Shown in pieces: positions 1 to 64,000 of a stretch of 64,000 nt of DNA. The stretch is from a virus (lineage: Duplodnaviria; Caudoviricetes). How positions within the stretch are numbered: position 1 is the first letter of the stretch; every line of letters starts with the position of its first letter. Made by a program: the position numbers and the translations under genes. The DNA lies in the IMG/VR virus record IMGVR_UViG_3300030376_004895, positions 21,931 to 85,930 of that record; one strand, 5' to 3'. The notes beneath the pieces were generated by a model. The model had not been told where the DNA came from and did no database searches. It saw only the letters and a list, made by a program, of their open reading frames with translations.

Positions 1-2
1 GA

Positions 3-1091
3 GCGCAATCCAAGACCGATTGTGAAACATGGGTCAAAGATACTGTGACTAATACACTCAACACATTCGACCTGGGTGATACGCGGACTACTCAGATAAT
101 CAGAGAACCTATCGCCTTCGAGCAGAATCAACGATCAGAGGTCAGGGAAACAGAAGTAGCAGGGCCGGTCAAAGCAGAGAAGGGTTCCAACAACCAGACA
201 TTCATCGCACAGAATTGGGATGGCGAGGACAAGACTGGAACCCTAACAACCAGAAGTATGCAACAGTTCATGCCTGACAAGGACAATTTCATGGCAGTTG
301 TTGAGCCATTGCATGATCCGGCTCCCACGTTAGATGCAAGCTACTACAAGGGAACAGGAGAGAGAGCAGGAATAGAAAGGCAGATCATAGCCGAAAGCAA
401 GGTATTCGATGCAAGAGGAGGAGGAGATGGTGAAACGGCCAACACCCTGGCGAGTGGGCGTAATGCGGCCGGAGTTAGTGATTTCACTCCTCTCGCAGTT
501 GAAGGTCGAGAAGTCCAAGTCTATGAGAATCATCCTTCGGATGGACGAGTCACCGAAGTGGACACTAGCCCCACCATAACTGCCAAAGCAGGGACAGGAG
601 GAGGCAATCTCCCATTGGTAAAGGAGGAAACAATTGGTTTCGATTGGAAGAATGCAGCTCAGACTAATTTCGATGAGAAACACTCAGGTGCGCCTGTGAC
701 CGCAGAAGGCGGGTTGGCAGTTGGCATTACTGCAAAGGGCAATGGGGATGTCTTTGAAAATGAGATTCACACCTCATTGAGCACAGGGGGAGGTATGCCT
801 GGGCAGGGTTATCCGGCAGTAAGGCAAAGCATGGCCGTGCGCCGACTAACGCCTTTGGAGTGCGAGAGGTTGCAAGGATTCACCGATGGCTACACACAGA
901 TTGCTTGGCGCAATAAAGCACCCGAGAATTGTCCCGATGGGCCTCGCTACAAGGCATTGGGCAATTCAATGGCGGTTCCGGTCATGAGGTGGATTGGAGA
1001 AGGTATTCAAATCGTTGATGATTTAGTGGGAAATATGACTGAAAGAGAAGATGCGGTATCAATTGTTCAGAAGTCAATCTTTGATTTCTGA
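3..1091 (+). CDS. DNA (cytosine-5) methyltransferase, C-terminal part (5' truncated by window edge)
   Basis: Frame is open from base 3. C-terminus RRLTPLECERLQGF...RYKALGNSMAVPVMRWIG matches C5-MTase motifs IX and X, preceded by a long repetitive variable region. Confidence 0.9.
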   Translation, partial: AQSKTDCETWVKDTVTNTLNTFDLGDTRTTQIIREPIAFEQNQRSEVRETEVAGPVKAEKGSNNQTFIAQNWDGEDKTGTLTTRSMQQFMPDKDNFMAVVEPLHDPAPTLDASYYKGTGERAGIERQIIAESKVFDARGGGDGETANTLASGRNAAGVSDFTPLAVEGREVQVYENHPSDGRVTEVDTSPTITAKAGTGGGNLPLVKEETIGFDWKNAAQTNFDEKHSGAPVTAEGGLAVGITAKGNGDVFENEIHTSLSTGGGMPGQGYPAVRQSMAVRRLTPLECERLQGFTDGYTQIAWRNKAPENCPDGPRYKALGNSMAVPVMRWIGEGIQIVDDLVGNMTEREDAVSIVQKSIFDF

Positions 1092-1099
1092 GGGATAGC

Positions 1100-2206
1100 A
1101 TGGCTCATTTGTTCAATCACTTCCCCCGTGAGATTGACATGAAGGCCAGGAAGGTCATCAGAAGTATCGAGCAACTCCAACACTACGTCAATGTCACTAA
1201 CGGGAAGGACAAACTCACAACAACAGTATATGGATTCAAGAAATTGAAGACGAATGGCAATAGGTGCGAATACAGCACCGCAATCATCCCTCATTTTGTA
1301 GTTGATCTTGACAAAGGCAGAGCAGATGAGATTCTCAAACTAACAGGGGATGCCGCAGGTCAGAGATGCACCGAGGATGCCCACAAGCTAGTCAAGCACC
1401 TATCTGAGAATGATATTCGTCATGCAACCTGGATGAGTGGTGGTGGCTACCATATTTGGGTGATGTTGGATCAAGTGTATGATTTGCCGACAAATGAGAT
1501 GAATGACTTGTTGTTCTCTGGTCGAGCATTGATCAACAAGTGGATTGGCGACATGGATTTAGTCACTATTGACCCCGTTGTGAGTTTCCGTCCTGATCGC
1601 CACATTGGAATCCCGAATACTTTCAATACGAAACGAGAGCTATGGAGCATCCCTGTCACGGAAGAAGATTTGGCTAAGGGATGGGGTCATGTGACAGAGG
1701 AGGCTAAGAACCCGAAGGGCGGTATGAAACCAAGTGGCAACAAGGGACTCAAGATTGAGATTGTCAAGAGTGATCCTGGCAATCCATACCTGTCAGGTAT
1801 GACAGGATATTTCGGGAAGTTCGAGGCGGCGGAAATTTCGGTATCTTCGAGAAGACTATCTGGTATTCCCATCTTACCCTGCCTTGATGCGGCTTGTTGC
1901 ACCAAAGGTGATAACCCTCCGCATCTTCCTCGCTCCTACCTCTCCATGTATCTCTTAGATTACTTCCATAATTTTGCCCGTCCGCGTTCCTCAAGCAAGA
2001 CTACGCCCCAGGATGCAGTATCAAAAGCCCATATTTTCATTCGTGATTTGGAATGGGCAGACTACAACCCGAAGATCACCCAGGAACAATTAGTTCATGC
2101 ATCTAACAGGCAATATCAGACTCCTAGTTGCCCGACCATATTCAGACAAGGACTGTGCGTTGGCAAGTGTGCATTCTATGATCAGAAAGGTGTTGAATCA
2201 CAATGA
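1100..2206 (+). CDS. Archaeo-eukaryotic primase, PriS catalytic domain fused to PriL-like Fe-S domain
   Basis: AEP motifs VVDLD, SGGGYHIW, RHIGIPNTFN. C-terminal ILPCL...PPH...TPSCPTIFRQGLCVGKC has the Cys pattern of the PriL C-terminal Fe-S domain. Confidence 0.85.
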   Translation: MAHLFNHFPREIDMKARKVIRSIEQLQHYVNVTNGKDKLTTTVYGFKKLKTNGNRCEYSTAIIPHFVVDLDKGRADEILKLTGDAAGQRCTEDAHKLVKHLSENDIRHATWMSGGGYHIWVMLDQVYDLPTNEMNDLLFSGRALINKWIGDMDLVTIDPVVSFRPDRHIGIPNTFNTKRELWSIPVTEEDLAKGWGHVTEEAKNPKGGMKPSGNKGLKIEIVKSDPGNPYLSGMTGYFGKFEAAEISVSSRRLSGIPILPCLDAACCTKGDNPPHLPRSYLSMYLLDYFHNFARPRSSSKTTPQDAVSKAHIFIRDLEWADYNPKITQEQLVHASNRQYQTPSCPTIFRQGLCVGKCAFYDQKGVESQ

Positions 2207-2253
2207 GTGAAAAGAGTGTTCATAATGGAAACGGAAGTAGTGAGAAGGAATGA
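2203..2253 (+). CDS. Possible 16-aa coupling peptide (MSEKSVHNGNGSSEKE)
   Basis: Translated by hand. ATGA overlaps at both ends (2203-2206 with primase stop, 2250-2253 with next start). No homology evidence. Confidence 0.3.
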   Translation: MSEKSVHNGNGSSEKE

Positions 2254-2378
2254 GTGACGAGTTAGAACATTGGAGCCAAGCACACTTTGGAGAGTTGGCT
2301 CTCTATCGAACGATAGCCGCTACTGTGAATACTATACTCTCAGTCTTGGTGTTAGCAAAACTATTCGAGTGGATATGA
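2250..2378 (+). CDS. 42-aa single-pass membrane microprotein
   Basis: Not in ORF track. MSDELEHWSQAHFGELALYRTIAATVNTILSVLVLAKLFEWI has a hydrophobic C-terminal helix and ATGA overlap with next gene at 2375-2378. Confidence 0.65.
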   Translation: MSDELEHWSQAHFGELALYRTIAATVNTILSVLVLAKLFEWI

Positions 2379-2647
2379 TGAGTGAAGATATTAGAGAAAT
2401 AAGGAAGAAGAAACTTGCTGAGGCTCTTAGCAAATTAGATGGAGATGATGAGAAGGAACGACAAGAAGTTATGGAGACACTACCCTGGGCCTTTCGTCTT
2501 AACAAGGAAACAGGGTTCTATGAAATCTTACAAGAGGGAAACATGGTCGCCATTACTCAGGATCCACAGTTTGGCCTTCAGGTATGTGAGATGTTCAACC
2601 GTTTGACGCTCATCAAGGAAACTTTTGGAGAGGATGAACATGAGTAG
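2375..2647 (+). CDS. Hypothetical protein (90 aa, start revised from 2270 to 2375)
   Basis: ATG at 2375 overlaps the upstream stop. Charged helical N-terminus MMSEDIREIRKKKLAE. Confidence 0.7.
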   Translation: MMSEDIREIRKKKLAEALSKLDGDDEKERQEVMETLPWAFRLNKETGFYEILQEGNMVAITQDPQFGLQVCEMFNRLTLIKETFGEDEHE

Positions 2648-2915
2648 CAAGGGAAAACTAGCTGAGATTGTCGGGATGCTCGACATAAATGATGATGGGC
2701 AGGTCGATGTTTGGGATATGACTCACTTAGTAGTTCGTCATGAGTTCATGTTCATAGCGGGCGTATTCATTTTCATCGGGAGCATAGGTAATGTGATTGG
2801 GTGGTGGAACATTGACTCCGATGCTTATTGGGCGGCGGCAGGACTAGCGACCATGCTCGAATACGTTGATGACACTAGAAGAATAAGGAAGGCGAAAAAG
2901 GATGACAAGAAATGA
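2640..2915 (+). CDS. Small membrane protein with EF-hand/dockerin-like loop, possibly holin-like
   Basis: DINDDGQVDVWD loop followed by two hydrophobic segments and a basic C-tail (RRIRKAKKDDKK). Confidence 0.6.
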   Translation: MSSKGKLAEIVGMLDINDDGQVDVWDMTHLVVRHEFMFIAGVFIFIGSIGNVIGWWNIDSDAYWAAAGLATMLEYVDDTRRIRKAKKDDKK

Positions 2916-3003
2916 ATGCACTTGTGGTAATAAATCGGCATGGCATCATCGCTATGGGATCTGCCTCCAATGTAAGAGGGCAATACCTGGGTGGTCTCGA
3001 TGA
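2902..3003 (+). CDS. 33-aa zinc-finger microprotein
   Basis: Not in ORF track. MTRNECTCGNKSAWHHRYGICLQCKRAIPGWSR (CxC...CxxC). Fills the gap exactly, with ATGA overlap on the ERCC4 start at 3000. Confidence 0.6.
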   Translation: MTRNECTCGNKSAWHHRYGICLQCKRAIPGWSR

Positions 3004-3701
3004 AGACTCTATTCATAGACCATCGAGAGCGTTCGGGCTTAGAGAAATTAGTCATCAAGTATTGTGATACAAAGGGACTTCATTATGAGATGAAGGAGAA
3101 CATGATCACAGACTATGCCTTTGGCAATGTTGGGTTCGAGGCTAAGACGATTCACGATTACATGGGTAGCCTGTATAGTGGGCATCTGGATAAGCAATTG
3201 CAGAATCTTGATGATAACTACAATCAATATTTCTTGTTGGTGCATGGGACAATCGACAATTATATCTCACGAGCTAGAAAGGGAGGGCGAAAGATACCCT
3301 TCGCTAAGATATTCAACGAGTTCCTGGGTTCGCTTGCTAGATTCCATACTGACTATGATCTCAACCTTCTCTGTTTCGCTACTACCTCGGAAGCAGCTAG
3401 GTTCATCTGCAAGAGGTTCGAGAAGGATGGGACTCTAGGCAAGTCATCCAAGTATCGTGTGATGAGGAAGACGGCATCAGAAGACAGGCGCGTGGATGTC
3501 CTGCGAAGTGTCGGTTGCAGCGAGTCAATTGCAAAGGCGTTGCTCGATGAGTTTGGCTCTATCAGCGAAATCACCTCACTTTCTCCGACAGAATTAGAAA
3601 CCATGCCTGGTATTGGAAAAATTACCGCATCAAAAATCCTCAACTGCTTTGTCAGCGAGGAACCAATAGTGGATGAAAAGGTCAAGATGAAGAGGGCATA
3701 A
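3000..3701 (+). CDS. ERCC4 (XPF/Mus81/Hef-type) structure-specific nuclease with C-terminal HhH motifs
   Basis: IDHRE, ITDYAFG, GFEAKTIHDY (ERKxxxD-like), FLLVHG, then HhH segments VGCSESIAKALL and MPGIGKITASKI. Confidence 0.88.
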   Translation: MKTLFIDHRERSGLEKLVIKYCDTKGLHYEMKENMITDYAFGNVGFEAKTIHDYMGSLYSGHLDKQLQNLDDNYNQYFLLVHGTIDNYISRARKGGRKIPFAKIFNEFLGSLARFHTDYDLNLLCFATTSEAARFICKRFEKDGTLGKSSKYRVMRKTASEDRRVDVLRSVGCSESIAKALLDEFGSISEITSLSPTELETMPGIGKITASKILNCFVSEEPIVDEKVKMKRA

Positions 3702-3702
3702 C

Positions 3703-5157
3703 ATGGTGATTGCACAGACTCAGGCCGATACCACAAGGAAGTGGTATGACTACCAAGTCGTCACAAGTCCCTATGATGGTAGCAAGTTTCTCCGCCGATA
3801 TGTGGAGAGGTTCAGCACAGTCAGTTTCTTCAATGAATACGCAGGATTACTCTCTTACTATTACGTTTTAGCCGCAAGCCTCGCCCCCTATGTCCGCATC
3901 CCTATTCATGGCGCATACATTGATTGCAGGTTGCACGTCTTCTGGATTCAATCTGCAAGATCAGGGAAATCTGTTGCATATGAGTTCATGTCAAAGGTCT
4001 TGAAATTACTAAGCATAGATACTGAGAAGTTTAGTGCGGGTTCGGATGCCAAGATGATAGGGACTACTCAGGAGATAAAGGTGGTTGATCCAAAGACAGG
4101 GAAACCAACAGGAGCAATTGAGCATGAAGTAGTTCCAGGACTACTCAATGGCTACAAGACTCTTCTATTTGACGAAGCAAGCATCCTATTGAATGACAAG
4201 AAAGCATACTTCTCTGACAAGATCCTCTTTTTGCAACAAGCAATGGCTCCTATTGGGACAGAGACTAACGAACTCGTCAATCACTTGAAGGGTGCATCCG
4301 TTCATACTCCTTCTGGAGTCTCCCTTTGGGCCACCACCTATCCTCCAAAGGACATCATGCACCATGTTCTCGACAAGGGGTTCTTTCAGAGAGTGTATCT
4401 TTTCCAGAATGACATCTCTACTGAGACAAGGCAGACGACAAGCGAGCATAGAGTAGCAGGTGCTTACAAGCCCGTGCCTGAGAGGCTATGGTCTTACGAG
4501 AACATAGCAAACGAAATGGCGAGCATCAGAGATGATGTGAAAGCCCGACTATTCGCTGGTGCTGGTCTGACTGAGGAAGAATACGATGCATTGTCCGATG
4601 GAGAGAAGGAAACGATAGCCCAGGATCATGCCTATGATACATTCACTCCTGGCCCTAACTATCACGTTGCCCTCCTGTCTGCCGTTGATGATTACTATTC
4701 CCTTATCCATTCCATCAAAGACCCAAACATCAAGCAAACTGCCATCGGATTCCTCCCAAATGTTGAGAATTACACGATGATATTCGGCAATTTGATTGCA
4801 GCTACTATGAGATCATCAGTCATTACTGCCGAGCACATCCAGATGGCAAGCGAGATGATTTACGACAACCTCCACAATCTCATCATCTGGTTGGAACAGA
4901 AGCAAGACTTCAAGGTCGGCAAGAAGAGGCAAGCAGACATTAGGGCATGGCGAGAGGCATACGGCAAGTGCAAGAGGAAAGTCCACGAGAGAACCAATAG
5001 GGAAGTCGTGCGAAAGTCTGACTTGGAGAAGATGTATTCCACTCTCAATGGCGTGAGTGTCAAGACGGCTCGAAGAAGGTTGGATGACATGATGAAGGCA
5101 AAAATGGCAATACGAGTGGCAGAAGGAAAGAATGCCTTCATCTCATTGGAGGCTTGA
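3703..5157 (+). CDS. MCM-like AAA+ ATPase/helicase lacking the usual N-terminal domain
   Basis: Walker A SARSGKS, helix-2 insert ending VVPGLLNG, Walker B LLFDEAS, sensor-1 WATTYPP, Arg finger FFQRV, probable C-terminal winged helix. Confidence 0.7.
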   Translation: MVIAQTQADTTRKWYDYQVVTSPYDGSKFLRRYVERFSTVSFFNEYAGLLSYYYVLAASLAPYVRIPIHGAYIDCRLHVFWIQSARSGKSVAYEFMSKVLKLLSIDTEKFSAGSDAKMIGTTQEIKVVDPKTGKPTGAIEHEVVPGLLNGYKTLLFDEASILLNDKKAYFSDKILFLQQAMAPIGTETNELVNHLKGASVHTPSGVSLWATTYPPKDIMHHVLDKGFFQRVYLFQNDISTETRQTTSEHRVAGAYKPVPERLWSYENIANEMASIRDDVKARLFAGAGLTEEEYDALSDGEKETIAQDHAYDTFTPGPNYHVALLSAVDDYYSLIHSIKDPNIKQTAIGFLPNVENYTMIFGNLIAATMRSSVITAEHIQMASEMIYDNLHNLIIWLEQKQDFKVGKKRQADIRAWREAYGKCKRKVHERTNREVVRKSDLEKMYSTLNGVSVKTARRRLDDMMKAKMAIRVAEGKNAFISLEA

Positions 5158-5843
5158 TGATGAAAGACTTGGAAGATTGGATGTCAAAGAATAACCTCCT
5201 GGCATTCAGGGCATTCTCTGCTACTGATGCGAGCGATCTGCCAACGGGTTGGACTGAACCAACAAAATTCACATTGGAGGCAGTAGCAGTATTCGATGGC
5301 CGACAGATGATACTCTTCACCGATGAAGTCCACAGGATGCTCATCAAGGACAAATCGACAAAGACCATGCCATTGGATAGTATTTCTGAAGAATTTGCGG
5401 CAGGTTTCGCAAACAAACCGCCCACTCTGATCGGCTATGGCTCATCCAAATTTGACCTACCGCTATTGAGACATCATCACCCCATCTTCAAGCAATCAAA
5501 TCACATTGATCTGAGTAAGATAGCCACCGATGCATCAGAGATACACTATGGGAGCTATGGGAGGAGGTATGACTTGCGTAGCCTGGCAACGACTAACCGC
5601 CGAAAGCAAACGGCCATGCCTCACCTCTCATTGATGATGAAACCCATTGCTCTGTTCTCTGAATGGAGGCGTGGGTTGGCTCGCAATGTCATACGGACTC
5701 TCGCCGCAGAGGTTGAGTTGATCGCAGAGTTATACTGCTACGTCAAGACCAGAGAAGAAATCAGAATAATTGATGAGAGGACAGACAGGCCCGTCACCGT
5801 GAATTGCGCTTTTGTGAGGGATCCCATAGGGGAGGAGGAGTAG
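5154..5843 (+). CDS. DnaQ/RNase H-like (DEDD) exonuclease-fold protein, catalytically degenerate
   Basis: ExoII-like LIGYGSSKFDLPLL and HIDL are present. ExoI DxE position reads AFRAF and ExoIII reads TLAAEVEL. Confidence 0.6.
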   Translation: MMMKDLEDWMSKNNLLAFRAFSATDASDLPTGWTEPTKFTLEAVAVFDGRQMILFTDEVHRMLIKDKSTKTMPLDSISEEFAAGFANKPPTLIGYGSSKFDLPLLRHHHPIFKQSNHIDLSKIATDASEIHYGSYGRRYDLRSLATTNRRKQTAMPHLSLMMKPIALFSEWRRGLARNVIRTLAAEVELIAELYCYVKTREEIRIIDERTDRPVTVNCAFVRDPIGEEE

Positions 5844-5844
5844 T

Positions 5845-6111
5845 ATGCCCCGAAGAGTTTGGCCCTGGTTGAGTCTCATTGACAATTGGGAAGATTTGCC
5901 CCCTTCTGTTAGAGGGCATTTGAGCGTGGGGAATTGGCATTATGTGCCTGAGCGAACAGAAGACATACATGGCAAGATTTACTTCACACTTCATGGGCGG
6001 ATTAAACCCAAAAAATGGGTTTGGGATGACAAGCTAACTGTTTCAACAGGTGATGGCTATCGTTTTCTTGAAATAATTTACAGAGATGATCCCGATTGGA
6101 AGGATGCGTAA
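5845..6111 (+). CDS. Hypothetical protein (88 aa)
   Basis: ORF in the operon, TAATG overlap with next gene. Confidence 0.65.
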   Translation: MPRRVWPWLSLIDNWEDLPPSVRGHLSVGNWHYVPERTEDIHGKIYFTLHGRIKPKKWVWDDKLTVSTGDGYRFLEIIYRDDPDWKDA

Positions 6112-6248
6112 TGCCCTGGATCTGTGACAACCCCAAGTGCGACAGAGAAATCAAAGGATTCAGGAATGGCCGAACCCTATGTCACGTCTGTCGGAGAGTC
6201 CGTGAGCGTCTGAAGACCAAGAAGACATGGAATGGCAAGGTGATCTGA
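6111..6248 (+). CDS. 45-aa zinc-finger microprotein
   Basis: Not in ORF track. MPWICDNPKCDREIKGFRNGRTLCHVCRRVRERLKTKKTWNGKVI. Start overlaps the previous stop and its stop abuts the next start. Confidence 0.7.
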   Translation: MPWICDNPKCDREIKGFRNGRTLCHVCRRVRERLKTKKTWNGKVI

Positions 6249-6542
6249 TTGGATAAAGCAATGAAAGAATGGTTAGAAGCCAACCCGACATATGATAAGA
6301 GAAGCCTAACCAAGAGCACACGAACCATAGGTCAAATCAAAACGGTTCTTTCAGAAGAAAGCCCGCTAACTGCTGGTGACATTGTGGTAGCCATGAAAAA
6401 GAAATGGAAACGAATCCCCACTCTTCAGCAAATTAATAACTTGTTATGCAAAAACAAACATGATTTTCAAAAGGTCGGCAAAATAAAAATCAAAGTCTCC
6501 TGGGGTCGTGACTATAGTGTCAATCTTTGGATAGCGATTTAA
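6249..6542 (+). CDS. Basic winged-helix-like DNA-binding protein
   Basis: LSEESPLTAGDIVVAMKKKW...TLQQINNLL followed by two beta strands, a wHTH-like pattern. Last + strand gene, converging on the - strand block. Confidence 0.5.
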   Translation: MDKAMKEWLEANPTYDKRSLTKSTRTIGQIKTVLSEESPLTAGDIVVAMKKKWKRIPTLQQINNLLCKNKHDFQKVGKIKIKVSWGRDYSVNLWIAI

Positions 6543-6790
6543 CGCTTAGTTTCCTTACGGCTTCCACCTGCACCTAGTTGCCTTCTCATCTTAGGTCGCA
6601 CGTTGCCTCGTGTCTTGTTCCTAGCGTATCTCTTGCGAGTCCTGCCACGCTTGACCTTGCGGCTCTGGTTCCATGCCCTAGCCTTGCCAGCCCTCTCTGC
6701 CCTGCCGCTAATGGTATTCTTCGAGTAGCCCTGGAACTTCCCCTTCTCCTCTGACTTCATTGAGTCCCACGCTTCATCGAACGCACTCAT
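6539..6790 (-). CDS. Small highly basic (protamine-like) virion core protein with AFDEAW..MK leader (start revised to 6790)
   Basis: MSAFDEAWDSMKSEEK then an Arg/Lys-rich tail. GGTGG RBS upstream and ATGA overlap with the upstream micro-ORF. Confidence 0.65.
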   Translation of the reverse strand: MSAFDEAWDSMKSEEKGKFQGYSKNTISGRAERAGKARAWNQSRKVKRGRTRKRYARNKTRGNVRPKMRRQLGAGGSRKETKR

Positions 6791-6963
6791 GATGCCACCT
6801 TCAACCTGGGCTTGAGCTTCTTCCAGACCTCTTCGCATAGCGGGCATTCCCATAGGAATATCCTATCCCTTGATCCGGCATAGAATCCATTGATGCGATA
6901 TGCAAGGACACGATTACCACAACCAGGACAGTCTTGGCTAATCTTATCCTGATATTTCTTCAT
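6787..6963 (-). CDS. 58-aa zinc-ribbon protein
   Basis: Not in ORF track. MKKYQDKISQDCPGCGNRVLAYRINGFYAGSRDRIFLWECPLCEEVWKKLKPRLKVAS (CPxC...CPxC), ATGA overlaps at both ends. Confidence 0.8.
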   Translation of the reverse strand: MKKYQDKISQDCPGCGNRVLAYRINGFYAGSRDRIFLWECPLCEEVWKKLKPRLKVAS

Positions 6964-8051
6964 CCTGTGTGCCCCGCATGAACGTAGGAGATCCTAACGT
7001 GAGTTGGTGTGCCTGTGTATCCGAGAGAACCATTGACTGTCACCACGTTAGCAGAAATAGTATAGTCCGTGCCTTGAACGAGAGTAGCGATGTGTCTAGG
7101 TGTCGATGTCTTGTAGATCGTGACCTCCATAAGTTTGGTCGTTCCTTCATCTTGGGAACCAAGTGGACTGTATGTTAGAGTCACATTCTTCTGTGAACCA
7201 TCGTAAGTGTCCGTCTTGATAGATGTCCTATGCGTGGGTGTAATCTGATACGCACCGCCTGTTCCCGATTGATTGACTCTCAGATCTGATTGATAGAACA
7301 GGTGAGTGCCACCACTACCGTCAGGATATGAACCAAGTCCTGCAGGATCGCGGGCGAAGACAAAACCCATGTCCGTTATTGGCAGATTCCCTGCATTCCC
7401 TGAGTTGAGGTTGTTCGCGGGCATCGTTGCATTCCCTGCTCCATTGACGAGAGCTGAGAGTGGCATTGGCCCTGGGCGTAGGAATACTCTCTTGTCCTCA
7501 AGGGATGCAACCTCGACTTGGTTGCTATTGTAGTGCAATCTTGCCGATGCTAGGACTATTGTTTGGTTAGCAAGATGCCCCGAGGGACTCTGAGGGTATG
7601 CTCCCGATGAAACATCAATCGCGTTGCCATAGGTGAAACCAATGTTGTTTGTCCTGGTTGGATCGAAGAACACCAGAAGGATTCTCTCATGATTAGCAGA
7701 CAAAGTAGGAGCTGTTGATGAGTTATACGTTGCATACCTAGCCGTTGCCGTCACTACATGGTATGTAGTCTGACTTATGGAATAGAACACCCCATCCACT
7801 ACGATAGTCCCTGCTGCTACTACAATCGACTGTGATCCTGATTTAGAACAGGCGCAATTTCCGGTAGTGGATGAGTTTCTGCTTCCTGAGTTGTAATCAT
7901 TGGAAACGACAGGGACGACACCATTCAACAATCCACGTTCATTGAAATTAGTCAGAGTAGGGCTTGCAAGGACATCAGTATCTCTCAGGCCATCTGTCTG
8001 ATATGATTGCGTGGCTTTCTCGTGACCTTCACCCAAACCTGCCATATTCAC
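6960..8051 (-). CDS. Tail-tip/fibre-base structural protein (363 aa)
   Basis: Beta-rich, S/T/G/N-rich (IVVAAGTIVVDGVFYSI...IVLASARL), at the distal end of the tail operon. Confidence 0.55.
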   Translation of the reverse strand: MNMAGLGEGHEKATQSYQTDGLRDTDVLASPTLTNFNERGLLNGVVPVVSNDYNSGSRNSSTTGNCACSKSGSQSIVVAAGTIVVDGVFYSISQTTYHVVTATARYATYNSSTAPTLSANHERILLVFFDPTRTNNIGFTYGNAIDVSSGAYPQSPSGHLANQTIVLASARLHYNSNQVEVASLEDKRVFLRPGPMPLSALVNGAGNATMPANNLNSGNAGNLPITDMGFVFARDPAGLGSYPDGSGGTHLFYQSDLRVNQSGTGGAYQITPTHRTSIKTDTYDGSQKNVTLTYSPLGSQDEGTTKLMEVTIYKTSTPRHIATLVQGTDYTISANVVTVNGSLGYTGTPTHVRISYVHAGHTG

Positions 8052-8410
8052 TCCTCCTCCGTGTTGTCAGGACTGACAGGTTTTTCCTCAATTTGGGGCG
8101 GCGGCGAATTTTGGCACTCATGCCTCAACTGCTGTTCGTGTGCGGCGAAGTCCTCCGGTGCTCCATCGAACTTGCGTGGCCTCCTTGCCTGGAAGCCACA
8201 CCTGCGGCATATCGACATCTCCACATCCAATGCCTTGTCCACCTCATGATCCTGTATCACTTCAATCATGTCTGCCTTCCTCATGCCAACCGCAACTGGC
8301 TCTTTCAGGTTCCTCAATGCATATCGCAATTGCTTCACCGTTGTCTTAGCGTAGTCATCAATGTATAGAGTAGTGTCATAATCAGGACGGATCATAATAA
8401 ACGGCATCAT
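8048..8410 (-). CDS. Small protein with HeH/LEM-like motif and Zn-binding CxxC...H..C
   Basis: TTVKQLRYALRNL...MRKADMIEVI, then CRRCG...HEQQLRHEC. Confidence 0.5.
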   Translation of the reverse strand: MMPFIMIRPDYDTTLYIDDYAKTTVKQLRYALRNLKEPVAVGMRKADMIEVIQDHEVDKALDVEMSICRRCGFQARRPRKFDGAPEDFAAHEQQLRHECQNSPPPQIEEKPVSPDNTEEE

Positions 8411-8751
8411 CGCACCTCCATGAGAACATCAACCTTGATTTCATTCGTTGTGCCTTTGTTGATTGGTAAGAATGTTGCCCGATATGCAGGAGTGTCCAGC
8501 GCAGTATCTCCATGCAGGGCTATTTCCTTGATTGCCTGGGATGATGTCTGTTGCGTATCGAAGTTAGCGGATATGGCGAGAGTCCTGTCATCTATCTTTG
8601 TGACCTCTGGAGTGACGGTGATCTGAGGAGTCCCTGCTCCGCCATCCCTGCTCGATGCATCACCTCCACTCGAACCAAGAGTCATGCGTGTGACTATTGT
8701 GGACAGATGGTCGGTCAGGGCGGACTTGAGTGAGTCTAACACTGGCATCAT
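8407..8751 (-). CDS. Small baseplate/fibre-attachment protein
   Basis: ANFDTQQTSSQAIKEIALHG...RATFLPINKG..NEIKVDV resembles the N-terminal collar domain of tail fibre proteins. GGAGGTG RBS for the next gene lies at its end. Confidence 0.55.
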   Translation of the reverse strand: MMPVLDSLKSALTDHLSTIVTRMTLGSSGGDASSRDGGAGTPQITVTPEVTKIDDRTLAISANFDTQQTSSQAIKEIALHGDTALDTPAYRATFLPINKGTTNEIKVDVLMEVR

Positions 8752-11700
8752 TTCACCTCGTAATACAAACTCTTGCTGGCCCCGATGGGTCGCCCCCGCT
8801 TGTTCCCGTCACGCACCCCTATTTTCCCCATTCCATTAGTGTGTTTCGCCCCTATAATGAATCCGGCGTTGCTTACATTACGCACGAATACCTTGTGAAC
8901 AGCTACTACATTGATGCCACTAGACATTGAAATCTCTGCCACATCCACTACTGTTCCTGCCGCCCCATCGAGAGGTGCAGAGTTTCCAGATACTGCTTGG
9001 AGATCAGAGAGGATTCCCTCTATCCCCTTGTCATATTGGCCTACGATGAAGTCACTCTTGAGATTGGTGTAGTCGTGCCTTGCTTCAAAGACCGCATACT
9101 CTCCTCGTAGCCCATGAGTAGGTAGTTCGAGAGAGATTATCTCTCCTGGTTGTATTGAGGATGCCTTGAATGCTCCTTGTAATGTGACAAGTGGTGCGCT
9201 ATTCTCTGATCGTGCGAGGATTGACTTGGCTAATTTGAGTGCTTCAGCATTTGTCTTCAGACCTGGTATCTCTTGGCGTAAGGTGCGAACCATATTGTTC
9301 CTGGCTCCTCTGCTTGCTTCTTTCTTCATGCGTTCCAAGTCCTTGACGACTACGAAGACTCTCTCATTCTCAGCAAGAGGGTCGCCAACGACTACTATCT
9401 CATTGGGAGAATCAAACATCTTGCTAACTGACACACTCTGTATAGCACTACCTAATCCTAATGTGGTTCCTCTGTTGGTGAAATTAGCAGACGAATACAC
9501 TAACGCACCGTTCTTCTCGTTCACAAGTTGCTTCCCATCAATCTGTGTCAAGTTTCTGATAATCTCCATGATGTTCAGACCTCTTGTCTTTCTCGCCGTG
9601 AATACATTCGAGTGATCAGAGATTAATCTCAATGAGGGGTGTGCATCGAGTGTCGAAGACATCTCTCTGTCCTTTGACAAGAGTGCATTGGTTGGTGTCA
9701 CATTGAAACCCGCCAAGTCAGAACCTGCATCATTGAGCAGGGTCATAGTGGCATCGCTTGTCCTTATCCCTACGAAGCCGAGCTGACCCATCAGTATCGG
9801 ACCAGGCATGAGTCCCAAATCAGAGATACTGTCTGCGGCTATATTCCTGAATTGCAAGAAGGTCGATAGCTCGTCTGTTTCAACTCCAGCAATCCTTAGT
9901 GAGAATCCGCTTGTGTCATACAAGTAAGGTGGGAAGTGAGAGTCTGTCAATGTCTTTCCATCGAATCTTATAGCCGTTATAGAAGGGGAGGAGGTTTTGA
10001 CCTGGGCAGCGGTCTTTCCATTCTCTATCAGTATTGGACGTTGGTTCACCATCATGAAGTCTGATGGATCATACTCCATCAAACCCCTGTATGATAGAGT
10101 GGTTTGTTTGACCTCATCCAAAGTCGTATCATAACGGTTCCACAAAGAGGAGGTTTGCTTTGCCAACACGATTGAATTGTCGATGAAAGTGGGCGATACT
10201 AAGTGAGGGACGGTTAGTGATCTCAGATCCGAAAGGGACGAGGGGGTTGCAGAATCGGAAGCGTTGCTTGAATAGTATCGTAGTATCTTGCCTGTCAAAT
10301 CGGCAACACCTGTGCTGTTAGTGACTCCTGTTAGTTTGTTTCGGGTCTTGCCTGTATAATGCACTTCTCTATGGCCGACTAAGAATAGCGTCCCTGCTGT
10401 TGGAAGCATAGATGCATCCTTCAAGAATACATTCGACCCAACGTGCTTCGTGACCTCAAACTGAGGATAGATTCGCATCGAAGTGTCCATGTGAGTATGA
10501 GTCACGGCATCGGGTGTCGTCTGCTTGACGAAATCCCCTGCTATGCCTGTCCCTTCGGCTCTGTATCGAGTTTCCGACTGATGGAGGCTCTCACCCCCTC
10601 CTGGGTGGGTAGTCTGCGAGTATCGTGCCTCTATCTCAGGGTTGAACTCTCCATCGACAGTCTTGCGAACGGCATCGGACTTGAAGAATTGGAGCATGGA
10701 CGCACTAGGGAGAAGATGGAACACGGCATCTAACTCATTTGCATCCGGCCAGGTCATCTCGAATACACCTTCTGCCGTGCTTATGTATTGTAGCGTCCCA
10801 ATGGATTGTTCCATGTCTGCCTCGAATACTCCGTAGCGATTGTCCCTGGTGAATGGTTGATACTCCGTGTCGGCATCACCGAGGGATGATCGTGCGCCAT
10901 GCACCCATCCATCCTGTAGTAAGTCCGATGCGAACCCGAATAGCTTGAGAGGTCTTACGGGGCGCACGAAGTAGTCAATTGACCTCCTCTTCTGATTGGA
11001 TGTCGTAGCATTTCCCTCTGTCCCATAGATGTCTGTCGTCAGGATTCCTTCTTCAGTCCGGTTCAGGTATGTCTTTCTTAGGATGTATGTTCCACCCCAG
11101 GGTGGGAGATCGCCCGAACCTCTTACGGCCCATGCATCCTTCGCATGAGTCTTGGCCGCATTTAGAACGGCAGGGTTTGCGGGTAGTGTGACTGTCGCAG
11201 ATACATCGCCATTCGATCCACTACCACTCATCACTATGTCCGGTGCGGTGGTGTAGCCCGAACCACCGTTTGATATGCTGACTGTTGCTAACGGCCCTGT
11301 CGAGTCTAGTGAGGCGGTGATAGTCTGTGCGGTTCCACCACCGGCAAGATTAGTGGTCGCTGTGACCGTAGGTACTGATGTGTATCCACTTCCGTTGTTC
11401 GTCACATTGACGGCAGTTATCGTGCGAGTAGTCGGATGGCCCGTGTTGATGCTCGCAGTTAGCGAAGCCCCTCCTGATCCTGCTACTGTCACCGCAGGGG
11501 CGGAGGTGTATCCATCGCCCGCATTGTTCAGAGTGACTGAGGCTATCGTTCCACTCGTGTTCATACCAATATCGGCATTGGCGGCAGATTGAGTGCTGCT
11601 ATCAATCCCATGTCCAAGAGAACTTGCTGTGGTTATTTGTATGACTTTGGTTCCGCTATTCGTGAATCCTGCACCTGCGGCAGTTAGAGAGTATGTAGTT

Positions 11701-14700
11701 GCTTGGTAGCCCTTCCCTGAGATGTAGGTATAGCCAATCTTGCCTGTTGCAACCGTTGTATGAGCAGGGCTAGTTTGAGTGATCTGGAACAGAACTGTGC
11801 TGCCTGATGCCCCAACTCCGTTCTGACTCAATGTCCTTATCTTGCTTCCAGAACCGAAAGAGAAAGACGACACATGAAAAAGTGTCACTCCTGTGAACGA
11901 GTGGTTTGAACCCGCAGTAGTAGTCCCTGTGTATGTGAATGATAGTGTATTTGCCCCATCTCCTATGTATGCTGTGCCGCTTGAGGGCCATGAGTTAAGA
12001 GGGTTGCCCGATGCCAATGTTATGGTTCCTCCGGTGAATGAGTAAGGCCCACTTCCAGTGCTAGCAACAGTCATGTTCGTGACTAAATCGGGATGCGACC
12101 CTGGCTCAATAGTCAATTGCACGTCACTAACTCCATTCCCTGCGACAGTAGGGTTTGTCATCGACACGCCGAAGGACAAAACGGCTGTTGCCGTTGCTGT
12201 CGTGTTCCCTGGGGTGGCAGATTGGGGTGTGGCTACGGTCAGAGCAGGTGCAGAGCTGTATGATCCACCGGAGGATACTGCTATGCCGGACAGGGGCTTG
12301 CCATCAGGACTCAGAGTGTATGTCCCTGCGGCCCCCGAACCACCACCGCCCGAGAATGATAGGTTTTTGTTTTGCACTCCCGAACCTGTGTATTGTTGGG
12401 AGGAGTTCGTGGCAAAAGAGAGGCCGTTGTTTGGAATTGACGTAGTAGTGGTGTATGTCCCTGAGAATCCTGACCCTCCACCACCACCTGTGGCGGTAAG
12501 TGTGCCACTTGGGAAGGTATAGCCTGACCCTGGCTCATCAAGGGAGAGTGCAGATACTTGCGCCCCCCCATCACCCTTGTCGTCTTTCGCATCGGGACTC
12601 CATGTGGGCAACGTGTAGGGGTTGCTAATGGTTTGACTTGTTGGGCTTGAGGGATTGATTGTCATGTTATGTGTAGTGAACTTCGCATTCACCGACCAGG
12701 AAGGCATGACGGGGAAGTGTTGGCCTACTATCAGATCACTATTCAGGGACGCGGCTTTCGTGGAGATGACTGAGTATTGGGTTTTCTTATTGTCCTGACG
12801 CTCGCTCTCAGTCTGTATAACGAACCCTAATCGTGGTTCTGTGCGTGACTGAACCTGCCTGTGGTCGCTTATTTCCGAGAGAGGGATAGGTGTGAGGCTA
12901 TTGATAGTGGCATTCGTGTGCGTTCCAATGCCCCATCCTGTGGTGGGATAGTGGACGTTTGATGTGTTTGAGTGGTCTATCGCAGATGCATTCGTGTGCA
13001 GAGCGTTGCCTTTGAGGTGGTGGAAACCTCCGCCTACTCCGAATTGTGACGAGCTAGTAGCAGAAGGAGAGTTGCTCTGAGAGTAGGAGTTTGAGCCGGT
13101 GTATTGCGTCAAATCAATGAAAGGATCAGACCCCTTGTTCATTGGAATGGCCTTCAATGGCTCATTAGTCCCTTTGTCTGGATCAGTCTTAGACTCCCAA
13201 ACCCCCGCAGGGAGTGACGTAGGCTTGACTAACCCCGCAGATTCGATACCTAGTGTCAAACCCATGCCAATCGGTTGTTCTGACCCCATTGGTCTCTTGT
13301 TGCTCCTCCTGATTACACTTGAGAACGGTGTTGCTTCGGCAGTATGTGAGGTTAGGACTACACCGACAGGCATAGTCCTCTCCACCCCATTGTAGTCCGC
13401 AGGGAATACCCAGGAGTCGCCGTGAGTAGTGACGTTGGGCAATTTATTCATTGAATCGTGAATCCCTCCATCGAATCTCCCCTTCCCATAGACTGGTTGA
13501 TTGGCAGCTTGATTCTCATTGGGATCTCCGGCAAGCATATCCAGAGCATCCGATCCGGTTCGGAAACCCCATGCTCTAACGGGCAATCTCCTACTGTAAT
13601 CATATGCGACCATACTATCAACAACGGAAACATACTTCGTGAATGAAACGCTGTCAGTATCGGTGTCGTAAGATATGTTCACACCCGATCTCTCAGGATT
13701 TATCCCATCGCCTATACCTTCGCCCCTAGTATGTCGCACATTCTCATACTCTCTCTTCAGACGTAGGGTTCCCTGGGGTTCCCTAACAGTAGTATGACCC
13801 ATGAGAACAGCATTAGCAGACTTCAATCCGACTATATTCCCATGCCCTCCTGCATTCAATCCATTGTATCCATAGTTCTGCAACCATTGTGTGACATATA
13901 TTCTCTCGAAGGGTAGGGCATCCTCTGCCTGTGCAGTAGTAGTAGGGTTGGAGTGGTTGCGGAGGTAGAGGCTCCTCGTAGGGGGGTAGTTGAGAGAGCG
14001 AGGAGCACCTGCCTCCCTGTATCTGAAGGTCATGTAGTGCTCTCGACTCGTTCCGAGTAGTGCCGGATGACTGTATTCGGCCAACCAATGGCATAGGAAT
14101 GCGTCTGGAACACACCCTGTCCCTGTGTTGTCCTTACCTAGTAGTGCAAAATCACCATTTGTAGCAGTTATACCACCACTACCCCCTGGTGTAAGGGCCG
14201 CTAAGTTGAGGTATTCGGGGTCGTGACACAGGAGTGGAGGCACAGTAGCCAATTCTGTTCCAGAACGGGGAACTGCAACGCCTTCTTCAAGCCCTAAAAC
14301 GAAGTAAGCAGAGGTTCCTGAGTCAATTACAGGGGCAATTGGACGGCCTCCGGCGAGAGTGTAGTCACCGAGAACGAAGCCGTTCGTTATGGCCTCAGAA
14401 CTTGTGTTATATCGGCTCCCACCGGACAAAGCAGAGGCTAAAGTGAGCCTAGTTGGCCCCGAATTTGAGGTCGTGGTGCGACTTGAGGCAGCTCTCCGCA
14501 CCAAATGACCCGCACCAATGGTTTCTGTGTGCTCCTGACCAGGGGCTACGAGGTAGTCTAAATCGGTTCTAGGGGTGACGCTAGAGTAGGTTGCCTTCAC
14601 ATCAGGTAGTCTGAAACCTGAGATTTCTGACCCAGGAACGCCATCTGAGGCAAAGGAACCATTGGCACGGTAGCCACTCTCATCCTTCACTTCAATAGTG

Positions 14701-16850
14701 TCTAGCTCAAAGATAGTTGAGGAGTTGGTCGCCTTCGATGATCCGAAGACGTGATGCTTGTGTTCTGTTTCTGCCTCAAAGAGAAGAGAATAGGATGAAC
14801 CGTGCGAACGGTGCAACTGCCTCCTCATTGCGGCTGGTGTGCCTCTATGAGTCATTGGGGTCACGAAGGAATGCCCCTGCCTTGCAAAGCGTATCCTGTG
14901 GTGAGGGAAAGGGTAGCCTGTGTCTGTTCCGTTGTTAGTTTGAGTGAGAACCGCCCCTCTTTCCGCGTGATCGGTTATCCTATGCGCTGCGAATAAGCGC
15001 GTTGAGCCGCTTGGAACGGCTCCGGCGGTAGTGTGGGGGGTCAGACCCTGTTTGGTCGCCATATCGGGATGCAGAAGCCTCTGAACGTGGAAGATTAGCA
15101 TCCTGTCGTGGGTGTCGAACTGTGAAGCACCACCTGATGCCTCTGCTACGCCTGGTTTGCGAGGGTCTGGTGCCGTTAGGCCACCTAACCCCCACGTCAT
15201 GTTAGACCACGCTTGAACGCGGTCATGGCCGCTTCTAACGAACACCTCTCCTGGTATCTCAGAGGGATCAGGCAGTTGAATCTGCATATTTGGAGTCAGT
15301 TTGCCGTCTGTGGTGGATGGCCCTGTGACCTCCTCTCCTGTGATTGGATCTATCCTGGTGTTCTGCACGGTGAAGTCTTTGATGACTACTCCGAGGGGGG
15401 ATTTGCCAAACAGAGTCAGTTTGTTGCCTTGATCATCGACAGTAGTGATGTCCTCGAACACCCATTCCTCATTACTGATCTGCAATCCAGATACTCTGAG
15501 GGTATTGGTAGCCTTAGCTGAGAATATGGGACGAGGGACATTTATGCTGTTGTCACCATCAATTCCTGCCGTCTCAAAGTTGCCAACATATGTGATGTTC
15601 GTCAAATTGTCCTGAGAATCGGAGAGCATATTGTTGGAATTGCTCGTGGCGGTTGCCCTATACCCGTTGTTCAGATGGAACATATCTCCCGAAGAGGCAG
15701 GAAGGGTTGTCCCATATTCCATATCTGCCAATTTAATATTGTTGGATCCGGTAGTATCCGTCTCGACTTTCGTAATATGGGCGATAGAAGGTTCTGTGAC
15801 TGTATAGTCTGGAGGAGGTATGTCGGGGAGGTTGCACGAGTTCAGTCCTTCTATACTGAATCTCACATATCCATGACCTGTTGAATGTGCAACTGCGGTG
15901 GAACCTTTTGAGTCATAATTAGGAGCTGGGAGTCCCATGTTCCCCCCATCCATTGGTTTTGCGCCTAGATACCACATCGGAACAGATGCGCCGATGCCCT
16001 GGATGACCGGCCCTCCGTTTGCTGGTGCCCAATATCCTCCGGCTGCATTTGGAGTCACAGTTTCCCAAGTCATCACAATCGTGTGCTTTGCGGGTTCTCC
16101 GGCAATCGTAGCCGTAGCAGAGGTGAGAGTTTCAGGGTAAGAGCCACCTACTTGGGTGATTTGGGATTGGAGAGTGCCACCTGTGACTGTGAAATCGACA
16201 TAGGATGTCTGATCGAAAGGAGTTGAGTTGTATTGTCGCCCACCTCTCCTGACTACTGAAACACCCGTGTAGGTGATTGAAAGATTAGTGTGATTGCCAT
16301 CGTTGTAGGTCAATGTTCCACTCTGAGGCATATCTGAGGGGAATCCATTGCGATAAGCACCATCGAACTTCACTCGAAGAACCTGGGCAGATTTGGCAAG
16401 GGTAGCAGTTGTCGTATGAGATGGTTTGCCGGACATTCGGACGTATCTAGCCCTCAAGTAGCGAGTCTTGCTATGCTCTCCTTGTTGAATTGCCCTGCGA
16501 CTGTTGATCTTAGCCGCTATGAGCCTAGTGGCTTCCTCCGTCCCTAGATTGTAGGTCTTGCTGTTCGTATCGTCAGTAGCGGCTTGCTTCAGATCCACTA
16601 CGATTACGTTCGTGTCCTCTGCAGGAGCAGAAGCAGTAGCAATAGGGGTGCGGACGATGACTGTCACTCCCTGCTTCCATTGGTCGTTGGTGTTCGTGCC
16701 GTATTCCCAATCAGTCACGGCATCGCCGTATTCCGTATCGGGATAGGTGATGTGCATTGCGAAGAATCCGCTTGCGGGGTATCCACTAGCAGAACCAAGA
16801 GGAGTAGTCCTGGCCGGATAGATTTGCTTCGTGTATCGAGTCATCACCAC
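8748..16850 (-). CDS. Giant tail-tip protein (2700 aa) with C-terminal hub-like domain and GSGYTxAP repeat insertion
   Basis: C-terminal NEIVVVGD...EALKLAKSIL...IQPGEIISL...EYAVFEARHDY resembles a baseplate hub/Tal pattern. Internal S/T/G-rich repeats. Confidence 0.65.
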   Translation of the reverse strand: MVMTRYTKQIYPARTTPLGSASGYPASGFFAMHITYPDTEYGDAVTDWEYGTNTNDQWKQGVTVIVRTPIATASAPAEDTNVIVVDLKQAATDDTNSKTYNLGTEEATRLIAAKINSRRAIQQGEHSKTRYLRARYVRMSGKPSHTTTATLAKSAQVLRVKFDGAYRNGFPSDMPQSGTLTYNDGNHTNLSITYTGVSVVRRGGRQYNSTPFDQTSYVDFTVTGGTLQSQITQVGGSYPETLTSATATIAGEPAKHTIVMTWETVTPNAAGGYWAPANGGPVIQGIGASVPMWYLGAKPMDGGNMGLPAPNYDSKGSTAVAHSTGHGYVRFSIEGLNSCNLPDIPPPDYTVTEPSIAHITKVETDTTGSNNIKLADMEYGTTLPASSGDMFHLNNGYRATATSNSNNMLSDSQDNLTNITYVGNFETAGIDGDNSINVPRPIFSAKATNTLRVSGLQISNEEWVFEDITTVDDQGNKLTLFGKSPLGVVIKDFTVQNTRIDPITGEEVTGPSTTDGKLTPNMQIQLPDPSEIPGEVFVRSGHDRVQAWSNMTWGLGGLTAPDPRKPGVAEASGGASQFDTHDRMLIFHVQRLLHPDMATKQGLTPHTTAGAVPSGSTRLFAAHRITDHAERGAVLTQTNNGTDTGYPFPHHRIRFARQGHSFVTPMTHRGTPAAMRRQLHRSHGSSYSLLFEAETEHKHHVFGSSKATNSSTIFELDTIEVKDESGYRANGSFASDGVPGSEISGFRLPDVKATYSSVTPRTDLDYLVAPGQEHTETIGAGHLVRRAASSRTTTSNSGPTRLTLASALSGGSRYNTSSEAITNGFVLGDYTLAGGRPIAPVIDSGTSAYFVLGLEEGVAVPRSGTELATVPPLLCHDPEYLNLAALTPGGSGGITATNGDFALLGKDNTGTGCVPDAFLCHWLAEYSHPALLGTSREHYMTFRYREAGAPRSLNYPPTRSLYLRNHSNPTTTAQAEDALPFERIYVTQWLQNYGYNGLNAGGHGNIVGLKSANAVLMGHTTVREPQGTLRLKREYENVRHTRGEGIGDGINPERSGVNISYDTDTDSVSFTKYVSVVDSMVAYDYSRRLPVRAWGFRTGSDALDMLAGDPNENQAANQPVYGKGRFDGGIHDSMNKLPNVTTHGDSWVFPADYNGVERTMPVGVVLTSHTAEATPFSSVIRRSNKRPMGSEQPIGMGLTLGIESAGLVKPTSLPAGVWESKTDPDKGTNEPLKAIPMNKGSDPFIDLTQYTGSNSYSQSNSPSATSSSQFGVGGGFHHLKGNALHTNASAIDHSNTSNVHYPTTGWGIGTHTNATINSLTPIPLSEISDHRQVQSRTEPRLGFVIQTESERQDNKKTQYSVISTKAASLNSDLIVGQHFPVMPSWSVNAKFTTHNMTINPSSPTSQTISNPYTLPTWSPDAKDDKGDGGAQVSALSLDEPGSGYTFPSGTLTATGGGGGSGFSGTYTTTTSIPNNGLSFATNSSQQYTGSGVQNKNLSFSGGGGSGAAGTYTLSPDGKPLSGIAVSSGGSYSSAPALTVATPQSATPGNTTATATAVLSFGVSMTNPTVAGNGVSDVQLTIEPGSHPDLVTNMTVASTGSGPYSFTGGTITLASGNPLNSWPSSGTAYIGDGANTLSFTYTGTTTAGSNHSFTGVTLFHVSSFSFGSGSKIRTLSQNGVGASGSTVLFQITQTSPAHTTVATGKIGYTYISGKGYQATTYSLTAAGAGFTNSGTKVIQITTASSLGHGIDSSTQSAANADIGMNTSGTIASVTLNNAGDGYTSAPAVTVAGSGGASLTASINTGHPTTRTITAVNVTNNGSGYTSVPTVTATTNLAGGGTAQTITASLDSTGPLATVSISNGGSGYTTAPDIVMSGSGSNGDVSATVTLPANPAVLNAAKTHAKDAWAVRGSGDLPPWGGTYILRKTYLNRTEEGILTTDIYGTEGNATTSNQKRRSIDYFVRPVRPLKLFGFASDLLQDGWVHGARSSLGDADTEYQPFTRDNRYGVFEADMEQSIGTLQYISTAEGVFEMTWPDANELDAVFHLLPSASMLQFFKSDAVRKTVDGEFNPEIEARYSQTTHPGGGESLHQSETRYRAEGTGIAGDFVKQTTPDAVTHTHMDTSMRIYPQFEVTKHVGSNVFLKDASMLPTAGTLFLVGHREVHYTGKTRNKLTGVTNSTGVADLTGKILRYYSSNASDSATPSSLSDLRSLTVPHLVSPTFIDNSIVLAKQTSSLWNRYDTTLDEVKQTTLSYRGLMEYDPSDFMMVNQRPILIENGKTAAQVKTSSPSITAIRFDGKTLTDSHFPPYLYDTSGFSLRIAGVETDELSTFLQFRNIAADSISDLGLMPGPILMGQLGFVGIRTSDATMTLLNDAGSDLAGFNVTPTNALLSKDREMSSTLDAHPSLRLISDHSNVFTARKTRGLNIMEIIRNLTQIDGKQLVNEKNGALVYSSANFTNRGTTLGLGSAIQSVSVSKMFDSPNEIVVVGDPLAENERVFVVVKDLERMKKEASRGARNNMVRTLRQEIPGLKTNAEALKLAKSILARSENSAPLVTLQGAFKASSIQPGEIISLELPTHGLRGEYAVFEARHDYTNLKSDFIVGQYDKGIEGILSDLQAVSGNSAPLDGAAGTVVDVAEISMSSGINVVAVHKVFVRNVSNAGFIIGAKHTNGMGKIGVRDGNKRGRPIGASKSLYYEVK

Positions 16851-19800
16851 ACCCCCCTACTTGCAAATATCTCATCGCAATCCGAATCGGGCAGAGCGTA
16901 GTTGAATATCGCTACGTTCGCAAGGGCGGTTTCATGCAACCATAGATTATTGCCGTAGGTATTGACACCCGAATCTGAATCATTTGAAGCACCCGCCCCA
17001 TCATCTGTTCCACACGCTAAAGTCGCACTACCAGAAGTGTTGCTAGTCAAGTCAGTCCAACTAGCAATGATGTCTGATCTCCTGATTGTCGATAGACCGA
17101 TGAATAATGAATTGGTTTTTGGGTTGCCGTCACAGAGGTCAGGAGGCAATTGAGCAGGTAGAGCACTAACTGATGATGTAGCAAGTGAACGAACATTGTT
17201 CACATAATTCGATGCATTCGCAGGAAGATTGGAGCCGCCTGTCAGACTAATCATACTTGACTCATCATGGCTTTGAACTGCGCCTGTGCCTGTGTGCCAA
17301 CGCTGGAATCTCAATGCTGTGGAATTGCCCGCACGGAAATCGACAACATTACTTGTCACTTTCACAATCAAGTTAGTCCATGTCAATTTTTGCACTTGCA
17401 AACCACCATTTGTGATGCCTATCGTTTTCCTAGTGTATCCAGAGCCATTGTGATAGATGTATGATGGTCTGATCTGTTGCCAAAGAGTTGAGCTTCCGGT
17501 GAGTCCTCTTGTTCCAGAGATATACAAACCCCATCTATACCCTCTCTTATCGACTCCCGAGACAAGAGGGCCACTTGCTACTTCGGAATCGCCAGCAAAA
17601 CTCGTATCAGTTGGCTTGAACCACACGCTGATGGTGTGATCCTGAGAGCAATCGAACTCTTTGAGAGGCCCATACTCCACGCTATGTGTGGCAGTATCCT
17701 GGTTGAAATGATGTGCAGTAATGGCCGTCTGCCCATTGAAATGGATTCCTTTGTCAGAAGAGTCCACCGAATTAGCAGGGCCGTTTGTGCTTACTGCCCC
17801 TACTCCTCCTGCCCTGATGAACATGACCTTGTTCCCTGCTGCCGCAGTTCCCGATCCATTTGACACGCTGTCAATTCCCCAAAAACCCAGGGTGGACATT
17901 CCTCCGCCACCTGTATAACTGAAAGCCTCGGCATTGCCATTGTCCAATAGGACGTAGCCATTGAATGTCGCATTAGTAGTGGAGTTTGGCTCAACCGTGT
18001 ATCTGAGTTGTTGGTTTCCTATTACGGCATCGCCCGCAGTAGCCGTGAAGTTGATTGCATTGCCGTTTTGCAAGGCTACTCCTGTCAAAGTGTTGCCATT
18101 CTTGCCTGTGTATCTGCAAGATGTCCCATCAATGTTGATTATGTTCTGAGCACCTGAAGCTCCTGTCGCAGAAGCCGTGCCGACATAGAATCGTGATGCA
18201 TCAGTAAGAGTGACGGAGGTAGCACCGGATGCCATGTTCGAGGCCAACGTGGTGCTGGCCCCCTTGATGGACATCTGCGACCAAGTTCCGCTTAGGCTGC
18301 TTTGCAGTTCCCCTACGAAACCTCGCACGAGTCTTAGTTTCGACCCATAAAGATCCTCCACGAAGTAGGAGTCGTTCTGACCCCAGGGAGTCCCTACTGT
18401 TGTCGTAGGAACATCAACCGTAGCCTCATTCAACCTGGCATAGAACAAAGCCCTGCCTAGTGTTCCATCCTTCCTCTCCACTAGCTTGTGGTGTATCCCT
18501 CTTAGGGTGTTGTCGTTGATGGTGTCGTTGTTCGTTATATCGGTGAAGTCCAAGACCGCAGATGCCGTGCTGACTTCGTGCAGGTTCTGAAATCCTGAGA
18601 ATCCTGTTGGCCCCTTAGAGTAGTGGTGAAGGAAGTCATCGCTGTAGTCGTTAGCCGTCCCATCGCTGATGTCGAAGGTGACTCCGGTATGTCCTCCTCC
18701 GAAATACACGATTCCCTCAGAGTCTGAACCAGGATAGATCAACTCGAACTCGACACCTCCGATGGTGGCTCCTTCACTATCATAGAATGTCTCAAGGAAT
18801 TGAGTCATGGTTTCTCCACGAGGAGTGATGTTGCGTATGAAGAAGCAGTTAGTCAGGACATCTGTTGAGGTCGGCAATCTCTGTTGGTCTATGGTTTCAA
18901 AGTCCGCTACTGCTGATCCGACCCTCAGTATTCCCTTCTTGTTCGGCCCCATGAACGTGGTGATTCTCTTGAGGTAATCCTCAACGCTAGTGCTAACGGC
19001 GATGTGAGAGAGGCTTGTCTGAGTAGTGAACTCAAGGAGGGTAGGGCTTGTCATAGGTATGGCTCTCTGCAACTCCTCATTATTTGCTAAAGTCTGACCG
19101 ATGTTTCCTGTGAAGACTATCTGTGTTGCAGTTAGCGAGCTGATTGTCCCTACGCTTGCCCCATCATTGTCATAGACTGTCTCACCTACTCTAAATTTCG
19201 TTGTCGCATCGACAGTATCAACCGCAATAGTCGTGGTTGAACCACTACCATACCCCGACCCGTTGTTCACCAATACTCCGCTATCCTCATACTTCGTAGC
19301 ACCATCTAACTCCTCACTTGCAGGGCTTGCAACGGTTGTGACTTTGAAAGAACTGCCAAGACCATTATAGGATCGTGTGGAATTAGTCGAATCTAAGGCA
19401 CTTCCTGATGGTGCGCCCCTGAATGTCGAGATAGGAACGAACGTCTCTCCATCTGCCCCTATTGGCATCGGAGAGGGTATCAGATTGGGTTGATACAACC
19501 TACTGTTGCTTGATAGTAGTCCTCCATAGCCTACGACTTGGACAGGTTTGTAAGAATAGGGAGTGTTGTTGCTCAGACGGATGTTGAAATTCCGCCCCGA
19601 TGCACCTGGGACTGTGCTATGGATGACAATGGTGCTCCCTGCCTCTCCATCCCTGCTCTCTGTCCCTGTTCCTATGAATGCACGGACATAACCCATGTGA
19701 GTCCCTGTATCCTTGTTGGTAGCGACAGAGGGGAATATAGGAGGGGGGTCGAAGGCACTCCCTCCTTCGCTATTCTTCGCTTGAGGATGCCCTGCCATGT

Positions 19801-22800
19801 TGATTCTCCTGATCACCTCATTCACGCACAGATTGAACTCTCCCATCGTATTAGCGACATCGCTGAAGTCAATCTCTAATGGCCTGACGTATTCTAAGGC
19901 CGTTCCATCTGATTTCTTGCCCTTCAATCCGAGGTAGTTGGTTTGACATATGACTGGATGCAAGGATTGCCTGTCGTTTGCCGCCTCGTTGTTCTCCAGG
20001 ATGTCCCACTCGAATGCCTCCATGTTCGGGCCATTTAGGATGAGGTATCGTGAGGAGTTGTTCGGATCCACATGAACGGCATCAGTATTGAGTCCCATGA
20101 TTGTCCTGACGGCAGTTGCTATATCACTAGCCACTTCGGCAGTAGTGTCGTCATTTGGTATCTGAATGATGAAGTCTTGAGCGTTATTTGGGACTGAAGA
20201 CGAACCATCTAGGATGATGTATCCTCCCATAGTCACCGTCATTCCAGGGTCAATATCAGTAGTCTGATTCGTGCTACTGCTGGCATTGTTGATGGTGTTC
20301 AGAGGATTCCACTCAAGGGTGTTCACGGTTATCTGGTTGTTGCCCGAGTTTAGATTACTGACTTTGAGCATCACCCCATAGCCATCATTCAACACGCCTT
20401 CACCGACTGTGATGAAGAAGTTAGTGTCTGCCGCATTCCCTGCAAGCCCCCTCTCACCTGTCGCAGAGAGGAAAGGAGTGATGTCATCCACAGTCAGGGT
20501 ATTGCTACCGCCTCCGCTTATTGCGGTCACAACCGCTTGCACGGATGGCCTCTGACACCTAATTACCCACCTACCACTACCATATGCCCAAGCGTATAGC
20601 TGATCAGTCACCTCGAAGGAGGCTACCGGACTGACTTGACCCCAATCAACGGCAAAGCGAGACTCGTTGTCCCTCATCTCCGGCCTGTTAGTAGCCATCG
20701 TGCAATCGACAGTCATCTTGAATCTCTTGTCAGATGGCAGAGGGGTTCTCGCATCATTGTCTGCCGCGACTAATGCATCCACATCGAAGAACATGGAGGG
20801 GAACAGGGGTATCTCAGTCACGGCTCTCGTGGATGCGTAGTATGTGGATGTCTGCTTGTCATTACGAACAGATGCATTGCCCGCGCCTACTATCTTGTCC
20901 TTCCAACCAGGGAGGAAGGGGTGTTCTGCATATGTGGGTTGAATATCCATCCCACCCTGTCCTGGCCCTCCTAGAGTCATAGTCACAGTAGGGGTTCCCA
21001 AGTCACCTATTTCTTTCACAGGAGATCCTTGCCCGATATTGAAATCACGAGTGGAACGATGGTCGATTACATCCATTAGGAGGGATCGACCTTCTATAAT
21101 TACCTTCGAGTCTCCTTCATCCGCACCCGTCTGAGGAGTTATCTCTTCGATTCGCCCTCGCATGAGATTCTTCTCTACTGTCGCAAGCGAGCTATCTTTC
21201 GGAGAGTTAGACGTGTGAGATACATCATCCAAAGCGGCATATTTGTCACGATTAGCAGGGTGGGCTAAGACGTAGTTTGAGTTTCCCGTCAATTCATTAT
21301 CTATGACATCATAAACAGAGAGGTCAGACCGCCTGAGTGACGGAGGAGTCAGTTTTGAGGATGTATGGGAGATTCGATTGTTGCCACTTGGAGATGAAAT
21401 ATACATCAAGTGGAAATCGGAGTTGCTGGAATCATCAGGAGTATTGGTGCTTGCTATTGCTTTCGGAGGGGCGTTGCCAATGATCTCAACTCCATTCCCA
21501 TAAGCAGTATTCTCAATATTGATGAATGGCGAGGGAGTTATGTCACCTGTTGGGTTAGACGACAGGGTGTTGGAAGCAGGTCTGTCATTGAAGCTAGTCG
21601 TAGGTAGGCTAACCAATCCTCCTGGGGCGGTGACTGTCAGAGTGATTGCCGAACCGTCTGTCTGATTGCCCGAATAAGGTCTTCTAAGCCAATCTGAGAG
21701 CGTCCGACCACCGAAGACGGCACTACCACAGGGAATGGTCTTGGACACGACTAGGTAAGCCGCATTTCCGGTAGCATGATCGGGCCGAAACTTAGCAGCC
21801 ACTCCTGATGTTGCTAAACTTGACCCTGCCACTACTTCTCCTGTCAGATCTATGGCGTTATAATGCACCAGAATCTGATTGGGGCCACCTGCACTAACTA
21901 ATACGGCTGGAGAGTCAATTACGGCCACTCTACTCTTTCTTTCGGGTGACAAGTGCCTGATGTAGCTGTCATTCGTAGGGACTCCTCCTGAGAAATCAGC
22001 AGTATGCTCGGTATCAAGTCCCTTGAGCATAAATGGCTTCACATTGCTAACTGCAATTGCCACTATCTCATCCCTAGTGGAAGCATACACGTTCTGACTG
22101 ATAGTTTTGTCATAGAATCCTACGCCGGACTCGACCACTATCCTGTTGAATACATTGGTGCTACTGCTTCCCGAGTCAGTTGCCGAGATCGTTGAGGCTT
22201 TGTTGATGATGGTTGAAATCTCTCCATGATAAGCAGGTTCCGTCACTCTTACCTTCTCATTTTCTGAAACAAGAGTGTGCAGAGAAATGTTATCATTCTC
22301 ATATCTGAACGTATTAGCAATCCCCTGGACTGTTTGTTTTACTGTTTGTCTATCAGGAGACGGTAGCATCTTCAGGAAGAAATCGCCATCTATTAGGTTG
22401 TAAGTCGTGACCGCACCCATACCTGCGTATGTTTCACTTGGCTCATACAGAGTATTAGCATCAGTCGCAGATGTGCTACGGCTCTTGGTGGAGAAGAAAT
22501 AGGCATCGTTTGAATATCCCGAGCTATCGGTGAATCGTTGCCCCTGGAGATAATGAGCAAGAGTGAATGTGTCCTTCTTCCTTGTTCTCTGACCCGATAC
22601 TGAAGTATGGGTTTCTTCATTACCAGGGTCAATCAATAAATCGGCTTTTCCTATCGTGAAATAAACAGGTGTGTTATCCGTATGGGAGAATAAGTGGCCT
22701 TGCGTCTCAGGGAGGTTATCGACAGTCCCGTTTGCAGCATCATTCGCTAGATGGACAGACGTGCAATTGATTCTGTTATTTGCAAAGTCCAATCCTGTTA

Positions 22801-23995
22801 TTCGGATCCTCTCAATTCGATTCACAGAAGGATTCAATGTCGAAGTGCTTGATGTGCTAAGGACGGCATTGTTGTTGTATCTGACATTCTGAGAATCGGG
22901 AGGAGTTATGATTCCTGTGCTTGGGCTAGTCCCTGCATGGTTGATAACTGCATTAAGGACTGTTGAACTGACTCCTGTGAAGTATGCTTGATCAGTCAAA
23001 TCCAATGTCGAAGCATACCATGTCTGATCCTTGACTTCATCCAACTCAATCCCCTGCGTCATAGCCGCTAGTTTCTCTAAAGCAGTATATCGGTCTGCTG
23101 GCCCTCCTGGGTTTGCAGAATAGTCCCGTAATTTGAAATGAGTAGTGTTGAAATCATAGCCAATTGCTACCAAAGGGGTATCCAGGAGGCCATCATGAGT
23201 ATCCGGCCCATCTCTCCCCTGATGAGTCGCGCCTGGTCTTGCATTGTCGAAGAAATAGAATTGAGGGATGTCATATTCATCGTCAAAAGTCCACAAGCCG
23301 AATGTATCCTCCGTCTTTGTCAGAGGTTCAACCATCGGATTGACTATACCTTGAGATATTCTTACACTTTCGATGATGCCTCTGTATTCTCCCCCTCTCC
23401 CTCCAATGAATATGTCCGATGAGGATTGATTGACTGTGTTATTCTCGCCACCTAGTATCAGTTTCGCAACAAGATCGCCATTGATGAAGCATCGCAACTC
23501 ATCTTGCGTATATTGAGCAGTAATCAACATCAGACCTTGTTGCCCAATAGTCATATCCTGTGGTCGATGGGCATTAGAGGAGGAAGAATACACTCCTGAG
23601 TTATTGGAGGTCATCACAGGAGCATCAAATGCAGTTGATAAGGTGCTAGGGGTATTTGCCGTCTGGACTTGGAACAATAATTTACCCGAAGAGAAGGGGT
23701 TGCCACAACTTAGTTTGAACGACCCAGGTTTTTCGACCACGACTCCTCCGTAATCAGGGATTATGTATGCATCAATGGTAAATGCTCCTTGAAGCGCATT
23801 CAATGGGTTAGAAGGCGATTCGAGATGCATTCGTCCGGTCTTCGTTGCGTGACTCTTTGTCGATTTCACCGTTCCGGCGAACTCGGCGGGCCTCAGATCG
23901 AAACCTGCTTCTCTGTATTTCCCTGTGGGAACTACTAATCCATCTGTGAATCCATTTAGACGGAGAGCTTTGCCATGAAACCTCACAACGCCCAT
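16844..23995 (-). CDS. Giant tail-tip/adhesin protein (2383 aa) with N- and C-terminal LamG/ConA-like domains
   Basis: N-term FTIDAYIIP...LRCFINGDLV...IFIGG...RGIIESVRIS...GLWTFDD. C-term TISVWFKP...WTNLIVKV...LANVAIFNYAL. Confidence 0.65.
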   Translation of the reverse strand: MGVVRFHGKALRLNGFTDGLVVPTGKYREAGFDLRPAEFAGTVKSTKSHATKTGRMHLESPSNPLNALQGAFTIDAYIIPDYGGVVVEKPGSFKLSCGNPFSSGKLLFQVQTANTPSTLSTAFDAPVMTSNNSGVYSSSSNAHRPQDMTIGQQGLMLITAQYTQDELRCFINGDLVAKLILGGENNTVNQSSSDIFIGGRGGEYRGIIESVRISQGIVNPMVEPLTKTEDTFGLWTFDDEYDIPQFYFFDNARPGATHQGRDGPDTHDGLLDTPLVAIGYDFNTTHFKLRDYSANPGGPADRYTALEKLAAMTQGIELDEVKDQTWYASTLDLTDQAYFTGVSSTVLNAVINHAGTSPSTGIITPPDSQNVRYNNNAVLSTSSTSTLNPSVNRIERIRITGLDFANNRINCTSVHLANDAANGTVDNLPETQGHLFSHTDNTPVYFTIGKADLLIDPGNEETHTSVSGQRTRKKDTFTLAHYLQGQRFTDSSGYSNDAYFFSTKSRSTSATDANTLYEPSETYAGMGAVTTYNLIDGDFFLKMLPSPDRQTVKQTVQGIANTFRYENDNISLHTLVSENEKVRVTEPAYHGEISTIINKASTISATDSGSSSTNVFNRIVVESGVGFYDKTISQNVYASTRDEIVAIAVSNVKPFMLKGLDTEHTADFSGGVPTNDSYIRHLSPERKSRVAVIDSPAVLVSAGGPNQILVHYNAIDLTGEVVAGSSLATSGVAAKFRPDHATGNAAYLVVSKTIPCGSAVFGGRTLSDWLRRPYSGNQTDGSAITLTVTAPGGLVSLPTTSFNDRPASNTLSSNPTGDITPSPFINIENTAYGNGVEIIGNAPPKAIASTNTPDDSSNSDFHLMYISSPSGNNRISHTSSKLTPPSLRRSDLSVYDVIDNELTGNSNYVLAHPANRDKYAALDDVSHTSNSPKDSSLATVEKNLMRGRIEEITPQTGADEGDSKVIIEGRSLLMDVIDHRSTRDFNIGQGSPVKEIGDLGTPTVTMTLGGPGQGGMDIQPTYAEHPFLPGWKDKIVGAGNASVRNDKQTSTYYASTRAVTEIPLFPSMFFDVDALVAADNDARTPLPSDKRFKMTVDCTMATNRPEMRDNESRFAVDWGQVSPVASFEVTDQLYAWAYGSGRWVIRCQRPSVQAVVTAISGGGSNTLTVDDITPFLSATGERGLAGNAADTNFFITVGEGVLNDGYGVMLKVSNLNSGNNQITVNTLEWNPLNTINNASSSTNQTTDIDPGMTVTMGGYIILDGSSSVPNNAQDFIIQIPNDDTTAEVASDIATAVRTIMGLNTDAVHVDPNNSSRYLILNGPNMEAFEWDILENNEAANDRQSLHPVICQTNYLGLKGKKSDGTALEYVRPLEIDFSDVANTMGEFNLCVNEVIRRINMAGHPQAKNSEGGSAFDPPPIFPSVATNKDTGTHMGYVRAFIGTGTESRDGEAGSTIVIHSTVPGASGRNFNIRLSNNTPYSYKPVQVVGYGGLLSSNSRLYQPNLIPSPMPIGADGETFVPISTFRGAPSGSALDSTNSTRSYNGLGSSFKVTTVASPASEELDGATKYEDSGVLVNNGSGYGSGSTTTIAVDTVDATTKFRVGETVYDNDGASVGTISSLTATQIVFTGNIGQTLANNEELQRAIPMTSPTLLEFTTQTSLSHIAVSTSVEDYLKRITTFMGPNKKGILRVGSAVADFETIDQQRLPTSTDVLTNCFFIRNITPRGETMTQFLETFYDSEGATIGGVEFELIYPGSDSEGIVYFGGGHTGVTFDISDGTANDYSDDFLHHYSKGPTGFSGFQNLHEVSTASAVLDFTDITNNDTINDNTLRGIHHKLVERKDGTLGRALFYARLNEATVDVPTTTVGTPWGQNDSYFVEDLYGSKLRLVRGFVGELQSSLSGTWSQMSIKGASTTLASNMASGATSVTLTDASRFYVGTASATGASGAQNIINIDGTSCRYTGKNGNTLTGVALQNGNAINFTATAGDAVIGNQQLRYTVEPNSTTNATFNGYVLLDNGNAEAFSYTGGGGMSTLGFWGIDSVSNGSGTAAAGNKVMFIRAGGVGAVSTNGPANSVDSSDKGIHFNGQTAITAHHFNQDTATHSVEYGPLKEFDCSQDHTISVWFKPTDTSFAGDSEVASGPLVSGVDKRGYRWGLYISGTRGLTGSSTLWQQIRPSYIYHNGSGYTRKTIGITNGGLQVQKLTWTNLIVKVTSNVVDFRAGNSTALRFQRWHTGTGAVQSHDESSMISLTGGSNLPANASNYVNNVRSLATSSVSALPAQLPPDLCDGNPKTNSLFIGLSTIRRSDIIASWTDLTSNTSGSATLACGTDDGAGASNDSDSGVNTYGNNLWLHETALANVAIFNYALPDSDCDEIFASRGVW

Positions 23996-23996
23996 A

Positions 23997-25226
23997 TCAT
24001 ATTCCCACCAATTGTTCCACCGCAGCGAAATTCAACTCATATTCCCAAAAACCATCACCGGCATTGTAAGATGGCTTGAACATCTGCAAAACAACAGGTA
24101 TTGCAACTCCTTGTTCGAGATATGGGTTAGGCCGTATAGTCTCATTATTGACAACAGTAGTGGGATCGAACTCTTTCGTATTTTCTAGTGCAGAGTAATC
24201 AGTCCCTATCCCTGCGGGGATTAGGTATTGTCTGAGAACCCTATTCCCTGTGGTTGAGGAAGCCAGGGACTCATATGGAACTCTGAGGCCCACGATATAC
24301 TTCTTCACCGTCTTCATATCATCGACCCGTAGGAAACGAGATGCATCGAAAGATGCAATACCATCTGGAATGTCGATGACTGATCCTGCCATGACATTTG
24401 GATTAATCAAAGCCCCACCCGCACTCATATTTGATAGGTTCAGAAGGTCTTGGACTTTATCCTCCATAGTCATCTGTTGAGCTGCAATTCCTCCCGTTGC
24501 ATTTGTCACCCAAAACTGATTTGTCCAATCCGAACCCACATTATCCTTTGAAACCACTACTGTATGATTGCCAGCCGTGCCAAAAGTCTTGTTTGCAATT
24601 GTGATTTTCTCGCCATTGAATCCTGACCCTCCTTGTTGATCCTGTGAGAGCGTCTCGAATTGGCCGGAGGACTGTGAAGTAGTGAATATAGCGGAAAAGT
24701 TAGTAGTGACGGTATTCACTTTCACTTGAGCACTCCCTAATGCAGATGCTATCGTATCTGCCAAACTGTCACTATGAGTAGTGGAAGAGATATTCACAAC
24801 AATGATGCTATTAGTGGCTACGGTGCTACTTCCTGATCCATTCTTCAATTGAATAGTTATGTCCTCTCCAAGACCGGCGTTGATTTGCCCTATACTCTTG
24901 AAATTTATCTCCACCCCATCTAAATCAAGTTTAACGGCATTCCAACTAGAATATAGCTCATACCACGCAGCCTTCAATGTCTGACTCCCATTGATTGATG
25001 TGTCTATAGTGAATGCAGACCCTGCTCCTGATGTTGCCTCTGTGTCATCCGTGAATATGCCGCCAATTTGAATCTGAATGTTAGTCTGATTGAGGTCAAG
25101 GGCGGCACGAGTGTTTATGATCGGCAGAGAGTATGCAGTAGTCACTCTGACTAAATCGAACATGATGCTTTCGGCATCTAATTCCAATATGCTGCTATCG
25201 CGTCTAATCAACTGAATCTTTGGCAT
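23997..25226 (-). CDS. Distal tail (Dit-like) protein with insertion
   Basis: Immediately downstream of the TMP. N-term DLNQTNIQIQIGGIF and C-term MFKPSYNAG..FWEYELNF frame an S/T/N-rich insert. Confidence 0.55.
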   Translation of the reverse strand: MPKIQLIRRDSSILELDAESIMFDLVRVTTAYSLPIINTRAALDLNQTNIQIQIGGIFTDDTEATSGAGSAFTIDTSINGSQTLKAAWYELYSSWNAVKLDLDGVEINFKSIGQINAGLGEDITIQLKNGSGSSTVATNSIIVVNISSTTHSDSLADTIASALGSAQVKVNTVTTNFSAIFTTSQSSGQFETLSQDQQGGSGFNGEKITIANKTFGTAGNHTVVVSKDNVGSDWTNQFWVTNATGGIAAQQMTMEDKVQDLLNLSNMSAGGALINPNVMAGSVIDIPDGIASFDASRFLRVDDMKTVKKYIVGLRVPYESLASSTTGNRVLRQYLIPAGIGTDYSALENTKEFDPTTVVNNETIRPNPYLEQGVAIPVVLQMFKPSYNAGDGFWEYELNFAAVEQLVGI

Positions 25227-26626
25227 CAGATACCCCTCCCATAACCGCCTGACCTGGAACGGGACTTGAAGACTCTTTGAACTTCCTTTCCTACTGCCTT
25301 CGCAATCTTCTCTGGATCGCCATTAGCACCACTCACGTTGATGTTGAAAGTCCCACCTCCGCCCCCTCCTAATTCTCCCTCAATAGCAACAGGGATGCTA
25401 TTTCCATCGGGCAATGGGACTACTGCCTCCGTTCCATGCAGTATGGCAGGGAACCCACTCTTTGGCCCCTTCATGATGCCGCCGGTAGCTCCCTGTGGCA
25501 TCAAAGCACCCAAAGCGGCCCCTCCCATATCCATTATCCATTCTCCTGCATCACCCAAAGCACCCATTATGTCGATGCCACCGAGCCACTCAAGGAGATC
25601 GTCAAATTTGCCTGTGACGAAATCATACAAACCTTGAGCACTATCCATCAATGGTTGGAAGGGGTCTTCTTCACCCTGCAAAAGATTGGAAATAGATTCA
25701 AAAAGTGAACCAAATAAATCAAGCATTTGATCAATTGTTCCTGTGATAGTTGTGAGGAGTGATTCCACCATGCCAGCAAATATGTCAAATTCTTCTGTTC
25801 CGGTTAATTTGGCAATTTCAGTTAGGACTGTGCCAACGAGTGTCATTATCATCTCTATAAATTCGGAAGTCAAGTCTATTATTGAGTTGAATATCTCGAT
25901 AATCCCCCAATCATCCAGGGCATTCCATATGTCCTCAGCCATAGCAATGATGGTTTCCGAGAGATCCATGCCCGAATAGCCCATTGCATCCAACATATCC
26001 GTCACACCCTGTATCAAGGGGTCAAGTCCGTCTTTGAGATTCTGCCATGCACCTCGAAGCGTATCTAAAAATCCGACATCCTCCAATGCCTGGGGTATCT
26101 TGTCATAATTGTCCAGGACATGAATGATTATATCGACTACTTCGCCAAACAACTCTTCGGCAAGGCTAACCCATGTGTCAATGACACCAGAGGCAAGATC
26201 GAAGACAGGTTGAAGGTCGAACTCTCCTATTTTCTCCCATGTTTCCACCAATTTATCTCTCAAACGCCCTATTGAGGCAACCACCCCCTCTGATGCTTCG
26301 TTGCCCTTGCCCAAGCCACCGGCCAAGAGTGCGAGGAATGCAACGAATGTCATGAGGACTGTAATTATCCCAAGAAATGAGAGTCTGACGCTTTTTGAGG
26401 TCTTGTCCAGAACTGTGAAGGGTTTGGTGAATAGTTTCAAGGGGCTGAGAACCGCACTAATGGCCGGTTTCAATTTCATCCACACGTCCAGGAAAGGGCC
26501 GAAAGCCTTGCTCAGAATCGTGACCTTCGCATAGGTTGCCGTCAATGATTTGTTGAATTTACCCTTCAACGCCGCATTGGTCTGTGTGACTTGCTTTGTG
26601 AAATCTGCAATGCCACCATCAGCCAT
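25226..26626 (-). CDS. Tape measure protein (short, 466 aa)
   Basis: Follows the chaperone pair. Hydrophobic segment, amphipathic helices with spaced W/F, and C-terminal ATGGIMKGPKSGFPAILHGTEAVVPL typical of TMP ends. Confidence 0.8.
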   Translation of the reverse strand: MADGGIADFTKQVTQTNAALKGKFNKSLTATYAKVTILSKAFGPFLDVWMKLKPAISAVLSPLKLFTKPFTVLDKTSKSVRLSFLGIITVLMTFVAFLALLAGGLGKGNEASEGVVASIGRLRDKLVETWEKIGEFDLQPVFDLASGVIDTWVSLAEELFGEVVDIIIHVLDNYDKIPQALEDVGFLDTLRGAWQNLKDGLDPLIQGVTDMLDAMGYSGMDLSETIIAMAEDIWNALDDWGIIEIFNSIIDLTSEFIEMIMTLVGTVLTEIAKLTGTEEFDIFAGMVESLLTTITGTIDQMLDLFGSLFESISNLLQGEEDPFQPLMDSAQGLYDFVTGKFDDLLEWLGGIDIMGALGDAGEWIMDMGGAALGALMPQGATGGIMKGPKSGFPAILHGTEAVVPLPDGNSIPVAIEGELGGGGGGTFNINVSGANGDPEKIAKAVGKEVQRVFKSRSRSGGYGRGI

Positions 26627-26990
26627 CTTCTTCCCTCAGTTTTGCATTCATTAAATCGAAACTATCTGTAAGGGTGGCACTATCACTTGTTGTCCGTAGT
26701 GGCCTCCCTTTATTTCGGTTTCCTCCGGCATTATAACGAGAAGACTGAGAATTATACCTTTTTTGATCATCTGCTTGCTTTTCTTGAAAGGCTCTGACGA
26801 AGTTATACAGGAATTGAACCTCATCGGGAGGTTGATTATCCCAAGAGTGAGGTGGGCAGTTGAAATGAGTGCCTAACACGAAGGTAATCGCCCGATATGA
26901 GAGCATTAGGCTCTGTTTGGGGGTGAAGTCGCCTACCCTTCCATCTGAATTGAGAAACAATCGCAGCTCGGGGTAGGTTATCCCAAAGGG
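26619..26990 (-). CDS. Tail assembly chaperone GT extension (reached by -1 frameshift)
   Basis: The -1 frame is open from the slippery heptamer: CCC TTT GGG ATA ACC TAC CCC GAG CTG CGA TTG TTT..., continuous with ORF 26619..26960, which only has a TTG start. Confidence 0.75.
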   Translation of the reverse strand, partial: PFGITYPELRLFLNSDGRVGDFTPKQSLMLSYRAITFVLGTHFNCPPHSWDNQPPDEVQFLYNFVRAFQEKQADDQKRYNSQSSRYNAGGNRNKGRPLRTTSDSATLTDSFDLMNAKLREEDG

Positions 26991-27337
26991 GCAGACTCAC
27001 CGCCGGAAATTGCACCCACTAACTCATCAATACCTGGGAGTATCCCCACTATTGCCTTCCCGACCTCTGGACTGATCCTAAGAATGTCTTTCTTGGGGAT
27101 CGAAGGCTCGGTATTCTCTATGCAATTCTTGAGGATGTATCTGTAATAGCCACCGAAGTCAATTTTTGGAACCGCTTCATCACCATCAATCTGAAAATCC
27201 ACAAATCTCGAAACTGCTTCTTGCTGCTGAATCCATGACATTGGCTTAATCCATACGACAAGATTGCCACTTGGAGTTTCGACATCATGCCGAATGGCGG
27301 TGGTTCCTACGAGGAAATCATTCGCTTTCAGAGCCAT
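26978..27337 (-). CDS. Tail assembly chaperone G
   Basis: 119 aa between tube and TMP, ending GCC CCT TTG GGA TAA. RBS GGAGATGAGG upstream. Confidence 0.75.
   Translation of the reverse strand: MALKANDFLVGTTAIRHDVETPSGNLVVWIKPMSWIQQQEAVSRFVDFQIDGDEAVPKIDFGGYYRYILKNCIENTEPSIPKKDILRISPEVGKAIVGILPGIDELVGAISGGESAPLG
26984..26990 (-). promoter_or_regulatory. -1 ribosomal frameshift slippery heptamer C CCT TTG
   Basis: X XXY YYZ in the correct phase, one codon before the stop, at the conserved G/GT locus of long-tailed phages. Confidence 0.8.
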
Positions 27338-27743
27338 CTACCTCATCTCCTCCGTCTTCGGTGGTTTCTGCAACCGCCTCTGACGTTTCCCCATCAAGAG
27401 GGGCATCGTCTGTGGCACTTGCCTCCTCCTCGACTACTGCTGGCGGAGTGTATCCGCCTGGATTGTTGGCATCCCATGCCCTCAGCCTGTTGATCAACTG
27501 TTCCTTGTTGCCATAGATAGGCTCACCTCTCTGTTGTAGCAGGACTTTCAGCTCGGTGACGGTCAAATCCTCATATCCATCTTCAGGAGGTGCTTCTTCC
27601 TCGACTACGGCGGGTGCAAGCGCACCTTCGAGAGTTATCTCGGATGCACTCAAACCTGGGCCTTCTACTATCTCTTCGCCTATTATTGTCCAATCAACCC
27701 ACTCTCTTGAGCCATTGACTGTGATGAATCCCGTTAATCTCAT
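27318..27743 (-). CDS. Acidic protein with SAP domain
   Basis: YEDLTVTELKVLLQQRGEPIYGNKEQLINRL is a clear SAP-type motif with E/D-rich flanks. Confidence 0.75.
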   Translation of the reverse strand: MRLTGFITVNGSREWVDWTIIGEEIVEGPGLSASEITLEGALAPAVVEEEAPPEDGYEDLTVTELKVLLQQRGEPIYGNKEQLINRLRAWDANNPGGYTPPAVVEEEASATDDAPLDGETSEAVAETTEDGGDEVDGSESE

Positions 27744-27760
27744 TGTATATCCCTCATCCT

Positions 27761-27772
27761 CAATGGTTCTTT
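27761..27772 (-). promoter_or_regulatory. Candidate late promoter element (AAAGAACCATTG)
   Basis: Copy of the motif shared by several late-region intergenic gaps, 17 nt before the ATG. Confidence 0.35.
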
Positions 27773-27781
27773 ACTCTTCTC

Positions 27782-29953
27782 TCATAGAATGAAGTATGGA
27801 TTGTTTTCTGTGACCTTCATGTGTCTAACTACTAACTCAACATCTGCCTCAATTGGCCCCTTGTCCGAGGGTATTTGGTGATCCGCCTTCATGATTGTAT
27901 AATCCTCTATTGTAATAGTTGCAGTTTGCCTTGTAGTCGCGCTTCCTGGCTTTGTCATCGTGAAGGTGATGTCATTTGTGTTCTGATGATGTCTGCGAGT
28001 CCTCAATTCCTCCCAAAGCCTGTCATCCTCCACTAGAGCCTTGAACGTGAAGGTGTATTCCCTTGCTCCTTCTGTGATGTCCATTGGTGTCTGCGTAGCT
28101 CCGTGTTGAACCTGATCGCTATCGTTCGATGCCCCTTCATATCCTCTGATGAACCACCGAGCCGTGTTAGTATTGGAGACACTAACGCTGAAAGAAGTTG
28201 CTCTCAGGACGGGGCGACCAAATATCTCAATACTGATGTCTTGGAAGAGGTATGGCTTCTCTCCATCAACTGCGATTCCGCTAACTTTTCTGTTTGCAGA
28301 AGTGTTTGCAGTATTGTCGAACATCCTGTGGGGTGCGAATTTACTCCCTGTATCTGTGTAGTTTCTAGCCGCCTGATAATCACAGGAGATTTTCAATTCC
28401 CCCTCTGTATCTGCCGTTATGGTGGCACTACCTACTTTGCAACCACTATACAGTCTGAGAAGTTGCTCGCCACCAGGAGTAGCATCGCTGTTTCTCAGGG
28501 ATTGCTCAATGGTGAATGAAGGGAGAGTATTGTGTCCGAAGAAAGTATGCGTCACGCCGTTCTGAAGTTCTTTCGTAGTGGCATTGATGTTCGGGCTACC
28601 CTTTGTCGCATCTGCGGTGTATCGTAATCTGTCAATCCCACAATCTGCAACTGCGTGAGCATACAATAGCCCTTCTTCGAGATGGAGATAATCGCCACCA
28701 ACTGCGATGACTCTCCTGATCTCATGCTTGAAGATTGTCGGAGGAGTTCCATCCTGCCCAGGAATCTGATGAGTGCTCTTGTCGATGATCTGCACATAGT
28801 CTCCAACAGAGAACATTGCACGAACGGTTGCACCCACATTGAGGAGAGTATCTCCAATGGATGCCGCACCTGCTAAGGGAGGCATTAGCACTACGCATTT
28901 GTTCTGAACAAGTGCTAGAGCTGCCGCACCGGAGTCGATGTCTGCTATCCCCTGGACATCATTAGAGGATATTGCCGTGTATGATGCGTATTTCGTAGTG
29001 CCGCTACTGTTCACTTTGAGGACACCGGCCGCAGTTCCGCTTGTGACGGCAAACACGGTCTTCGATGTCAAGGTGACATTGGTGCTACTTGTCGATGCCA
29101 CTTTAGCACCGATCATGAAGTTGGTTCCACTTGTCGTGGACAGGCTATCTAACCCTGTAAATGTGGTTCCTGTCCCTCCAATTGCTGTGTAATCACCTGC
29201 GGTTCCCGAAGCAGATTGCAATTCGGCTCTGCCTGTCTTCGACCCATCGCCACCCACGTTGAATAGCTTCTCTGAGATAGTGTGGCTACCTGCTGCTAAT
29301 GTCGCCAATGAGCCGTTGCCTCTTGCCGTATGCCCCCCAAGTGCATACTTCAACCACCTCATAGTGTGAGCATTGACCTCAAGCGAACCTCCATCGAGAG
29401 TCTCTCTGCCGCTTGTGATCACATTGACATCCCTGCCCATGCCAATGACGTGTTGCTTCCTCACATCTATCTGAGGCTCGGGAACGGCAAACTCGTTCAA
29501 GAGTCCAATGAATTGATCTGTTCTGACCTTCTGCCCATTGGTGGCATCGGACATCGAAGAGTCGAAGGTAGGGCATTGATATGACTCAATTAGAAGATTG
29601 TCGGATGAACCTGCCGCCTGGGATGCGCTTGTGGCTAATGCGGGTTGAACGGTGATTGTTCCGGCAGTTGTGTCATTTGCCGTGATGTAGTAGGATCTCC
29701 TCGTTGTTGCATAGTCATCTGCCGAGAAATTAGTCCCACCTGTGATTTTCGCAACGCACCCAACAAGGATGTTGTCAGGTATCTCCACGTCCGTTCCGCT
29801 ACCCGTATGCCAATAAGCACCCGTTCCTACGGTTATCGTGCTAGTGCTACTCGTGCTTGATGTCAATGTCCAGGTGGCCCCATCGCACCGTAGTCCCGTT
29901 TCTTTTCCGAAGGAGACTTCGGCAAGATCTCCCTTGTATAGTGCATTCGCCAT
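27782..29953 (-). CDS. Major tail tube protein with inserted beta domains (723 aa)
   Basis: VSFGKET start, LPSFTIEQ...LYSGCKVGSATITA...LKISCDY, ITEGAREYTFTF, position upstream of the chaperones. No sheath gene present. Confidence 0.75.
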   Translation of the reverse strand: MANALYKGDLAEVSFGKETGLRCDGATWTLTSSTSSTSTITVGTGAYWHTGSGTDVEIPDNILVGCVAKITGGTNFSADDYATTRRSYYITANDTTAGTITVQPALATSASQAAGSSDNLLIESYQCPTFDSSMSDATNGQKVRTDQFIGLLNEFAVPEPQIDVRKQHVIGMGRDVNVITSGRETLDGGSLEVNAHTMRWLKYALGGHTARGNGSLATLAAGSHTISEKLFNVGGDGSKTGRAELQSASGTAGDYTAIGGTGTTFTGLDSLSTTSGTNFMIGAKVASTSSTNVTLTSKTVFAVTSGTAAGVLKVNSSGTTKYASYTAISSNDVQGIADIDSGAAALALVQNKCVVLMPPLAGAASIGDTLLNVGATVRAMFSVGDYVQIIDKSTHQIPGQDGTPPTIFKHEIRRVIAVGGDYLHLEEGLLYAHAVADCGIDRLRYTADATKGSPNINATTKELQNGVTHTFFGHNTLPSFTIEQSLRNSDATPGGEQLLRLYSGCKVGSATITADTEGELKISCDYQAARNYTDTGSKFAPHRMFDNTANTSANRKVSGIAVDGEKPYLFQDISIEIFGRPVLRATSFSVSVSNTNTARWFIRGYEGASNDSDQVQHGATQTPMDITEGAREYTFTFKALVEDDRLWEELRTRRHHQNTNDITFTMTKPGSATTRQTATITIEDYTIMKADHQIPSDKGPIEADVELVVRHMKVTENNPYFIL

Positions 29954-29978
29954 GTGCTATCAGAGATTGCTAATCGGG

Positions 29979-29990
29979 CAATGCTATTTA
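29979..29990 (-). promoter_or_regulatory. Candidate late promoter element (TAAATAGCATTG)
   Basis: TATA-like plus ATTG in the gap upstream of the tube gene. Differs by 1 nt from the copy at 45120-45131. Confidence 0.45.
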
Positions 29991-29997
29991 GCAACTA

Positions 29998-30264
29998 TCA
30001 CTCAGAATCGGAATCTTCGTCTTCAGACTCTTCTTCTGCGTCTTCTTCCGGTATAACGGAGGACTCAGCCCTATTGCGGGCCTGTTGAGCTGCGAATACT
30101 TCGGACACATCTCTGTTGAGTTGTTGGGTTCTGGACTGAACGTAGTTGGTAATGTCCTGGTTGCAAGCCTCGTGTAGCCTTAATAGAACCAAGCGATCAG
30201 CATTCTGTTGCTGGAGGATTGGTATTGCTTCTTCTGCGGTAATAGTGCGTGGCTCGTCAGTCAT
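29998..30264 (-). CDS. Hypothetical helical protein with acidic tail (88 aa)
   Basis: ORF with its own AT-rich upstream gap. Confidence 0.6.
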   Translation of the reverse strand: MTDEPRTITAEEAIPILQQQNADRLVLLRLHEACNQDITNYVQSRTQQLNRDVSEVFAAQQARNRAESSVIPEEDAEEESEDEDSDSE

Positions 30265-30299
30265 TATACCGCCTCGGGTGTTTAAGGTTCATAAAGATG

Positions 30300-30458
30300 T
30301 CAGGACTGAGAGCATTCGTGAGCATCAATTACGTCATAGCAATCATCGCCGATCACCAATAATCCACATTGGCTACATTCCACATAGACATTCTTCTCAT
30401 TCTCTAAGATGAGGTCGTGTCGTTCTTTCTTCGTTAGTCCTTCGTGTATTTCAGCCAT
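30300..30458 (-). CDS. 52-aa zinc-binding microprotein
   Basis: Not in ORF track. MAEIHEGLTKKERHDLILENEKNVYVECSQCGLLVIGDDCYDVIDAHECSQS (CxxC...HxC). Start overlaps the end of the fibre gene. Confidence 0.65.
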   Translation of the reverse strand: MAEIHEGLTKKERHDLILENEKNVYVECSQCGLLVIGDDCYDVIDAHECSQS

Positions 30459-33400
30459 CTAATCTTGCCTCCAATTCCTCAACCTTAGCCGTCAGCTCCT
30501 GAACCGCCTTGACAAGCATCGGAACGAGCATTGACGTATCAAGGACGTGGAAGTCATCAAGTCCTTGCTCCTCTGTTAGTGTGACCGCATCGGGGATGAC
30601 TTCCTTGAACTCCTGGGCGATGAAGTTTATCTGATCCTTCGCCCCGTCTATGTAGTCGAACTTGACGGGCCTTAGTGAGTTGATTACATCCAAACTCGAA
30701 TCCAATTCGACTATGTTTTCCTTGACTCTCATGTCAGAAGACGTAGCCCAAGCCGAGTTCGTTGCCCTTCCTTGCCCATTGACATGGATGATATGGGAAG
30801 GAGCCGTGACTCCTATGCCGAGTTGCCCTCCTCCATCGAGATACATCTTCTCAGTAGGGGTAGTGCCGGAAGTCGTGCTGGATCTTGTCCAGAACATCAT
30901 TCCCGTTGGTCTGCCCCAATTGGATGAGTCATCGCCCCTTGCACCGATACCTGCCCATTTGTCAGTTTCATCCTCATTACCCCATCCTGATAGTTTGAGT
31001 TTGATACCGACTCCGTATCCATCAGAATTTGCATTCTTGGCGTTGGCGACTGTCACAGGCCATTGGATGGTATCATCAGTTGATTGGGCGACAAGCGCAC
31101 CCGTCACCTTACTATGGTCTGCCGCTTGCATCTGGTCGAATCCATCGTGGATGAGCCTCAAAACCGCTTGATCGGAGTATTGACTGTCATCACGGATGCG
31201 AACAAGGTCATTGTCCATATTGGATGCAGATTGGTTTCTCGTGATCTCCAAGCCAATGCCACTTGTCGTTGTGACAGTCCATGTTGGGTTGTTCGCCAGG
31301 TTGAGGTTGGTGTCAATATCGCCACCGTCTGCGGCCCACTCAAGGACGGTTCCACTTGAAGGCCACTTGAGAACTTGACCTGCGGAACCTGCTGTGCCAG
31401 GAATGACGTAGGCATTGTTGTTCGTTATCCCGCTTCCGTCAGATAGAATCTCGAACCTCTCAACTGCCGCACCGCTTGATACGGAGCTTGTTCCTGAATA
31501 GAATTTCAAGTGATTGACATTCTCTATTCTCCAATCGTTGTAGTTGTCACCCGTTCCCCAAGTGTCATGCGTCCCTCTCATCATCTCTATTCTTGGTGCA
31601 GGTGATGAGTTCGTATCGGCGTGTATTCTGAGTAATTGATTTGCAGTTGCGGATTGTATGTATGTATCGCCTTTAACGTGAAGCAATACCTCTGGACTTG
31701 TAGTGCCTATTCCGACATAGCCCTCCTGTCCGAGAATGGTGAATCTGTCAGTCAAATTGGCAGTTCCTATCTTCCTCGTTGCGATTCTGAAGTCACTTGT
31801 ATGGTAGTCATCGGTCACACCATCAGATGTTCCTGAATTACCATGCACGTTGTATAGTTCAACTGTGGTATTACCACTATTACCCGTGTGTTTTCTGAAA
31901 GCAATCTTGCTTAGAACATCCCCCGCACTCAAGGATGCTACGTTTGTATTGCGATAGATGCCAAGAATAGGTGCAGTAGCGTGTTCTATCGTCATTGTAT
32001 CTGGTGGTGTATCTGTGCCTATTCCGACCTTGCCAGCAGAAGTGATCCTCATCTTCTCAGCAAGTGTCCCTGCTAGGGAAGTGCTGAATGTCATGTAGCC
32101 ATCTTCGGCAGTATTTGTTGAATCTTCGATATTGCCAGTCATCCTAGCATACTCATGGCCTGATGATGCACTACCTGAATCGCCAAATTGGAACTTGATT
32201 GCTGAACCGTAGTTTGCACCAGTAGCATCCCTTCTCAATACTAAGTGTGCTTCATTAGTAGCATTGTATATCGTAGTGTCACCAGCAATTTGTAATGTGG
32301 AAACCGGACTAGCAGTATAGATTCCTACGCGATCAGTCGAACCATCGACCATTATCGCAGGTGTTGCTGAGTCTCCGTATATCTTGGTGTCCCAATCGAA
32401 ATGCTCCCTGTTGAACTCAAGGGTTCCCGTAGTGGTGTCGTGGTCGGTCATCTTCATGATTGACCTGCGAGTGGATGCACCTCCTGTTATCTCGAAATTC
32501 CCATAGGTGTCCTCTGTCAGATCAGTCCAGGTATCTGAGCCGTGTTGCGACAGTAGCCTCAATGTCGCATCTGCATCGGCAGAGGCATTGTCATTAGCGA
32601 TAGTCACCATAGTTGATGTTTTTGTGGAATAGAAGTATCCGCCGTTGATTAACGAGGAGATGGGTGGTTCAGTCCCATCGCACAGATCGACCCTCGGGCC
32701 GAACAAGTATCCGTCTGGATCGGTGTTGCCTGTATCATCGTAATAGAACAGGAAGGAACGGTGTTTTGAGGTGGTTGTATCGGTGTGCCATCTGAATGAG
32801 TCTGTGATGTTAGCTTCTTTCTTCCCCGTATCGACATCATAGATTCCACCATAGATGTTAGTGTCGGGAGCAGTATCGCCGCTTCCCAGGACATGACCCA
32901 CTAGCAAATACCACTTGCCCGTTTCAGGTAAGTCACCAGCCCAAAAGTATGGGTTGGTGCTCACCTGATCGTTGTCGATGTGAACTACACCATTCGTGTT
33001 TCCATAGCCGTGAGTGCCGAAATACAGAGTCATCGAGCCGCTACCGGATTGCGGACTCTCTTGCCTGGCGAAGACGCTGAAACGGTATGTCCTGGTGTGA
33101 TCGACAGGGAAGGCATCAGTTGTCCAACCACCATCTCCCCCTCCTGCATCCATGTTAGTCATTTGCCATAGGATTCCTCGTTGCGGATAGTATGGAGATG
33201 GCGTATCACCCCATACTCGTGAGTTCTCGTTAGTGTTGCCATTCTGAACGAAGTCGAAGTATCCGTTTGTATCGGATCCCGTTCCTACCGTCCATTGGAC
33301 ATCGAGCACTTGGCTACTCGCACCCACTACTCGGCTATTCTTATCGACAAATACTCCTGTGGATGTGACGTTGCCCTGGAACTCTGTATTAACTCCTTCA

Positions 33401-36400
33401 ATCAAGAGGTTGCCACTTGAGGGGAAACTGATTGCTTGGTTGCCGTTGCTCGCATTCTTGATTTTGTATGCGCCTTGACTAATGTGAATGTCACCGCTTT
33501 GAACATAAGTATCACCAACGACATGGAGAGGATGTGAGGGACTCGTAGTTTTTATTCCGACCCTACCATCGCCCCTCACAATCATCACATCTTCGTTATC
33601 GCTGAATCTGAATGTGAAGTTATCAGTCGATGCAGTTCCGCCTTCGTGCTTGATGTAATGTCCACCTGCACCATTGAAGTGCAGATTGCTAGAAAGTTCA
33701 ATCGAGCCTGTGACATCCAATGGGCTTGAAGGACTCGAATTGCCTATTCCGACATTACCATCAGGGCCGTGTATCCTCATGGCTTCGACTACTGTGGAAT
33801 CGCCGTCCGTCCCACCTGCATTGGTGGCAAATATGATGTCATCCGTATCGCGGTTGGTTTGGAGATACAAAGAATTACCATGTGCTTGAATCCTTGAACT
33901 GCTACCATCTCCGAATACCCTGATGTCTCCACCACTCGTATTACCGAGTTGTAGGTAGCCTGACCCGTTTGCTCTGATGATGCCATTATTTTGAACAAGG
34001 ACTTGACCATCTTCGGCAATCCTCATTCTTTCCACGTTGCCATCGTTGTCATTCGTGAAGAATACCAATGCCCCACTCGCCCAAGAGTTAGCATTCCTTG
34101 TGTTGTAGGTGGCTGATATAGCGGCTACTGCTACGGGGTTCGCATTAGCGGGGTTGCCATCATCATCCTCGTGAGTGGTGAATGCTATGTGGGGCGACCA
34201 GTTGTTGTTTGTCGGATCTTCGTTATGCAGGGCAAGACCGATTTCTTGCTCATCCCAATCCGTGTTTGCATCATCGGCATGGATAACCATCTTTGCGGCT
34301 CGTTGATGACTACCTGTTAGGAATATTCCATTTTCGACTTCATACGCAGTTGAACCCACATGGAGCTGTGCGGCAGGGCTTGTAGTGCCTATTCCGACCC
34401 TGCTTGTAGATGCTTCTCCGAATAGGTAAGTGCCACCTGTTCCCCTCACTAGGAAGTCAATGTCATCCGAGTCGGCTGCTATGATTACCTGCTTCTGACT
34501 GTGCGATTGAACTGTGACATACTCATCGCCTCCATTCTCTGGAGTTGCCATTATGCCCGCTTTGTGATTGGATGCATACTGCCTACCGAAAATCCAATCC
34601 TCTGTCACCGAACCATCGCTGTTGTCGTAATCCCCTATCACCATACCTGCGGCACGATAGCCATCTGCGAAGACTCTGATACCTGCTACTTGATCGCCCG
34701 ATGAAGCGTTGTCGGACTTGAATGTCGCAAGCGCACTATCGCCTTGTAGCGTAAGATTCGGGCCACCTGTAAGGGCGGTGCTCTCACCACTCTTACCTAA
34801 GAAGAGGTTTCCGTCAATATCTAATTTATGTTGTGGGGATGTGACTCCTATCCCGACATTACCATCGGATTTGATCGTCATTTTCTCTTGACGACCTGTT
34901 CCTGCATCGGTAGTATAGAAGTGAAGGCTACCTGTGACTGTGGCGTTTGCAGTAAGCCCTGTGTCAATCGTAGCACCGATACCACCGACTTCCTGTGCGC
35001 TACCATTGTTTTTCTTAGTCCTGAAGTGGATGTTAGAACCTGCTCCGTCTGCATCCATATTCATTCTGGTGATGTTTAGTGGCCCATAATTCGCCCCGTT
35101 GTTAGTAGTGGATGATGCCTCACGAATGTCCCAGGGAACGGGCGTTCCGCTTCCTGTGTGACTTGCGAGAATAACTTGGTCGGTTCCTGTGTTGTCAATG
35201 ATCACATTACCATCGTGATCGCCCTGTGCTTGGAATGTCCCTGTGACATCGAGTGTGAAGCCAGGACTCGTAGTGCCTATTCCGACTCTCATTGTGCTAC
35301 CATCTAGCATCATCAAGTCAGTATTAGCGGCATTCATCCTGAATCGTATGTCGCCATTATCTATTCTTTGGTCAATGTAAGAAGCACTTGCTCTATGGAA
35401 TGCGAAAGCATTGTTTGTCATTAGGGTGTAATAGTCATCTGCTTGTAGTCCTACTTGTATTGACCCATTATCCACATGAAGTGTAGTCTCAGGACTCGTA
35501 GTGCCTATTCCGACTCTCGCGTTCGCCCCATCAATCTTCATGACATCGGTGTTCGCAGATTTGAATGTCATCGAATCATCGGCAATCGTGATCTGCTCCT
35601 GGGAACTCATGGCACGTTGTAATTTCAGATCCTCGTTGTATGAGGAAACTATTCCCGAATCAACCACTATTTGCTTGTTGAGATAGAATTTGCTGACATC
35701 GGTGCTGATGTGAGCATAAGTGCCGTTCTGAGGCCCAAATGAAATATATCCATTACTGTTTCTAGCTTGGAAAGTGACACCAGAATCTGGAGTGTAGGAT
35801 TTCCAACAGTTATCTCCCTCATCAAAGAGGAGCGTAGCGTTTGCCGTGTCTCCCCTCTCAACCTCGATACCCGCATCGACATCGGCAGGTGTCCCTGTGA
35901 CGTTGCTATTGAGGACAACGATGTTATCCTCTACGGCAAGGTTGGTCGTGTTGATGGTGGTCGTTGTTCCTGATACAGTCAAGTCACCTGCGACAGTCAC
36001 ATTTGCACCTGATAGCGTTAGGGCAGTAGTTCCACCAGATGATTTGATGTCATTACCACTAACTTGTAAATCTCCTGAAACGGTGACATTACCTGTTCTA
36101 TTGATGTCAAGTAAGTTTGTTCCGGCGGCATTCCTAAAGAGGAAGCCATCTCCGTCACCGTTGTCTCGAAGAATGAATCTCAAATCTCTATTAAGTGGGC
36201 CGATGATTTCGGCATATGTGTCCGATCCGGCGTAGTTCATCGTAAGGGATCCTACTGCCGATGCCGCACCTGTGACAGTCAAAGCCCCTGTTAGCGTTCC
36301 ACCGGCAGAAGTAGTCTCGAACGACTTAGTGTTATCATAATACAGCTCGACATTGCCATTCTTGTTTATCTCAATGCCCTTTTCAGTTCCAATGTTGAAT

Positions 36401-39400
36401 TGGATACCTGCGCCATCCTCATTCTTGAATATCATCCAGGAGTCTGTTGCCGCATTGTGAGTTATGCGTGTATGCGAACCATCGAACTTCAACTCCAATT
36501 GTTGCGAAGCACCCAATCTCAGCCTTGCATCATTGACAGGCAGATCAACGCTGTTGTATGATTGGCTGCCATTTGAATTGCCACCTCTAAGCCTCAATAC
36601 TTCTTGAAGAGTGAATACATCATCATTTGAGTCATTTGTGTCAAGGTAGAATGACATCTGCCCTTCATTGACAAGACTCGACCCTACTGATTTGTATGCA
36701 ATCCTAGCATCAGCAGTATCGGTTCTGAATGTGACACCTGCCCATGACCCATCTGTGGTCGATTCGTTCTCAATGTATAGGCCACCGCCTTGAGCATTAG
36801 CCCCGATAGCACCCGCACCGCTTGATGAGCCGCTACCCTCTGGATCAGTCCTGTTATCTGTGTATTTCAGATGAAGAGGGAACAATGGAGCTGTTTCGCC
36901 TATTCCTAACTTACCTGCTGAATTAAGTGTCATCTTTACTGCCGCACTTGTGGCGAACTTTATGTCGGCGGCTTCGGCATTCCAAATATAGAAATGCTCA
37001 CCTGCGACTTGTAATAAGGAACCATGACCGGAAGCCGTTCCTGTTGTATCGTTGGTTAGTCTCAGTTCTGGAAGAGTAGCATCATTGATGTGTAGTCCTC
37101 TTCCACCATTTGAGTAATTTGCAGGGCTACTTGTTCCTATTCCCACATAACCATCAGAAGCAATCCTCATGGCTTCGTTCTTAGTGCTACTACCGCTATG
37201 GGGGCTGAATACGATAGCCGCCGCACCGCTTGACACGTTCGTCAGTTCAAACTCTATGTCTCCGGCAGGAACGGTATTCCAAAAGCCCTCGATGCCTATT
37301 CTCTCTCCAAGTGCATTGACTGTCGAATCCCTTAGCCTTAGCATCAGATTCTCAGCATCAGACTCGCTTCTCTCGATGTGGAGTTTGGTTGCGGGAGTAG
37401 TAGTGCCTATTCCGACATTGCCCGTTGTTCCTTCTACCACTAATCTATAGGCTGACGCATCTATATTGTATAAACCAAATGCGCCTGTTCCATCCACAGT
37501 ACCAGCATTGTCAGCCGCAGAAATTAATCTCCACTCATCCCCTCCTGTTGCAGTAGCATCAAGGCTAATCTGTGAACCTGTGATATGAGATGAATCAACA
37601 CTCAATGACACTTCTGCGTTATCTGAAATATGAAGTTTAGTAGTTGGGGCTGTATTGCCTATTCCGACCTTGCCATCAGTCTTGACCACCATATGGACAT
37701 TGTTGCCCTCAACGATGCGTAGTTTGTCGCTATCTGCCCCCCTTGCCTGTAATTTCCAATGATGGGAATCGGTCTTTATCTCAACCGCAGGGTTGCTGCT
37801 TGATCCTGTGTCTTCCACAAGGAGTGACGTTCCACCATCAGTTCCCTTTAGGTGCAGGGTATCATCAGGACTTGCAGTTCCAATTCCTACTCGTTGATTC
37901 GCAGTATGAAGATACATAGGGGTTGCAGTAATTCCATCATAGATCCTATACTGAGTATCGCTTCCTCCACCAAGACCCATTGCCATTGTTCTGAAATAAG
38001 CAGGAGAAAGTGTGCTGGAGTTGCCTTCTCCATCGGTAGCAGGTGTGGTTGTGGAACCCGTTGTCGTGTTATACCAAGTCCAAGAAGTAGCGGGAATGTT
38101 ATCCCCATGCCTTACGTTCTGTATGACTTGTAGGTATTTCTTATTCCATGCTTGGTCGTTTCTGAAATACAGAGTTGCCTTCGGGTCTGAACCCCCGCTA
38201 CTATGGTCGAATACCATTAGGAAGGTATCTTGAGCAGTTGAAGCGTAAGGCCCATGAATAGTGAAAGCCTTTGTCCACCAGGTAGTAGCGAACTCACCAC
38301 GAATCAATAATTCTGTCCAATGAGAGGCGTTTCCTCTTTGAGTTATCTTTGCATGGAATGAGAATGAGTCATAGTTGCTTCCATCCATGATCCACTCGCA
38401 AACCTTGATCCACTTGTTTGCGTTATTGCCATCAGCGACTCCTAGTGTGTATGAGTTAGGAGTAAATTGTCTGTTATCCGAACCATATAGCTCTCCCTTG
38501 TCATTTAGAGTCAGTTTCGTTGCCCCGCCCGTTTGGAAAAACATATCGTCATCAGCATGGAGAGTTAAATCATCGTCAGCCGCTAATGTAATATCAGTTC
38601 CAGTAGCATTCCAATATAGGTAGGAACCTGTGGCATCTGCGCTTAGGAACATCTTACCTGCTTGACCAGTATATCCTACTTTCGCGTTAGTAGTATTCAA
38701 AAATGTTTGAGCATCTTCCACCTTGACTCTTTGTGTGCCATTTGTTTTCAAAGTAATATGATTACCTGCCCCATTCGCAACAATATCCAATCCTGTTCCA
38801 TCTGTGATGAGTCTGACATCGAAGTCATCAGATGAGTTATTCTTCAAGTCGATGTAAGCACCGGAAGACCCACCCATTTCTATGCGACCATAGCCACTTG
38901 AGGGATATATGGCTAACAACCCCGATGGGTCATAAGTCAAGGTCGATTCGACAGATGCCTCATCTGCATCCTTGTAGGTCAAGACACCATTGGCAGTTGA
39001 GCCATCGAAAGCGATTCCTCCCGCGCCACCTGTGTCTATGGAATCTTGCAAGTCATCAATCGTCATGTATTTCCAGGAGGATGCCGACTCATCCCAAAGT
39101 ATGATCTTGTCATCCGTAGCATCAGTCGATTCAGTCAGTTGAGTCAGAGTTGCAGGGTCGGCTAGACCAAGAGTGGCAGAGTAGGAACCTGAGCCTGTGT
39201 TCGTTTCGCTCGCTATCGTGATAGGGGATGTGACTGTGAGATCAACGCCCGTGATGTCGCCCGTGTTGGTAGTGTATCCGTATGACAGTATCTTGTCCTG
39301 GACGGCGGCTGAAGTCATGATGGTGGTGTCGTTATCCGCAAAGGACTCCGAACCTGTCTGTATGGCAGAACCAGCTATGTTCGCTACTGCAACACTCTGC

Positions 39401-42400
39401 AGGAAGCCGAATGAGTTTGCTTCGATGTAATTCTTGATTCCCGCCGCAGTAAGGAATGATGTGTCGTTGTTGCCGAATGAGGATACCTCTGAGCTAGTCT
39501 GAACCGCCGCACCTGCAAATTGGGCTACTCCTAAACTGCCGACATTCAAGGTGTTGCCCGACTTAGACAACCCTGTCCCTGCGGTTATTTGTCCCGTTCC
39601 TGTGAATTGGGTGAATGTCAATGAGGTTGAGTCAAGAGTAATGTCATCATTGGTCGTGAGAATCCAACCTTGATCTCCATTGACAGTCCCTTCTTCAACC
39701 CATACATAGAGTCCCGCCGTGACCTCCACATCAGCATCCGCATCAGAGGCCCGCGACCAGCCACTTGCCGAAGCGACATAGATGCCATTCTCTGATCCAT
39801 CACTTTGATCTTTAACGAGAACTCTGTCATTTGCTTGCACGGATACCCCGTCAATGGTCTGTGTTCCACTACGAGTTATGTTGGCCGTTGTAGCGACTCT
39901 CACAGAGTCTTTCGTGTCTAGCCCCTGCTTGAGTCCATCAACGTATGATTTGGTTGCTATCGTGCCTGTATCGACATTGAATGTCAGCGTTTCATTCCCT
40001 GCCTGGTCGGTAGTGAAGTTGCCACCGCCGGATAGACCTGTTCCCGCCGTAAGGGTGATTGTAGCATCATTGGCGGAAGGCACACCGGCTATTGTGAGTT
40101 GTTGGGGAGAGGTTCCTGTATTGGGTGTGAGCGTTATGTTGGCCCCTGCTACGAACTTGACATCCTGGGTTCCACTACTCGCACCACTCTTTGTTAAACG
40201 CAAGAGGGCATCGTTTGAGCTATCGACAAAGGATGTGGCAAAGACGTTCTGAGTGTTGGTGTCAGTCGAGGCTATGGTTAGTTGAGTGCCGCTATTCCTA
40301 GTGACTGTGACATTGGAACCACCTGTGATGGTGATGTCATCATTGCTACCTGTGCTTGGATCAAGTCTGAGGACAGGATCATTGTTGTCACCGAGCGTCT
40401 GTGCAACAAGGAGGTCATAGGTAGTTGCTGTTGTTGATGAAATGGTTATGGTATCGCCCGTTTCTGCAATCTGGACGTTGGAACCTCCGGCAATGGTGAT
40501 GTAATCCGTTCCGCTTCCCGAGCCTCCCGCAACCAGGTTGATTCGAGCATCGCTTCCAGATGTGGAGGAATTGGTCGAGTATGTGGTATCGCTTGATACT
40601 ATGGTGATGACATCGCTCTCTTGACTGACGGTGGTGTTCGTCCCACCTGCTAGCTTCACGGTGTCAGTCCCACTCCCTGAGCCACCTGCGGTCAGGACTA
40701 GGTTTGCCCCTCCTGTGACAGTCGCAGAACTGATTGCATAGGTATGGTTGTCGTTTTCATCCGTTCCCCATGCTATTACGCCCCCTGCACCTGTCTTGAG
40801 GACTTGACCGGAAGAACCGCGATCCGTAGGGAATGTGAATGCATTGCCTCCTGAGTTGAATGCCACTTTGCCCGTCCCATGCGGGTCAAAGGTTATGTCG
40901 TCATTGTTATTTGATGTCTTGAATGTAAGAGGCGATGCCGTGACTATTTCCCCTCCATTCCCTGTCGTATGAATCCTTATGTCAAAGTCATCTGACTCAG
41001 GTGATTTGAGGTCTATACGCGCACCAACGTCACCACCCATCTCCAATGTGGTATATCCCGCATCAAGGGTATTCGTCCCACCCGTCTTGACAATGAAACT
41101 CTCACCCGCGCCCTTGTCTATGGAGAACACCGCCCCACCCGAATTACCATCAGGACTGAATGTTAGGTATTCTTCCCCTTGAAATGTGTCTGAATTGATT
41201 GAAGTAAGGATACGATCATTAGAACCATTAGACATGAAGTCGCTGACATCCACGCTGAACTCGCCCGAGCCGCTAATGTCTATTCCTGTCCCTGCTGTTG
41301 GAACAGAACCAGCATTCAGACCTATGTTGGTTCGTGCCTGTGCCTTCTGAGTGGTTGTGAAAGATTGAGATGCATCTGCTCTGATCCTGTTGCCAAGAGC
41401 CGTGTTGATGGTAGAGAAATATGAAGCATCATCATTGATTGCGGCGGCTAATTCATTCAGAGTATCTAATGCACCAGGAGCTGAATCAATCAAAGAAGTG
41501 ACTTCGTTATCGACATAAGCCTTGATTGATTGTTGTGATGCGGCATGAGTGGCTGAGTTGGATGCCATGTTGTCTTCGTCTTTGAGGTCTATTGTGATGG
41601 TGGCCGAGTAATCTCCGCTTGCCGTGTTGGTTTCGCTTTGGATGAGCATCCCCGTTCCTGCGGTCAGATCAACACCAGATGTGATGTCGGCCAAGACCGC
41701 ATAGCCATAGGACAGTATCTTGTCCTGGATAGCCGCAGAGGTCATGAGCGATGTGTCATTGTCTGCAAAGGACTCAGAACTCACTTGAAGGCTATTGGCG
41801 GCTAATTCGGATACGGTTAGTCCACCTACATTGAGAGTGACCGCACCTGCGGCTTGATTTGCAGTAATCCCCGTATTCGCAGTTATGCTATACACTACGC
41901 CTGTGGTGCTTGTCCCAATGGCAACACCGTTGATAGAACCCCCTGTGATGGATACATCATCCGAATCCTGAGTGGCTATTGTCCCTAACCCCAGGGATGT
42001 TCGAGCCGTTGCACCGCTTTCTGCCACCCAATTAACGCCATTTCCTACTATGAATACGCTATCAGAGGGGGTCATAGCGGCCAAAGTCGTCAAATCTCCA
42101 TCATATGATTGGAATGTGTTCGCACCGCTTACTGAGCCATCGGCTGGATTGACTACAGGATCAACTGCGGTTGCAAGCAAGCTGAACGTGATTATCTCGC
42201 ATTGCAAGGTGTATCTGAATAGCTTCTTTGAACGATCAGAGAGGTCAGTCCTGGTCTTGTAGATGAGTCGGTCAAAGTTATTGTTGTCTCCCTTTCTGAA
42301 AGCATGAATGATTCGTCTGACTTCATCACGCATCTCAGATAGCCTTTCACGACTATCTACTGTCCTACAATCAATGGTGATATTGACGTGTTCATTCACA

Positions 42401-42594
42401 TAATCATAGATGAGTTCTGGTTGAGCCTCATTGTGAGCCGTCTCGAAGATACGGATGACATCGTTATCGAGCATCCTCACTCGCTTCGCATCACCCTTGT
42501 CCAAATCGGCAATATCCTCTATGGATGGTTCGGGAGGCTTAGACCAATTCGTCACGAGAATATCTCGTAAAGCCCCTATTGCATCCTTAGCCAC
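30451..42594 (-). CDS. Giant modular fibre (4047 aa): N-terminal tail-terminator-like domain, fibre modules, C-terminal peptidase S74-type intramolecular chaperone
   Basis: C-term SDMRVKENIVEL...LRPVKFDY...FIAQEFKEVIPDAV...MLVKAVQELTAKVEELE is an S74 pattern. Also APGALDTLNELAAAI fibre motif, 15 [VL]GI[GKY]xxxP repeats, and an N-terminal ~140 aa alpha/beta domain at the terminator gene position. Confidence 0.85.
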   Translation of the reverse strand: MAKDAIGALRDILVTNWSKPPEPSIEDIADLDKGDAKRVRMLDNDVIRIFETAHNEAQPELIYDYVNEHVNITIDCRTVDSRERLSEMRDEVRRIIHAFRKGDNNNFDRLIYKTRTDLSDRSKKLFRYTLQCEIITFSLLATAVDPVVNPADGSVSGANTFQSYDGDLTTLAAMTPSDSVFIVGNGVNWVAESGATARTSLGLGTIATQDSDDVSITGGSINGVAIGTSTTGVVYSITANTGITANQAAGAVTLNVGGLTVSELAANSLQVSSESFADNDTSLMTSAAIQDKILSYGYAVLADITSGVDLTAGTGMLIQSETNTASGDYSATITIDLKDEDNMASNSATHAASQQSIKAYVDNEVTSLIDSAPGALDTLNELAAAINDDASYFSTINTALGNRIRADASQSFTTTQKAQARTNIGLNAGSVPTAGTGIDISGSGEFSVDVSDFMSNGSNDRILTSINSDTFQGEEYLTFSPDGNSGGAVFSIDKGAGESFIVKTGGTNTLDAGYTTLEMGGDVGARIDLKSPESDDFDIRIHTTGNGGEIVTASPLTFKTSNNNDDITFDPHGTGKVAFNSGGNAFTFPTDRGSSGQVLKTGAGGVIAWGTDENDNHTYAISSATVTGGANLVLTAGGSGSGTDTVKLAGGTNTTVSQESDVITIVSSDTTYSTNSSTSGSDARINLVAGGSGSGTDYITIAGGSNVQIAETGDTITISSTTATTYDLLVAQTLGDNNDPVLRLDPSTGSNDDITITGGSNVTVTRNSGTQLTIASTDTNTQNVFATSFVDSSNDALLRLTKSGASSGTQDVKFVAGANITLTPNTGTSPQQLTIAGVPSANDATITLTAGTGLSGGGNFTTDQAGNETLTFNVDTGTIATKSYVDGLKQGLDTKDSVRVATTANITRSGTQTIDGVSVQANDRVLVKDQSDGSENGIYVASASGWSRASDADADVEVTAGLYVWVEEGTVNGDQGWILTTNDDITLDSTSLTFTQFTGTGQITAGTGLSKSGNTLNVGSLGVAQFAGAAVQTSSEVSSFGNNDTSFLTAAGIKNYIEANSFGFLQSVAVANIAGSAIQTGSESFADNDTTIMTSAAVQDKILSYGYTTNTGDITGVDLTVTSPITIASETNTGSGSYSATLGLADPATLTQLTESTDATDDKIILWDESASSWKYMTIDDLQDSIDTGGAGGIAFDGSTANGVLTYKDADEASVESTLTYDPSGLLAIYPSSGYGRIEMGGSSGAYIDLKNNSSDDFDVRLITDGTGLDIVANGAGNHITLKTNGTQRVKVEDAQTFLNTTNAKVGYTGQAGKMFLSADATGSYLYWNATGTDITLAADDDLTLHADDDMFFQTGGATKLTLNDKGELYGSDNRQFTPNSYTLGVADGNNANKWIKVCEWIMDGSNYDSFSFHAKITQRGNASHWTELLIRGEFATTWWTKAFTIHGPYASTAQDTFLMVFDHSSGGSDPKATLYFRNDQAWNKKYLQVIQNVRHGDNIPATSWTWYNTTTGSTTTPATDGEGNSSTLSPAYFRTMAMGLGGGSDTQYRIYDGITATPMYLHTANQRVGIGTASPDDTLHLKGTDGGTSLLVEDTGSSSNPAVEIKTDSHHWKLQARGADSDKLRIVEGNNVHMVVKTDGKVGIGNTAPTTKLHISDNAEVSLSVDSSHITGSQISLDATATGGDEWRLISAADNAGTVDGTGAFGLYNIDASAYRLVVEGTTGNVGIGTTTPATKLHIERSESDAENLMLRLRDSTVNALGERIGIEGFWNTVPAGDIEFELTNVSSGAAAIVFSPHSGSSTKNEAMRIASDGYVGIGTSSPANYSNGGRGLHINDATLPELRLTNDTTGTASGHGSLLQVAGEHFYIWNAEAADIKFATSAAVKMTLNSAGKLGIGETAPLFPLHLKYTDNRTDPEGSGSSSGAGAIGANAQGGGLYIENESTTDGSWAGVTFRTDTADARIAYKSVGSSLVNEGQMSFYLDTNDSNDDVFTLQEVLRLRGGNSNGSQSYNSVDLPVNDARLRLGASQQLELKFDGSHTRITHNAATDSWMIFKNEDGAGIQFNIGTEKGIEINKNGNVELYYDNTKSFETTSAGGTLTGALTVTGAASAVGSLTMNYAGSDTYAEIIGPLNRDLRFILRDNGDGDGFLFRNAAGTNLLDINRTGNVTVSGDLQVSGNDIKSSGGTTALTLSGANVTVAGDLTVSGTTTTINTTNLAVEDNIVVLNSNVTGTPADVDAGIEVERGDTANATLLFDEGDNCWKSYTPDSGVTFQARNSNGYISFGPQNGTYAHISTDVSKFYLNKQIVVDSGIVSSYNEDLKLQRAMSSQEQITIADDSMTFKSANTDVMKIDGANARVGIGTTSPETTLHVDNGSIQVGLQADDYYTLMTNNAFAFHRASASYIDQRIDNGDIRFRMNAANTDLMMLDGSTMRVGIGTTSPGFTLDVTGTFQAQGDHDGNVIIDNTGTDQVILASHTGSGTPVPWDIREASSTTNNGANYGPLNITRMNMDADGAGSNIHFRTKKNNGSAQEVGGIGATIDTGLTANATVTGSLHFYTTDAGTGRQEKMTIKSDGNVGIGVTSPQHKLDIDGNLFLGKSGESTALTGGPNLTLQGDSALATFKSDNASSGDQVAGIRVFADGYRAAGMVIGDYDNSDGSVTEDWIFGRQYASNHKAGIMATPENGGDEYVTVQSHSQKQVIIAADSDDIDFLVRGTGGTYLFGEASTSRVGIGTTSPAAQLHVGSTAYEVENGIFLTGSHQRAAKMVIHADDANTDWDEQEIGLALHNEDPTNNNWSPHIAFTTHEDDDGNPANANPVAVAAISATYNTRNANSWASGALVFFTNDNDGNVERMRIAEDGQVLVQNNGIIRANGSGYLQLGNTSGGDIRVFGDGSSSRIQAHGNSLYLQTNRDTDDIIFATNAGGTDGDSTVVEAMRIHGPDGNVGIGNSSPSSPLDVTGSIELSSNLHFNGAGGHYIKHEGGTASTDNFTFRFSDNEDVMIVRGDGRVGIKTTSPSHPLHVVGDTYVQSGDIHISQGAYKIKNASNGNQAISFPSSGNLLIEGVNTEFQGNVTSTGVFVDKNSRVVGASSQVLDVQWTVGTGSDTNGYFDFVQNGNTNENSRVWGDTPSPYYPQRGILWQMTNMDAGGGDGGWTTDAFPVDHTRTYRFSVFARQESPQSGSGSMTLYFGTHGYGNTNGVVHIDNDQVSTNPYFWAGDLPETGKWYLLVGHVLGSGDTAPDTNIYGGIYDVDTGKKEANITDSFRWHTDTTTSKHRSFLFYYDDTGNTDPDGYLFGPRVDLCDGTEPPISSLINGGYFYSTKTSTMVTIANDNASADADATLRLLSQHGSDTWTDLTEDTYGNFEITGGASTRRSIMKMTDHDTTTGTLEFNREHFDWDTKIYGDSATPAIMVDGSTDRVGIYTASPVSTLQIAGDTTIYNATNEAHLVLRRDATGANYGSAIKFQFGDSGSASSGHEYARMTGNIEDSTNTAEDGYMTFSTSLAGTLAEKMRITSAGKVGIGTDTPPDTMTIEHATAPILGIYRNTNVASLSAGDVLSKIAFRKHTGNSGNTTVELYNVHGNSGTSDGVTDDYHTSDFRIATRKIGTANLTDRFTILGQEGYVGIGTTSPEVLLHVKGDTYIQSATANQLLRIHADTNSSPAPRIEMMRGTHDTWGTGDNYNDWRIENVNHLKFYSGTSSVSSGAAVERFEILSDGSGITNNNAYVIPGTAGSAGQVLKWPSSGTVLEWAADGGDIDTNLNLANNPTWTVTTTSGIGLEITRNQSASNMDNDLVRIRDDSQYSDQAVLRLIHDGFDQMQAADHSKVTGALVAQSTDDTIQWPVTVANAKNANSDGYGVGIKLKLSGWGNEDETDKWAGIGARGDDSSNWGRPTGMMFWTRSSTTSGTTPTEKMYLDGGGQLGIGVTAPSHIIHVNGQGRATNSAWATSSDMRVKENIVELDSSLDVINSLRPVKFDYIDGAKDQINFIAQEFKEVIPDAVTLTEEQGLDDFHVLDTSMLVPMLVKAVQELTAKVEELEARLDG
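31704..37668 (-). repeat. Eight identical dispersed 13-bp direct repeats GTCGGAATAGGCA (extended consensus about GTCGGAATAGGCACTACRAGTCC)
   Basis: Plus-strand TGCCTATTCCGAC at 31704, 32016, 33741, 34386, 35274, 35502, 37404, 37656. A 29-bp exact pair lies at 35262-35290 and 35490-35518. Confidence 0.95.
39284..41729 (-). repeat. Internal duplication in fibre N-terminal region (SESFADNDT...QDKILSYGY)
   Basis: 19-bp exact repeat GACAGTATCTTGTCCTGGA at 39284-39302 and 41711-41729 within a ~90-bp diverged duplication. A degenerate third copy lies near 39420-39510. Confidence 0.85.
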
Positions 42595-42853
42595 TCTTCG
42601 ATGCCCCCTCTAGCTGCTCCTTCGCCTTCTTCCATGCGACACGATGAGGGTTATTCTCCATTTGCTTTGCAACATTGGCTTCAATCTCTTCCTCTGAGTA
42701 TATGTTTCCATCCATCTCAGACATATTCTTCTCCTCTGCCAACAGTTTTGCCTTCATGCCAGGCTCTATTTTGGCGATAGTTTCACCAGCATTTGTGAGT
42801 TGCTTTGATGCTTCTCGCATTTCTTTCAATTGCTTCAGGAATCCAGGATGCAC
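42587..42853 (-). CDS. Hypothetical neck-region protein (88 aa)
   Basis: Coupled ORF between the adaptor and the terminator-fibre gene. Confidence 0.6.
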   Translation of the reverse strand: MHPGFLKQLKEMREASKQLTNAGETIAKIEPGMKAKLLAEEKNMSEMDGNIYSEEEIEANVAKQMENNPHRVAWKKAKEQLEGASKSG

Positions 42854-42856
42854 AGA

Positions 42857-44452
42857 TCAACCACCCATGCCCGCAACTATGATTCCTTCTTGGTATGGAA
42901 TCAGTATCTTCTTCACCTCTTCCTCTAACTTCTGTATCTTGGAGGGGAGATCCACATTTTGTGTTCCTTCGGGGAACATGGCAGTATAGTCATCTGTCAT
43001 CATGATGTCTAATGCTACCATCTTCGTGCAAGCATCCTCTATTGCCTTGTCGAGATACCTCTCTCCATAGACGTATGAAATCTTAAGACTGTGATTCTCA
43101 AAGAACGGATATTGGTTGTTGAACATGATCGCCCCGTTGTCCTCCATAGACCACCAATCCTTCTGCCTCTGCTCATCAGTTGAATCGCTATCGAATCTTG
43201 TCTGGTAAATCTCAGTCACATTGGCAGATAGGCCGGATTGGAAATTTGAGGTCAAATCATCAACAATGGTTAGGGCATTGCCATTCCTGGTGCATCGTGC
43301 AACTTTGATTGCGGCTCCTGTCCCATAGTAATAGAGGCCGTTTCCTTCTGTAAAGGCAGAACCATCTGTGAGATTGAAAGTGCTACCTGTCGATGTGGCA
43401 GTTGAATTGATGGTGTTGCAGAGGCCAAGATCGAAGCAGCTCAGGTTTGTGACCGCAATGGTAGTGCCTTCTCCCTCATCTGTCGATCTCATGCTACTGA
43501 TGAGGACTACTCCATCTCCGTCATCGCTGTTTGCAGTAGCGATGAACTCATGCGCGACATTGAGTGCTTTACCATTCTCGGTCATTGTCCCTATCTGGAT
43601 AGCGGTCTTCCCTGTCGAGTCATCTTGATTGATTAGATTGCCAATCTCACCGGCAATTGTCTTCACTCCGAAGTCTTTGCTCCAAGTAGTGGCTGATGTT
43701 CCTGTCGAAAGAGTTGCAACATGAGCTATGTTTGGGCATAGGTATATCTTGTCCGAAGCACTTAGGAGGTGAGAGTCTTTGAGAGTGAGTTGCACTCTGG
43801 ATGATGCTAACTCTCTGTAGTGATCTCCTTGCCATACTCCCATTCTTAGGACTCTTTGAATGGGCCTGTTTCTCAGATAGACCGCACCAACATAGTCCGT
43901 GTAGTATCTGCGCCTGTATGGCTTGAAGGTAGTGAAGTTCTGATACTCATCGACAACAAGCCTGGGTCTCCATGCTATTCTGCATATCCTGTCGATGTAG
44001 TCTTGCCTCCTTCTGATTAGATGCTCGACTTGGGCTTTACTGATTCCCCTCTGAGATGAGTTAGATAAGATGGAAGCAGGTTGCACATACGCATCATTTG
44101 CTTTGGTGTAAGCCGTTCCAGGGTCTGTTGCTTTGAGCGTGATGCCTCCACTCGAACCCGTTGATTCGATTCCAGAGATAGTCACTATGCTTCCTAATGC
44201 ATCCACGTTATCGTAAATAGTGATTGAATCGCCTGATGCAAAACCCCATCTTCTGTAATCCGCACCTGCAATTGGCATCTTGATTACCGTTCCACCCCCC
44301 TCTGAAGCAGTAGATGTGTCTCCGATCAGAGCTGTTGGCTTGGCATCGGGCAATTGGAGGTATGATTCGACCTTAGCGACTGTGGTATATACCAAGTCAT
44401 CAGGATAGAGGGGTTGGTCGGGCCTATGCCCTGGAGTGAATGTGCGTGGCAT
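42857..44452 (-). CDS. Head-tail adaptor/connector protein with large insertions (531 aa)
   Basis: YTTVAKVESYL, QVEHLIRRRQDYIDRIC, ISYVYG...AIEDACTKMVALDIM follow the gp6/gp15-like adaptor pattern. Confidence 0.7.
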   Translation of the reverse strand: MPRTFTPGHRPDQPLYPDDLVYTTVAKVESYLQLPDAKPTALIGDTSTASEGGGTVIKMPIAGADYRRWGFASGDSITIYDNVDALGSIVTISGIESTGSSGGITLKATDPGTAYTKANDAYVQPASILSNSSQRGISKAQVEHLIRRRQDYIDRICRIAWRPRLVVDEYQNFTTFKPYRRRYYTDYVGAVYLRNRPIQRVLRMGVWQGDHYRELASSRVQLTLKDSHLLSASDKIYLCPNIAHVATLSTGTSATTWSKDFGVKTIAGEIGNLINQDDSTGKTAIQIGTMTENGKALNVAHEFIATANSDDGDGVVLISSMRSTDEGEGTTIAVTNLSCFDLGLCNTINSTATSTGSTFNLTDGSAFTEGNGLYYYGTGAAIKVARCTRNGNALTIVDDLTSNFQSGLSANVTEIYQTRFDSDSTDEQRQKDWWSMEDNGAIMFNNQYPFFENHSLKISYVYGERYLDKAIEDACTKMVALDIMMTDDYTAMFPEGTQNVDLPSKIQKLEEEVKKILIPYQEGIIVAGMGG

Positions 44453-44467
44453 TACTGTTCATCCTCC

Positions 44468-44776
44468 TTAACTCCCCAAATTGTAGTCCATGTCTCCTCC
44501 GCATCCCGCGCAACTTGGAGTCCAACAGAAATGGAGTAGGCCACAGGATAAGCATCGAGTCCCTGAACCGATGTTTTGAATGTCATATCTCTCCCTTCCT
44601 CTTATCTTGACGCGAACGGTTTCGGCTCTGTCCAGGTTCTCCTTACTGAAAGGAGAGTCGTCTGTCGCTATGGAACCTTCGTCTGTTGAGATCTCTGCCA
44701 TCCGAACCTTGCGGCGGCGTTCTATTGCGTGTGCTTCTTCAAAGCAAAGTTCGTCTAACTCAACTGCCACCGGCAA
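44468..44776 (-). CDS. Small zinc-ribbon protein
   Basis: CLSCG...CAGCGG at the C-terminus. Confidence 0.65.
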   Translation of the reverse strand: MPVAVELDELCFEEAHAIERRRKVRMAEISTDEGSIATDDSPFSKENLDRAETVRVKIRGRERYDIQNIGSGTRCLSCGLLHFCWTPSCAGCGGDMDYNLGS

Positions 44777-44784
44777 GCCCCCGC

Positions 44785-45099
44785 TTAGGCTCGCCCACCT
44801 GTGACTGTCAGATACACGGTCTGACCAGAAAGATCTGCATTTGTGACCGCATCGAGTCCGTCATCAGCATCTGCACCTGCCGAATATGCAAGGAGTTTCT
44901 TTGCAGACCTGTCGTATGCATACACATATCCTCCGATGTCTGACTCAACAAGGACTGTTTCGATATTTGACACATATGCGGTAAGATCCAAAGCCTCACC
45001 TGCGGCGGGCCATGATGAATCAGGGGTTATTTTCAGAGCAACAGTAAGCCTATTGCCCGTCACATTCGTTCGTCCAAGTTGCTCTACTGTGAGTGCCAT
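44785..45099 (-). CDS. Probable capsid decoration/cement protein (104 aa)
   Basis: Small beta-rich protein downstream of MCP. Function inferred from position. Confidence 0.5.
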   Translation of the reverse strand: MALTVEQLGRTNVTGNRLTVALKITPDSSWPAAGEALDLTAYVSNIETVLVESDIGGYVYAYDRSAKKLLAYSAGADADDGLDAVTNADLSGQTVYLTVTGGRA

Positions 45100-45119
45100 A
45101 CTGATACCTACGTTATTTT

Positions 45120-45131
45120 CAATCCTATTTA
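45120..45131 (-). promoter_or_regulatory. Candidate late promoter element (TAAATAGGATTG)
   Basis: TATA-like plus ATTG in an intergenic gap, 20 nt before the ATG. Confidence 0.45.
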
Positions 45132-45140
45132 ACTGATACT

Positions 45141-45617
45141 TTACTCATGAAGGATGACGATTCGGGCTTTGCTTCCCGCAGATGCCGTGAAAACCTTGCT
45201 TCCCCCTAATGATAGAGTGAATTTGACCCTGCCACAAACCGCACCATTCCACGATCCGGCTACTGAACCAGGGCTTGTCACAGTCAAGTGAACTCCTGCA
45301 GTATCCGTGTTGGCTCCCTCTGCTATCTGGAAGTTTCCGACTAGGTTAGTAGCATTCCTGAAATCGAGGCTGGAAACCGTATCACAGTAGGGATACTCAG
45401 TTGCACCATCCATCGAGATTGCCATAGAACCCTGAGAGTTAGTAGTAGCCGTGCAATCCATAGCTGCCATGTCTAATATGATGCGAGAGATTTTGCCATT
45501 TATGTCGATAGTCCCACTTATGGAACCTGAGCCATCCGATTCTATGTCTAGGACTCGGCGGTTGATTCGAGAGCGACTTGCATATCGGCCTACGCCATCA
45601 TCAATCTCATCAGTCAC
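45141..45617 (-). CDS. Beta-rich virion protein (158 aa)
   Basis: Jelly-roll-like alternating strands, located in the head module. Confidence 0.5.
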   Translation of the reverse strand: MTDEIDDGVGRYASRSRINRRVLDIESDGSGSISGTIDINGKISRIILDMAAMDCTATTNSQGSMAISMDGATEYPYCDTVSSLDFRNATNLVGNFQIAEGANTDTAGVHLTVTSPGSVAGSWNGAVCGRVKFTLSLGGSKVFTASAGSKARIVILHE

Positions 45618-46135
45618 TCAGATGCCCCCGTGATATGTTCACGGGCTTGAACCGTCATAGAGGCTTTGGTCGATCTGTTATTGACCGCTATGCCTTTATC
45701 GGAACACCAAGACATCATCTGCGCCCTTGTCATCTTGGAGTCAAAACCAGATGCTGCTAGGAGGATGTCCACATCGACCTCTTTGTCTGAGATAGGAGGC
45801 AATGGAGCCACGTCCTCAACAATCTCTTCCTTAGCTGGGAGGACTGTCTCCTTGACTTTCTCGACTACTTTCTGCGGCATCTCAACGACTTTCTCGATTT
45901 TGCCCTTCTTTGGCTTTTCAATGGTGGAGGCCATTTTCTTTGCCTGGACATCATCACTTCCGATGACCTTCCAAGAAGTCGCTCCGTTCTCTATCATGGG
46001 CATGATCTTGTCGCGGATTAGATCCTGTGGAACATCGTCCCTGGTCATCCCTCGGGAGAACCCGAGGACGTGACTTCTGCTGATCTTAATCTCGCAGTAG
46101 GGTCTCATCCCAACGTATTGAAGGCTAAGAGCCAT
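45614..46135 (-). CDS. Protein with C-terminal HeH/Rho-N-like motif (173 aa)
   Basis: KMTRAQMMSWCSDKGIAVNNRSTKASM after a K/E/V-rich linker. Confidence 0.55.
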   Translation of the reverse strand: MALSLQYVGMRPYCEIKISRSHVLGFSRGMTRDDVPQDLIRDKIMPMIENGATSWKVIGSDDVQAKKMASTIEKPKKGKIEKVVEMPQKVVEKVKETVLPAKEEIVEDVAPLPPISDKEVDVDILLAASGFDSKMTRAQMMSWCSDKGIAVNNRSTKASMTVQAREHITGASE

Positions 46136-46147
46136 GTTGGCTCACCT

Positions 46148-46516
46148 TCACCTGTATAGGATGGTCAGTCTGTGGGTGTCGCCAGCCGTGCCGCTTGCCG
46201 TTGTGAACTGAACCTCACCAGACACGATGGTCGGGATGGTTGGTTCCTCAAATGCACTCGTCAGATTCTGTATTCCAAGAATTGAGATTGCAGATGCTCC
46301 ATCGACTCCGGTGATCGTGGTGTCGCTGAAATTCAACTTGGTTAGGGTTGATGCCGATGCACATACTAGATCAACGACCAGGAGATGAACTGCTCCCTGA
46401 ACGCTGTTGCTTCCCATTGGGCTTTGTAGCCAATCTGTGTTATCCATTGCTCCCATCCATAGACGGGCATCCAATACTACGCTGCTGCTTCCTTGTGTGA
46501 TATTTGCTGTTGCCAT
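46148..46516 (-). CDS. Probable capsid decoration protein (122 aa)
   Basis: First gene after MCP, beta-rich. Confidence 0.5.
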   Translation of the reverse strand: MATANITQGSSSVVLDARLWMGAMDNTDWLQSPMGSNSVQGAVHLLVVDLVCASASTLTKLNFSDTTITGVDGASAISILGIQNLTSAFEEPTIPTIVSGEVQFTTASGTAGDTHRLTILYR

Positions 46517-46556
46517 ATTTTTTCACTTCCTTTTTTCTCCATCAATCTCCGAACAC

Positions 46557-47714
46557 CTATGCGGCGATGTCCCTCACCTTTCCGTGTGCTCGGTAGAATA
46601 GCTGCCATAGGTCTCCCATTGTGTGGAACATACCCATCTGTCCTAGCCTGTTGATCCCGAATGGGTCGCCTGTCTCAATACCGGACTCGTGGTATAGGGT
46701 TGGCTTGGCCGTGCAGAAATACATATAGTCAGAGTCGATGAAATACATTCTCGACAGTTCGCCTGTGTCTGCGTGAACATCCTTAGATGGAATTAGTGGA
46801 ACGCCGTTGTAGGTAGCGACCACGAAGCCCGCCTCCATGCCTGGAACACCCTTTACTCCGTTCACTCCTGGGACTACTCTCTTCATCTCGGTGAATCTCT
46901 GCTGAGGTTGTAGTAGCTGCTGAACCTTCTCAAGAGTATCGTAGCCGGTTAGGATAACCTTTGGCTGTCCACCCTTCTCCCATACGCTTCTGAACATCCC
47001 GTCAATCACGTTCAGACTGAGGGCGCGGGCAGCACCTGCTGCTCCTGCGTCCACGTTTGCATCATACCATGACTGTGAGGAACCTGCGCTCCTCGTGATG
47101 TTGTATTGGTTGTGATCTGCTGCTGCGGTCACGAAGTCGGTTGCCGTCTCCACGAAGGAAGAGGACAAGCACCTGTCAAGTGACTCGAAGTCGTTTGCGG
47201 CTGGTGTGTCCACATCCTCTAGTAGCATGACGTTGATCTGCTCTGCGTGGTGCTTTGCCATCTCCATCTTCATTACTGCCCTTGCGTCTCCCAATCCGTC
47301 ATCCTTGTCAGCGAGGAACATTGCTGTCTCGCTTAGGTCGAAGGTGTGAGCCACAGTCTTGGGCTTGGTGCTGACCTCTGCGAAGGTCGGCTTGGTGGTT
47401 TCTGGTAGAGTCCCGTTCTCAGGTAGTCCGCCGCCCTTTGTTGCATCGGGCTTGGCCGTGACGACCCTCCATCCTGACTTTTCCCAGGGCTTCTTCGGTA
47501 GTATGCTGAAGGCGTTGAACTCCTGGTTGAGCTGCGACCAGACCTTTCGGCCAAAGATGGCCTGGTAGGTTCCAGTTGTGCTGCTAACTAGGGGCGAGTC
47601 TGCCTTTAGCAAGTCGGTTCCAGAGTAGGCCCATGCGTTTGCTCCTGCACCCGCACCGTAGTATAGCCTCTCCATGTCTTCAATCGTTCGTATGTATCCT
47701 TTTGATCCACTCAT
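46557..47714 (-). CDS. Major capsid protein, HK97 fold (start revised to ATG 47714)
   Basis: GLPENGTLPETTKPTFAEVSTKPKTVAHTF, MAKHHAEQINVMLL, GGQPKVIL, ATYNGVPLIPSKD. GGAAGTGA RBS upstream. Confidence 0.92.
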   Translation of the reverse strand: MSGSKGYIRTIEDMERLYYGAGAGANAWAYSGTDLLKADSPLVSSTTGTYQAIFGRKVWSQLNQEFNAFSILPKKPWEKSGWRVVTAKPDATKGGGLPENGTLPETTKPTFAEVSTKPKTVAHTFDLSETAMFLADKDDGLGDARAVMKMEMAKHHAEQINVMLLEDVDTPAANDFESLDRCLSSSFVETATDFVTAAADHNQYNITRSAGSSQSWYDANVDAGAAGAARALSLNVIDGMFRSVWEKGGQPKVILTGYDTLEKVQQLLQPQQRFTEMKRVVPGVNGVKGVPGMEAGFVVATYNGVPLIPSKDVHADTGELSRMYFIDSDYMYFCTAKPTLYHESGIETGDPFGINRLGQMGMFHTMGDLWQLFYRAHGKVRDIAA

Positions 47715-47753
47715 ATCATTCACTTCCTATTATCTCCTAGTCACCCAAGACGA

Positions 47754-49097
47754 TTACTCGCCTGTTAGTGCCCTCCTTGCTAGCTGCTCGGTGGCTCTCC
47801 AGGACTCAAGGTCATTGCCCATTGCGGCAAATTCCTCGTTCGAGGGAACTCGAATGTCGGTGTGCGGTGAAGCCGTTGCTGACTTCTGGATCTCGGTGTT
47901 CTGAGTGTTGAGGCTGGCTATCTCGGCCTTGAGAGCAGAAATCTGCCCGCCGAAGTCGTTTGCCTTCTGAACCTCAAGCGCACGGGCGGTCTCTGCTGCG
48001 TAGCGAGACTCCCAATCCTGCTTGACGATGGCCTTTAGCCCCTCTTCGTCACGAAGGGAAGCGTATGCCGCGTATCCTCTCTCAAGTCCGGCAGGGGTCA
48101 CTTCTCCTGGAGGAGACTTGATGACGTTCTTGCCGCCTGATGGTGCGTTGTATGCCATGTTGGCAACACCTGGCTGCTTGATGACATACTTGTTGCCACC
48201 AGGAGCCGATAGGGAGGGGTAGGACACTTCTGTCGCGTCCTCTCCTGCGCCGATCTCGTCACCCATTCCTCGGTGAGAGTATCCACCAGAGCCGTCCACT
48301 CCGACCATGTATGCCTTCTCAAGACCGAAGTGAGTCCTCAGTCCGTTGAGATCGACACCCTGCTCGTGTGCGAACTTCTCAAGAGTGTCGATGTAGTGAA
48401 GGGCATCTTGAGTGGATTTCTCCACTACCTCTTCTTTTTCTTCCGACTTCTCCTCTGTCTTCTCTTCATTCTTGTCGATAGCCTTCAGTATTCCTGTCAA
48501 GCTATCCCTTATTTCTGTCAATGCTTCATTGTCCGTCATTTTTTCCACTTCCGTGTCATCCATTTTGAGGATTGTATAACCGGCCTCGGGGTTGATGCCC
48601 TTTTTGCAAAGGGTTATTTCATGCAACTCAAGGTCGGTAATCTCTCTGTGGTTGCCATGCTCTGGTGTATGCTTGTTCACACGGAACAAAGCCTGGCCTC
48701 CTATTGAAAAGGCGCGAAGATCTCCATCTCGCACCTGCTTTTGCACTTCTCGTGCCTTCTGAATGTCGCTGCGTATCTTGCATACGACAAAGAGGCCGTG
48801 ATCGTCCACCTCGGACTTCCACACGCGCCCCTGTGAATCTGAAAAGGAATCAACGACTTCTCCGACTTGGATGCCGCTGTGGGCTAACTGCACATTTCTG
48901 TATGCCTTGTTCTCCATGAATTTGCCGAATGCTTTCTTTAGGGCCGCAGTTGGGATTCTATCTCCCTGCTTGTCCACCATGTCCACACTTGCATATCCGG
49001 CAACGAACAGCTCGCTCCCCATGTCTTCTTTGATTAGGAAATCTGAGCCAAAAGCCGACCATCCCAATGAAGGTGAGAGCATCTCTGCGGTTGTCAT
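47754..49097 (-). CDS. Prohead protease (XkdF/peptidase S78-like) fused to scaffold region
   Basis: FVAGYASVDMVDKQGD, QLAHS..QVG (His), LRAFSIGG (Ser), HEITLC...NPEA, then an acidic/coiled-coil C-terminal half. Confidence 0.88.
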   Translation of the reverse strand: MTTAEMLSPSLGWSAFGSDFLIKEDMGSELFVAGYASVDMVDKQGDRIPTAALKKAFGKFMENKAYRNVQLAHSGIQVGEVVDSFSDSQGRVWKSEVDDHGLFVVCKIRSDIQKAREVQKQVRDGDLRAFSIGGQALFRVNKHTPEHGNHREITDLELHEITLCKKGINPEAGYTILKMDDTEVEKMTDNEALTEIRDSLTGILKAIDKNEEKTEEKSEEKEEVVEKSTQDALHYIDTLEKFAHEQGVDLNGLRTHFGLEKAYMVGVDGSGGYSHRGMGDEIGAGEDATEVSYPSLSAPGGNKYVIKQPGVANMAYNAPSGGKNVIKSPPGEVTPAGLERGYAAYASLRDEEGLKAIVKQDWESRYAAETARALEVQKANDFGGQISALKAEIASLNTQNTEIQKSATASPHTDIRVPSNEEFAAMGNDLESWRATEQLARRALTGE

Positions 49098-49116
49098 TAG
49101 TCTATCGCACTTTTCT

Positions 49117-49128
49117 CAATGGTATATG
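49117..49128 (-). promoter_or_regulatory. Candidate late promoter element (CATATACCATTG)
   Basis: In the gap upstream of the protease-MCP genes, 19 nt before the ATG. Confidence 0.4.
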
Positions 49129-49156
49129 AATAACAACATGACAGGGTTGTCAGCAT

Positions 49157-52100
49157 TCACAGGGCATCATCATGTCGAAGGGCGGGCAATACCTCGTTTT
49201 CTTCCTCATCATGATCTTTATCTTTGCCTGGGAAACGGATAACTGCCTTTCCTTCGTTGATGGTTAATGTAGCATCTCCATCTTCTGTGCTTACTACCAT
49301 GTTCATTGGTCTGAAAGAAGAGGTTGGATCAATCTCAACACCATCCTTCTTTGGATTCCCGAATGTCGTATTCTCCTCCTCTGTGATTTCAGTTGGCCCT
49401 GTTGGAGCTGTGATGTCTGCTTGCATACCAGACCACGCGCCACCATCCGAGGATGCTTGATTCATGCGAGGGAATGCGAATTTCTCGGCTATGTCATCGT
49501 CAATTGCCTCATTGACCGTCCATTTCTTGTCTTCTGTCTGCTCTAAGCCATACTCTCCGGCATACTTGTCAAGCAGACTTTGAGTCAGACCATCCACATG
49601 GGCAATCAAATGCTTACTTGTCAATGCAACCTCTTCTGATGTTATGGTCTTGCGAGCATGACGCATGATGTTCGATATGTTATCATCGTCATCAAACTCT
49701 TCCTCTGTGATCACGGAAGGTGCTTTGTCTAATGATTTCCTGAACATGGGTCGCTTTCTGTATGATGGTATTGCTTGGTTTGGCATCCCAACATAGAGCG
49801 CAGCTACCGGACTCCACAATGGGAATTGGGATTTGGCTTGCTTGATTAGATAGTTCGGGCCTTCGTAATCATCGACATAAACTCCATTCTCATCAGAGTC
49901 AATCTTCACAATCACAGGTGTGTAGATAGATGGATACTCCAAGATAATGTTTGAATCTCTTATGCTCATCTCAGGCAGAGGAGGGAGTATTGCACTCTTG
50001 GTTATGTCATCCTGGGCATACAATACCCACTTTGGATGGACATCCTTGCCTTTCATGAATGTTGATTTGGAATCACGGATCAGTAAATCAGTCCGGTCAA
50101 AGTTGGCTATTGTTTTGATTAAGCCGCCTTCATCGGTATTGACACATGAATTAGGTGAAGGGAAATGGAGGTTATCCGTTGAGGAGTATAGGGTTCGTAA
50201 AGCATCGACACGATCAGATAATGGCTCTTGACTCATATCCGTGTCCTTGTGGATTAGTAAATCGACAACAGTCAGGACATCCCCATCCACATATCCATCG
50301 AACATAGCATCACCCTGGATAGAGTCCTTGAGGGATTTCTTGACTTTGCTAGGGAGGCTCATCGGATCTATGCTTTTTCCTGACTTCTTCACAAATACTC
50401 TTTCTCCCTTTGGTTTCTTTTGAACAACCCAATCGCCACTAAATCCCTTGAGATCATCAATGTCATCCAAGTCTTTGACAATATGAGCAGGTTCAATCTT
50501 AGTCTCGAATACTCCCGATGGTTCGTAATCGTCAGACTTGTTGATGTCAGTATTGAGTGCCGCTTCACCCGTAATCTTCGGACTTAGTGCATTGATCTCC
50601 TTTGTCTTTGGATTGATTTGCCGTTCATTGTGGTTTATGTCAGCCGCACTCATCAACAACTCATGTGGTGTCCTTTGGAGGATATTGAAGGGAGTTTCCT
50701 TCATATCCCAAACTAGGCCGTTTGTGTTGCGATCCCACTTGTAGGTGAGAGTAGCGGGCATCTCATGACCCCATGAATCAGTTGCGCCATTGTTGAACAT
50801 AGGGGCGATGACGCTTTGAGAAGAAGGAGATACAGGCCCAAACGAACCAAGACCTTCTGCAAGCTGGCCGGATGAAGTATCAGGCATCTGGTATTCAGAA
50901 CCGTGAACTCCTTCGCCCCTCATAAGAAGAAGGTTAGCTGCTGCGACAATCTGACCTATGTTGCCTCTCGCTATTGTATTCATCATGGGATCGCCCGCAA
51001 TGGGTGCAATGACATCCGCACCAAACTGTTGTTTGACTTGACCGGATAATTGGGCAACGACACTAGCAAGTGCCGAATCGCTATTCACCCCATGTTGGTT
51101 ATGAAAATCATGGTATGTCTGATTCGAGTTAGGATGTGGCCTTCGGAGGACTCCCAATCTCGCACTACCTAGTTCTGCGACATCCATGAGTTTGTCGCCA
51201 AAATTACTCAGTAGCATTGCTTCTGTTGGGATTATCATCCTCCCTCCTGTGCCACCGACCTCAGAAGGGTGGTTGTTGTGACGCATAGCCGCAGATGTCC
51301 AGGATGATCTGCCTCGCTCGAAGTCCACGTCACCAGATGATATTGAGCTCAATGCGGATGCATACTCTGGCGTGGCATTGGCAGATGCAGGGAAATGAGA
51401 TCCGGCTAACATATGAGGGCCATCAATAGGAACGCCATCGAAAAGCAAATCGGCAAGCCAATTCTCACCAAACACCTCGGGGTATGTCTGGTTGAATATG
51501 CCTTTCAATGAAGATACATCGCGTCCTACTCCTCCATGATACTGATACGGTTCCCACCAATGGAAGTTATGCCCAGGCTCATCTCCTATGTAGGGGGCTG
51601 TGAGTGAAGCATTCGGAACTTCTTCCGGTGCAGAGGAAGTCGGGCCACTTCTGTCGCTTGGCCTCTGCCACCATGCAGACATGGGCGTGAACCTATCCCT
51701 CCAATTTCTCAGATAGCGGTTCCAATGAGTGCCTGTCTTCTCCTGGAACTTGTTGAGTATCGTTCGTGCTTCGGGACTTTCGGGACTTTCGGTCTGACTC
51801 AAATCCTTAAGCAATCCGTAAAACCTCTCGCCTTCTTCCGGTTGATGCCACTCCAGGCCGAATAAGAAAGGTAGCAAACCAAACTCATTGGCGAGTTGTT
51901 GCCTCTTGTCCGACTCCCAATTCTCATCTGCACCATAGCCACGATTCCTATCTCTCTCGTATAGGTCAAGCATCGACATCTTCGGATCCCCAAATATCTT
52001 AGCATCCTCTGGTGAGAGTTTCATGCTCCTCTCTCCTTGCTTATGTGCCTCACCCATTAGATTGATGAAATCAAAGATGTCATCGACATACTGTGGTTCG

Positions 52101-52486
52101 CCATGAGCCGCATTATGCAACAATGGGCAACAGTTCGAGTTCATCCCAAATGGGTGATGTTCTCCATAGTGATTGTCCTCATCGGCCATAGGCCAATCTT
52201 TCATAGGTGATGTTCCAATCTTAGAATGCCCTGCCAGGTATGATTGGTAATCACTAGGGATAACCATCTGAGAAGGAGGGAGTGGAGAACCTAGATCACG
52301 CATGGAATAGACAGGCGGTTCTTCTGCCATCGCCATAGCGGCCATGTCCTCTTTGACTAGCTCTTTGCCTTCCAATGATTTTAGATATTCTGCGACAGGA
52401 GGGTCAAGCCCCATGATGGTGGAGAGAACCACATCTGTTCTGAGTTTAATGTGATCAGTCATATTCCCACCTTCATAGGCGGGCAT
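49157..52486 (-). CDS. Large head-module protein with degenerate ATP-dependent ligase-like nucleotidyltransferase domain (probable start 52462)
   Basis: WVVQKKPKGERV (motif I), MFDGYV (III), TVVDLL (IIIa), DLLIRDSKS (IV), KWVLY (V) at about 50010-50435. Confidence 0.65.
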   Translation of the reverse strand: MPAYEGGNMTDHIKLRTDVVLSTIMGLDPPVAEYLKSLEGKELVKEDMAAMAMAEEPPVYSMRDLGSPLPPSQMVIPSDYQSYLAGHSKIGTSPMKDWPMADEDNHYGEHHPFGMNSNCCPLLHNAAHGEPQYVDDIFDFINLMGEAHKQGERSMKLSPEDAKIFGDPKMSMLDLYERDRNRGYGADENWESDKRQQLANEFGLLPFLFGLEWHQPEEGERFYGLLKDLSQTESPESPEARTILNKFQEKTGTHWNRYLRNWRDRFTPMSAWWQRPSDRSGPTSSAPEEVPNASLTAPYIGDEPGHNFHWWEPYQYHGGVGRDVSSLKGIFNQTYPEVFGENWLADLLFDGVPIDGPHMLAGSHFPASANATPEYASALSSISSGDVDFERGRSSWTSAAMRHNNHPSEVGGTGGRMIIPTEAMLLSNFGDKLMDVAELGSARLGVLRRPHPNSNQTYHDFHNQHGVNSDSALASVVAQLSGQVKQQFGADVIAPIAGDPMMNTIARGNIGQIVAAANLLLMRGEGVHGSEYQMPDTSSGQLAEGLGSFGPVSPSSQSVIAPMFNNGATDSWGHEMPATLTYKWDRNTNGLVWDMKETPFNILQRTPHELLMSAADINHNERQINPKTKEINALSPKITGEAALNTDINKSDDYEPSGVFETKIEPAHIVKDLDDIDDLKGFSGDWVVQKKPKGERVFVKKSGKSIDPMSLPSKVKKSLKDSIQGDAMFDGYVDGDVLTVVDLLIHKDTDMSQEPLSDRVDALRTLYSSTDNLHFPSPNSCVNTDEGGLIKTIANFDRTDLLIRDSKSTFMKGKDVHPKWVLYAQDDITKSAILPPLPEMSIRDSNIILEYPSIYTPVIVKIDSDENGVYVDDYEGPNYLIKQAKSQFPLWSPVAALYVGMPNQAIPSYRKRPMFRKSLDKAPSVITEEEFDDDDNISNIMRHARKTITSEEVALTSKHLIAHVDGLTQSLLDKYAGEYGLEQTEDKKWTVNEAIDDDIAEKFAFPRMNQASSDGGAWSGMQADITAPTGPTEITEEENTTFGNPKKDGVEIDPTSSFRPMNMVVSTEDGDATLTINEGKAVIRFPGKDKDHDEEENEVLPALRHDDAL

Positions 52487-53048
52487 AGATGCTTTCGATT
52501 AACCCCGCAATCTCTTCGACTACTCCTTGCTGGCCGACAGTAGCCTGTTTCTTTATCTCGGCTAGCGACTCTTCGATCTTATCACGATACATCGAGCCTC
52601 CTGTTCCACCATCGTTGTAATGCATATGCATGGATGATGAATCCTTGTCATATCCAGTCTGTGCTACTGATGGCATCTTGAAGACCTCATTGATTGCATT
52701 GGATGCCGAAGCATCTTCTGTGAAGGGTAATACTTGGTTGCCCTGGTATCCGGCAGCAGGTATCTCCGTCTTGCCTGAAATCTCCATGAACATGGGTCTT
52801 ACGTTATCCCCTGAACTCTCTTGGACATACTTCCTGATAAATTGATGAGTATGATCTTCTTTCTTCACACCTTTCGTGCCTTTTGGTTTTGGATAGCATT
52901 GCTCGCAAGCCGAACCCTCTTCGCAACCCATGTTGCACTCTGTATTGTAAGTCGAGTTCTTCGCTATGCCGAGTGATTTCTCAATATCCTTTACAATAGC
53001 CAATAGCTTGCCTTCTGCGGTGTCGGTCATAGGATTTACAAACTTCAT
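52473..53048 (-). CDS. Head-module hypothetical protein with 4-Cys motif (start revised to 53048)
   Basis: CNMGCEEGSACEQC. ATGA overlap with the upstream gene. Confidence 0.6.
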   Translation of the reverse strand: MKFVNPMTDTAEGKLLAIVKDIEKSLGIAKNSTYNTECNMGCEEGSACEQCYPKPKGTKGVKKEDHTHQFIRKYVQESSGDNVRPMFMEISGKTEIPAAGYQGNQVLPFTEDASASNAINEVFKMPSVAQTGYDKDSSSMHMHYNDGGTGGSMYRDKIEESLAEIKKQATVGQQGVVEEIAGLIESIYARL

Positions 53049-53374
53049 CTTCGATTCATCTCCCTTTCTGCATCTTCCCACTCTCTGATCTCGTCATGTC
53101 GTGAAACGCTCTTTGCAATCAAATCGCCGCTACCTGCGAAGGGGCCGCTAAATGACTCCTGACCCGTTTCACGGTTCAATGGGTCGAATGTTTCCTCTGC
53201 ATGAGGTGTGATGAATTGTTGCCACCCCTGTGCCTTCATGGTCTTAGTTGGGTCATTGACAGCATCTCTCAGCTCTCGATTCTCCATCTTGAGTATTTCA
53301 TTTTCCTCTTTGAGAACCTTAGCCTCCTCAATTGCGGCTTTGGCTATGTCCATCGCATCTTCCGTATCTGACAT
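53045..53374 (-). CDS. Head-module coiled-coil protein (109 aa)
   Basis: DIAKAAIEEAKVLKEENEILKMENRELRD heptads. Confidence 0.65.
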   Translation of the reverse strand: MSDTEDAMDIAKAAIEEAKVLKEENEILKMENRELRDAVNDPTKTMKAQGWQQFITPHAEETFDPLNRETGQESFSGPFAGSGDLIAKSVSRHDEIREWEDAEREMNRR

Positions 53375-53886
53375 TACATTGCACCTCCTGTTCCACCCAT
53401 GCCTTGAACTAATGCATTAAGGTTCCCATTTGTCTGATCGTTAGCCATATTCGTAGGGTCGTGCTCCCCCAATGCCCTCTCCTCCGGCTCATTTTGCATA
53501 TTGAGAATGACACCTCTGAAGGCATCTATCATCTGCCTTACCTTCATGATTCTCTTGTTGCGCTCTAAAACCATGTCCTTGTCTATATTGGCACTTCCGT
53601 ATTCCGTGCCGACTTTCTGACCGGCATTGAGGATGTCATCGCCAGCATCACACCAATTTGACATTTCCAACCACATATTCTTGGCTGCAGCATGATTGCC
53701 GCTTCCCATCATGTGAGCAGGTAATGCACCTTCTTCACCAAGCGGCCCAGGGACTCCCTGAACCTCTCCTGAAAGCCCTGCATCACCCAAAGCACCCATT
53801 GCGCCCTCTTGCTTACGGATAATATCGTCACGGACACGCAAGGCTCGTAGGCGATCACCAATCGAACCACTTGCCTCCCATGTCAT
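53374..53886 (-). CDS. Head-module hypothetical protein (start revised to 53886)
   Basis: ATG one base after the upstream stop. Confidence 0.6.
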   Translation of the reverse strand: MTWEASGSIGDRLRALRVRDDIIRKQEGAMGALGDAGLSGEVQGVPGPLGEEGALPAHMMGSGNHAAAKNMWLEMSNWCDAGDDILNAGQKVGTEYGSANIDKDMVLERNKRIMKVRQMIDAFRGVILNMQNEPEERALGEHDPTNMANDQTNGNLNALVQGMGGTGGAM

Positions 53887-53887
53887 C

Positions 53888-54268
53888 TTAATCTTCCTTC
53901 CTTTCATCTTCGCGATCTTCTCTGCCAATCGGCCTATTCTCAGTCGGCCTCATGTCGCCACCGCCCTCACTTTTTGGCGGAGGAAGGTTGGGAGCATCTC
54001 TATCGACACCAAATGCCTCATCCATGTCCATTCGATCTCTCATTTCATCTTCAAGGAAGTCAGTCATGAACTCTTCTTCTTCTCTGCGTTCCCTTTCCTC
54101 CATAACTTCATCCGCCCTATTTGCACAGATCTCGCATTCCATTATGTCCATTGTTCCTCTGCACTTAGGGCAATCAGAGTAGCCCGAACTTAATTTATCC
54201 CTATGGACAGGGCCAAATGGTATCTCTTCCTTCGCTATATTCCAAGCTTTAGCGAAGGCACTTGACAT
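53888..54268 (-). CDS. Small protein with AFAKAWNIAK leader and zinc ribbon (start revised to 54268)
   Basis: MSSAFAKAWNIAKEE, CPKC...CEIC, acidic tail. GAGGTG RBS. Confidence 0.7.
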   Translation of the reverse strand: MSSAFAKAWNIAKEEIPFGPVHRDKLSSGYSDCPKCRGTMDIMECEICANRADEVMEERERREEEEFMTDFLEDEMRDRMDMDEAFGVDRDAPNLPPPKSEGGGDMRPTENRPIGREDREDERKED

Positions 54269-54269
54269 C

Positions 54270-54620
54270 TCAATACACCTCATGGGGGCGGAACACTCTA
54301 TCGGTTCTGCCCGCACGAACTACACCGAGGGCTATTGCACCGTCATTGACGCTAAGGTCGCCATCGGTGTTGTCGAATTTCCTGATTGCTCCGAGTTGAA
54401 GTGCATCATTGGTCTTCTTTGACATTGCCTTTGTTAGACTGTCATGCAGAGCGAGGTCATCCCCTAAACTGCTCAATGCATTCTTCGCATCATTCAGATG
54501 CTTCTCTATGTCATCCCTGTTATTGAAATCTATTGCCTTAATCATGGCTTCCATTGATGCCAACGCCCTTCGGGCCATAGGATCCATCTTCTGAAGTCCA
54601 AATAAATCGCCTTCGCTCAT
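54270..54620 (-). CDS. Head-module helical protein (116 aa)
   Basis: GGAGG RBS, amphipathic helices. Confidence 0.7.
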   Translation of the reverse strand: MSEGDLFGLQKMDPMARRALASMEAMIKAIDFNNRDDIEKHLNDAKNALSSLGDDLALHDSLTKAMSKKTNDALQLGAIRKFDNTDGDLSVNDGAIALGVVRAGRTDRVFRPHEVY

Positions 54621-54665
54621 GTCGCTCGTTCCTCCCTATTTTTTCCATTGTTAATGACTGTTATC

Positions 54666-54971
54666 CTATCGTTGCCCTTTTGCTCCGGCGTTCCTAAGCT
54701 TGGCATCAACACCTTCTTCGGCTTGTGTTTTCACATGATCTGTGGAGTTTCCTCGGGTCGATGAGGATGCGTGTGCGCCACTCACTCTCTTGATATTCAC
54801 CGGAGATTTACCAGCCGATGCTCGGGATGGTTTTCGTTGATCCCTCCCTAATGTCTTGAGAGAGGGAATGTCTGTAAGATACGTTGAGGCTAATGATTCT
54901 GGTATCTCTTGTTGGCCGTAATCCAAGCCATCTCGTTTGACGATTTTCCAAGCTGTATCAAACGAACTCAT
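54666..54971 (-). CDS. Small protein with SFDTAWKIVK leader (101 aa)
   Basis: ATGA overlap with the portal stop. Carries the shared leader motif. Confidence 0.7.
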   Translation of the reverse strand: MSSFDTAWKIVKRDGLDYGQQEIPESLASTYLTDIPSLKTLGRDQRKPSRASAGKSPVNIKRVSGAHASSSTRGNSTDHVKTQAEEGVDAKLRNAGAKGQR

Positions 54972-56488
54972 TGCGGAGGAGCACCCCCTCCGCCTGGTGG
55001 TGCGCCGCCCCCTCCGCCTGGTGGTGCGCCTCCTCCTTGTTGCATCTGAGCCTCCTGAGCCTTAGCCGCAACCTCTTCGGGCGAAGGCTCCTTGAAATCG
55101 AACTCTAGGAATTTATCATCTATCTGATCCCGTAGTGCGGCATCGTATCCGGCTTGCTTCATCTGCATCATGTTGCGGATAGCCATCTCATCCCTGCGGA
55201 AGCGCATGATTTCATCCTCTTCCTCATGTGGGTTCAATGTGATATTCCACTCACTTATTCCGAATGCCTCAAGCAGAAGGGGGAACAAGTGCCTGTTGTA
55301 TATCGACTGAGAATAGGCCAATGCACGGTTAGTGACTACGATTTGCATCCCTTCGTTGTTCAGACCCCCTCCAGACACGTCATTCATGAATACGTTTGAC
55401 ACTCCGTAGTATGCAGATATTCGTTGTCTGATGTCATCCTTGATTGGGATATACTGCAATTCCTCAAGCGTATCCATCATTCGGACATACTCAAGACCAC
55501 CACGACCAGACTCGGTTTCGACACCGATTGTAGGGACATAGCTCGGGTCACGCTCAAGATGCTCTTGGATGTTCCTCGCCGTCCTCTCAACAGTCTCCAT
55601 GTTGGATGACTTGATCACCATAACTCCGCGAGGCATCCTCCTCTTCTGGTATGCGGAATAGACGTAGTTGTCCATAGCAATGAGTGTGTTCACTTGTCGC
55701 CACATAGTAGCAACGGGGCTACGCCCATACAGTTTGGATGGCGACCACTTGCTGATGTGGATGACTTCTCCCTCAGTATATACCTGGCCGTTGCCCACAC
55801 CTGCTAGGTTGATGTAATGAATTGGGACTACCGGCATACCCGATACAGGACATACTGCTTCAGGGTCACTTGACCTAAATGAACGATCAACTAGGCTGGT
55901 GTATTGAGTTCCCCCCCTTATCCCTCTCTTGTCTGAGATGATACGCATGAAGATGGGGTCGGCTCTCGATACCTCCCTTATGCGGAAGAATTGAGGTTGC
56001 TTGGTAGCGGGGTCAATGAAATACTCCTTTGTCAAGACTAGGTATGCATCATCAACGATATTGAGATCCATCTCTATCTCTCGAAGGATGTCAATGAATT
56101 GCTGAGTCATCCTGTTCTGCCCACCCAGGATAGTTTCTGCATACTCAATCTGCCCCTTGTCTGCCTTCCGAACCTCTCCGCCGCATGACTTGCAAGAATC
56201 AACCTCTTGATGGAACTCTGATTCACACTCCACACATTTTGAAACGAATTTCGCTTTCCATTCCCATCCCTTTCGGAATGTTTCGACACATAGGTGATTT
56301 AGAATTGACCTCAGAACCATGCATTCGTAAGCTGCGGCATACAATGCAGGAACGGTAATTCCTTGAAGGAGAGGTGGTTCTTGAACGCCTTCTGTGAATA
56401 GAGGCATAGAAGGAATAGGAGTGTTATACCTCTCCATATCCATGCCGATGGCAGCGAACATCCTTTCCATCTTCTTGCTATCAACCAC
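54968..56488 (-). CDS. Portal protein with zinc-ribbon insertion
   Basis: EIEMDLNIVDDAYL, EVIHISKWSPSKLYGRSPV, DDIRQRISAYYGVSNVFM, W-x-I-x-LNP portal motifs, plus a CVEC...CKSC insert. Confidence 0.9.
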   Translation of the reverse strand: MVDSKKMERMFAAIGMDMERYNTPIPSMPLFTEGVQEPPLLQGITVPALYAAAYECMVLRSILNHLCVETFRKGWEWKAKFVSKCVECESEFHQEVDSCKSCGGEVRKADKGQIEYAETILGGQNRMTQQFIDILREIEMDLNIVDDAYLVLTKEYFIDPATKQPQFFRIREVSRADPIFMRIISDKRGIRGGTQYTSLVDRSFRSSDPEAVCPVSGMPVVPIHYINLAGVGNGQVYTEGEVIHISKWSPSKLYGRSPVATMWRQVNTLIAMDNYVYSAYQKRRMPRGVMVIKSSNMETVERTARNIQEHLERDPSYVPTIGVETESGRGGLEYVRMMDTLEELQYIPIKDDIRQRISAYYGVSNVFMNDVSGGGLNNEGMQIVVTNRALAYSQSIYNRHLFPLLLEAFGISEWNITLNPHEEEDEIMRFRRDEMAIRNMMQMKQAGYDAALRDQIDDKFLEFDFKEPSPEEVAAKAQEAQMQQGGGAPPGGGGGAPPGGGGAPPQ

Positions 56489-57893
56489 TTGCCTTCACCG
56501 CCTCTTTCATGTTGTCGAACTCGTCCACGCTTAATTTGTGTTTCCGCAATAGCCTTGATCGGTCTTTTGCCTCAACTGTATCATATGCCATCACAATTAG
56601 TGTATCTCTGTCACCCCTCAATGCAGAGAGCATATTGCGTGGCGAAGGGTATTCTCCTCTATCAGATAGATGGGGTTCGGCCATTTCCAATGCCTTGAGG
56701 ACAGAGGTGTCGCCTTCGATTACTAATCCTGAGCCTTCGGCCTTTATCCCTGCTATGCCTTCTTTCTTCAATGCCTCTGCATACCAGGGTGCAGATGGAG
56801 CATTGAAATTGATTTCCAAACGAGGATACAATCTCGTATCAAATTTGAAAAGACTACTGTTGTCAATCAAACCTGCGAGGAATTGATCTGCATCCTTCAA
56901 GATGACATCTCTGCGCTTAATGTCATAGAATAGTCCTCTCCCCATTGACTTGCTAAATTGCCCTATTGCAATTATATCGAAGAGGAAACCATGAGATTTG
57001 ATTAGTGAAGAGATCTCAGCAGGGCTTGCTTGGACACCATATGATTTGAGAGTCTGAGCATTAACTGCACCTCTTGATGATAAAATGCTTCTGCAATTAT
57101 TGAGAATACCCCGTTCCCTATGAGATAGCCTTTCTGATTTGTCAAGAGTAGTCCTCCATAGCTTCTCGGCCTTATCTCTGCCTTCTTCATCCGAGGCAGA
57201 CACCCAGGACTTAACGAAACGGCGGAATGGCAAATTCAACCTCTCACTATTCTGATTCAGAGAATCATAGTCCAGATCAGTCAGAGGTAGTGAACCCACT
57301 AAGTCCGGCGATACGCCTGGGAATTGTGAAAGAGTCGCTTGCTTCTCCAAGAGTAGTAGTGGTTGGATTGAATCCAATACTTTGACTTCATTGCCTTTGA
57401 TGAGGATCTCTGTCAGTTCACGCCCTGTCATCCCGAAGTTGTCCTGGAACCATGTATTCATTTTGGCTATGGGTATCCGAGGTGCTTCAGGTGGCAGAGC
57501 CGTTCCTTCTTGCTCAGTTGGAACATCGCTCTCTGCACTATCCATCCCCTCTATCTCTGCACCTTGTCCCTCTTCTGGTGCGGGTGGTGCAGGTTGCTGT
57601 GCATCTATTTGCTCTTGTTGTGCCCTCTCTTGTTCGGCCTGTTGCAATTCTTGTTCCGCCGCAGCGACCTCTTGCTTTTTTGATTCTAATTTCTGCCTAA
57701 TGGCATCAGCACCCATCATCGCACCTTGCGCTACTACTTTACGACCTGTGGGTGAGGCCATAACTGCCCTTGCCCCTGCCGCTAATGCGGGTAGGATTTT
57801 CTCAACGGAGTCTGTCATATCCTCCACGCCTGGGGTTGGTTCTATGTATTCACGCATCCGCCCACCCCAACCTGTTCTTCCACATCTCGCCAT
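56481..57893 (-). CDS. Coiled-coil/HTH protein with degenerate LAGLIDADG domain (true start likely 57857 or 57818)
   Basis: DQFLAGLIDNSSLFKF...PRLEINF...LVIEG...LKALEMAEPHL follows the LAGLIDADG topology. Confidence 0.6.
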   Translation of the reverse strand: MARCGRTGWGGRMREYIEPTPGVEDMTDSVEKILPALAAGARAVMASPTGRKVVAQGAMMGADAIRQKLESKKQEVAAAEQELQQAEQERAQQEQIDAQQPAPPAPEEGQGAEIEGMDSAESDVPTEQEGTALPPEAPRIPIAKMNTWFQDNFGMTGRELTEILIKGNEVKVLDSIQPLLLLEKQATLSQFPGVSPDLVGSLPLTDLDYDSLNQNSERLNLPFRRFVKSWVSASDEEGRDKAEKLWRTTLDKSERLSHRERGILNNCRSILSSRGAVNAQTLKSYGVQASPAEISSLIKSHGFLFDIIAIGQFSKSMGRGLFYDIKRRDVILKDADQFLAGLIDNSSLFKFDTRLYPRLEINFNAPSAPWYAEALKKEGIAGIKAEGSGLVIEGDTSVLKALEMAEPHLSDRGEYPSPRNMLSALRGDRDTLIVMAYDTVEAKDRSRLLRKHKLSVDEFDNMKEAVKASG

Positions 57894-59268
57894 CTAGGAT
57901 AATTATGTTTTCCCGATATTCCTTAGTCGCTTGCACCGAAAGTGCAAGGGCAATCACCATGTCGTCATGCCTCCCGAGGCTTTCCATACGTCCATTATCG
58001 AGCATGGTGAACATGGATAATTCATTCAATAGCGTATTCATATGCCTCCTTGTTGAACCTTCGTCTTTGTATGGAATCATAAGGTGCTTCTGCTCGAAAT
58101 GAAGTTGAAGTGTGTGCATCAATGCTTCCTTCTTCATTCGATTCATGTTGAATGGTTTGATTGGCAGATCGCTGATTTCCTGCAGGACTTGGTTGAATGC
58201 CATAGCGAAGTTGTTAGTCTCTAGTTCTATGATGACAGGATTGAATCGCGCATTCAATTCGATGATCTTGTCAATCTGTTGATTGAAATTCATGTTCTTC
58301 TCATGGTGGACATGGATTACGCGCTTGTGTCGGTTCTCATCCATGCCAATGACCATCATGCAAGTATAGTCTGCACTCCTGTCTGCGCTGATTGCCGGAT
58401 CCCACCCAATGTAGTAATTCATTGATTGGTCGGGATCGGGGTAGTATGAGAGCATGAGTGAGTCATCTTTGACCCTCTCCAGCATCTCTTCAGGGAATAG
58501 GCTTGACTCACTTGCTATTGGCTTGCATAGATACTCACGAGTGAATGCTATTGATGTCATCTCTCCTCTCCTCGTATTCAGAGCCTCAAGGTTCCACCTC
58601 TCGGGCCACAATGGTTCACCTGTTCCCTCATTGATTGCAGGGTATTCTCTAACACAGTATCCATCAAGACTCTTGAGTTCCGAGTATAGATCCGTGAATG
58701 AGAATGGCGTTCCGACAACGCACATCTGAGCTGTATGGTGGAGAACAGGAAGTAAAGCAGTATAGAACCAAGTGGATATGGATTTCAACTGAGTATCGGC
58801 CTCACTCGATAGGATGTCATCCAGGACAACTATGTCAGGGTGAGCACCACGAACGGCTTTTCCTATGGACATGGCTCGTATAGATGACTTGTTGGTGAAT
58901 TTGAACAACTGCTTCGCCCATCCTCTCTTTGGCTTGAGATGGGCTAGTGCTGGAGTAGTCACAATCAACTCATCCATCTTACCCATGTGATCTATGGATT
59001 GGTGCTGACTGTGGCTGAAGAAAAGAACCTCTGTGCCAGGGTTATATGCCATCTTCCATAGGAGATAGACTCGGAAGAATACAGACTTCCCATGATCACG
59101 ACTTGCTATGACGCAGACCTTGTTATGCTTCTCTGCGTTCTCATACCACTCCTTGTGGAAATGTGCCAATTGAAATTGGCAGATGTCCTCGAAGAAGAAT
59201 CGGAAGTCCCGCCTCCCCATATCCCAATCGACTTTGCTCGTTAGTTCGAGCATTGCCTCATTCGTCAA
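57850..59268 (-). CDS. terL: Terminase large subunit
   Basis: ASRDHGKS (Walker A), VVLDDIL (Walker B), VVGTP, IGWDPA (RNase H-like nuclease), HDDMVIALAL. Confidence 0.95.
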   Translation of the reverse strand: MTNEAMLELTSKVDWDMGRRDFRFFFEDICQFQLAHFHKEWYENAEKHNKVCVIASRDHGKSVFFRVYLLWKMAYNPGTEVLFFSHSQHQSIDHMGKMDELIVTTPALAHLKPKRGWAKQLFKFTNKSSIRAMSIGKAVRGAHPDIVVLDDILSSEADTQLKSISTWFYTALLPVLHHTAQMCVVGTPFSFTDLYSELKSLDGYCVREYPAINEGTGEPLWPERWNLEALNTRRGEMTSIAFTREYLCKPIASESSLFPEEMLERVKDDSLMLSYYPDPDQSMNYYIGWDPAISADRSADYTCMMVIGMDENRHKRVIHVHHEKNMNFNQQIDKIIELNARFNPVIIELETNNFAMAFNQVLQEISDLPIKPFNMNRMKKEALMHTLQLHFEQKHLMIPYKDEGSTRRHMNTLLNELSMFTMLDNGRMESLGRHDDMVIALALSVQATKEYRENIIILDGEMWKNRLGWADA

Positions 59269-60376
59269 TCTTCCACCCCGATGGCAACAAACTCATGTCG
59301 TCTCCACCAGGGCCATTCGTTGCAAACAAAGAAGCCGGTAGTAGCGACAGATCATCACCCTTTACCACATCAAATCCTATATCCGGCTTCTCTTGAGGCG
59401 GCTCACTTTTGATGATTGGAGTGACATACTCTCTTTGTGGATTTGGCCTCTCATTCACAGCAAACGCCTGGGGATTGGAGAATGGGTTGGCAAAGGGATT
59501 CTTGAGTATGAATGAGGAGTCTGCTACGTCATTGTGAATCGGCTTGGCTTTGGCAAATAGATGCTCGGCTTCTGCAAACAATGAGGGAAAGAGTTCTTTC
59601 AAATCATGCTCATTCGCGTAAAGGTGTTTCATTGCCCCTTCATCACCATCTTCTGCCGCAGCGATTAATTCACGAATAGCACTTGGATCTGTTGATGCGA
59701 AAATATTCGGATAAGTTATGGGTTCCCTTGCAGCATCTGCTTCCTTTCTCTTTGCCTCTATCTCAGTTTTCAATTTATCACGGACGGATGAGTGAGTGGA
59801 TTCGGATTTGGGTTTGGGTTTGGGTTTGGATGTGATTTCTCCAGCATTCCCTTCAGAGGGTTCGGCAAATACATCCTCATCTTTAGCAGGTGTTGCTAGG
59901 GTCTGAGGCAGAACAAAGTCATCATTCATCTCTTCTGCAAGACTAGCATCGGCAACGCCATCGCCGTCAGAGTCATCCTCTGGATCTCCATCAATAACTC
60001 CATCATCGTCATTGTCCTCTCCATCTCGTATGTGTGTTTCATGCACAAAATCATCTGGTATCTCCCATTCCGTATTCTCCTCCGGCCCTGGGTCGTGTGG
60101 GGGGTCTGGTCTGTCATCATCGCCAAAATCGAAGTCACCAAACTCATCATCATCTTCAGGAGGTTCGGGAGCCGGAGGAGGAAGATTTCTGTTGGCAATA
60201 GTTGATTGAACGAGTTGTCGCCCTTCTCTTATTCGATCCCGAGTCCTAATGTAATTCTCAAGTTGCTTCTTCTCCCTTGATAATTTGAACCTGCGAATGT
60301 CATCCATGATTCCCTTGTAGATGGTGTCATCGCGCATCGCTATCCAAGCAACGTCAAACGAATCATTGGAGGGCAT
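59258..60376 (-). CDS. Acidic low-complexity probable internal virion protein with SFDVAW leader
   Basis: MPSNDSFDVAWIAMR, D/E/P-rich, DxDxDG loops. Confidence 0.6.
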   Translation of the reverse strand: MPSNDSFDVAWIAMRDDTIYKGIMDDIRRFKLSREKKQLENYIRTRDRIREGRQLVQSTIANRNLPPPAPEPPEDDDEFGDFDFGDDDRPDPPHDPGPEENTEWEIPDDFVHETHIRDGEDNDDDGVIDGDPEDDSDGDGVADASLAEEMNDDFVLPQTLATPAKDEDVFAEPSEGNAGEITSKPKPKPKSESTHSSVRDKLKTEIEAKRKEADAAREPITYPNIFASTDPSAIRELIAAAEDGDEGAMKHLYANEHDLKELFPSLFAEAEHLFAKAKPIHNDVADSSFILKNPFANPFSNPQAFAVNERPNPQREYVTPIIKSEPPQEKPDIGFDVVKGDDLSLLPASLFATNGPGGDDMSLLPSGWKIDE

Positions 60377-62144
60377 ACCGGATCGCCTCCGTGCTATCCC
60401 TCAATCTGATGTTCTGCATCGTCTTCTGCAACCCCCAATACTCGTCAAGGGGTGAGTCGAAAGAGGCCGTGAATGTGGGGTTTGCCCCTGTCATGCCTTG
60501 TAGGTTGGTTCGTGCGGCCTTCGCATCCCTCCTACCGCCGAACCTGGTTAGTGCGTTTGCACCATGTCTTAACGCTCCCGCACCACCTACTGTCAGCAGA
60601 TTGGAAACTATGCCCGTCCCTATGCCACCATCAGCCCAGCTCTTACCTGCCCTTTGGTTCGCTTCGGATAATTTTCCTGCTTGCTCACTTGCAAGGGCAT
60701 TCTCTGCAATCTTGTTGGATTGTGAAGGGGCCGCAGCCGCAGGTGCAGGTGCAGGTGCAGGGGCCGCAGGGGCCGGAGCCGCAGGGGCCGGAGCCGCAGA
60801 GGTAGTAGTCGGAGTGCCGGATGACATTCCGCCACCGCCGGATGACATCCCTCCACCGCCACTCGATGTCGTAGGTGTGGTAGCCGGAGCCGGAGGTGTG
60901 ACTGTTCTCTCATGAGTCTCAGTCACTTCGCCCGTTGCCCCATCTGTTGCAGTTGTCCTGGTTTCCTCGACATCAGGAACCCCATCGCCATCTGCATCCC
61001 CAGGAGTCGGAGCCGCCGCAGGAGTTTGACCTGCTATTTCCATGCCCTCGTGAACATTGCCTGGCATACCTCTCCATCTTCCTTCGGCATCGGCACTCTG
61101 AACGCCTTGCTTCAATTTGGTCTGTTCTTCTCTGTCGAAGTTTAGGTCATTGGTGCTCAACCTTTTTTGATTGCGCTCCTCTATGGCATTCATCGCACCC
61201 TTGCCTGTGACAGCACCCTTGATTCCTGCGCCTAATGTTCCGAGTTTGTCATTGGGGTTGATGAATCCTGATGCATCTCTTCCGGTTCTCTGTCCTGTCG
61301 CGGGATCAACCGCACCGTATGCCATTCTTCCGGCCACATCAGAGGCTCCTTGAGCTGTGGCTCCTATTAGGTTCTTACCGCCCCTACCAATTGCCTTTGC
61401 GCCTTCCAATAGTTTGCTTCCCACGTTCTTTGCACCTTCCCATGCGGCTGTCCTATTTTCAGGAGTGTTGTATTTCGCATTCATGTCACCCGCCCAAGTC
61501 TTAGCGGAATCGACACCCTGTCCTATCTTCTCGGCTGCACCCATCATTGCGGCATCCACTTTGGGAACGACATTCGAGGCCATGTTAGAATATCCTTGAC
61601 CGATCTTCTCGGCTGCACCTGTCATAGCATCTTTTGCCTGACCCAACTTGGCCTTTGCGCCCTCTCCTAATGTCGTCATTGCACTTGAAGCATTATCTTG
61701 CGCCCTGTTTCCCATATCTTTAGCAGCACCGACTATTCCTGGGTCGCCTTGAAACACACCTTCTGGATCGGCACTCGGATCGCCTCCTGTCAGCTTACTG
61801 AATCTCCGATTAATATCCGCATCTGCCGCATCAGTTCCTTCGGTTCCCATGACCTTATCTTTGACACTACTTGCTGCGCCTTTCGCTCTATCTGCTATAT
61901 TACCTGCCGCGCTAGTGATTGCATCTTTCGTCCCTCTGACCGCGCCTTTGCCATATACTGAATCTCTCATCTTCTGATTGCTTGCTTGACGCTTCTCTTC
62001 TAGTTTCTCGGGCGATAGGTTCACACTACCATCTTCATTGGTTCTATCTGCCAAATCATAGGCCGCAGTTCTCGTGGCATCTAATTTGGCAAGCATAAAT
62101 GCGGCTTGCAAAAAATCATTGCCATGATAGTAGTTATTAGTCAT
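60363..62144 (-). CDS. A/G/T/P-rich probable internal (ejection) protein, 593 aa
   Basis: Repeated GAAEKIGQG helices, PAPA and SSGGGGM repeats, hydrophobic glycine-rich C-terminal segment. Confidence 0.6.
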   Translation of the reverse strand: MTNNYYHGNDFLQAAFMLAKLDATRTAAYDLADRTNEDGSVNLSPEKLEEKRQASNQKMRDSVYGKGAVRGTKDAITSAAGNIADRAKGAASSVKDKVMGTEGTDAADADINRRFSKLTGGDPSADPEGVFQGDPGIVGAAKDMGNRAQDNASSAMTTLGEGAKAKLGQAKDAMTGAAEKIGQGYSNMASNVVPKVDAAMMGAAEKIGQGVDSAKTWAGDMNAKYNTPENRTAAWEGAKNVGSKLLEGAKAIGRGGKNLIGATAQGASDVAGRMAYGAVDPATGQRTGRDASGFINPNDKLGTLGAGIKGAVTGKGAMNAIEERNQKRLSTNDLNFDREEQTKLKQGVQSADAEGRWRGMPGNVHEGMEIAGQTPAAAPTPGDADGDGVPDVEETRTTATDGATGEVTETHERTVTPPAPATTPTTSSGGGGMSSGGGGMSSGTPTTTSAAPAPAAPAPAAPAPAPAPAAAAPSQSNKIAENALASEQAGKLSEANQRAGKSWADGGIGTGIVSNLLTVGGAGALRHGANALTRFGGRRDAKAARTNLQGMTGANPTFTASFDSPLDEYWGLQKTMQNIRLRDSTEAIRYALQ

Positions 62145-63987
62145 AGAGAGCCACCTTTACCATCTGAACATTTGAGTGGGGGATGTTGAATGACTTTGCG
62201 ATCTCTCTCCAATCGCCTCTGGTGTGGAATATGGTGACGACATCATTCGTTCCCATTTGCACCTTGCTCGACAGGAGTGCGACATCCAAAGGTGATGTCA
62301 CAGATAGGTCGCCCAGGTGAGATATGTCTTGGATGACGCTTTTTGCGAGTTCGAGTTGCACCTTCTCGATGTAATTCTCAAGCTCCGGTTTGATGTCTTC
62401 CGAACGATGCAAAACATCTCTTGTGGTTAAACTTCCTAACAGTTCTGCCAACCCTGACAATTTAGTTCGCCCACCCGATGTATCAAGTTGCGATTGAAGC
62501 GATTGTATTTGTTCCTTTGCCCGATCATATAACGCGTTCGAGTTGATATATGGGGCGTTTGGAATCGCCCGTGCAGGTGGATTTTGAGGTGGTGCGGGAG
62601 CCGGAGGTAGTCTTGGTATGTGAGCAGGGGGCTGTGCTGGTGGAACGGGTTCCTCTGGTGGTTGGGCCATTTGAGGTTGGACTATATTCTCAGTTGCACC
62701 ACCCTCTTGTATGGCTTGAGGGGCTTGGGGTGTCTGCACACCTGGGCCGTTATACCACTCTGGATGTCCTTCGCCCTTCATATGGTGATCGTAAATCCCT
62801 CTGAGTATCCTCTTCCTTGTCGATCCTCCCCACCCCCCTGGTGCATTCAAATCACGAGCTGGAATCCCGTTTCTCTCTTTCTTCCCTCTGTATGCATTTG
62901 CTATCAAATCACGAACATCTTCTTCTTCTATGCCATGCTCTCTTGATATGTCCTTAATCATGGTATTATTCTTTGTTAGTTTTGTAAGAGGATTGTATGA
63001 GCCTTTGCCCATATTCCTATGCCATGTCTTCCCATGCAAATCGGGATGGAGAATATCCTCTCCCACTTCTCCCTCGCCTAACTGTTCTGCAATGTCCCGA
63101 GGGTCTTCACCTTCTCCTGGGGCGATTTCCTCATCATCACGAATCATCCTTGCTTGCTCATGCTTACGAGGGATAATGGCATATGTTGATTCAAATGGGT
63201 GCTTACTCATGTGAGTATGGCGGAAAACAAGAGGCTCATTGATGAATCCGTCATACACATATTGGTATGCCTGTTGGGGGTTGAACCCCTGTTGCATGGC
63301 CTGTCCTTGCAATTCCTTGACTAACCTGCCAAGATCATCACGCATTTTCCTATCATTAATCGTGATAGTGTTCCGATGGACATAGTGAGCAGGTATCAGG
63401 TGATCCTTGCGGTCTTGAGGCTGTCCGGTTCCACTATGATGCCTTATCTGTATCATCCCTAGATGCTTTGCCGCTTCCTCATACCATCGAGCATAACCTT
63501 CAATCTGCCCATTGTGCCCACTAATGACATGGGTGACTAGCTTTCCATTCTGAGTATGATATGGATTGAATGACCCATCTATATTCTTCTGAGCATTCAC
63601 CGTAGCGGCATTGTGCTCCGTGTGTTGCCTGGAAACAGGCCATGACGCAGGATCACGCCCTCTCTCATCGAAGACCCCATTCCCATTATTCACAGAACCA
63701 ATGCCTCTCCGTGCATTTATCTGATCCTGTAATTTGGCCGCCTTGTTTATCATGGGCTTGCCAATCCTGAGTCCCTCTTCCAAAGCCCTTGCATAATTGG
63801 GATTATCCGGCCCTTCGTGGTATGCTCTTGCATAAGCATCCAACAAGTGACCTGAGCGTATTGCCATCTCCATAGCATCTGCCTCATATGGATTCATCAA
63901 TGCCTCTTCCGTATCTTCCATATTGTGATGGAGAGTGGGGGTGATCTGCGCCATTGTCTCTGGAAGCACGGGGCCATCTATGCCCAT
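62137..63987 (-). CDS. Hypothetical protein (616 aa) with Pro-rich linker and C-terminal HTH-like motif
   Basis: DWREIAKSFNIPHSNVQMVK at the C-terminus. Confidence 0.6.
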   Translation of the reverse strand: MGIDGPVLPETMAQITPTLHHNMEDTEEALMNPYEADAMEMAIRSGHLLDAYARAYHEGPDNPNYARALEEGLRIGKPMINKAAKLQDQINARRGIGSVNNGNGVFDERGRDPASWPVSRQHTEHNAATVNAQKNIDGSFNPYHTQNGKLVTHVISGHNGQIEGYARWYEEAAKHLGMIQIRHHSGTGQPQDRKDHLIPAHYVHRNTITINDRKMRDDLGRLVKELQGQAMQQGFNPQQAYQYVYDGFINEPLVFRHTHMSKHPFESTYAIIPRKHEQARMIRDDEEIAPGEGEDPRDIAEQLGEGEVGEDILHPDLHGKTWHRNMGKGSYNPLTKLTKNNTMIKDISREHGIEEEDVRDLIANAYRGKKERNGIPARDLNAPGGWGGSTRKRILRGIYDHHMKGEGHPEWYNGPGVQTPQAPQAIQEGGATENIVQPQMAQPPEEPVPPAQPPAHIPRLPPAPAPPQNPPARAIPNAPYINSNALYDRAKEQIQSLQSQLDTSGGRTKLSGLAELLGSLTTRDVLHRSEDIKPELENYIEKVQLELAKSVIQDISHLGDLSVTSPLDVALLSSKVQMGTNDVVTIFHTRGDWREIAKSFNIPHSNVQMVKVALYD

Positions 63988-64000
63988 GACGGCTTGAATG

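Follow-up and report, generated by a model that had tools for sequence, protein, structure and literature searches.

The host range of tailed viruses is set by their fibre proteins, and the rapid rebuilding of very large fibres is only partly understood. In shufflons and tail-fibre invertases (R64 Rci, Mu Gin, P1 Cin), an adhesin gene has its C-terminal parts rearranged at short internal repeats, a process that requires inverted repeats and a dedicated recombinase. In T-even phages, motif-mediated exchange at the conserved motifs of gp37 and the glycine-rich motifs of gp38 yields chimeric adhesins with an intact reading frame (Tetart et al. 1996, 1998, as presented in Trojet et al. 2011, PMC3157838). 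PeSLs are described as mobile regulatory cassettes through which the modules of T4-type genomes are shuffled (Arbiol et al. 2010, PMC2839356). Bdellovibrio MAT fibres and S74 phage fibres possess a capping loop, V-G-G/N-pi-x-x-P-x-x-x-L (Caulton et al. 2024, PMC10769870; PDB 8OND, 8OJN, 8OML); the parts of that paper that concern us here treat the loop as protein structure only and report neither DNA-level conservation nor a role in recombination. Our literature search for codon-locked fibre junctions found nothing specific, and “VGIGT” led to unrelated peptides only.

The fibre described here belongs to an uncultured marine virus (record of 85,930 bp, 81% complete) that probably infects archaea and encodes a thermosome, a Hef/XPF-type nuclease and a capsid protein resembling those of haloarchaeal viruses. 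The window, i.e. the whole stretch of 64,000 nucleotides that was analysed, contains a giant tail-fibre gene (Table 1), and a megablast search of GenBank phages with this gene gave zero matches. Its first ~1370 aa are conserved in the relatives, 14 junction motifs at residues 1569-3940 delimit 13 modules of 64-510 aa, and the C-terminal S74 chaperone domain that follows is the sole Pfam match of the 4047-aa protein. The Bdellovibrio MAT fibres match and align on the motif (8OND, E = 1.1e-5; 8OJN, E = 1.9e-4; 8OML, E = 7.8e-7), and the cyanophage fibre 8I4M matches as well (E = 1.3e-8). The motif, here [VL]GIG[TN]xxPxxxL[HD][VI], opens each predicted beta-helix module, and judged from its sequence the V-G-I-G peptide is the start of the capping loop known from trimeric beta-helix fibres of the S74 type. 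The resemblance to MAT and S74 fibres thus comprises the same peptide motif residue for residue, the S74 C-terminal chaperone and a mosaic domain make-up. The modules, which presumably bind host surface receptors, can rightly be called dissimilar, as in an earlier sequence-only reading of this DNA, because they share just their first 14-30 residues in module-against-module BLAST.

Table 1. Positions of the fibre gene, its junctions and the nuclease gene in the window (L numbers: relatives used for comparison)
Feature	Position	Strand	Residue(s)	Evidence or comparison
Giant tail-fibre gene, 4047 aa (P0001)	30451..42594	-		ORF and translation
Peptidase_S74 intramolecular chaperone domain	30580..30738	-	3953-4005	Pfam PF13884, E = 2.1e-13
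Last junction, LGIG, CTCGGCATAGGA	30810..30822	-	L3925	just upstream of S74 domain
Exact core GTCGGAATAGGCA	31704..31716	-	V3627	L114, L062 matches stop at +22
Exact core GTCGGAATAGGCA	32016..32028	-	V3523	L054, L070 matches stop at +13
Ninth site, GTCGGAATA-AAA-ACTACGAGTCC, encoding VGIK	33549..33561	-		second Gly codon replaced, flanks canonical
Exact core GTCGGAATAGGCA	33741..33753	-	V2948	L113, L068, L060 matches begin at -6
Exact core GTCGGAATAGGCA	34386..34398	-	V2733	L066, L096 matches begin at offset 0 and -1
Drifted-spelling junction GTCGGGATAGGA	34845..34857	-	V2580	L032, L052 stop at +10; L082 begins at 0
Example cassette: core, 76-aa module, core	35264..35514	-		~94-96% identical in L009
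Exact core GTCGGAATAGGCA	35274..35286	-	V2437	29 exact bp in common with core 35502
Exact core GTCGGAATAGGCA	35502..35514	-	V2361	three-way mosaic point
LGIG junction TTAGGAATAGGC	36897..36909	-	L1896	L010, L012, L014, L086, L104 matches all begin here
Drifted-spelling junction GTGGGAATAGGA	37134..37146	-	V1817	L070 match stops at -5
Exact core GTCGGAATAGGCA	37404..37416	-	V1727	breakpoint comparison with relatives
Exact core GTCGGAATAGGCA	37656..37668	-	V1643	breakpoint against L046, L062, L113
Drifted-spelling junction GTAGGAATTGGA	37878..37890	-	V1569	breakpoint against L031, L032
ERCC4 + helix-hairpin-helix nuclease, Hef/XPF type	2991..3701	+		several pool contigs have homologues close to fibre genes

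As in gp37 and gp38, short conserved motifs stand between variable segments of a host-recognition protein (PMC3157838). The fibre, however, has no sequence relationship to either protein and is similar in working rather than a member of their family. Unlike the short T-even loops, its motif is a beta-helix capping loop that delimits large modules, its synonymous sites are locked in one spelling that is common to a pool of distantly related contigs, and its virus, probably archaeal, is like its host uncultured and known here from sequences. PeSLs likewise are short repeated DNA elements that serve as recombination points for module shuffling, but they are intergenic promoter/stem-loop elements that shuffle whole genes, whereas the fibre junctions are in-frame coding sequence inside one gene (PMC2839356).

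Conservation of the loop at the DNA level, as first noted, was confirmed. The sequence-only reading had reported 11 VGIG sites, eight of them spelt GTC GGA ATA GGC out of 192 possible encodings (4x4x3x4), a partly preserved ninth site and a pair of sites with 29 exact bp in common; our recount reproduced all of these and placed the pair at 35274 and 35502. The eight exact copies of GTCGGAATAGGCA lie in frame and in this ORF only, where shuffled sequences would lead one to expect none, and the 12-mer core has zero further occurrences in the record. The spacings given for these copies are also correct, but that all are multiples of three is trivial because the sites lie in one ORF. Given the codon usage of the virus itself, a VGIG has this spelling with a probability of 0.008-0.010, and a chance of ~1% per site therefore leaves a probability of 2e-15 to 2e-14 for at least 8 of 11, so codon bias cannot explain the identity. 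Pairwise comparison of the eight copies found identical codons in 112/112 core comparisons vs 72/186 (39%) for flanking codons of identical residues, a contrast that is partly circular because the copies were picked by their core; across all 11 sites the counts are 157/220 in the core vs 129/349 in the flanks. CCA, CCC and CCT all occur as the codon of the invariant Pro at +7. Further, the 10 Gly-Ile-Gly tripeptides outside the junctions of the ~86-kb record use nine other spellings and never GGAATAGGC, which is found at 9 of the 13 junctions.

The DNA spelling of the capping loop belongs to one gene pool. A 17-mer pattern gave 71 stretches from many samples, while the reversed pattern, used as a control, yielded 21, almost all of which came from a single sample (3300045988). 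The virus and its pool, which is made up of related viral contigs of marine origin, spell the loop roughly GGT nnn GTC GGA ATA GGC ACT ACn AGT CC, with different codons favoured at the three Gly positions (GGT, GGA and GGC) and ATA as the Ile codon at 87% of 186 unselected sites (background ~30%). Elsewhere in IMG/VR, the same peptide carries the 12-mer at only 2/503 sites of an arbitrary viral sample. Other loci lock spellings of their own (11/14 sites in L134, 9/11 in L124), including GTTGGTATAGGA and GTCGGTATCGGG in other lineages, and 12-mer identity amounts to 16.8% within a locus vs 1.4% between loci. The marine contigs with the spelling GTCGGAATAGGC are distantly related, and some hold distant homologues of the virus's replication and repair genes. 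Modules with 80-86% nucleotide identity were found in contigs whose ERCC4 nuclease protein is merely 32-36% identical.

Alignment of homologous fibres from related viruses, the check that had been proposed, was positive, with homology ending at the site. Of 78 HSP ends in the window gene, 38 fell at a motif (11.5% expected), as did 60 of 188 alignment ends in the pool (~20 expected). In these comparisons the position of a breakpoint is accurate only to ~25 nt, because a local alignment tends to extend into whatever conserved motif it meets and to end at it. All motif sites from gene nt 4705 to 10879 were homology breakpoints against some relative, and among the informative pool sites (n = 124) 105 were breakpoints and only 12 were spanned. 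Canonical cores were breakpoints more often (45/95) than other cores (60/208; p = 0.003), although drifted cores also act as such. Several other breakpoints lie away from the motif (gene nt 1366, 1552, 3890, 6521/6607 and 10289).

Entire modules differ between the relatives, with the joins at the loop. In L010, the flanks are 98% and 95% identical, but the mosaic fibre combines patches of 85-92% identity with unrelated sequence. At core 35502, the upstream module is common to L010 and the downstream module to L009. The example cassette of ~250 nt carries the same 23-mer at both borders, and nucleotide alignments end exactly at this 23-mer, GTCGGAATAGGCACTACGAGTCC. Moreover, the homologous module of L113 carries the canonical core where the window gene encodes VGIK. 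In a database of 5.8 billion proteins, the best match of each module covers exactly one module, and these matches come from different proteins in permuted order.

In related viruses, modules have been swapped, lost and reordered at the motif, which is therefore very likely an in-frame crossover site, and we consider it probable that the junctions are short-homology recombination joints used by general recombination. Because the loop is written with one DNA spelling, modules that are otherwise unrelated match exactly and in frame over 12-29 bp. Crossovers within these tracts would probably be made during co-infection by the general homologous or short-homology recombination machinery of host or virus, so that whole modules could be exchanged, inserted, lost or reordered while frame and fold stay intact. 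The spelling may remain locked both by the copying of the core with every exchange and by a lower capacity of core-drifted modules to reach new contexts. The core would then be the physical substrate of the crossover. On the other hand, 12-29 bp is a small length of identity for classical homologous recombination. The ERCC4/HhH nuclease is a candidate processor of recombination intermediates, mentioned as context only, with a putative action on the fibre gene. Searches of the ~86-kb record (81% complete) found no Rad51/RecA-type or AAA_24 protein and no strand-exchange protein. A 419-aa ORF upstream of a PD-(D/E)XK exonuclease, suggested as AAA_24/Sak4-like by a protein-atlas lead, had only weak P-loop matches in Pfam and was rejected.

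Descent alone might produce much of this picture: one ancestral loop under purifying selection, random recombination, and chimeras retained at domain borders, with the DNA core being no substrate at all. The peptide motif is indeed an old and widespread structural element, breakpoints are present at drifted cores and off the motif, and selection for foldable chimeras would likewise concentrate surviving breakpoints at domain borders. However, purifying selection on the protein leaves synonymous sites unprotected, and codons of invariant flanking residues vary at random, whereas all eight copies have the same four core codons. The excess of breakpoints at canonical over drifted cores and the perfect 23-mers that bound recent cassettes also argue against descent alone, which appears unlikely.

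Less probable still is a function of the word itself in RNA or DNA, be it a site for protein binding, an RNA structure or, where a module starts, a pause in translation or an effect of codon pairs. In its favour, ATA is strongly preferred at the Ile codon, and pausing where domains meet is not a new idea. Such a function is difficult to reconcile with the quite different spellings locked in other lineages, with three Gly positions favouring three different codons and with a spelling never used at the virus's own Gly-Ile-Gly sites beyond the junctions. RNA folding around the core revealed no consistent structure either (z -1.65 to +1.23, with pairing differing per copy).

Programmed variation by a site-specific shufflon or invertase, or by a diversity-generating retroelement acting on the repeats, would be suggested by many short identical repeats within a host-recognition gene, but we regard it as highly improbable. 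As in shufflons and invertases, short repeats lie inside an adhesin gene; in contrast to these systems, all copies are direct and on one strand, with zero reverse-complement copies. The sequence-only reading had noted that the window contains no recombinase, and this extends to the whole ~86-kb record (81% complete), which had no match to PF00239 or PF00589 (serine and tyrosine recombinases) or PF00078 (reverse transcriptase), and no invertase, integrase, resolvase or RecA/Rad51. The repeats are junctions of 13-29 bp rather than the template/variable repeat pair of a diversity-generating retroelement. Further, two independent ENA assemblies contain the same 4047-aa protein with 3-4 differences (99.9% identity), and the fibre architecture is identical in three independent assemblies; exchange is therefore not frequent. 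That metagenome assemblers fused different strains at the common repeat is the least credible explanation, for although chimeric joins would leave the ORF open because the repeats are in frame, repeats of 13-29 bp fall below the usual final assembler k-mers, the same protein was recovered in the two ENA assemblies, and shared modules from many samples are 4-25% diverged.

Recombination at short in-frame joints is thus our preferred reading, and the crossover role proposed from the sequence alone stands as evolutionary-scale exchange inside a gene pool, and not as a dedicated switching system. The peptide motif itself is already known as a structural element, the capping loop. More tentatively, the junction spelling might act as a compatibility tag, private to each pool (GTCGGAATAGGC here), with modules moving freely within pools and not between them. 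The locked spelling could then persist because second-order selection favours viruses that are able to rebuild their host-recognition fibre.

For the biology of these viruses, the finding amounts to a rule that can be read from sequence, in which the module-opening loop is very likely at the same time an in-frame crossover tract of 12-29 bp with frozen synonymous sites. This would extend the “conserved motif” mechanism of T-even phages to S74-type beta-helix fibres, to a virus with a thermosome, a Hef/XPF-type nuclease and a haloarchaeal-virus-like capsid protein, and to exchange between lineages with almost nothing else in common. Junction spelling could serve to locate module borders without structures and to delimit module-exchange communities in metagenomes. 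If it does act as a compatibility tag, the global stock of VGIG fibre modules would be split into exchange communities that are directly readable from the spelling of their junctions.

The GTCGGAATAGGCA repeat occurs eight times in the window, on the minus strand only, where dinucleotide shuffles expect no copies, and every copy lies in frame within the ORF of the 4047-aa fibre protein. No further copy of its 12-mer core (GTC GGA ATA GGC, encoding VGIG) was found anywhere in the 85,930-bp record outside the fibre gene sites. The protein has 11 VGIG sites, eight of them written with these codons, and a ninth junction keeps GTCGGAATA and ACTACGAGTCC with GGC replaced by AAA (VGIK), i.e. three base changes in one codon between intact canonical letters; the homologous module of another contig (L113) carries the normal GGC at this junction. 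Two core sites have 29 exact bp in common, and similarity among the modules between sites is confined to their first 14-30 residues. The eight identical codon sets with their coordinates and frame, the ninth site with canonical flanks, the 29-bp identity and the dissimilar modules described by the sequence-only reading were thus all confirmed.

The peptide itself is already known, as it corresponds to the “capping loop” described at the edges of trimeric, intertwined beta-helices (consensus V-G-G/N-pi-x-x-P-x-x-x-L) as an S74-associated feature (Caulton et al. 2024, PMC10769870); where that paper describes the loop, it is treated without its DNA spelling. Every beta-helix unit begins with this loop. 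The fibre ends C-terminally in a Peptidase_S74 chaperone domain, its motif-rich part matches solved structures of Bdellovibrio MAT fibre tips (8OND, 8OJN, 8OML; E 1e-5 to 8e-7, alignments centred on the motif), and one large module matches a cyanophage fibre. Two other giant ORFs downstream contain no Pfam domain and, except for one chance-level site at 13032, no junction 12-mer within 2 mismatches.

Codon bias as the cause of the identical spelling, the explanation that the sequence-only reading proposed to check, was rejected: with the codon frequencies of the virus itself (GTC 0.34-0.42, GGA 0.29-0.31, ATA 0.32-0.34, GGC 0.24) the core spelling has a probability of 0.008-0.010 given VGIG, and its presence at at least 8 of 11 sites one of 2e-15 to 2e-14. 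Core codons of the eight copies were identical in 112/112 pairwise comparisons versus 72/186 for flank codons of identical residues, a test that is partly circular as the copies were picked by their core (157/220 versus 129/349 over all 11 VGIG sites). Synonymous sites are therefore frozen inside the core and saturated around it, where the invariant Pro at +7 is spelt CCA, CCC or CCT and Leu at +11 CTT, CTC or TTG. GGAATAGGC is the spelling at 9 of 13 junction sites but at none of the 10 Gly-Ile-Gly tripeptides in the rest of the record, which are written in nine other ways (hypergeometric P ~9e-4). No consistent RNA structure was found around the core.

The spelling belongs to the gene pool and not to the peptide. 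An arbitrary IMG/VR sample, obtained by a degenerate scan for GNVGIGTxxP, held the 12-mer at 0/91 selected and 2/503 overall motif sites. Many samples contributed to the 71 stretches that contain the 17-mer GTCGGAATAGGCACTAC, often with 2-4 copies per contig; its backwards control was recovered in 21, nearly all from one sample. At 186 motif sites not selected for in contigs with the 17-mer, Ile is ATA in 87%, Thr at +4 ACT in 82%, the first Gly GGA in 64%, the second GGC in 47% and Gly at -2 GGT in 65%; that three Gly positions favour three different codons speaks against translational optimisation. In relatives chosen solely by N-terminal peptides, 6 of 16 sites have the exact 12-mer. Moreover, other lineages have locked other spellings (GTTGGTATAGGA at 11/14 sites of L134, GTCGGTATCGGG at 9/11 of L124), so that identity between copies is conserved rather than one particular word; 12-mer identity is 16.8% within and 1.4% between loci. 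This conserved identity points to a homology-dependent process.

When the gene was compared with all fetched loci (BLASTN), each fibre module matched different contigs; counted from a core, the matches begin at -8 to 0 and end at +7 to +24. The sequence-only reading had suggested recombination at the junctions and a search for breakpoints among relatives, and the outcome supports it: among matches of 100 nt or longer, 38 of 78 ends lie at a motif (within -20 to +45 of its start) versus 11.5% expected (P ~4e-16), and from gene nt 4705 to 10879 every motif site is a breakpoint against some contig. The contig L009 matches the module at gene nt 7081-7331 with ~94-96% identity, starting and stopping at the same 23-mer, GTCGGAATAGGCACTACGAGTCC; identity of L010 to the module upstream of the first core of this segment ends at the end of that 23-mer, and at gene nt 5686 it starts just after the loop. 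Other breakpoints lie off the loop (gene nt 1366, 1552, 3890, 6521/6607, 10289), and crossovers are placed only to within ~25 nt because conserved motifs attract alignment ends. The N-terminal part of L009 is joined directly to a module of the type starting at V2361, at a loop-like, non-VGIG stretch of the window (...TKLTLNDKGELYG...). A second, 79-nt repeat of the fibre gene, possibly another class of module junction for the N-terminal region, is matched crosswise by L010, and protein matches of several relatives stop around residues 298 and 1068-1117.

In the pool of related contigs, tested without the window as query, 60 of 188 internal ends of matches with at least 90% identity fell at a motif; about 20 would be expected, and the highest count among 200 randomisations was 32. 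Shared segments touch 124 motif sites, of which 105 are breakpoints and only 12 are spanned; canonical cores were breakpoints in 45/95 cases versus 60/208 for other cores (odds ratio 2.2, P = 0.003). Among 5.8 billion proteins, the best match of each module covered precisely this one module (coverage 0.99-1.00) and lay in a different protein each time, and module order was permuted in P0014 (2361-type before 1643-type) and P0009 (3523-type before 1817-type). Several pool contigs have fibre modules with 80-86% nucleotide identity whereas their ERCC4 nucleases reach only 32-36% protein identity, hence modules cross between distant lineages.

L010 DNA is 98% identical upstream of the fibre and over the first 1366 nt of the fibre gene, and 95% identical downstream, with neighbouring proteins mostly 95-100% identical (one at 82%), but inside the fibre, segments of 85-92% identity are interrupted by unrelated sequence, making the fibre the recombination hot spot of a genome that is otherwise almost identical. 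The 4047-aa protein recurs with 3-4 differences in two independent ENA assemblies, which rules out an assembly chimera and rapid programmed switching; the architecture is stable. Shufflon and DGR readings fail as well, since all core repeats are direct and no resolvase, integrase or reverse transcriptase, nor any Rad51/RecA or AAA_24 protein, was detected in the record (81% complete), extending to 86 kb the absence of a recombinase first noted for the window. Module exchange is evolutionary shuffling.

Among 50,697 GenBank phage records, the capsid protein matches archaeal tailed viruses only (haloarchaeal HVTV-1, HCTV-1 and HCTV-5 at 32-33% identity and one Methanofastidiosa virus), and the HVTV-1 capsid clade has been assigned to marine archaeal viruses (Liu et al. 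2021). Together with a thermosome subunit and a Hef/XPF-type nuclease, these sequence affiliations make an archaeal host likely. Distant homologues of the nuclease (28-36%) are encoded no more than a few kb away from fibre genes in L046, L048, L062, L094, L103, L104 and L105, contigs with the same junction 17-mer. Other genes of the record encode a UvrD-like helicase and a PD-(D/E)XK exonuclease. The start of the exonuclease gene is overlapped by the gene of a 419-aa P-loop protein, which resembles the layout of phage recombination modules with two genes; a protein atlas suggested AAA_24 for this protein, carried by 13-16% of its cluster, but Pfam did not confirm it.

Coordinates of features in the window and in the full viral record (G000:C1)
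Feature	Position	Strand	Remarks
Fibre gene	30451-42594	minus	4047 aa
Ninth junction	33549-33561	minus	VGIK
79-nt repeat	39275-39353 and 41702-41780	minus	80% identity; fibre residues ~272-298 and 1081-1107, type ...SESFADNDT.(L/I)MTSAA(I/V)QDKILSYGY
L010 breaks without VGIG motif	41229, 41043, 38705, 32306		gene nt 1366, 1552, 3890, 10289
Giant ORF	8748-16850	minus	2700 aa
Giant ORF	16844-23995	minus	2383 aa
ERCC4 + helix-hairpin-helix nuclease	2991-3701	+	archaeal Hef/XPF type
Thermosome subunit	G000:C1:8446-10026		L235, outside window; full-length group II chaperonin, 552 bits vs NCBIfam thermosome alpha equivalog (cut-off 450 bits; its GroEL scores far lower than 552)
419-aa P-loop protein and exonuclease	G000:C1:18962-21252		L235 and L236

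Exchange at conserved motifs in T-even gp37/gp38 (Trojet et al. 2011) works alike, but these proteins are not homologous to this fibre, which differs in motif, scale, synonymous locking, pool-wide sharing and probable host domain. Judging from the sequence comparisons, the capping-loop codons quite probably serve as short in-frame homology tracts for the exchange of whole modules. General recombination at these tracts would swap entire beta-helix modules, and the locked spelling would be both a result of module exchange and what enables it.
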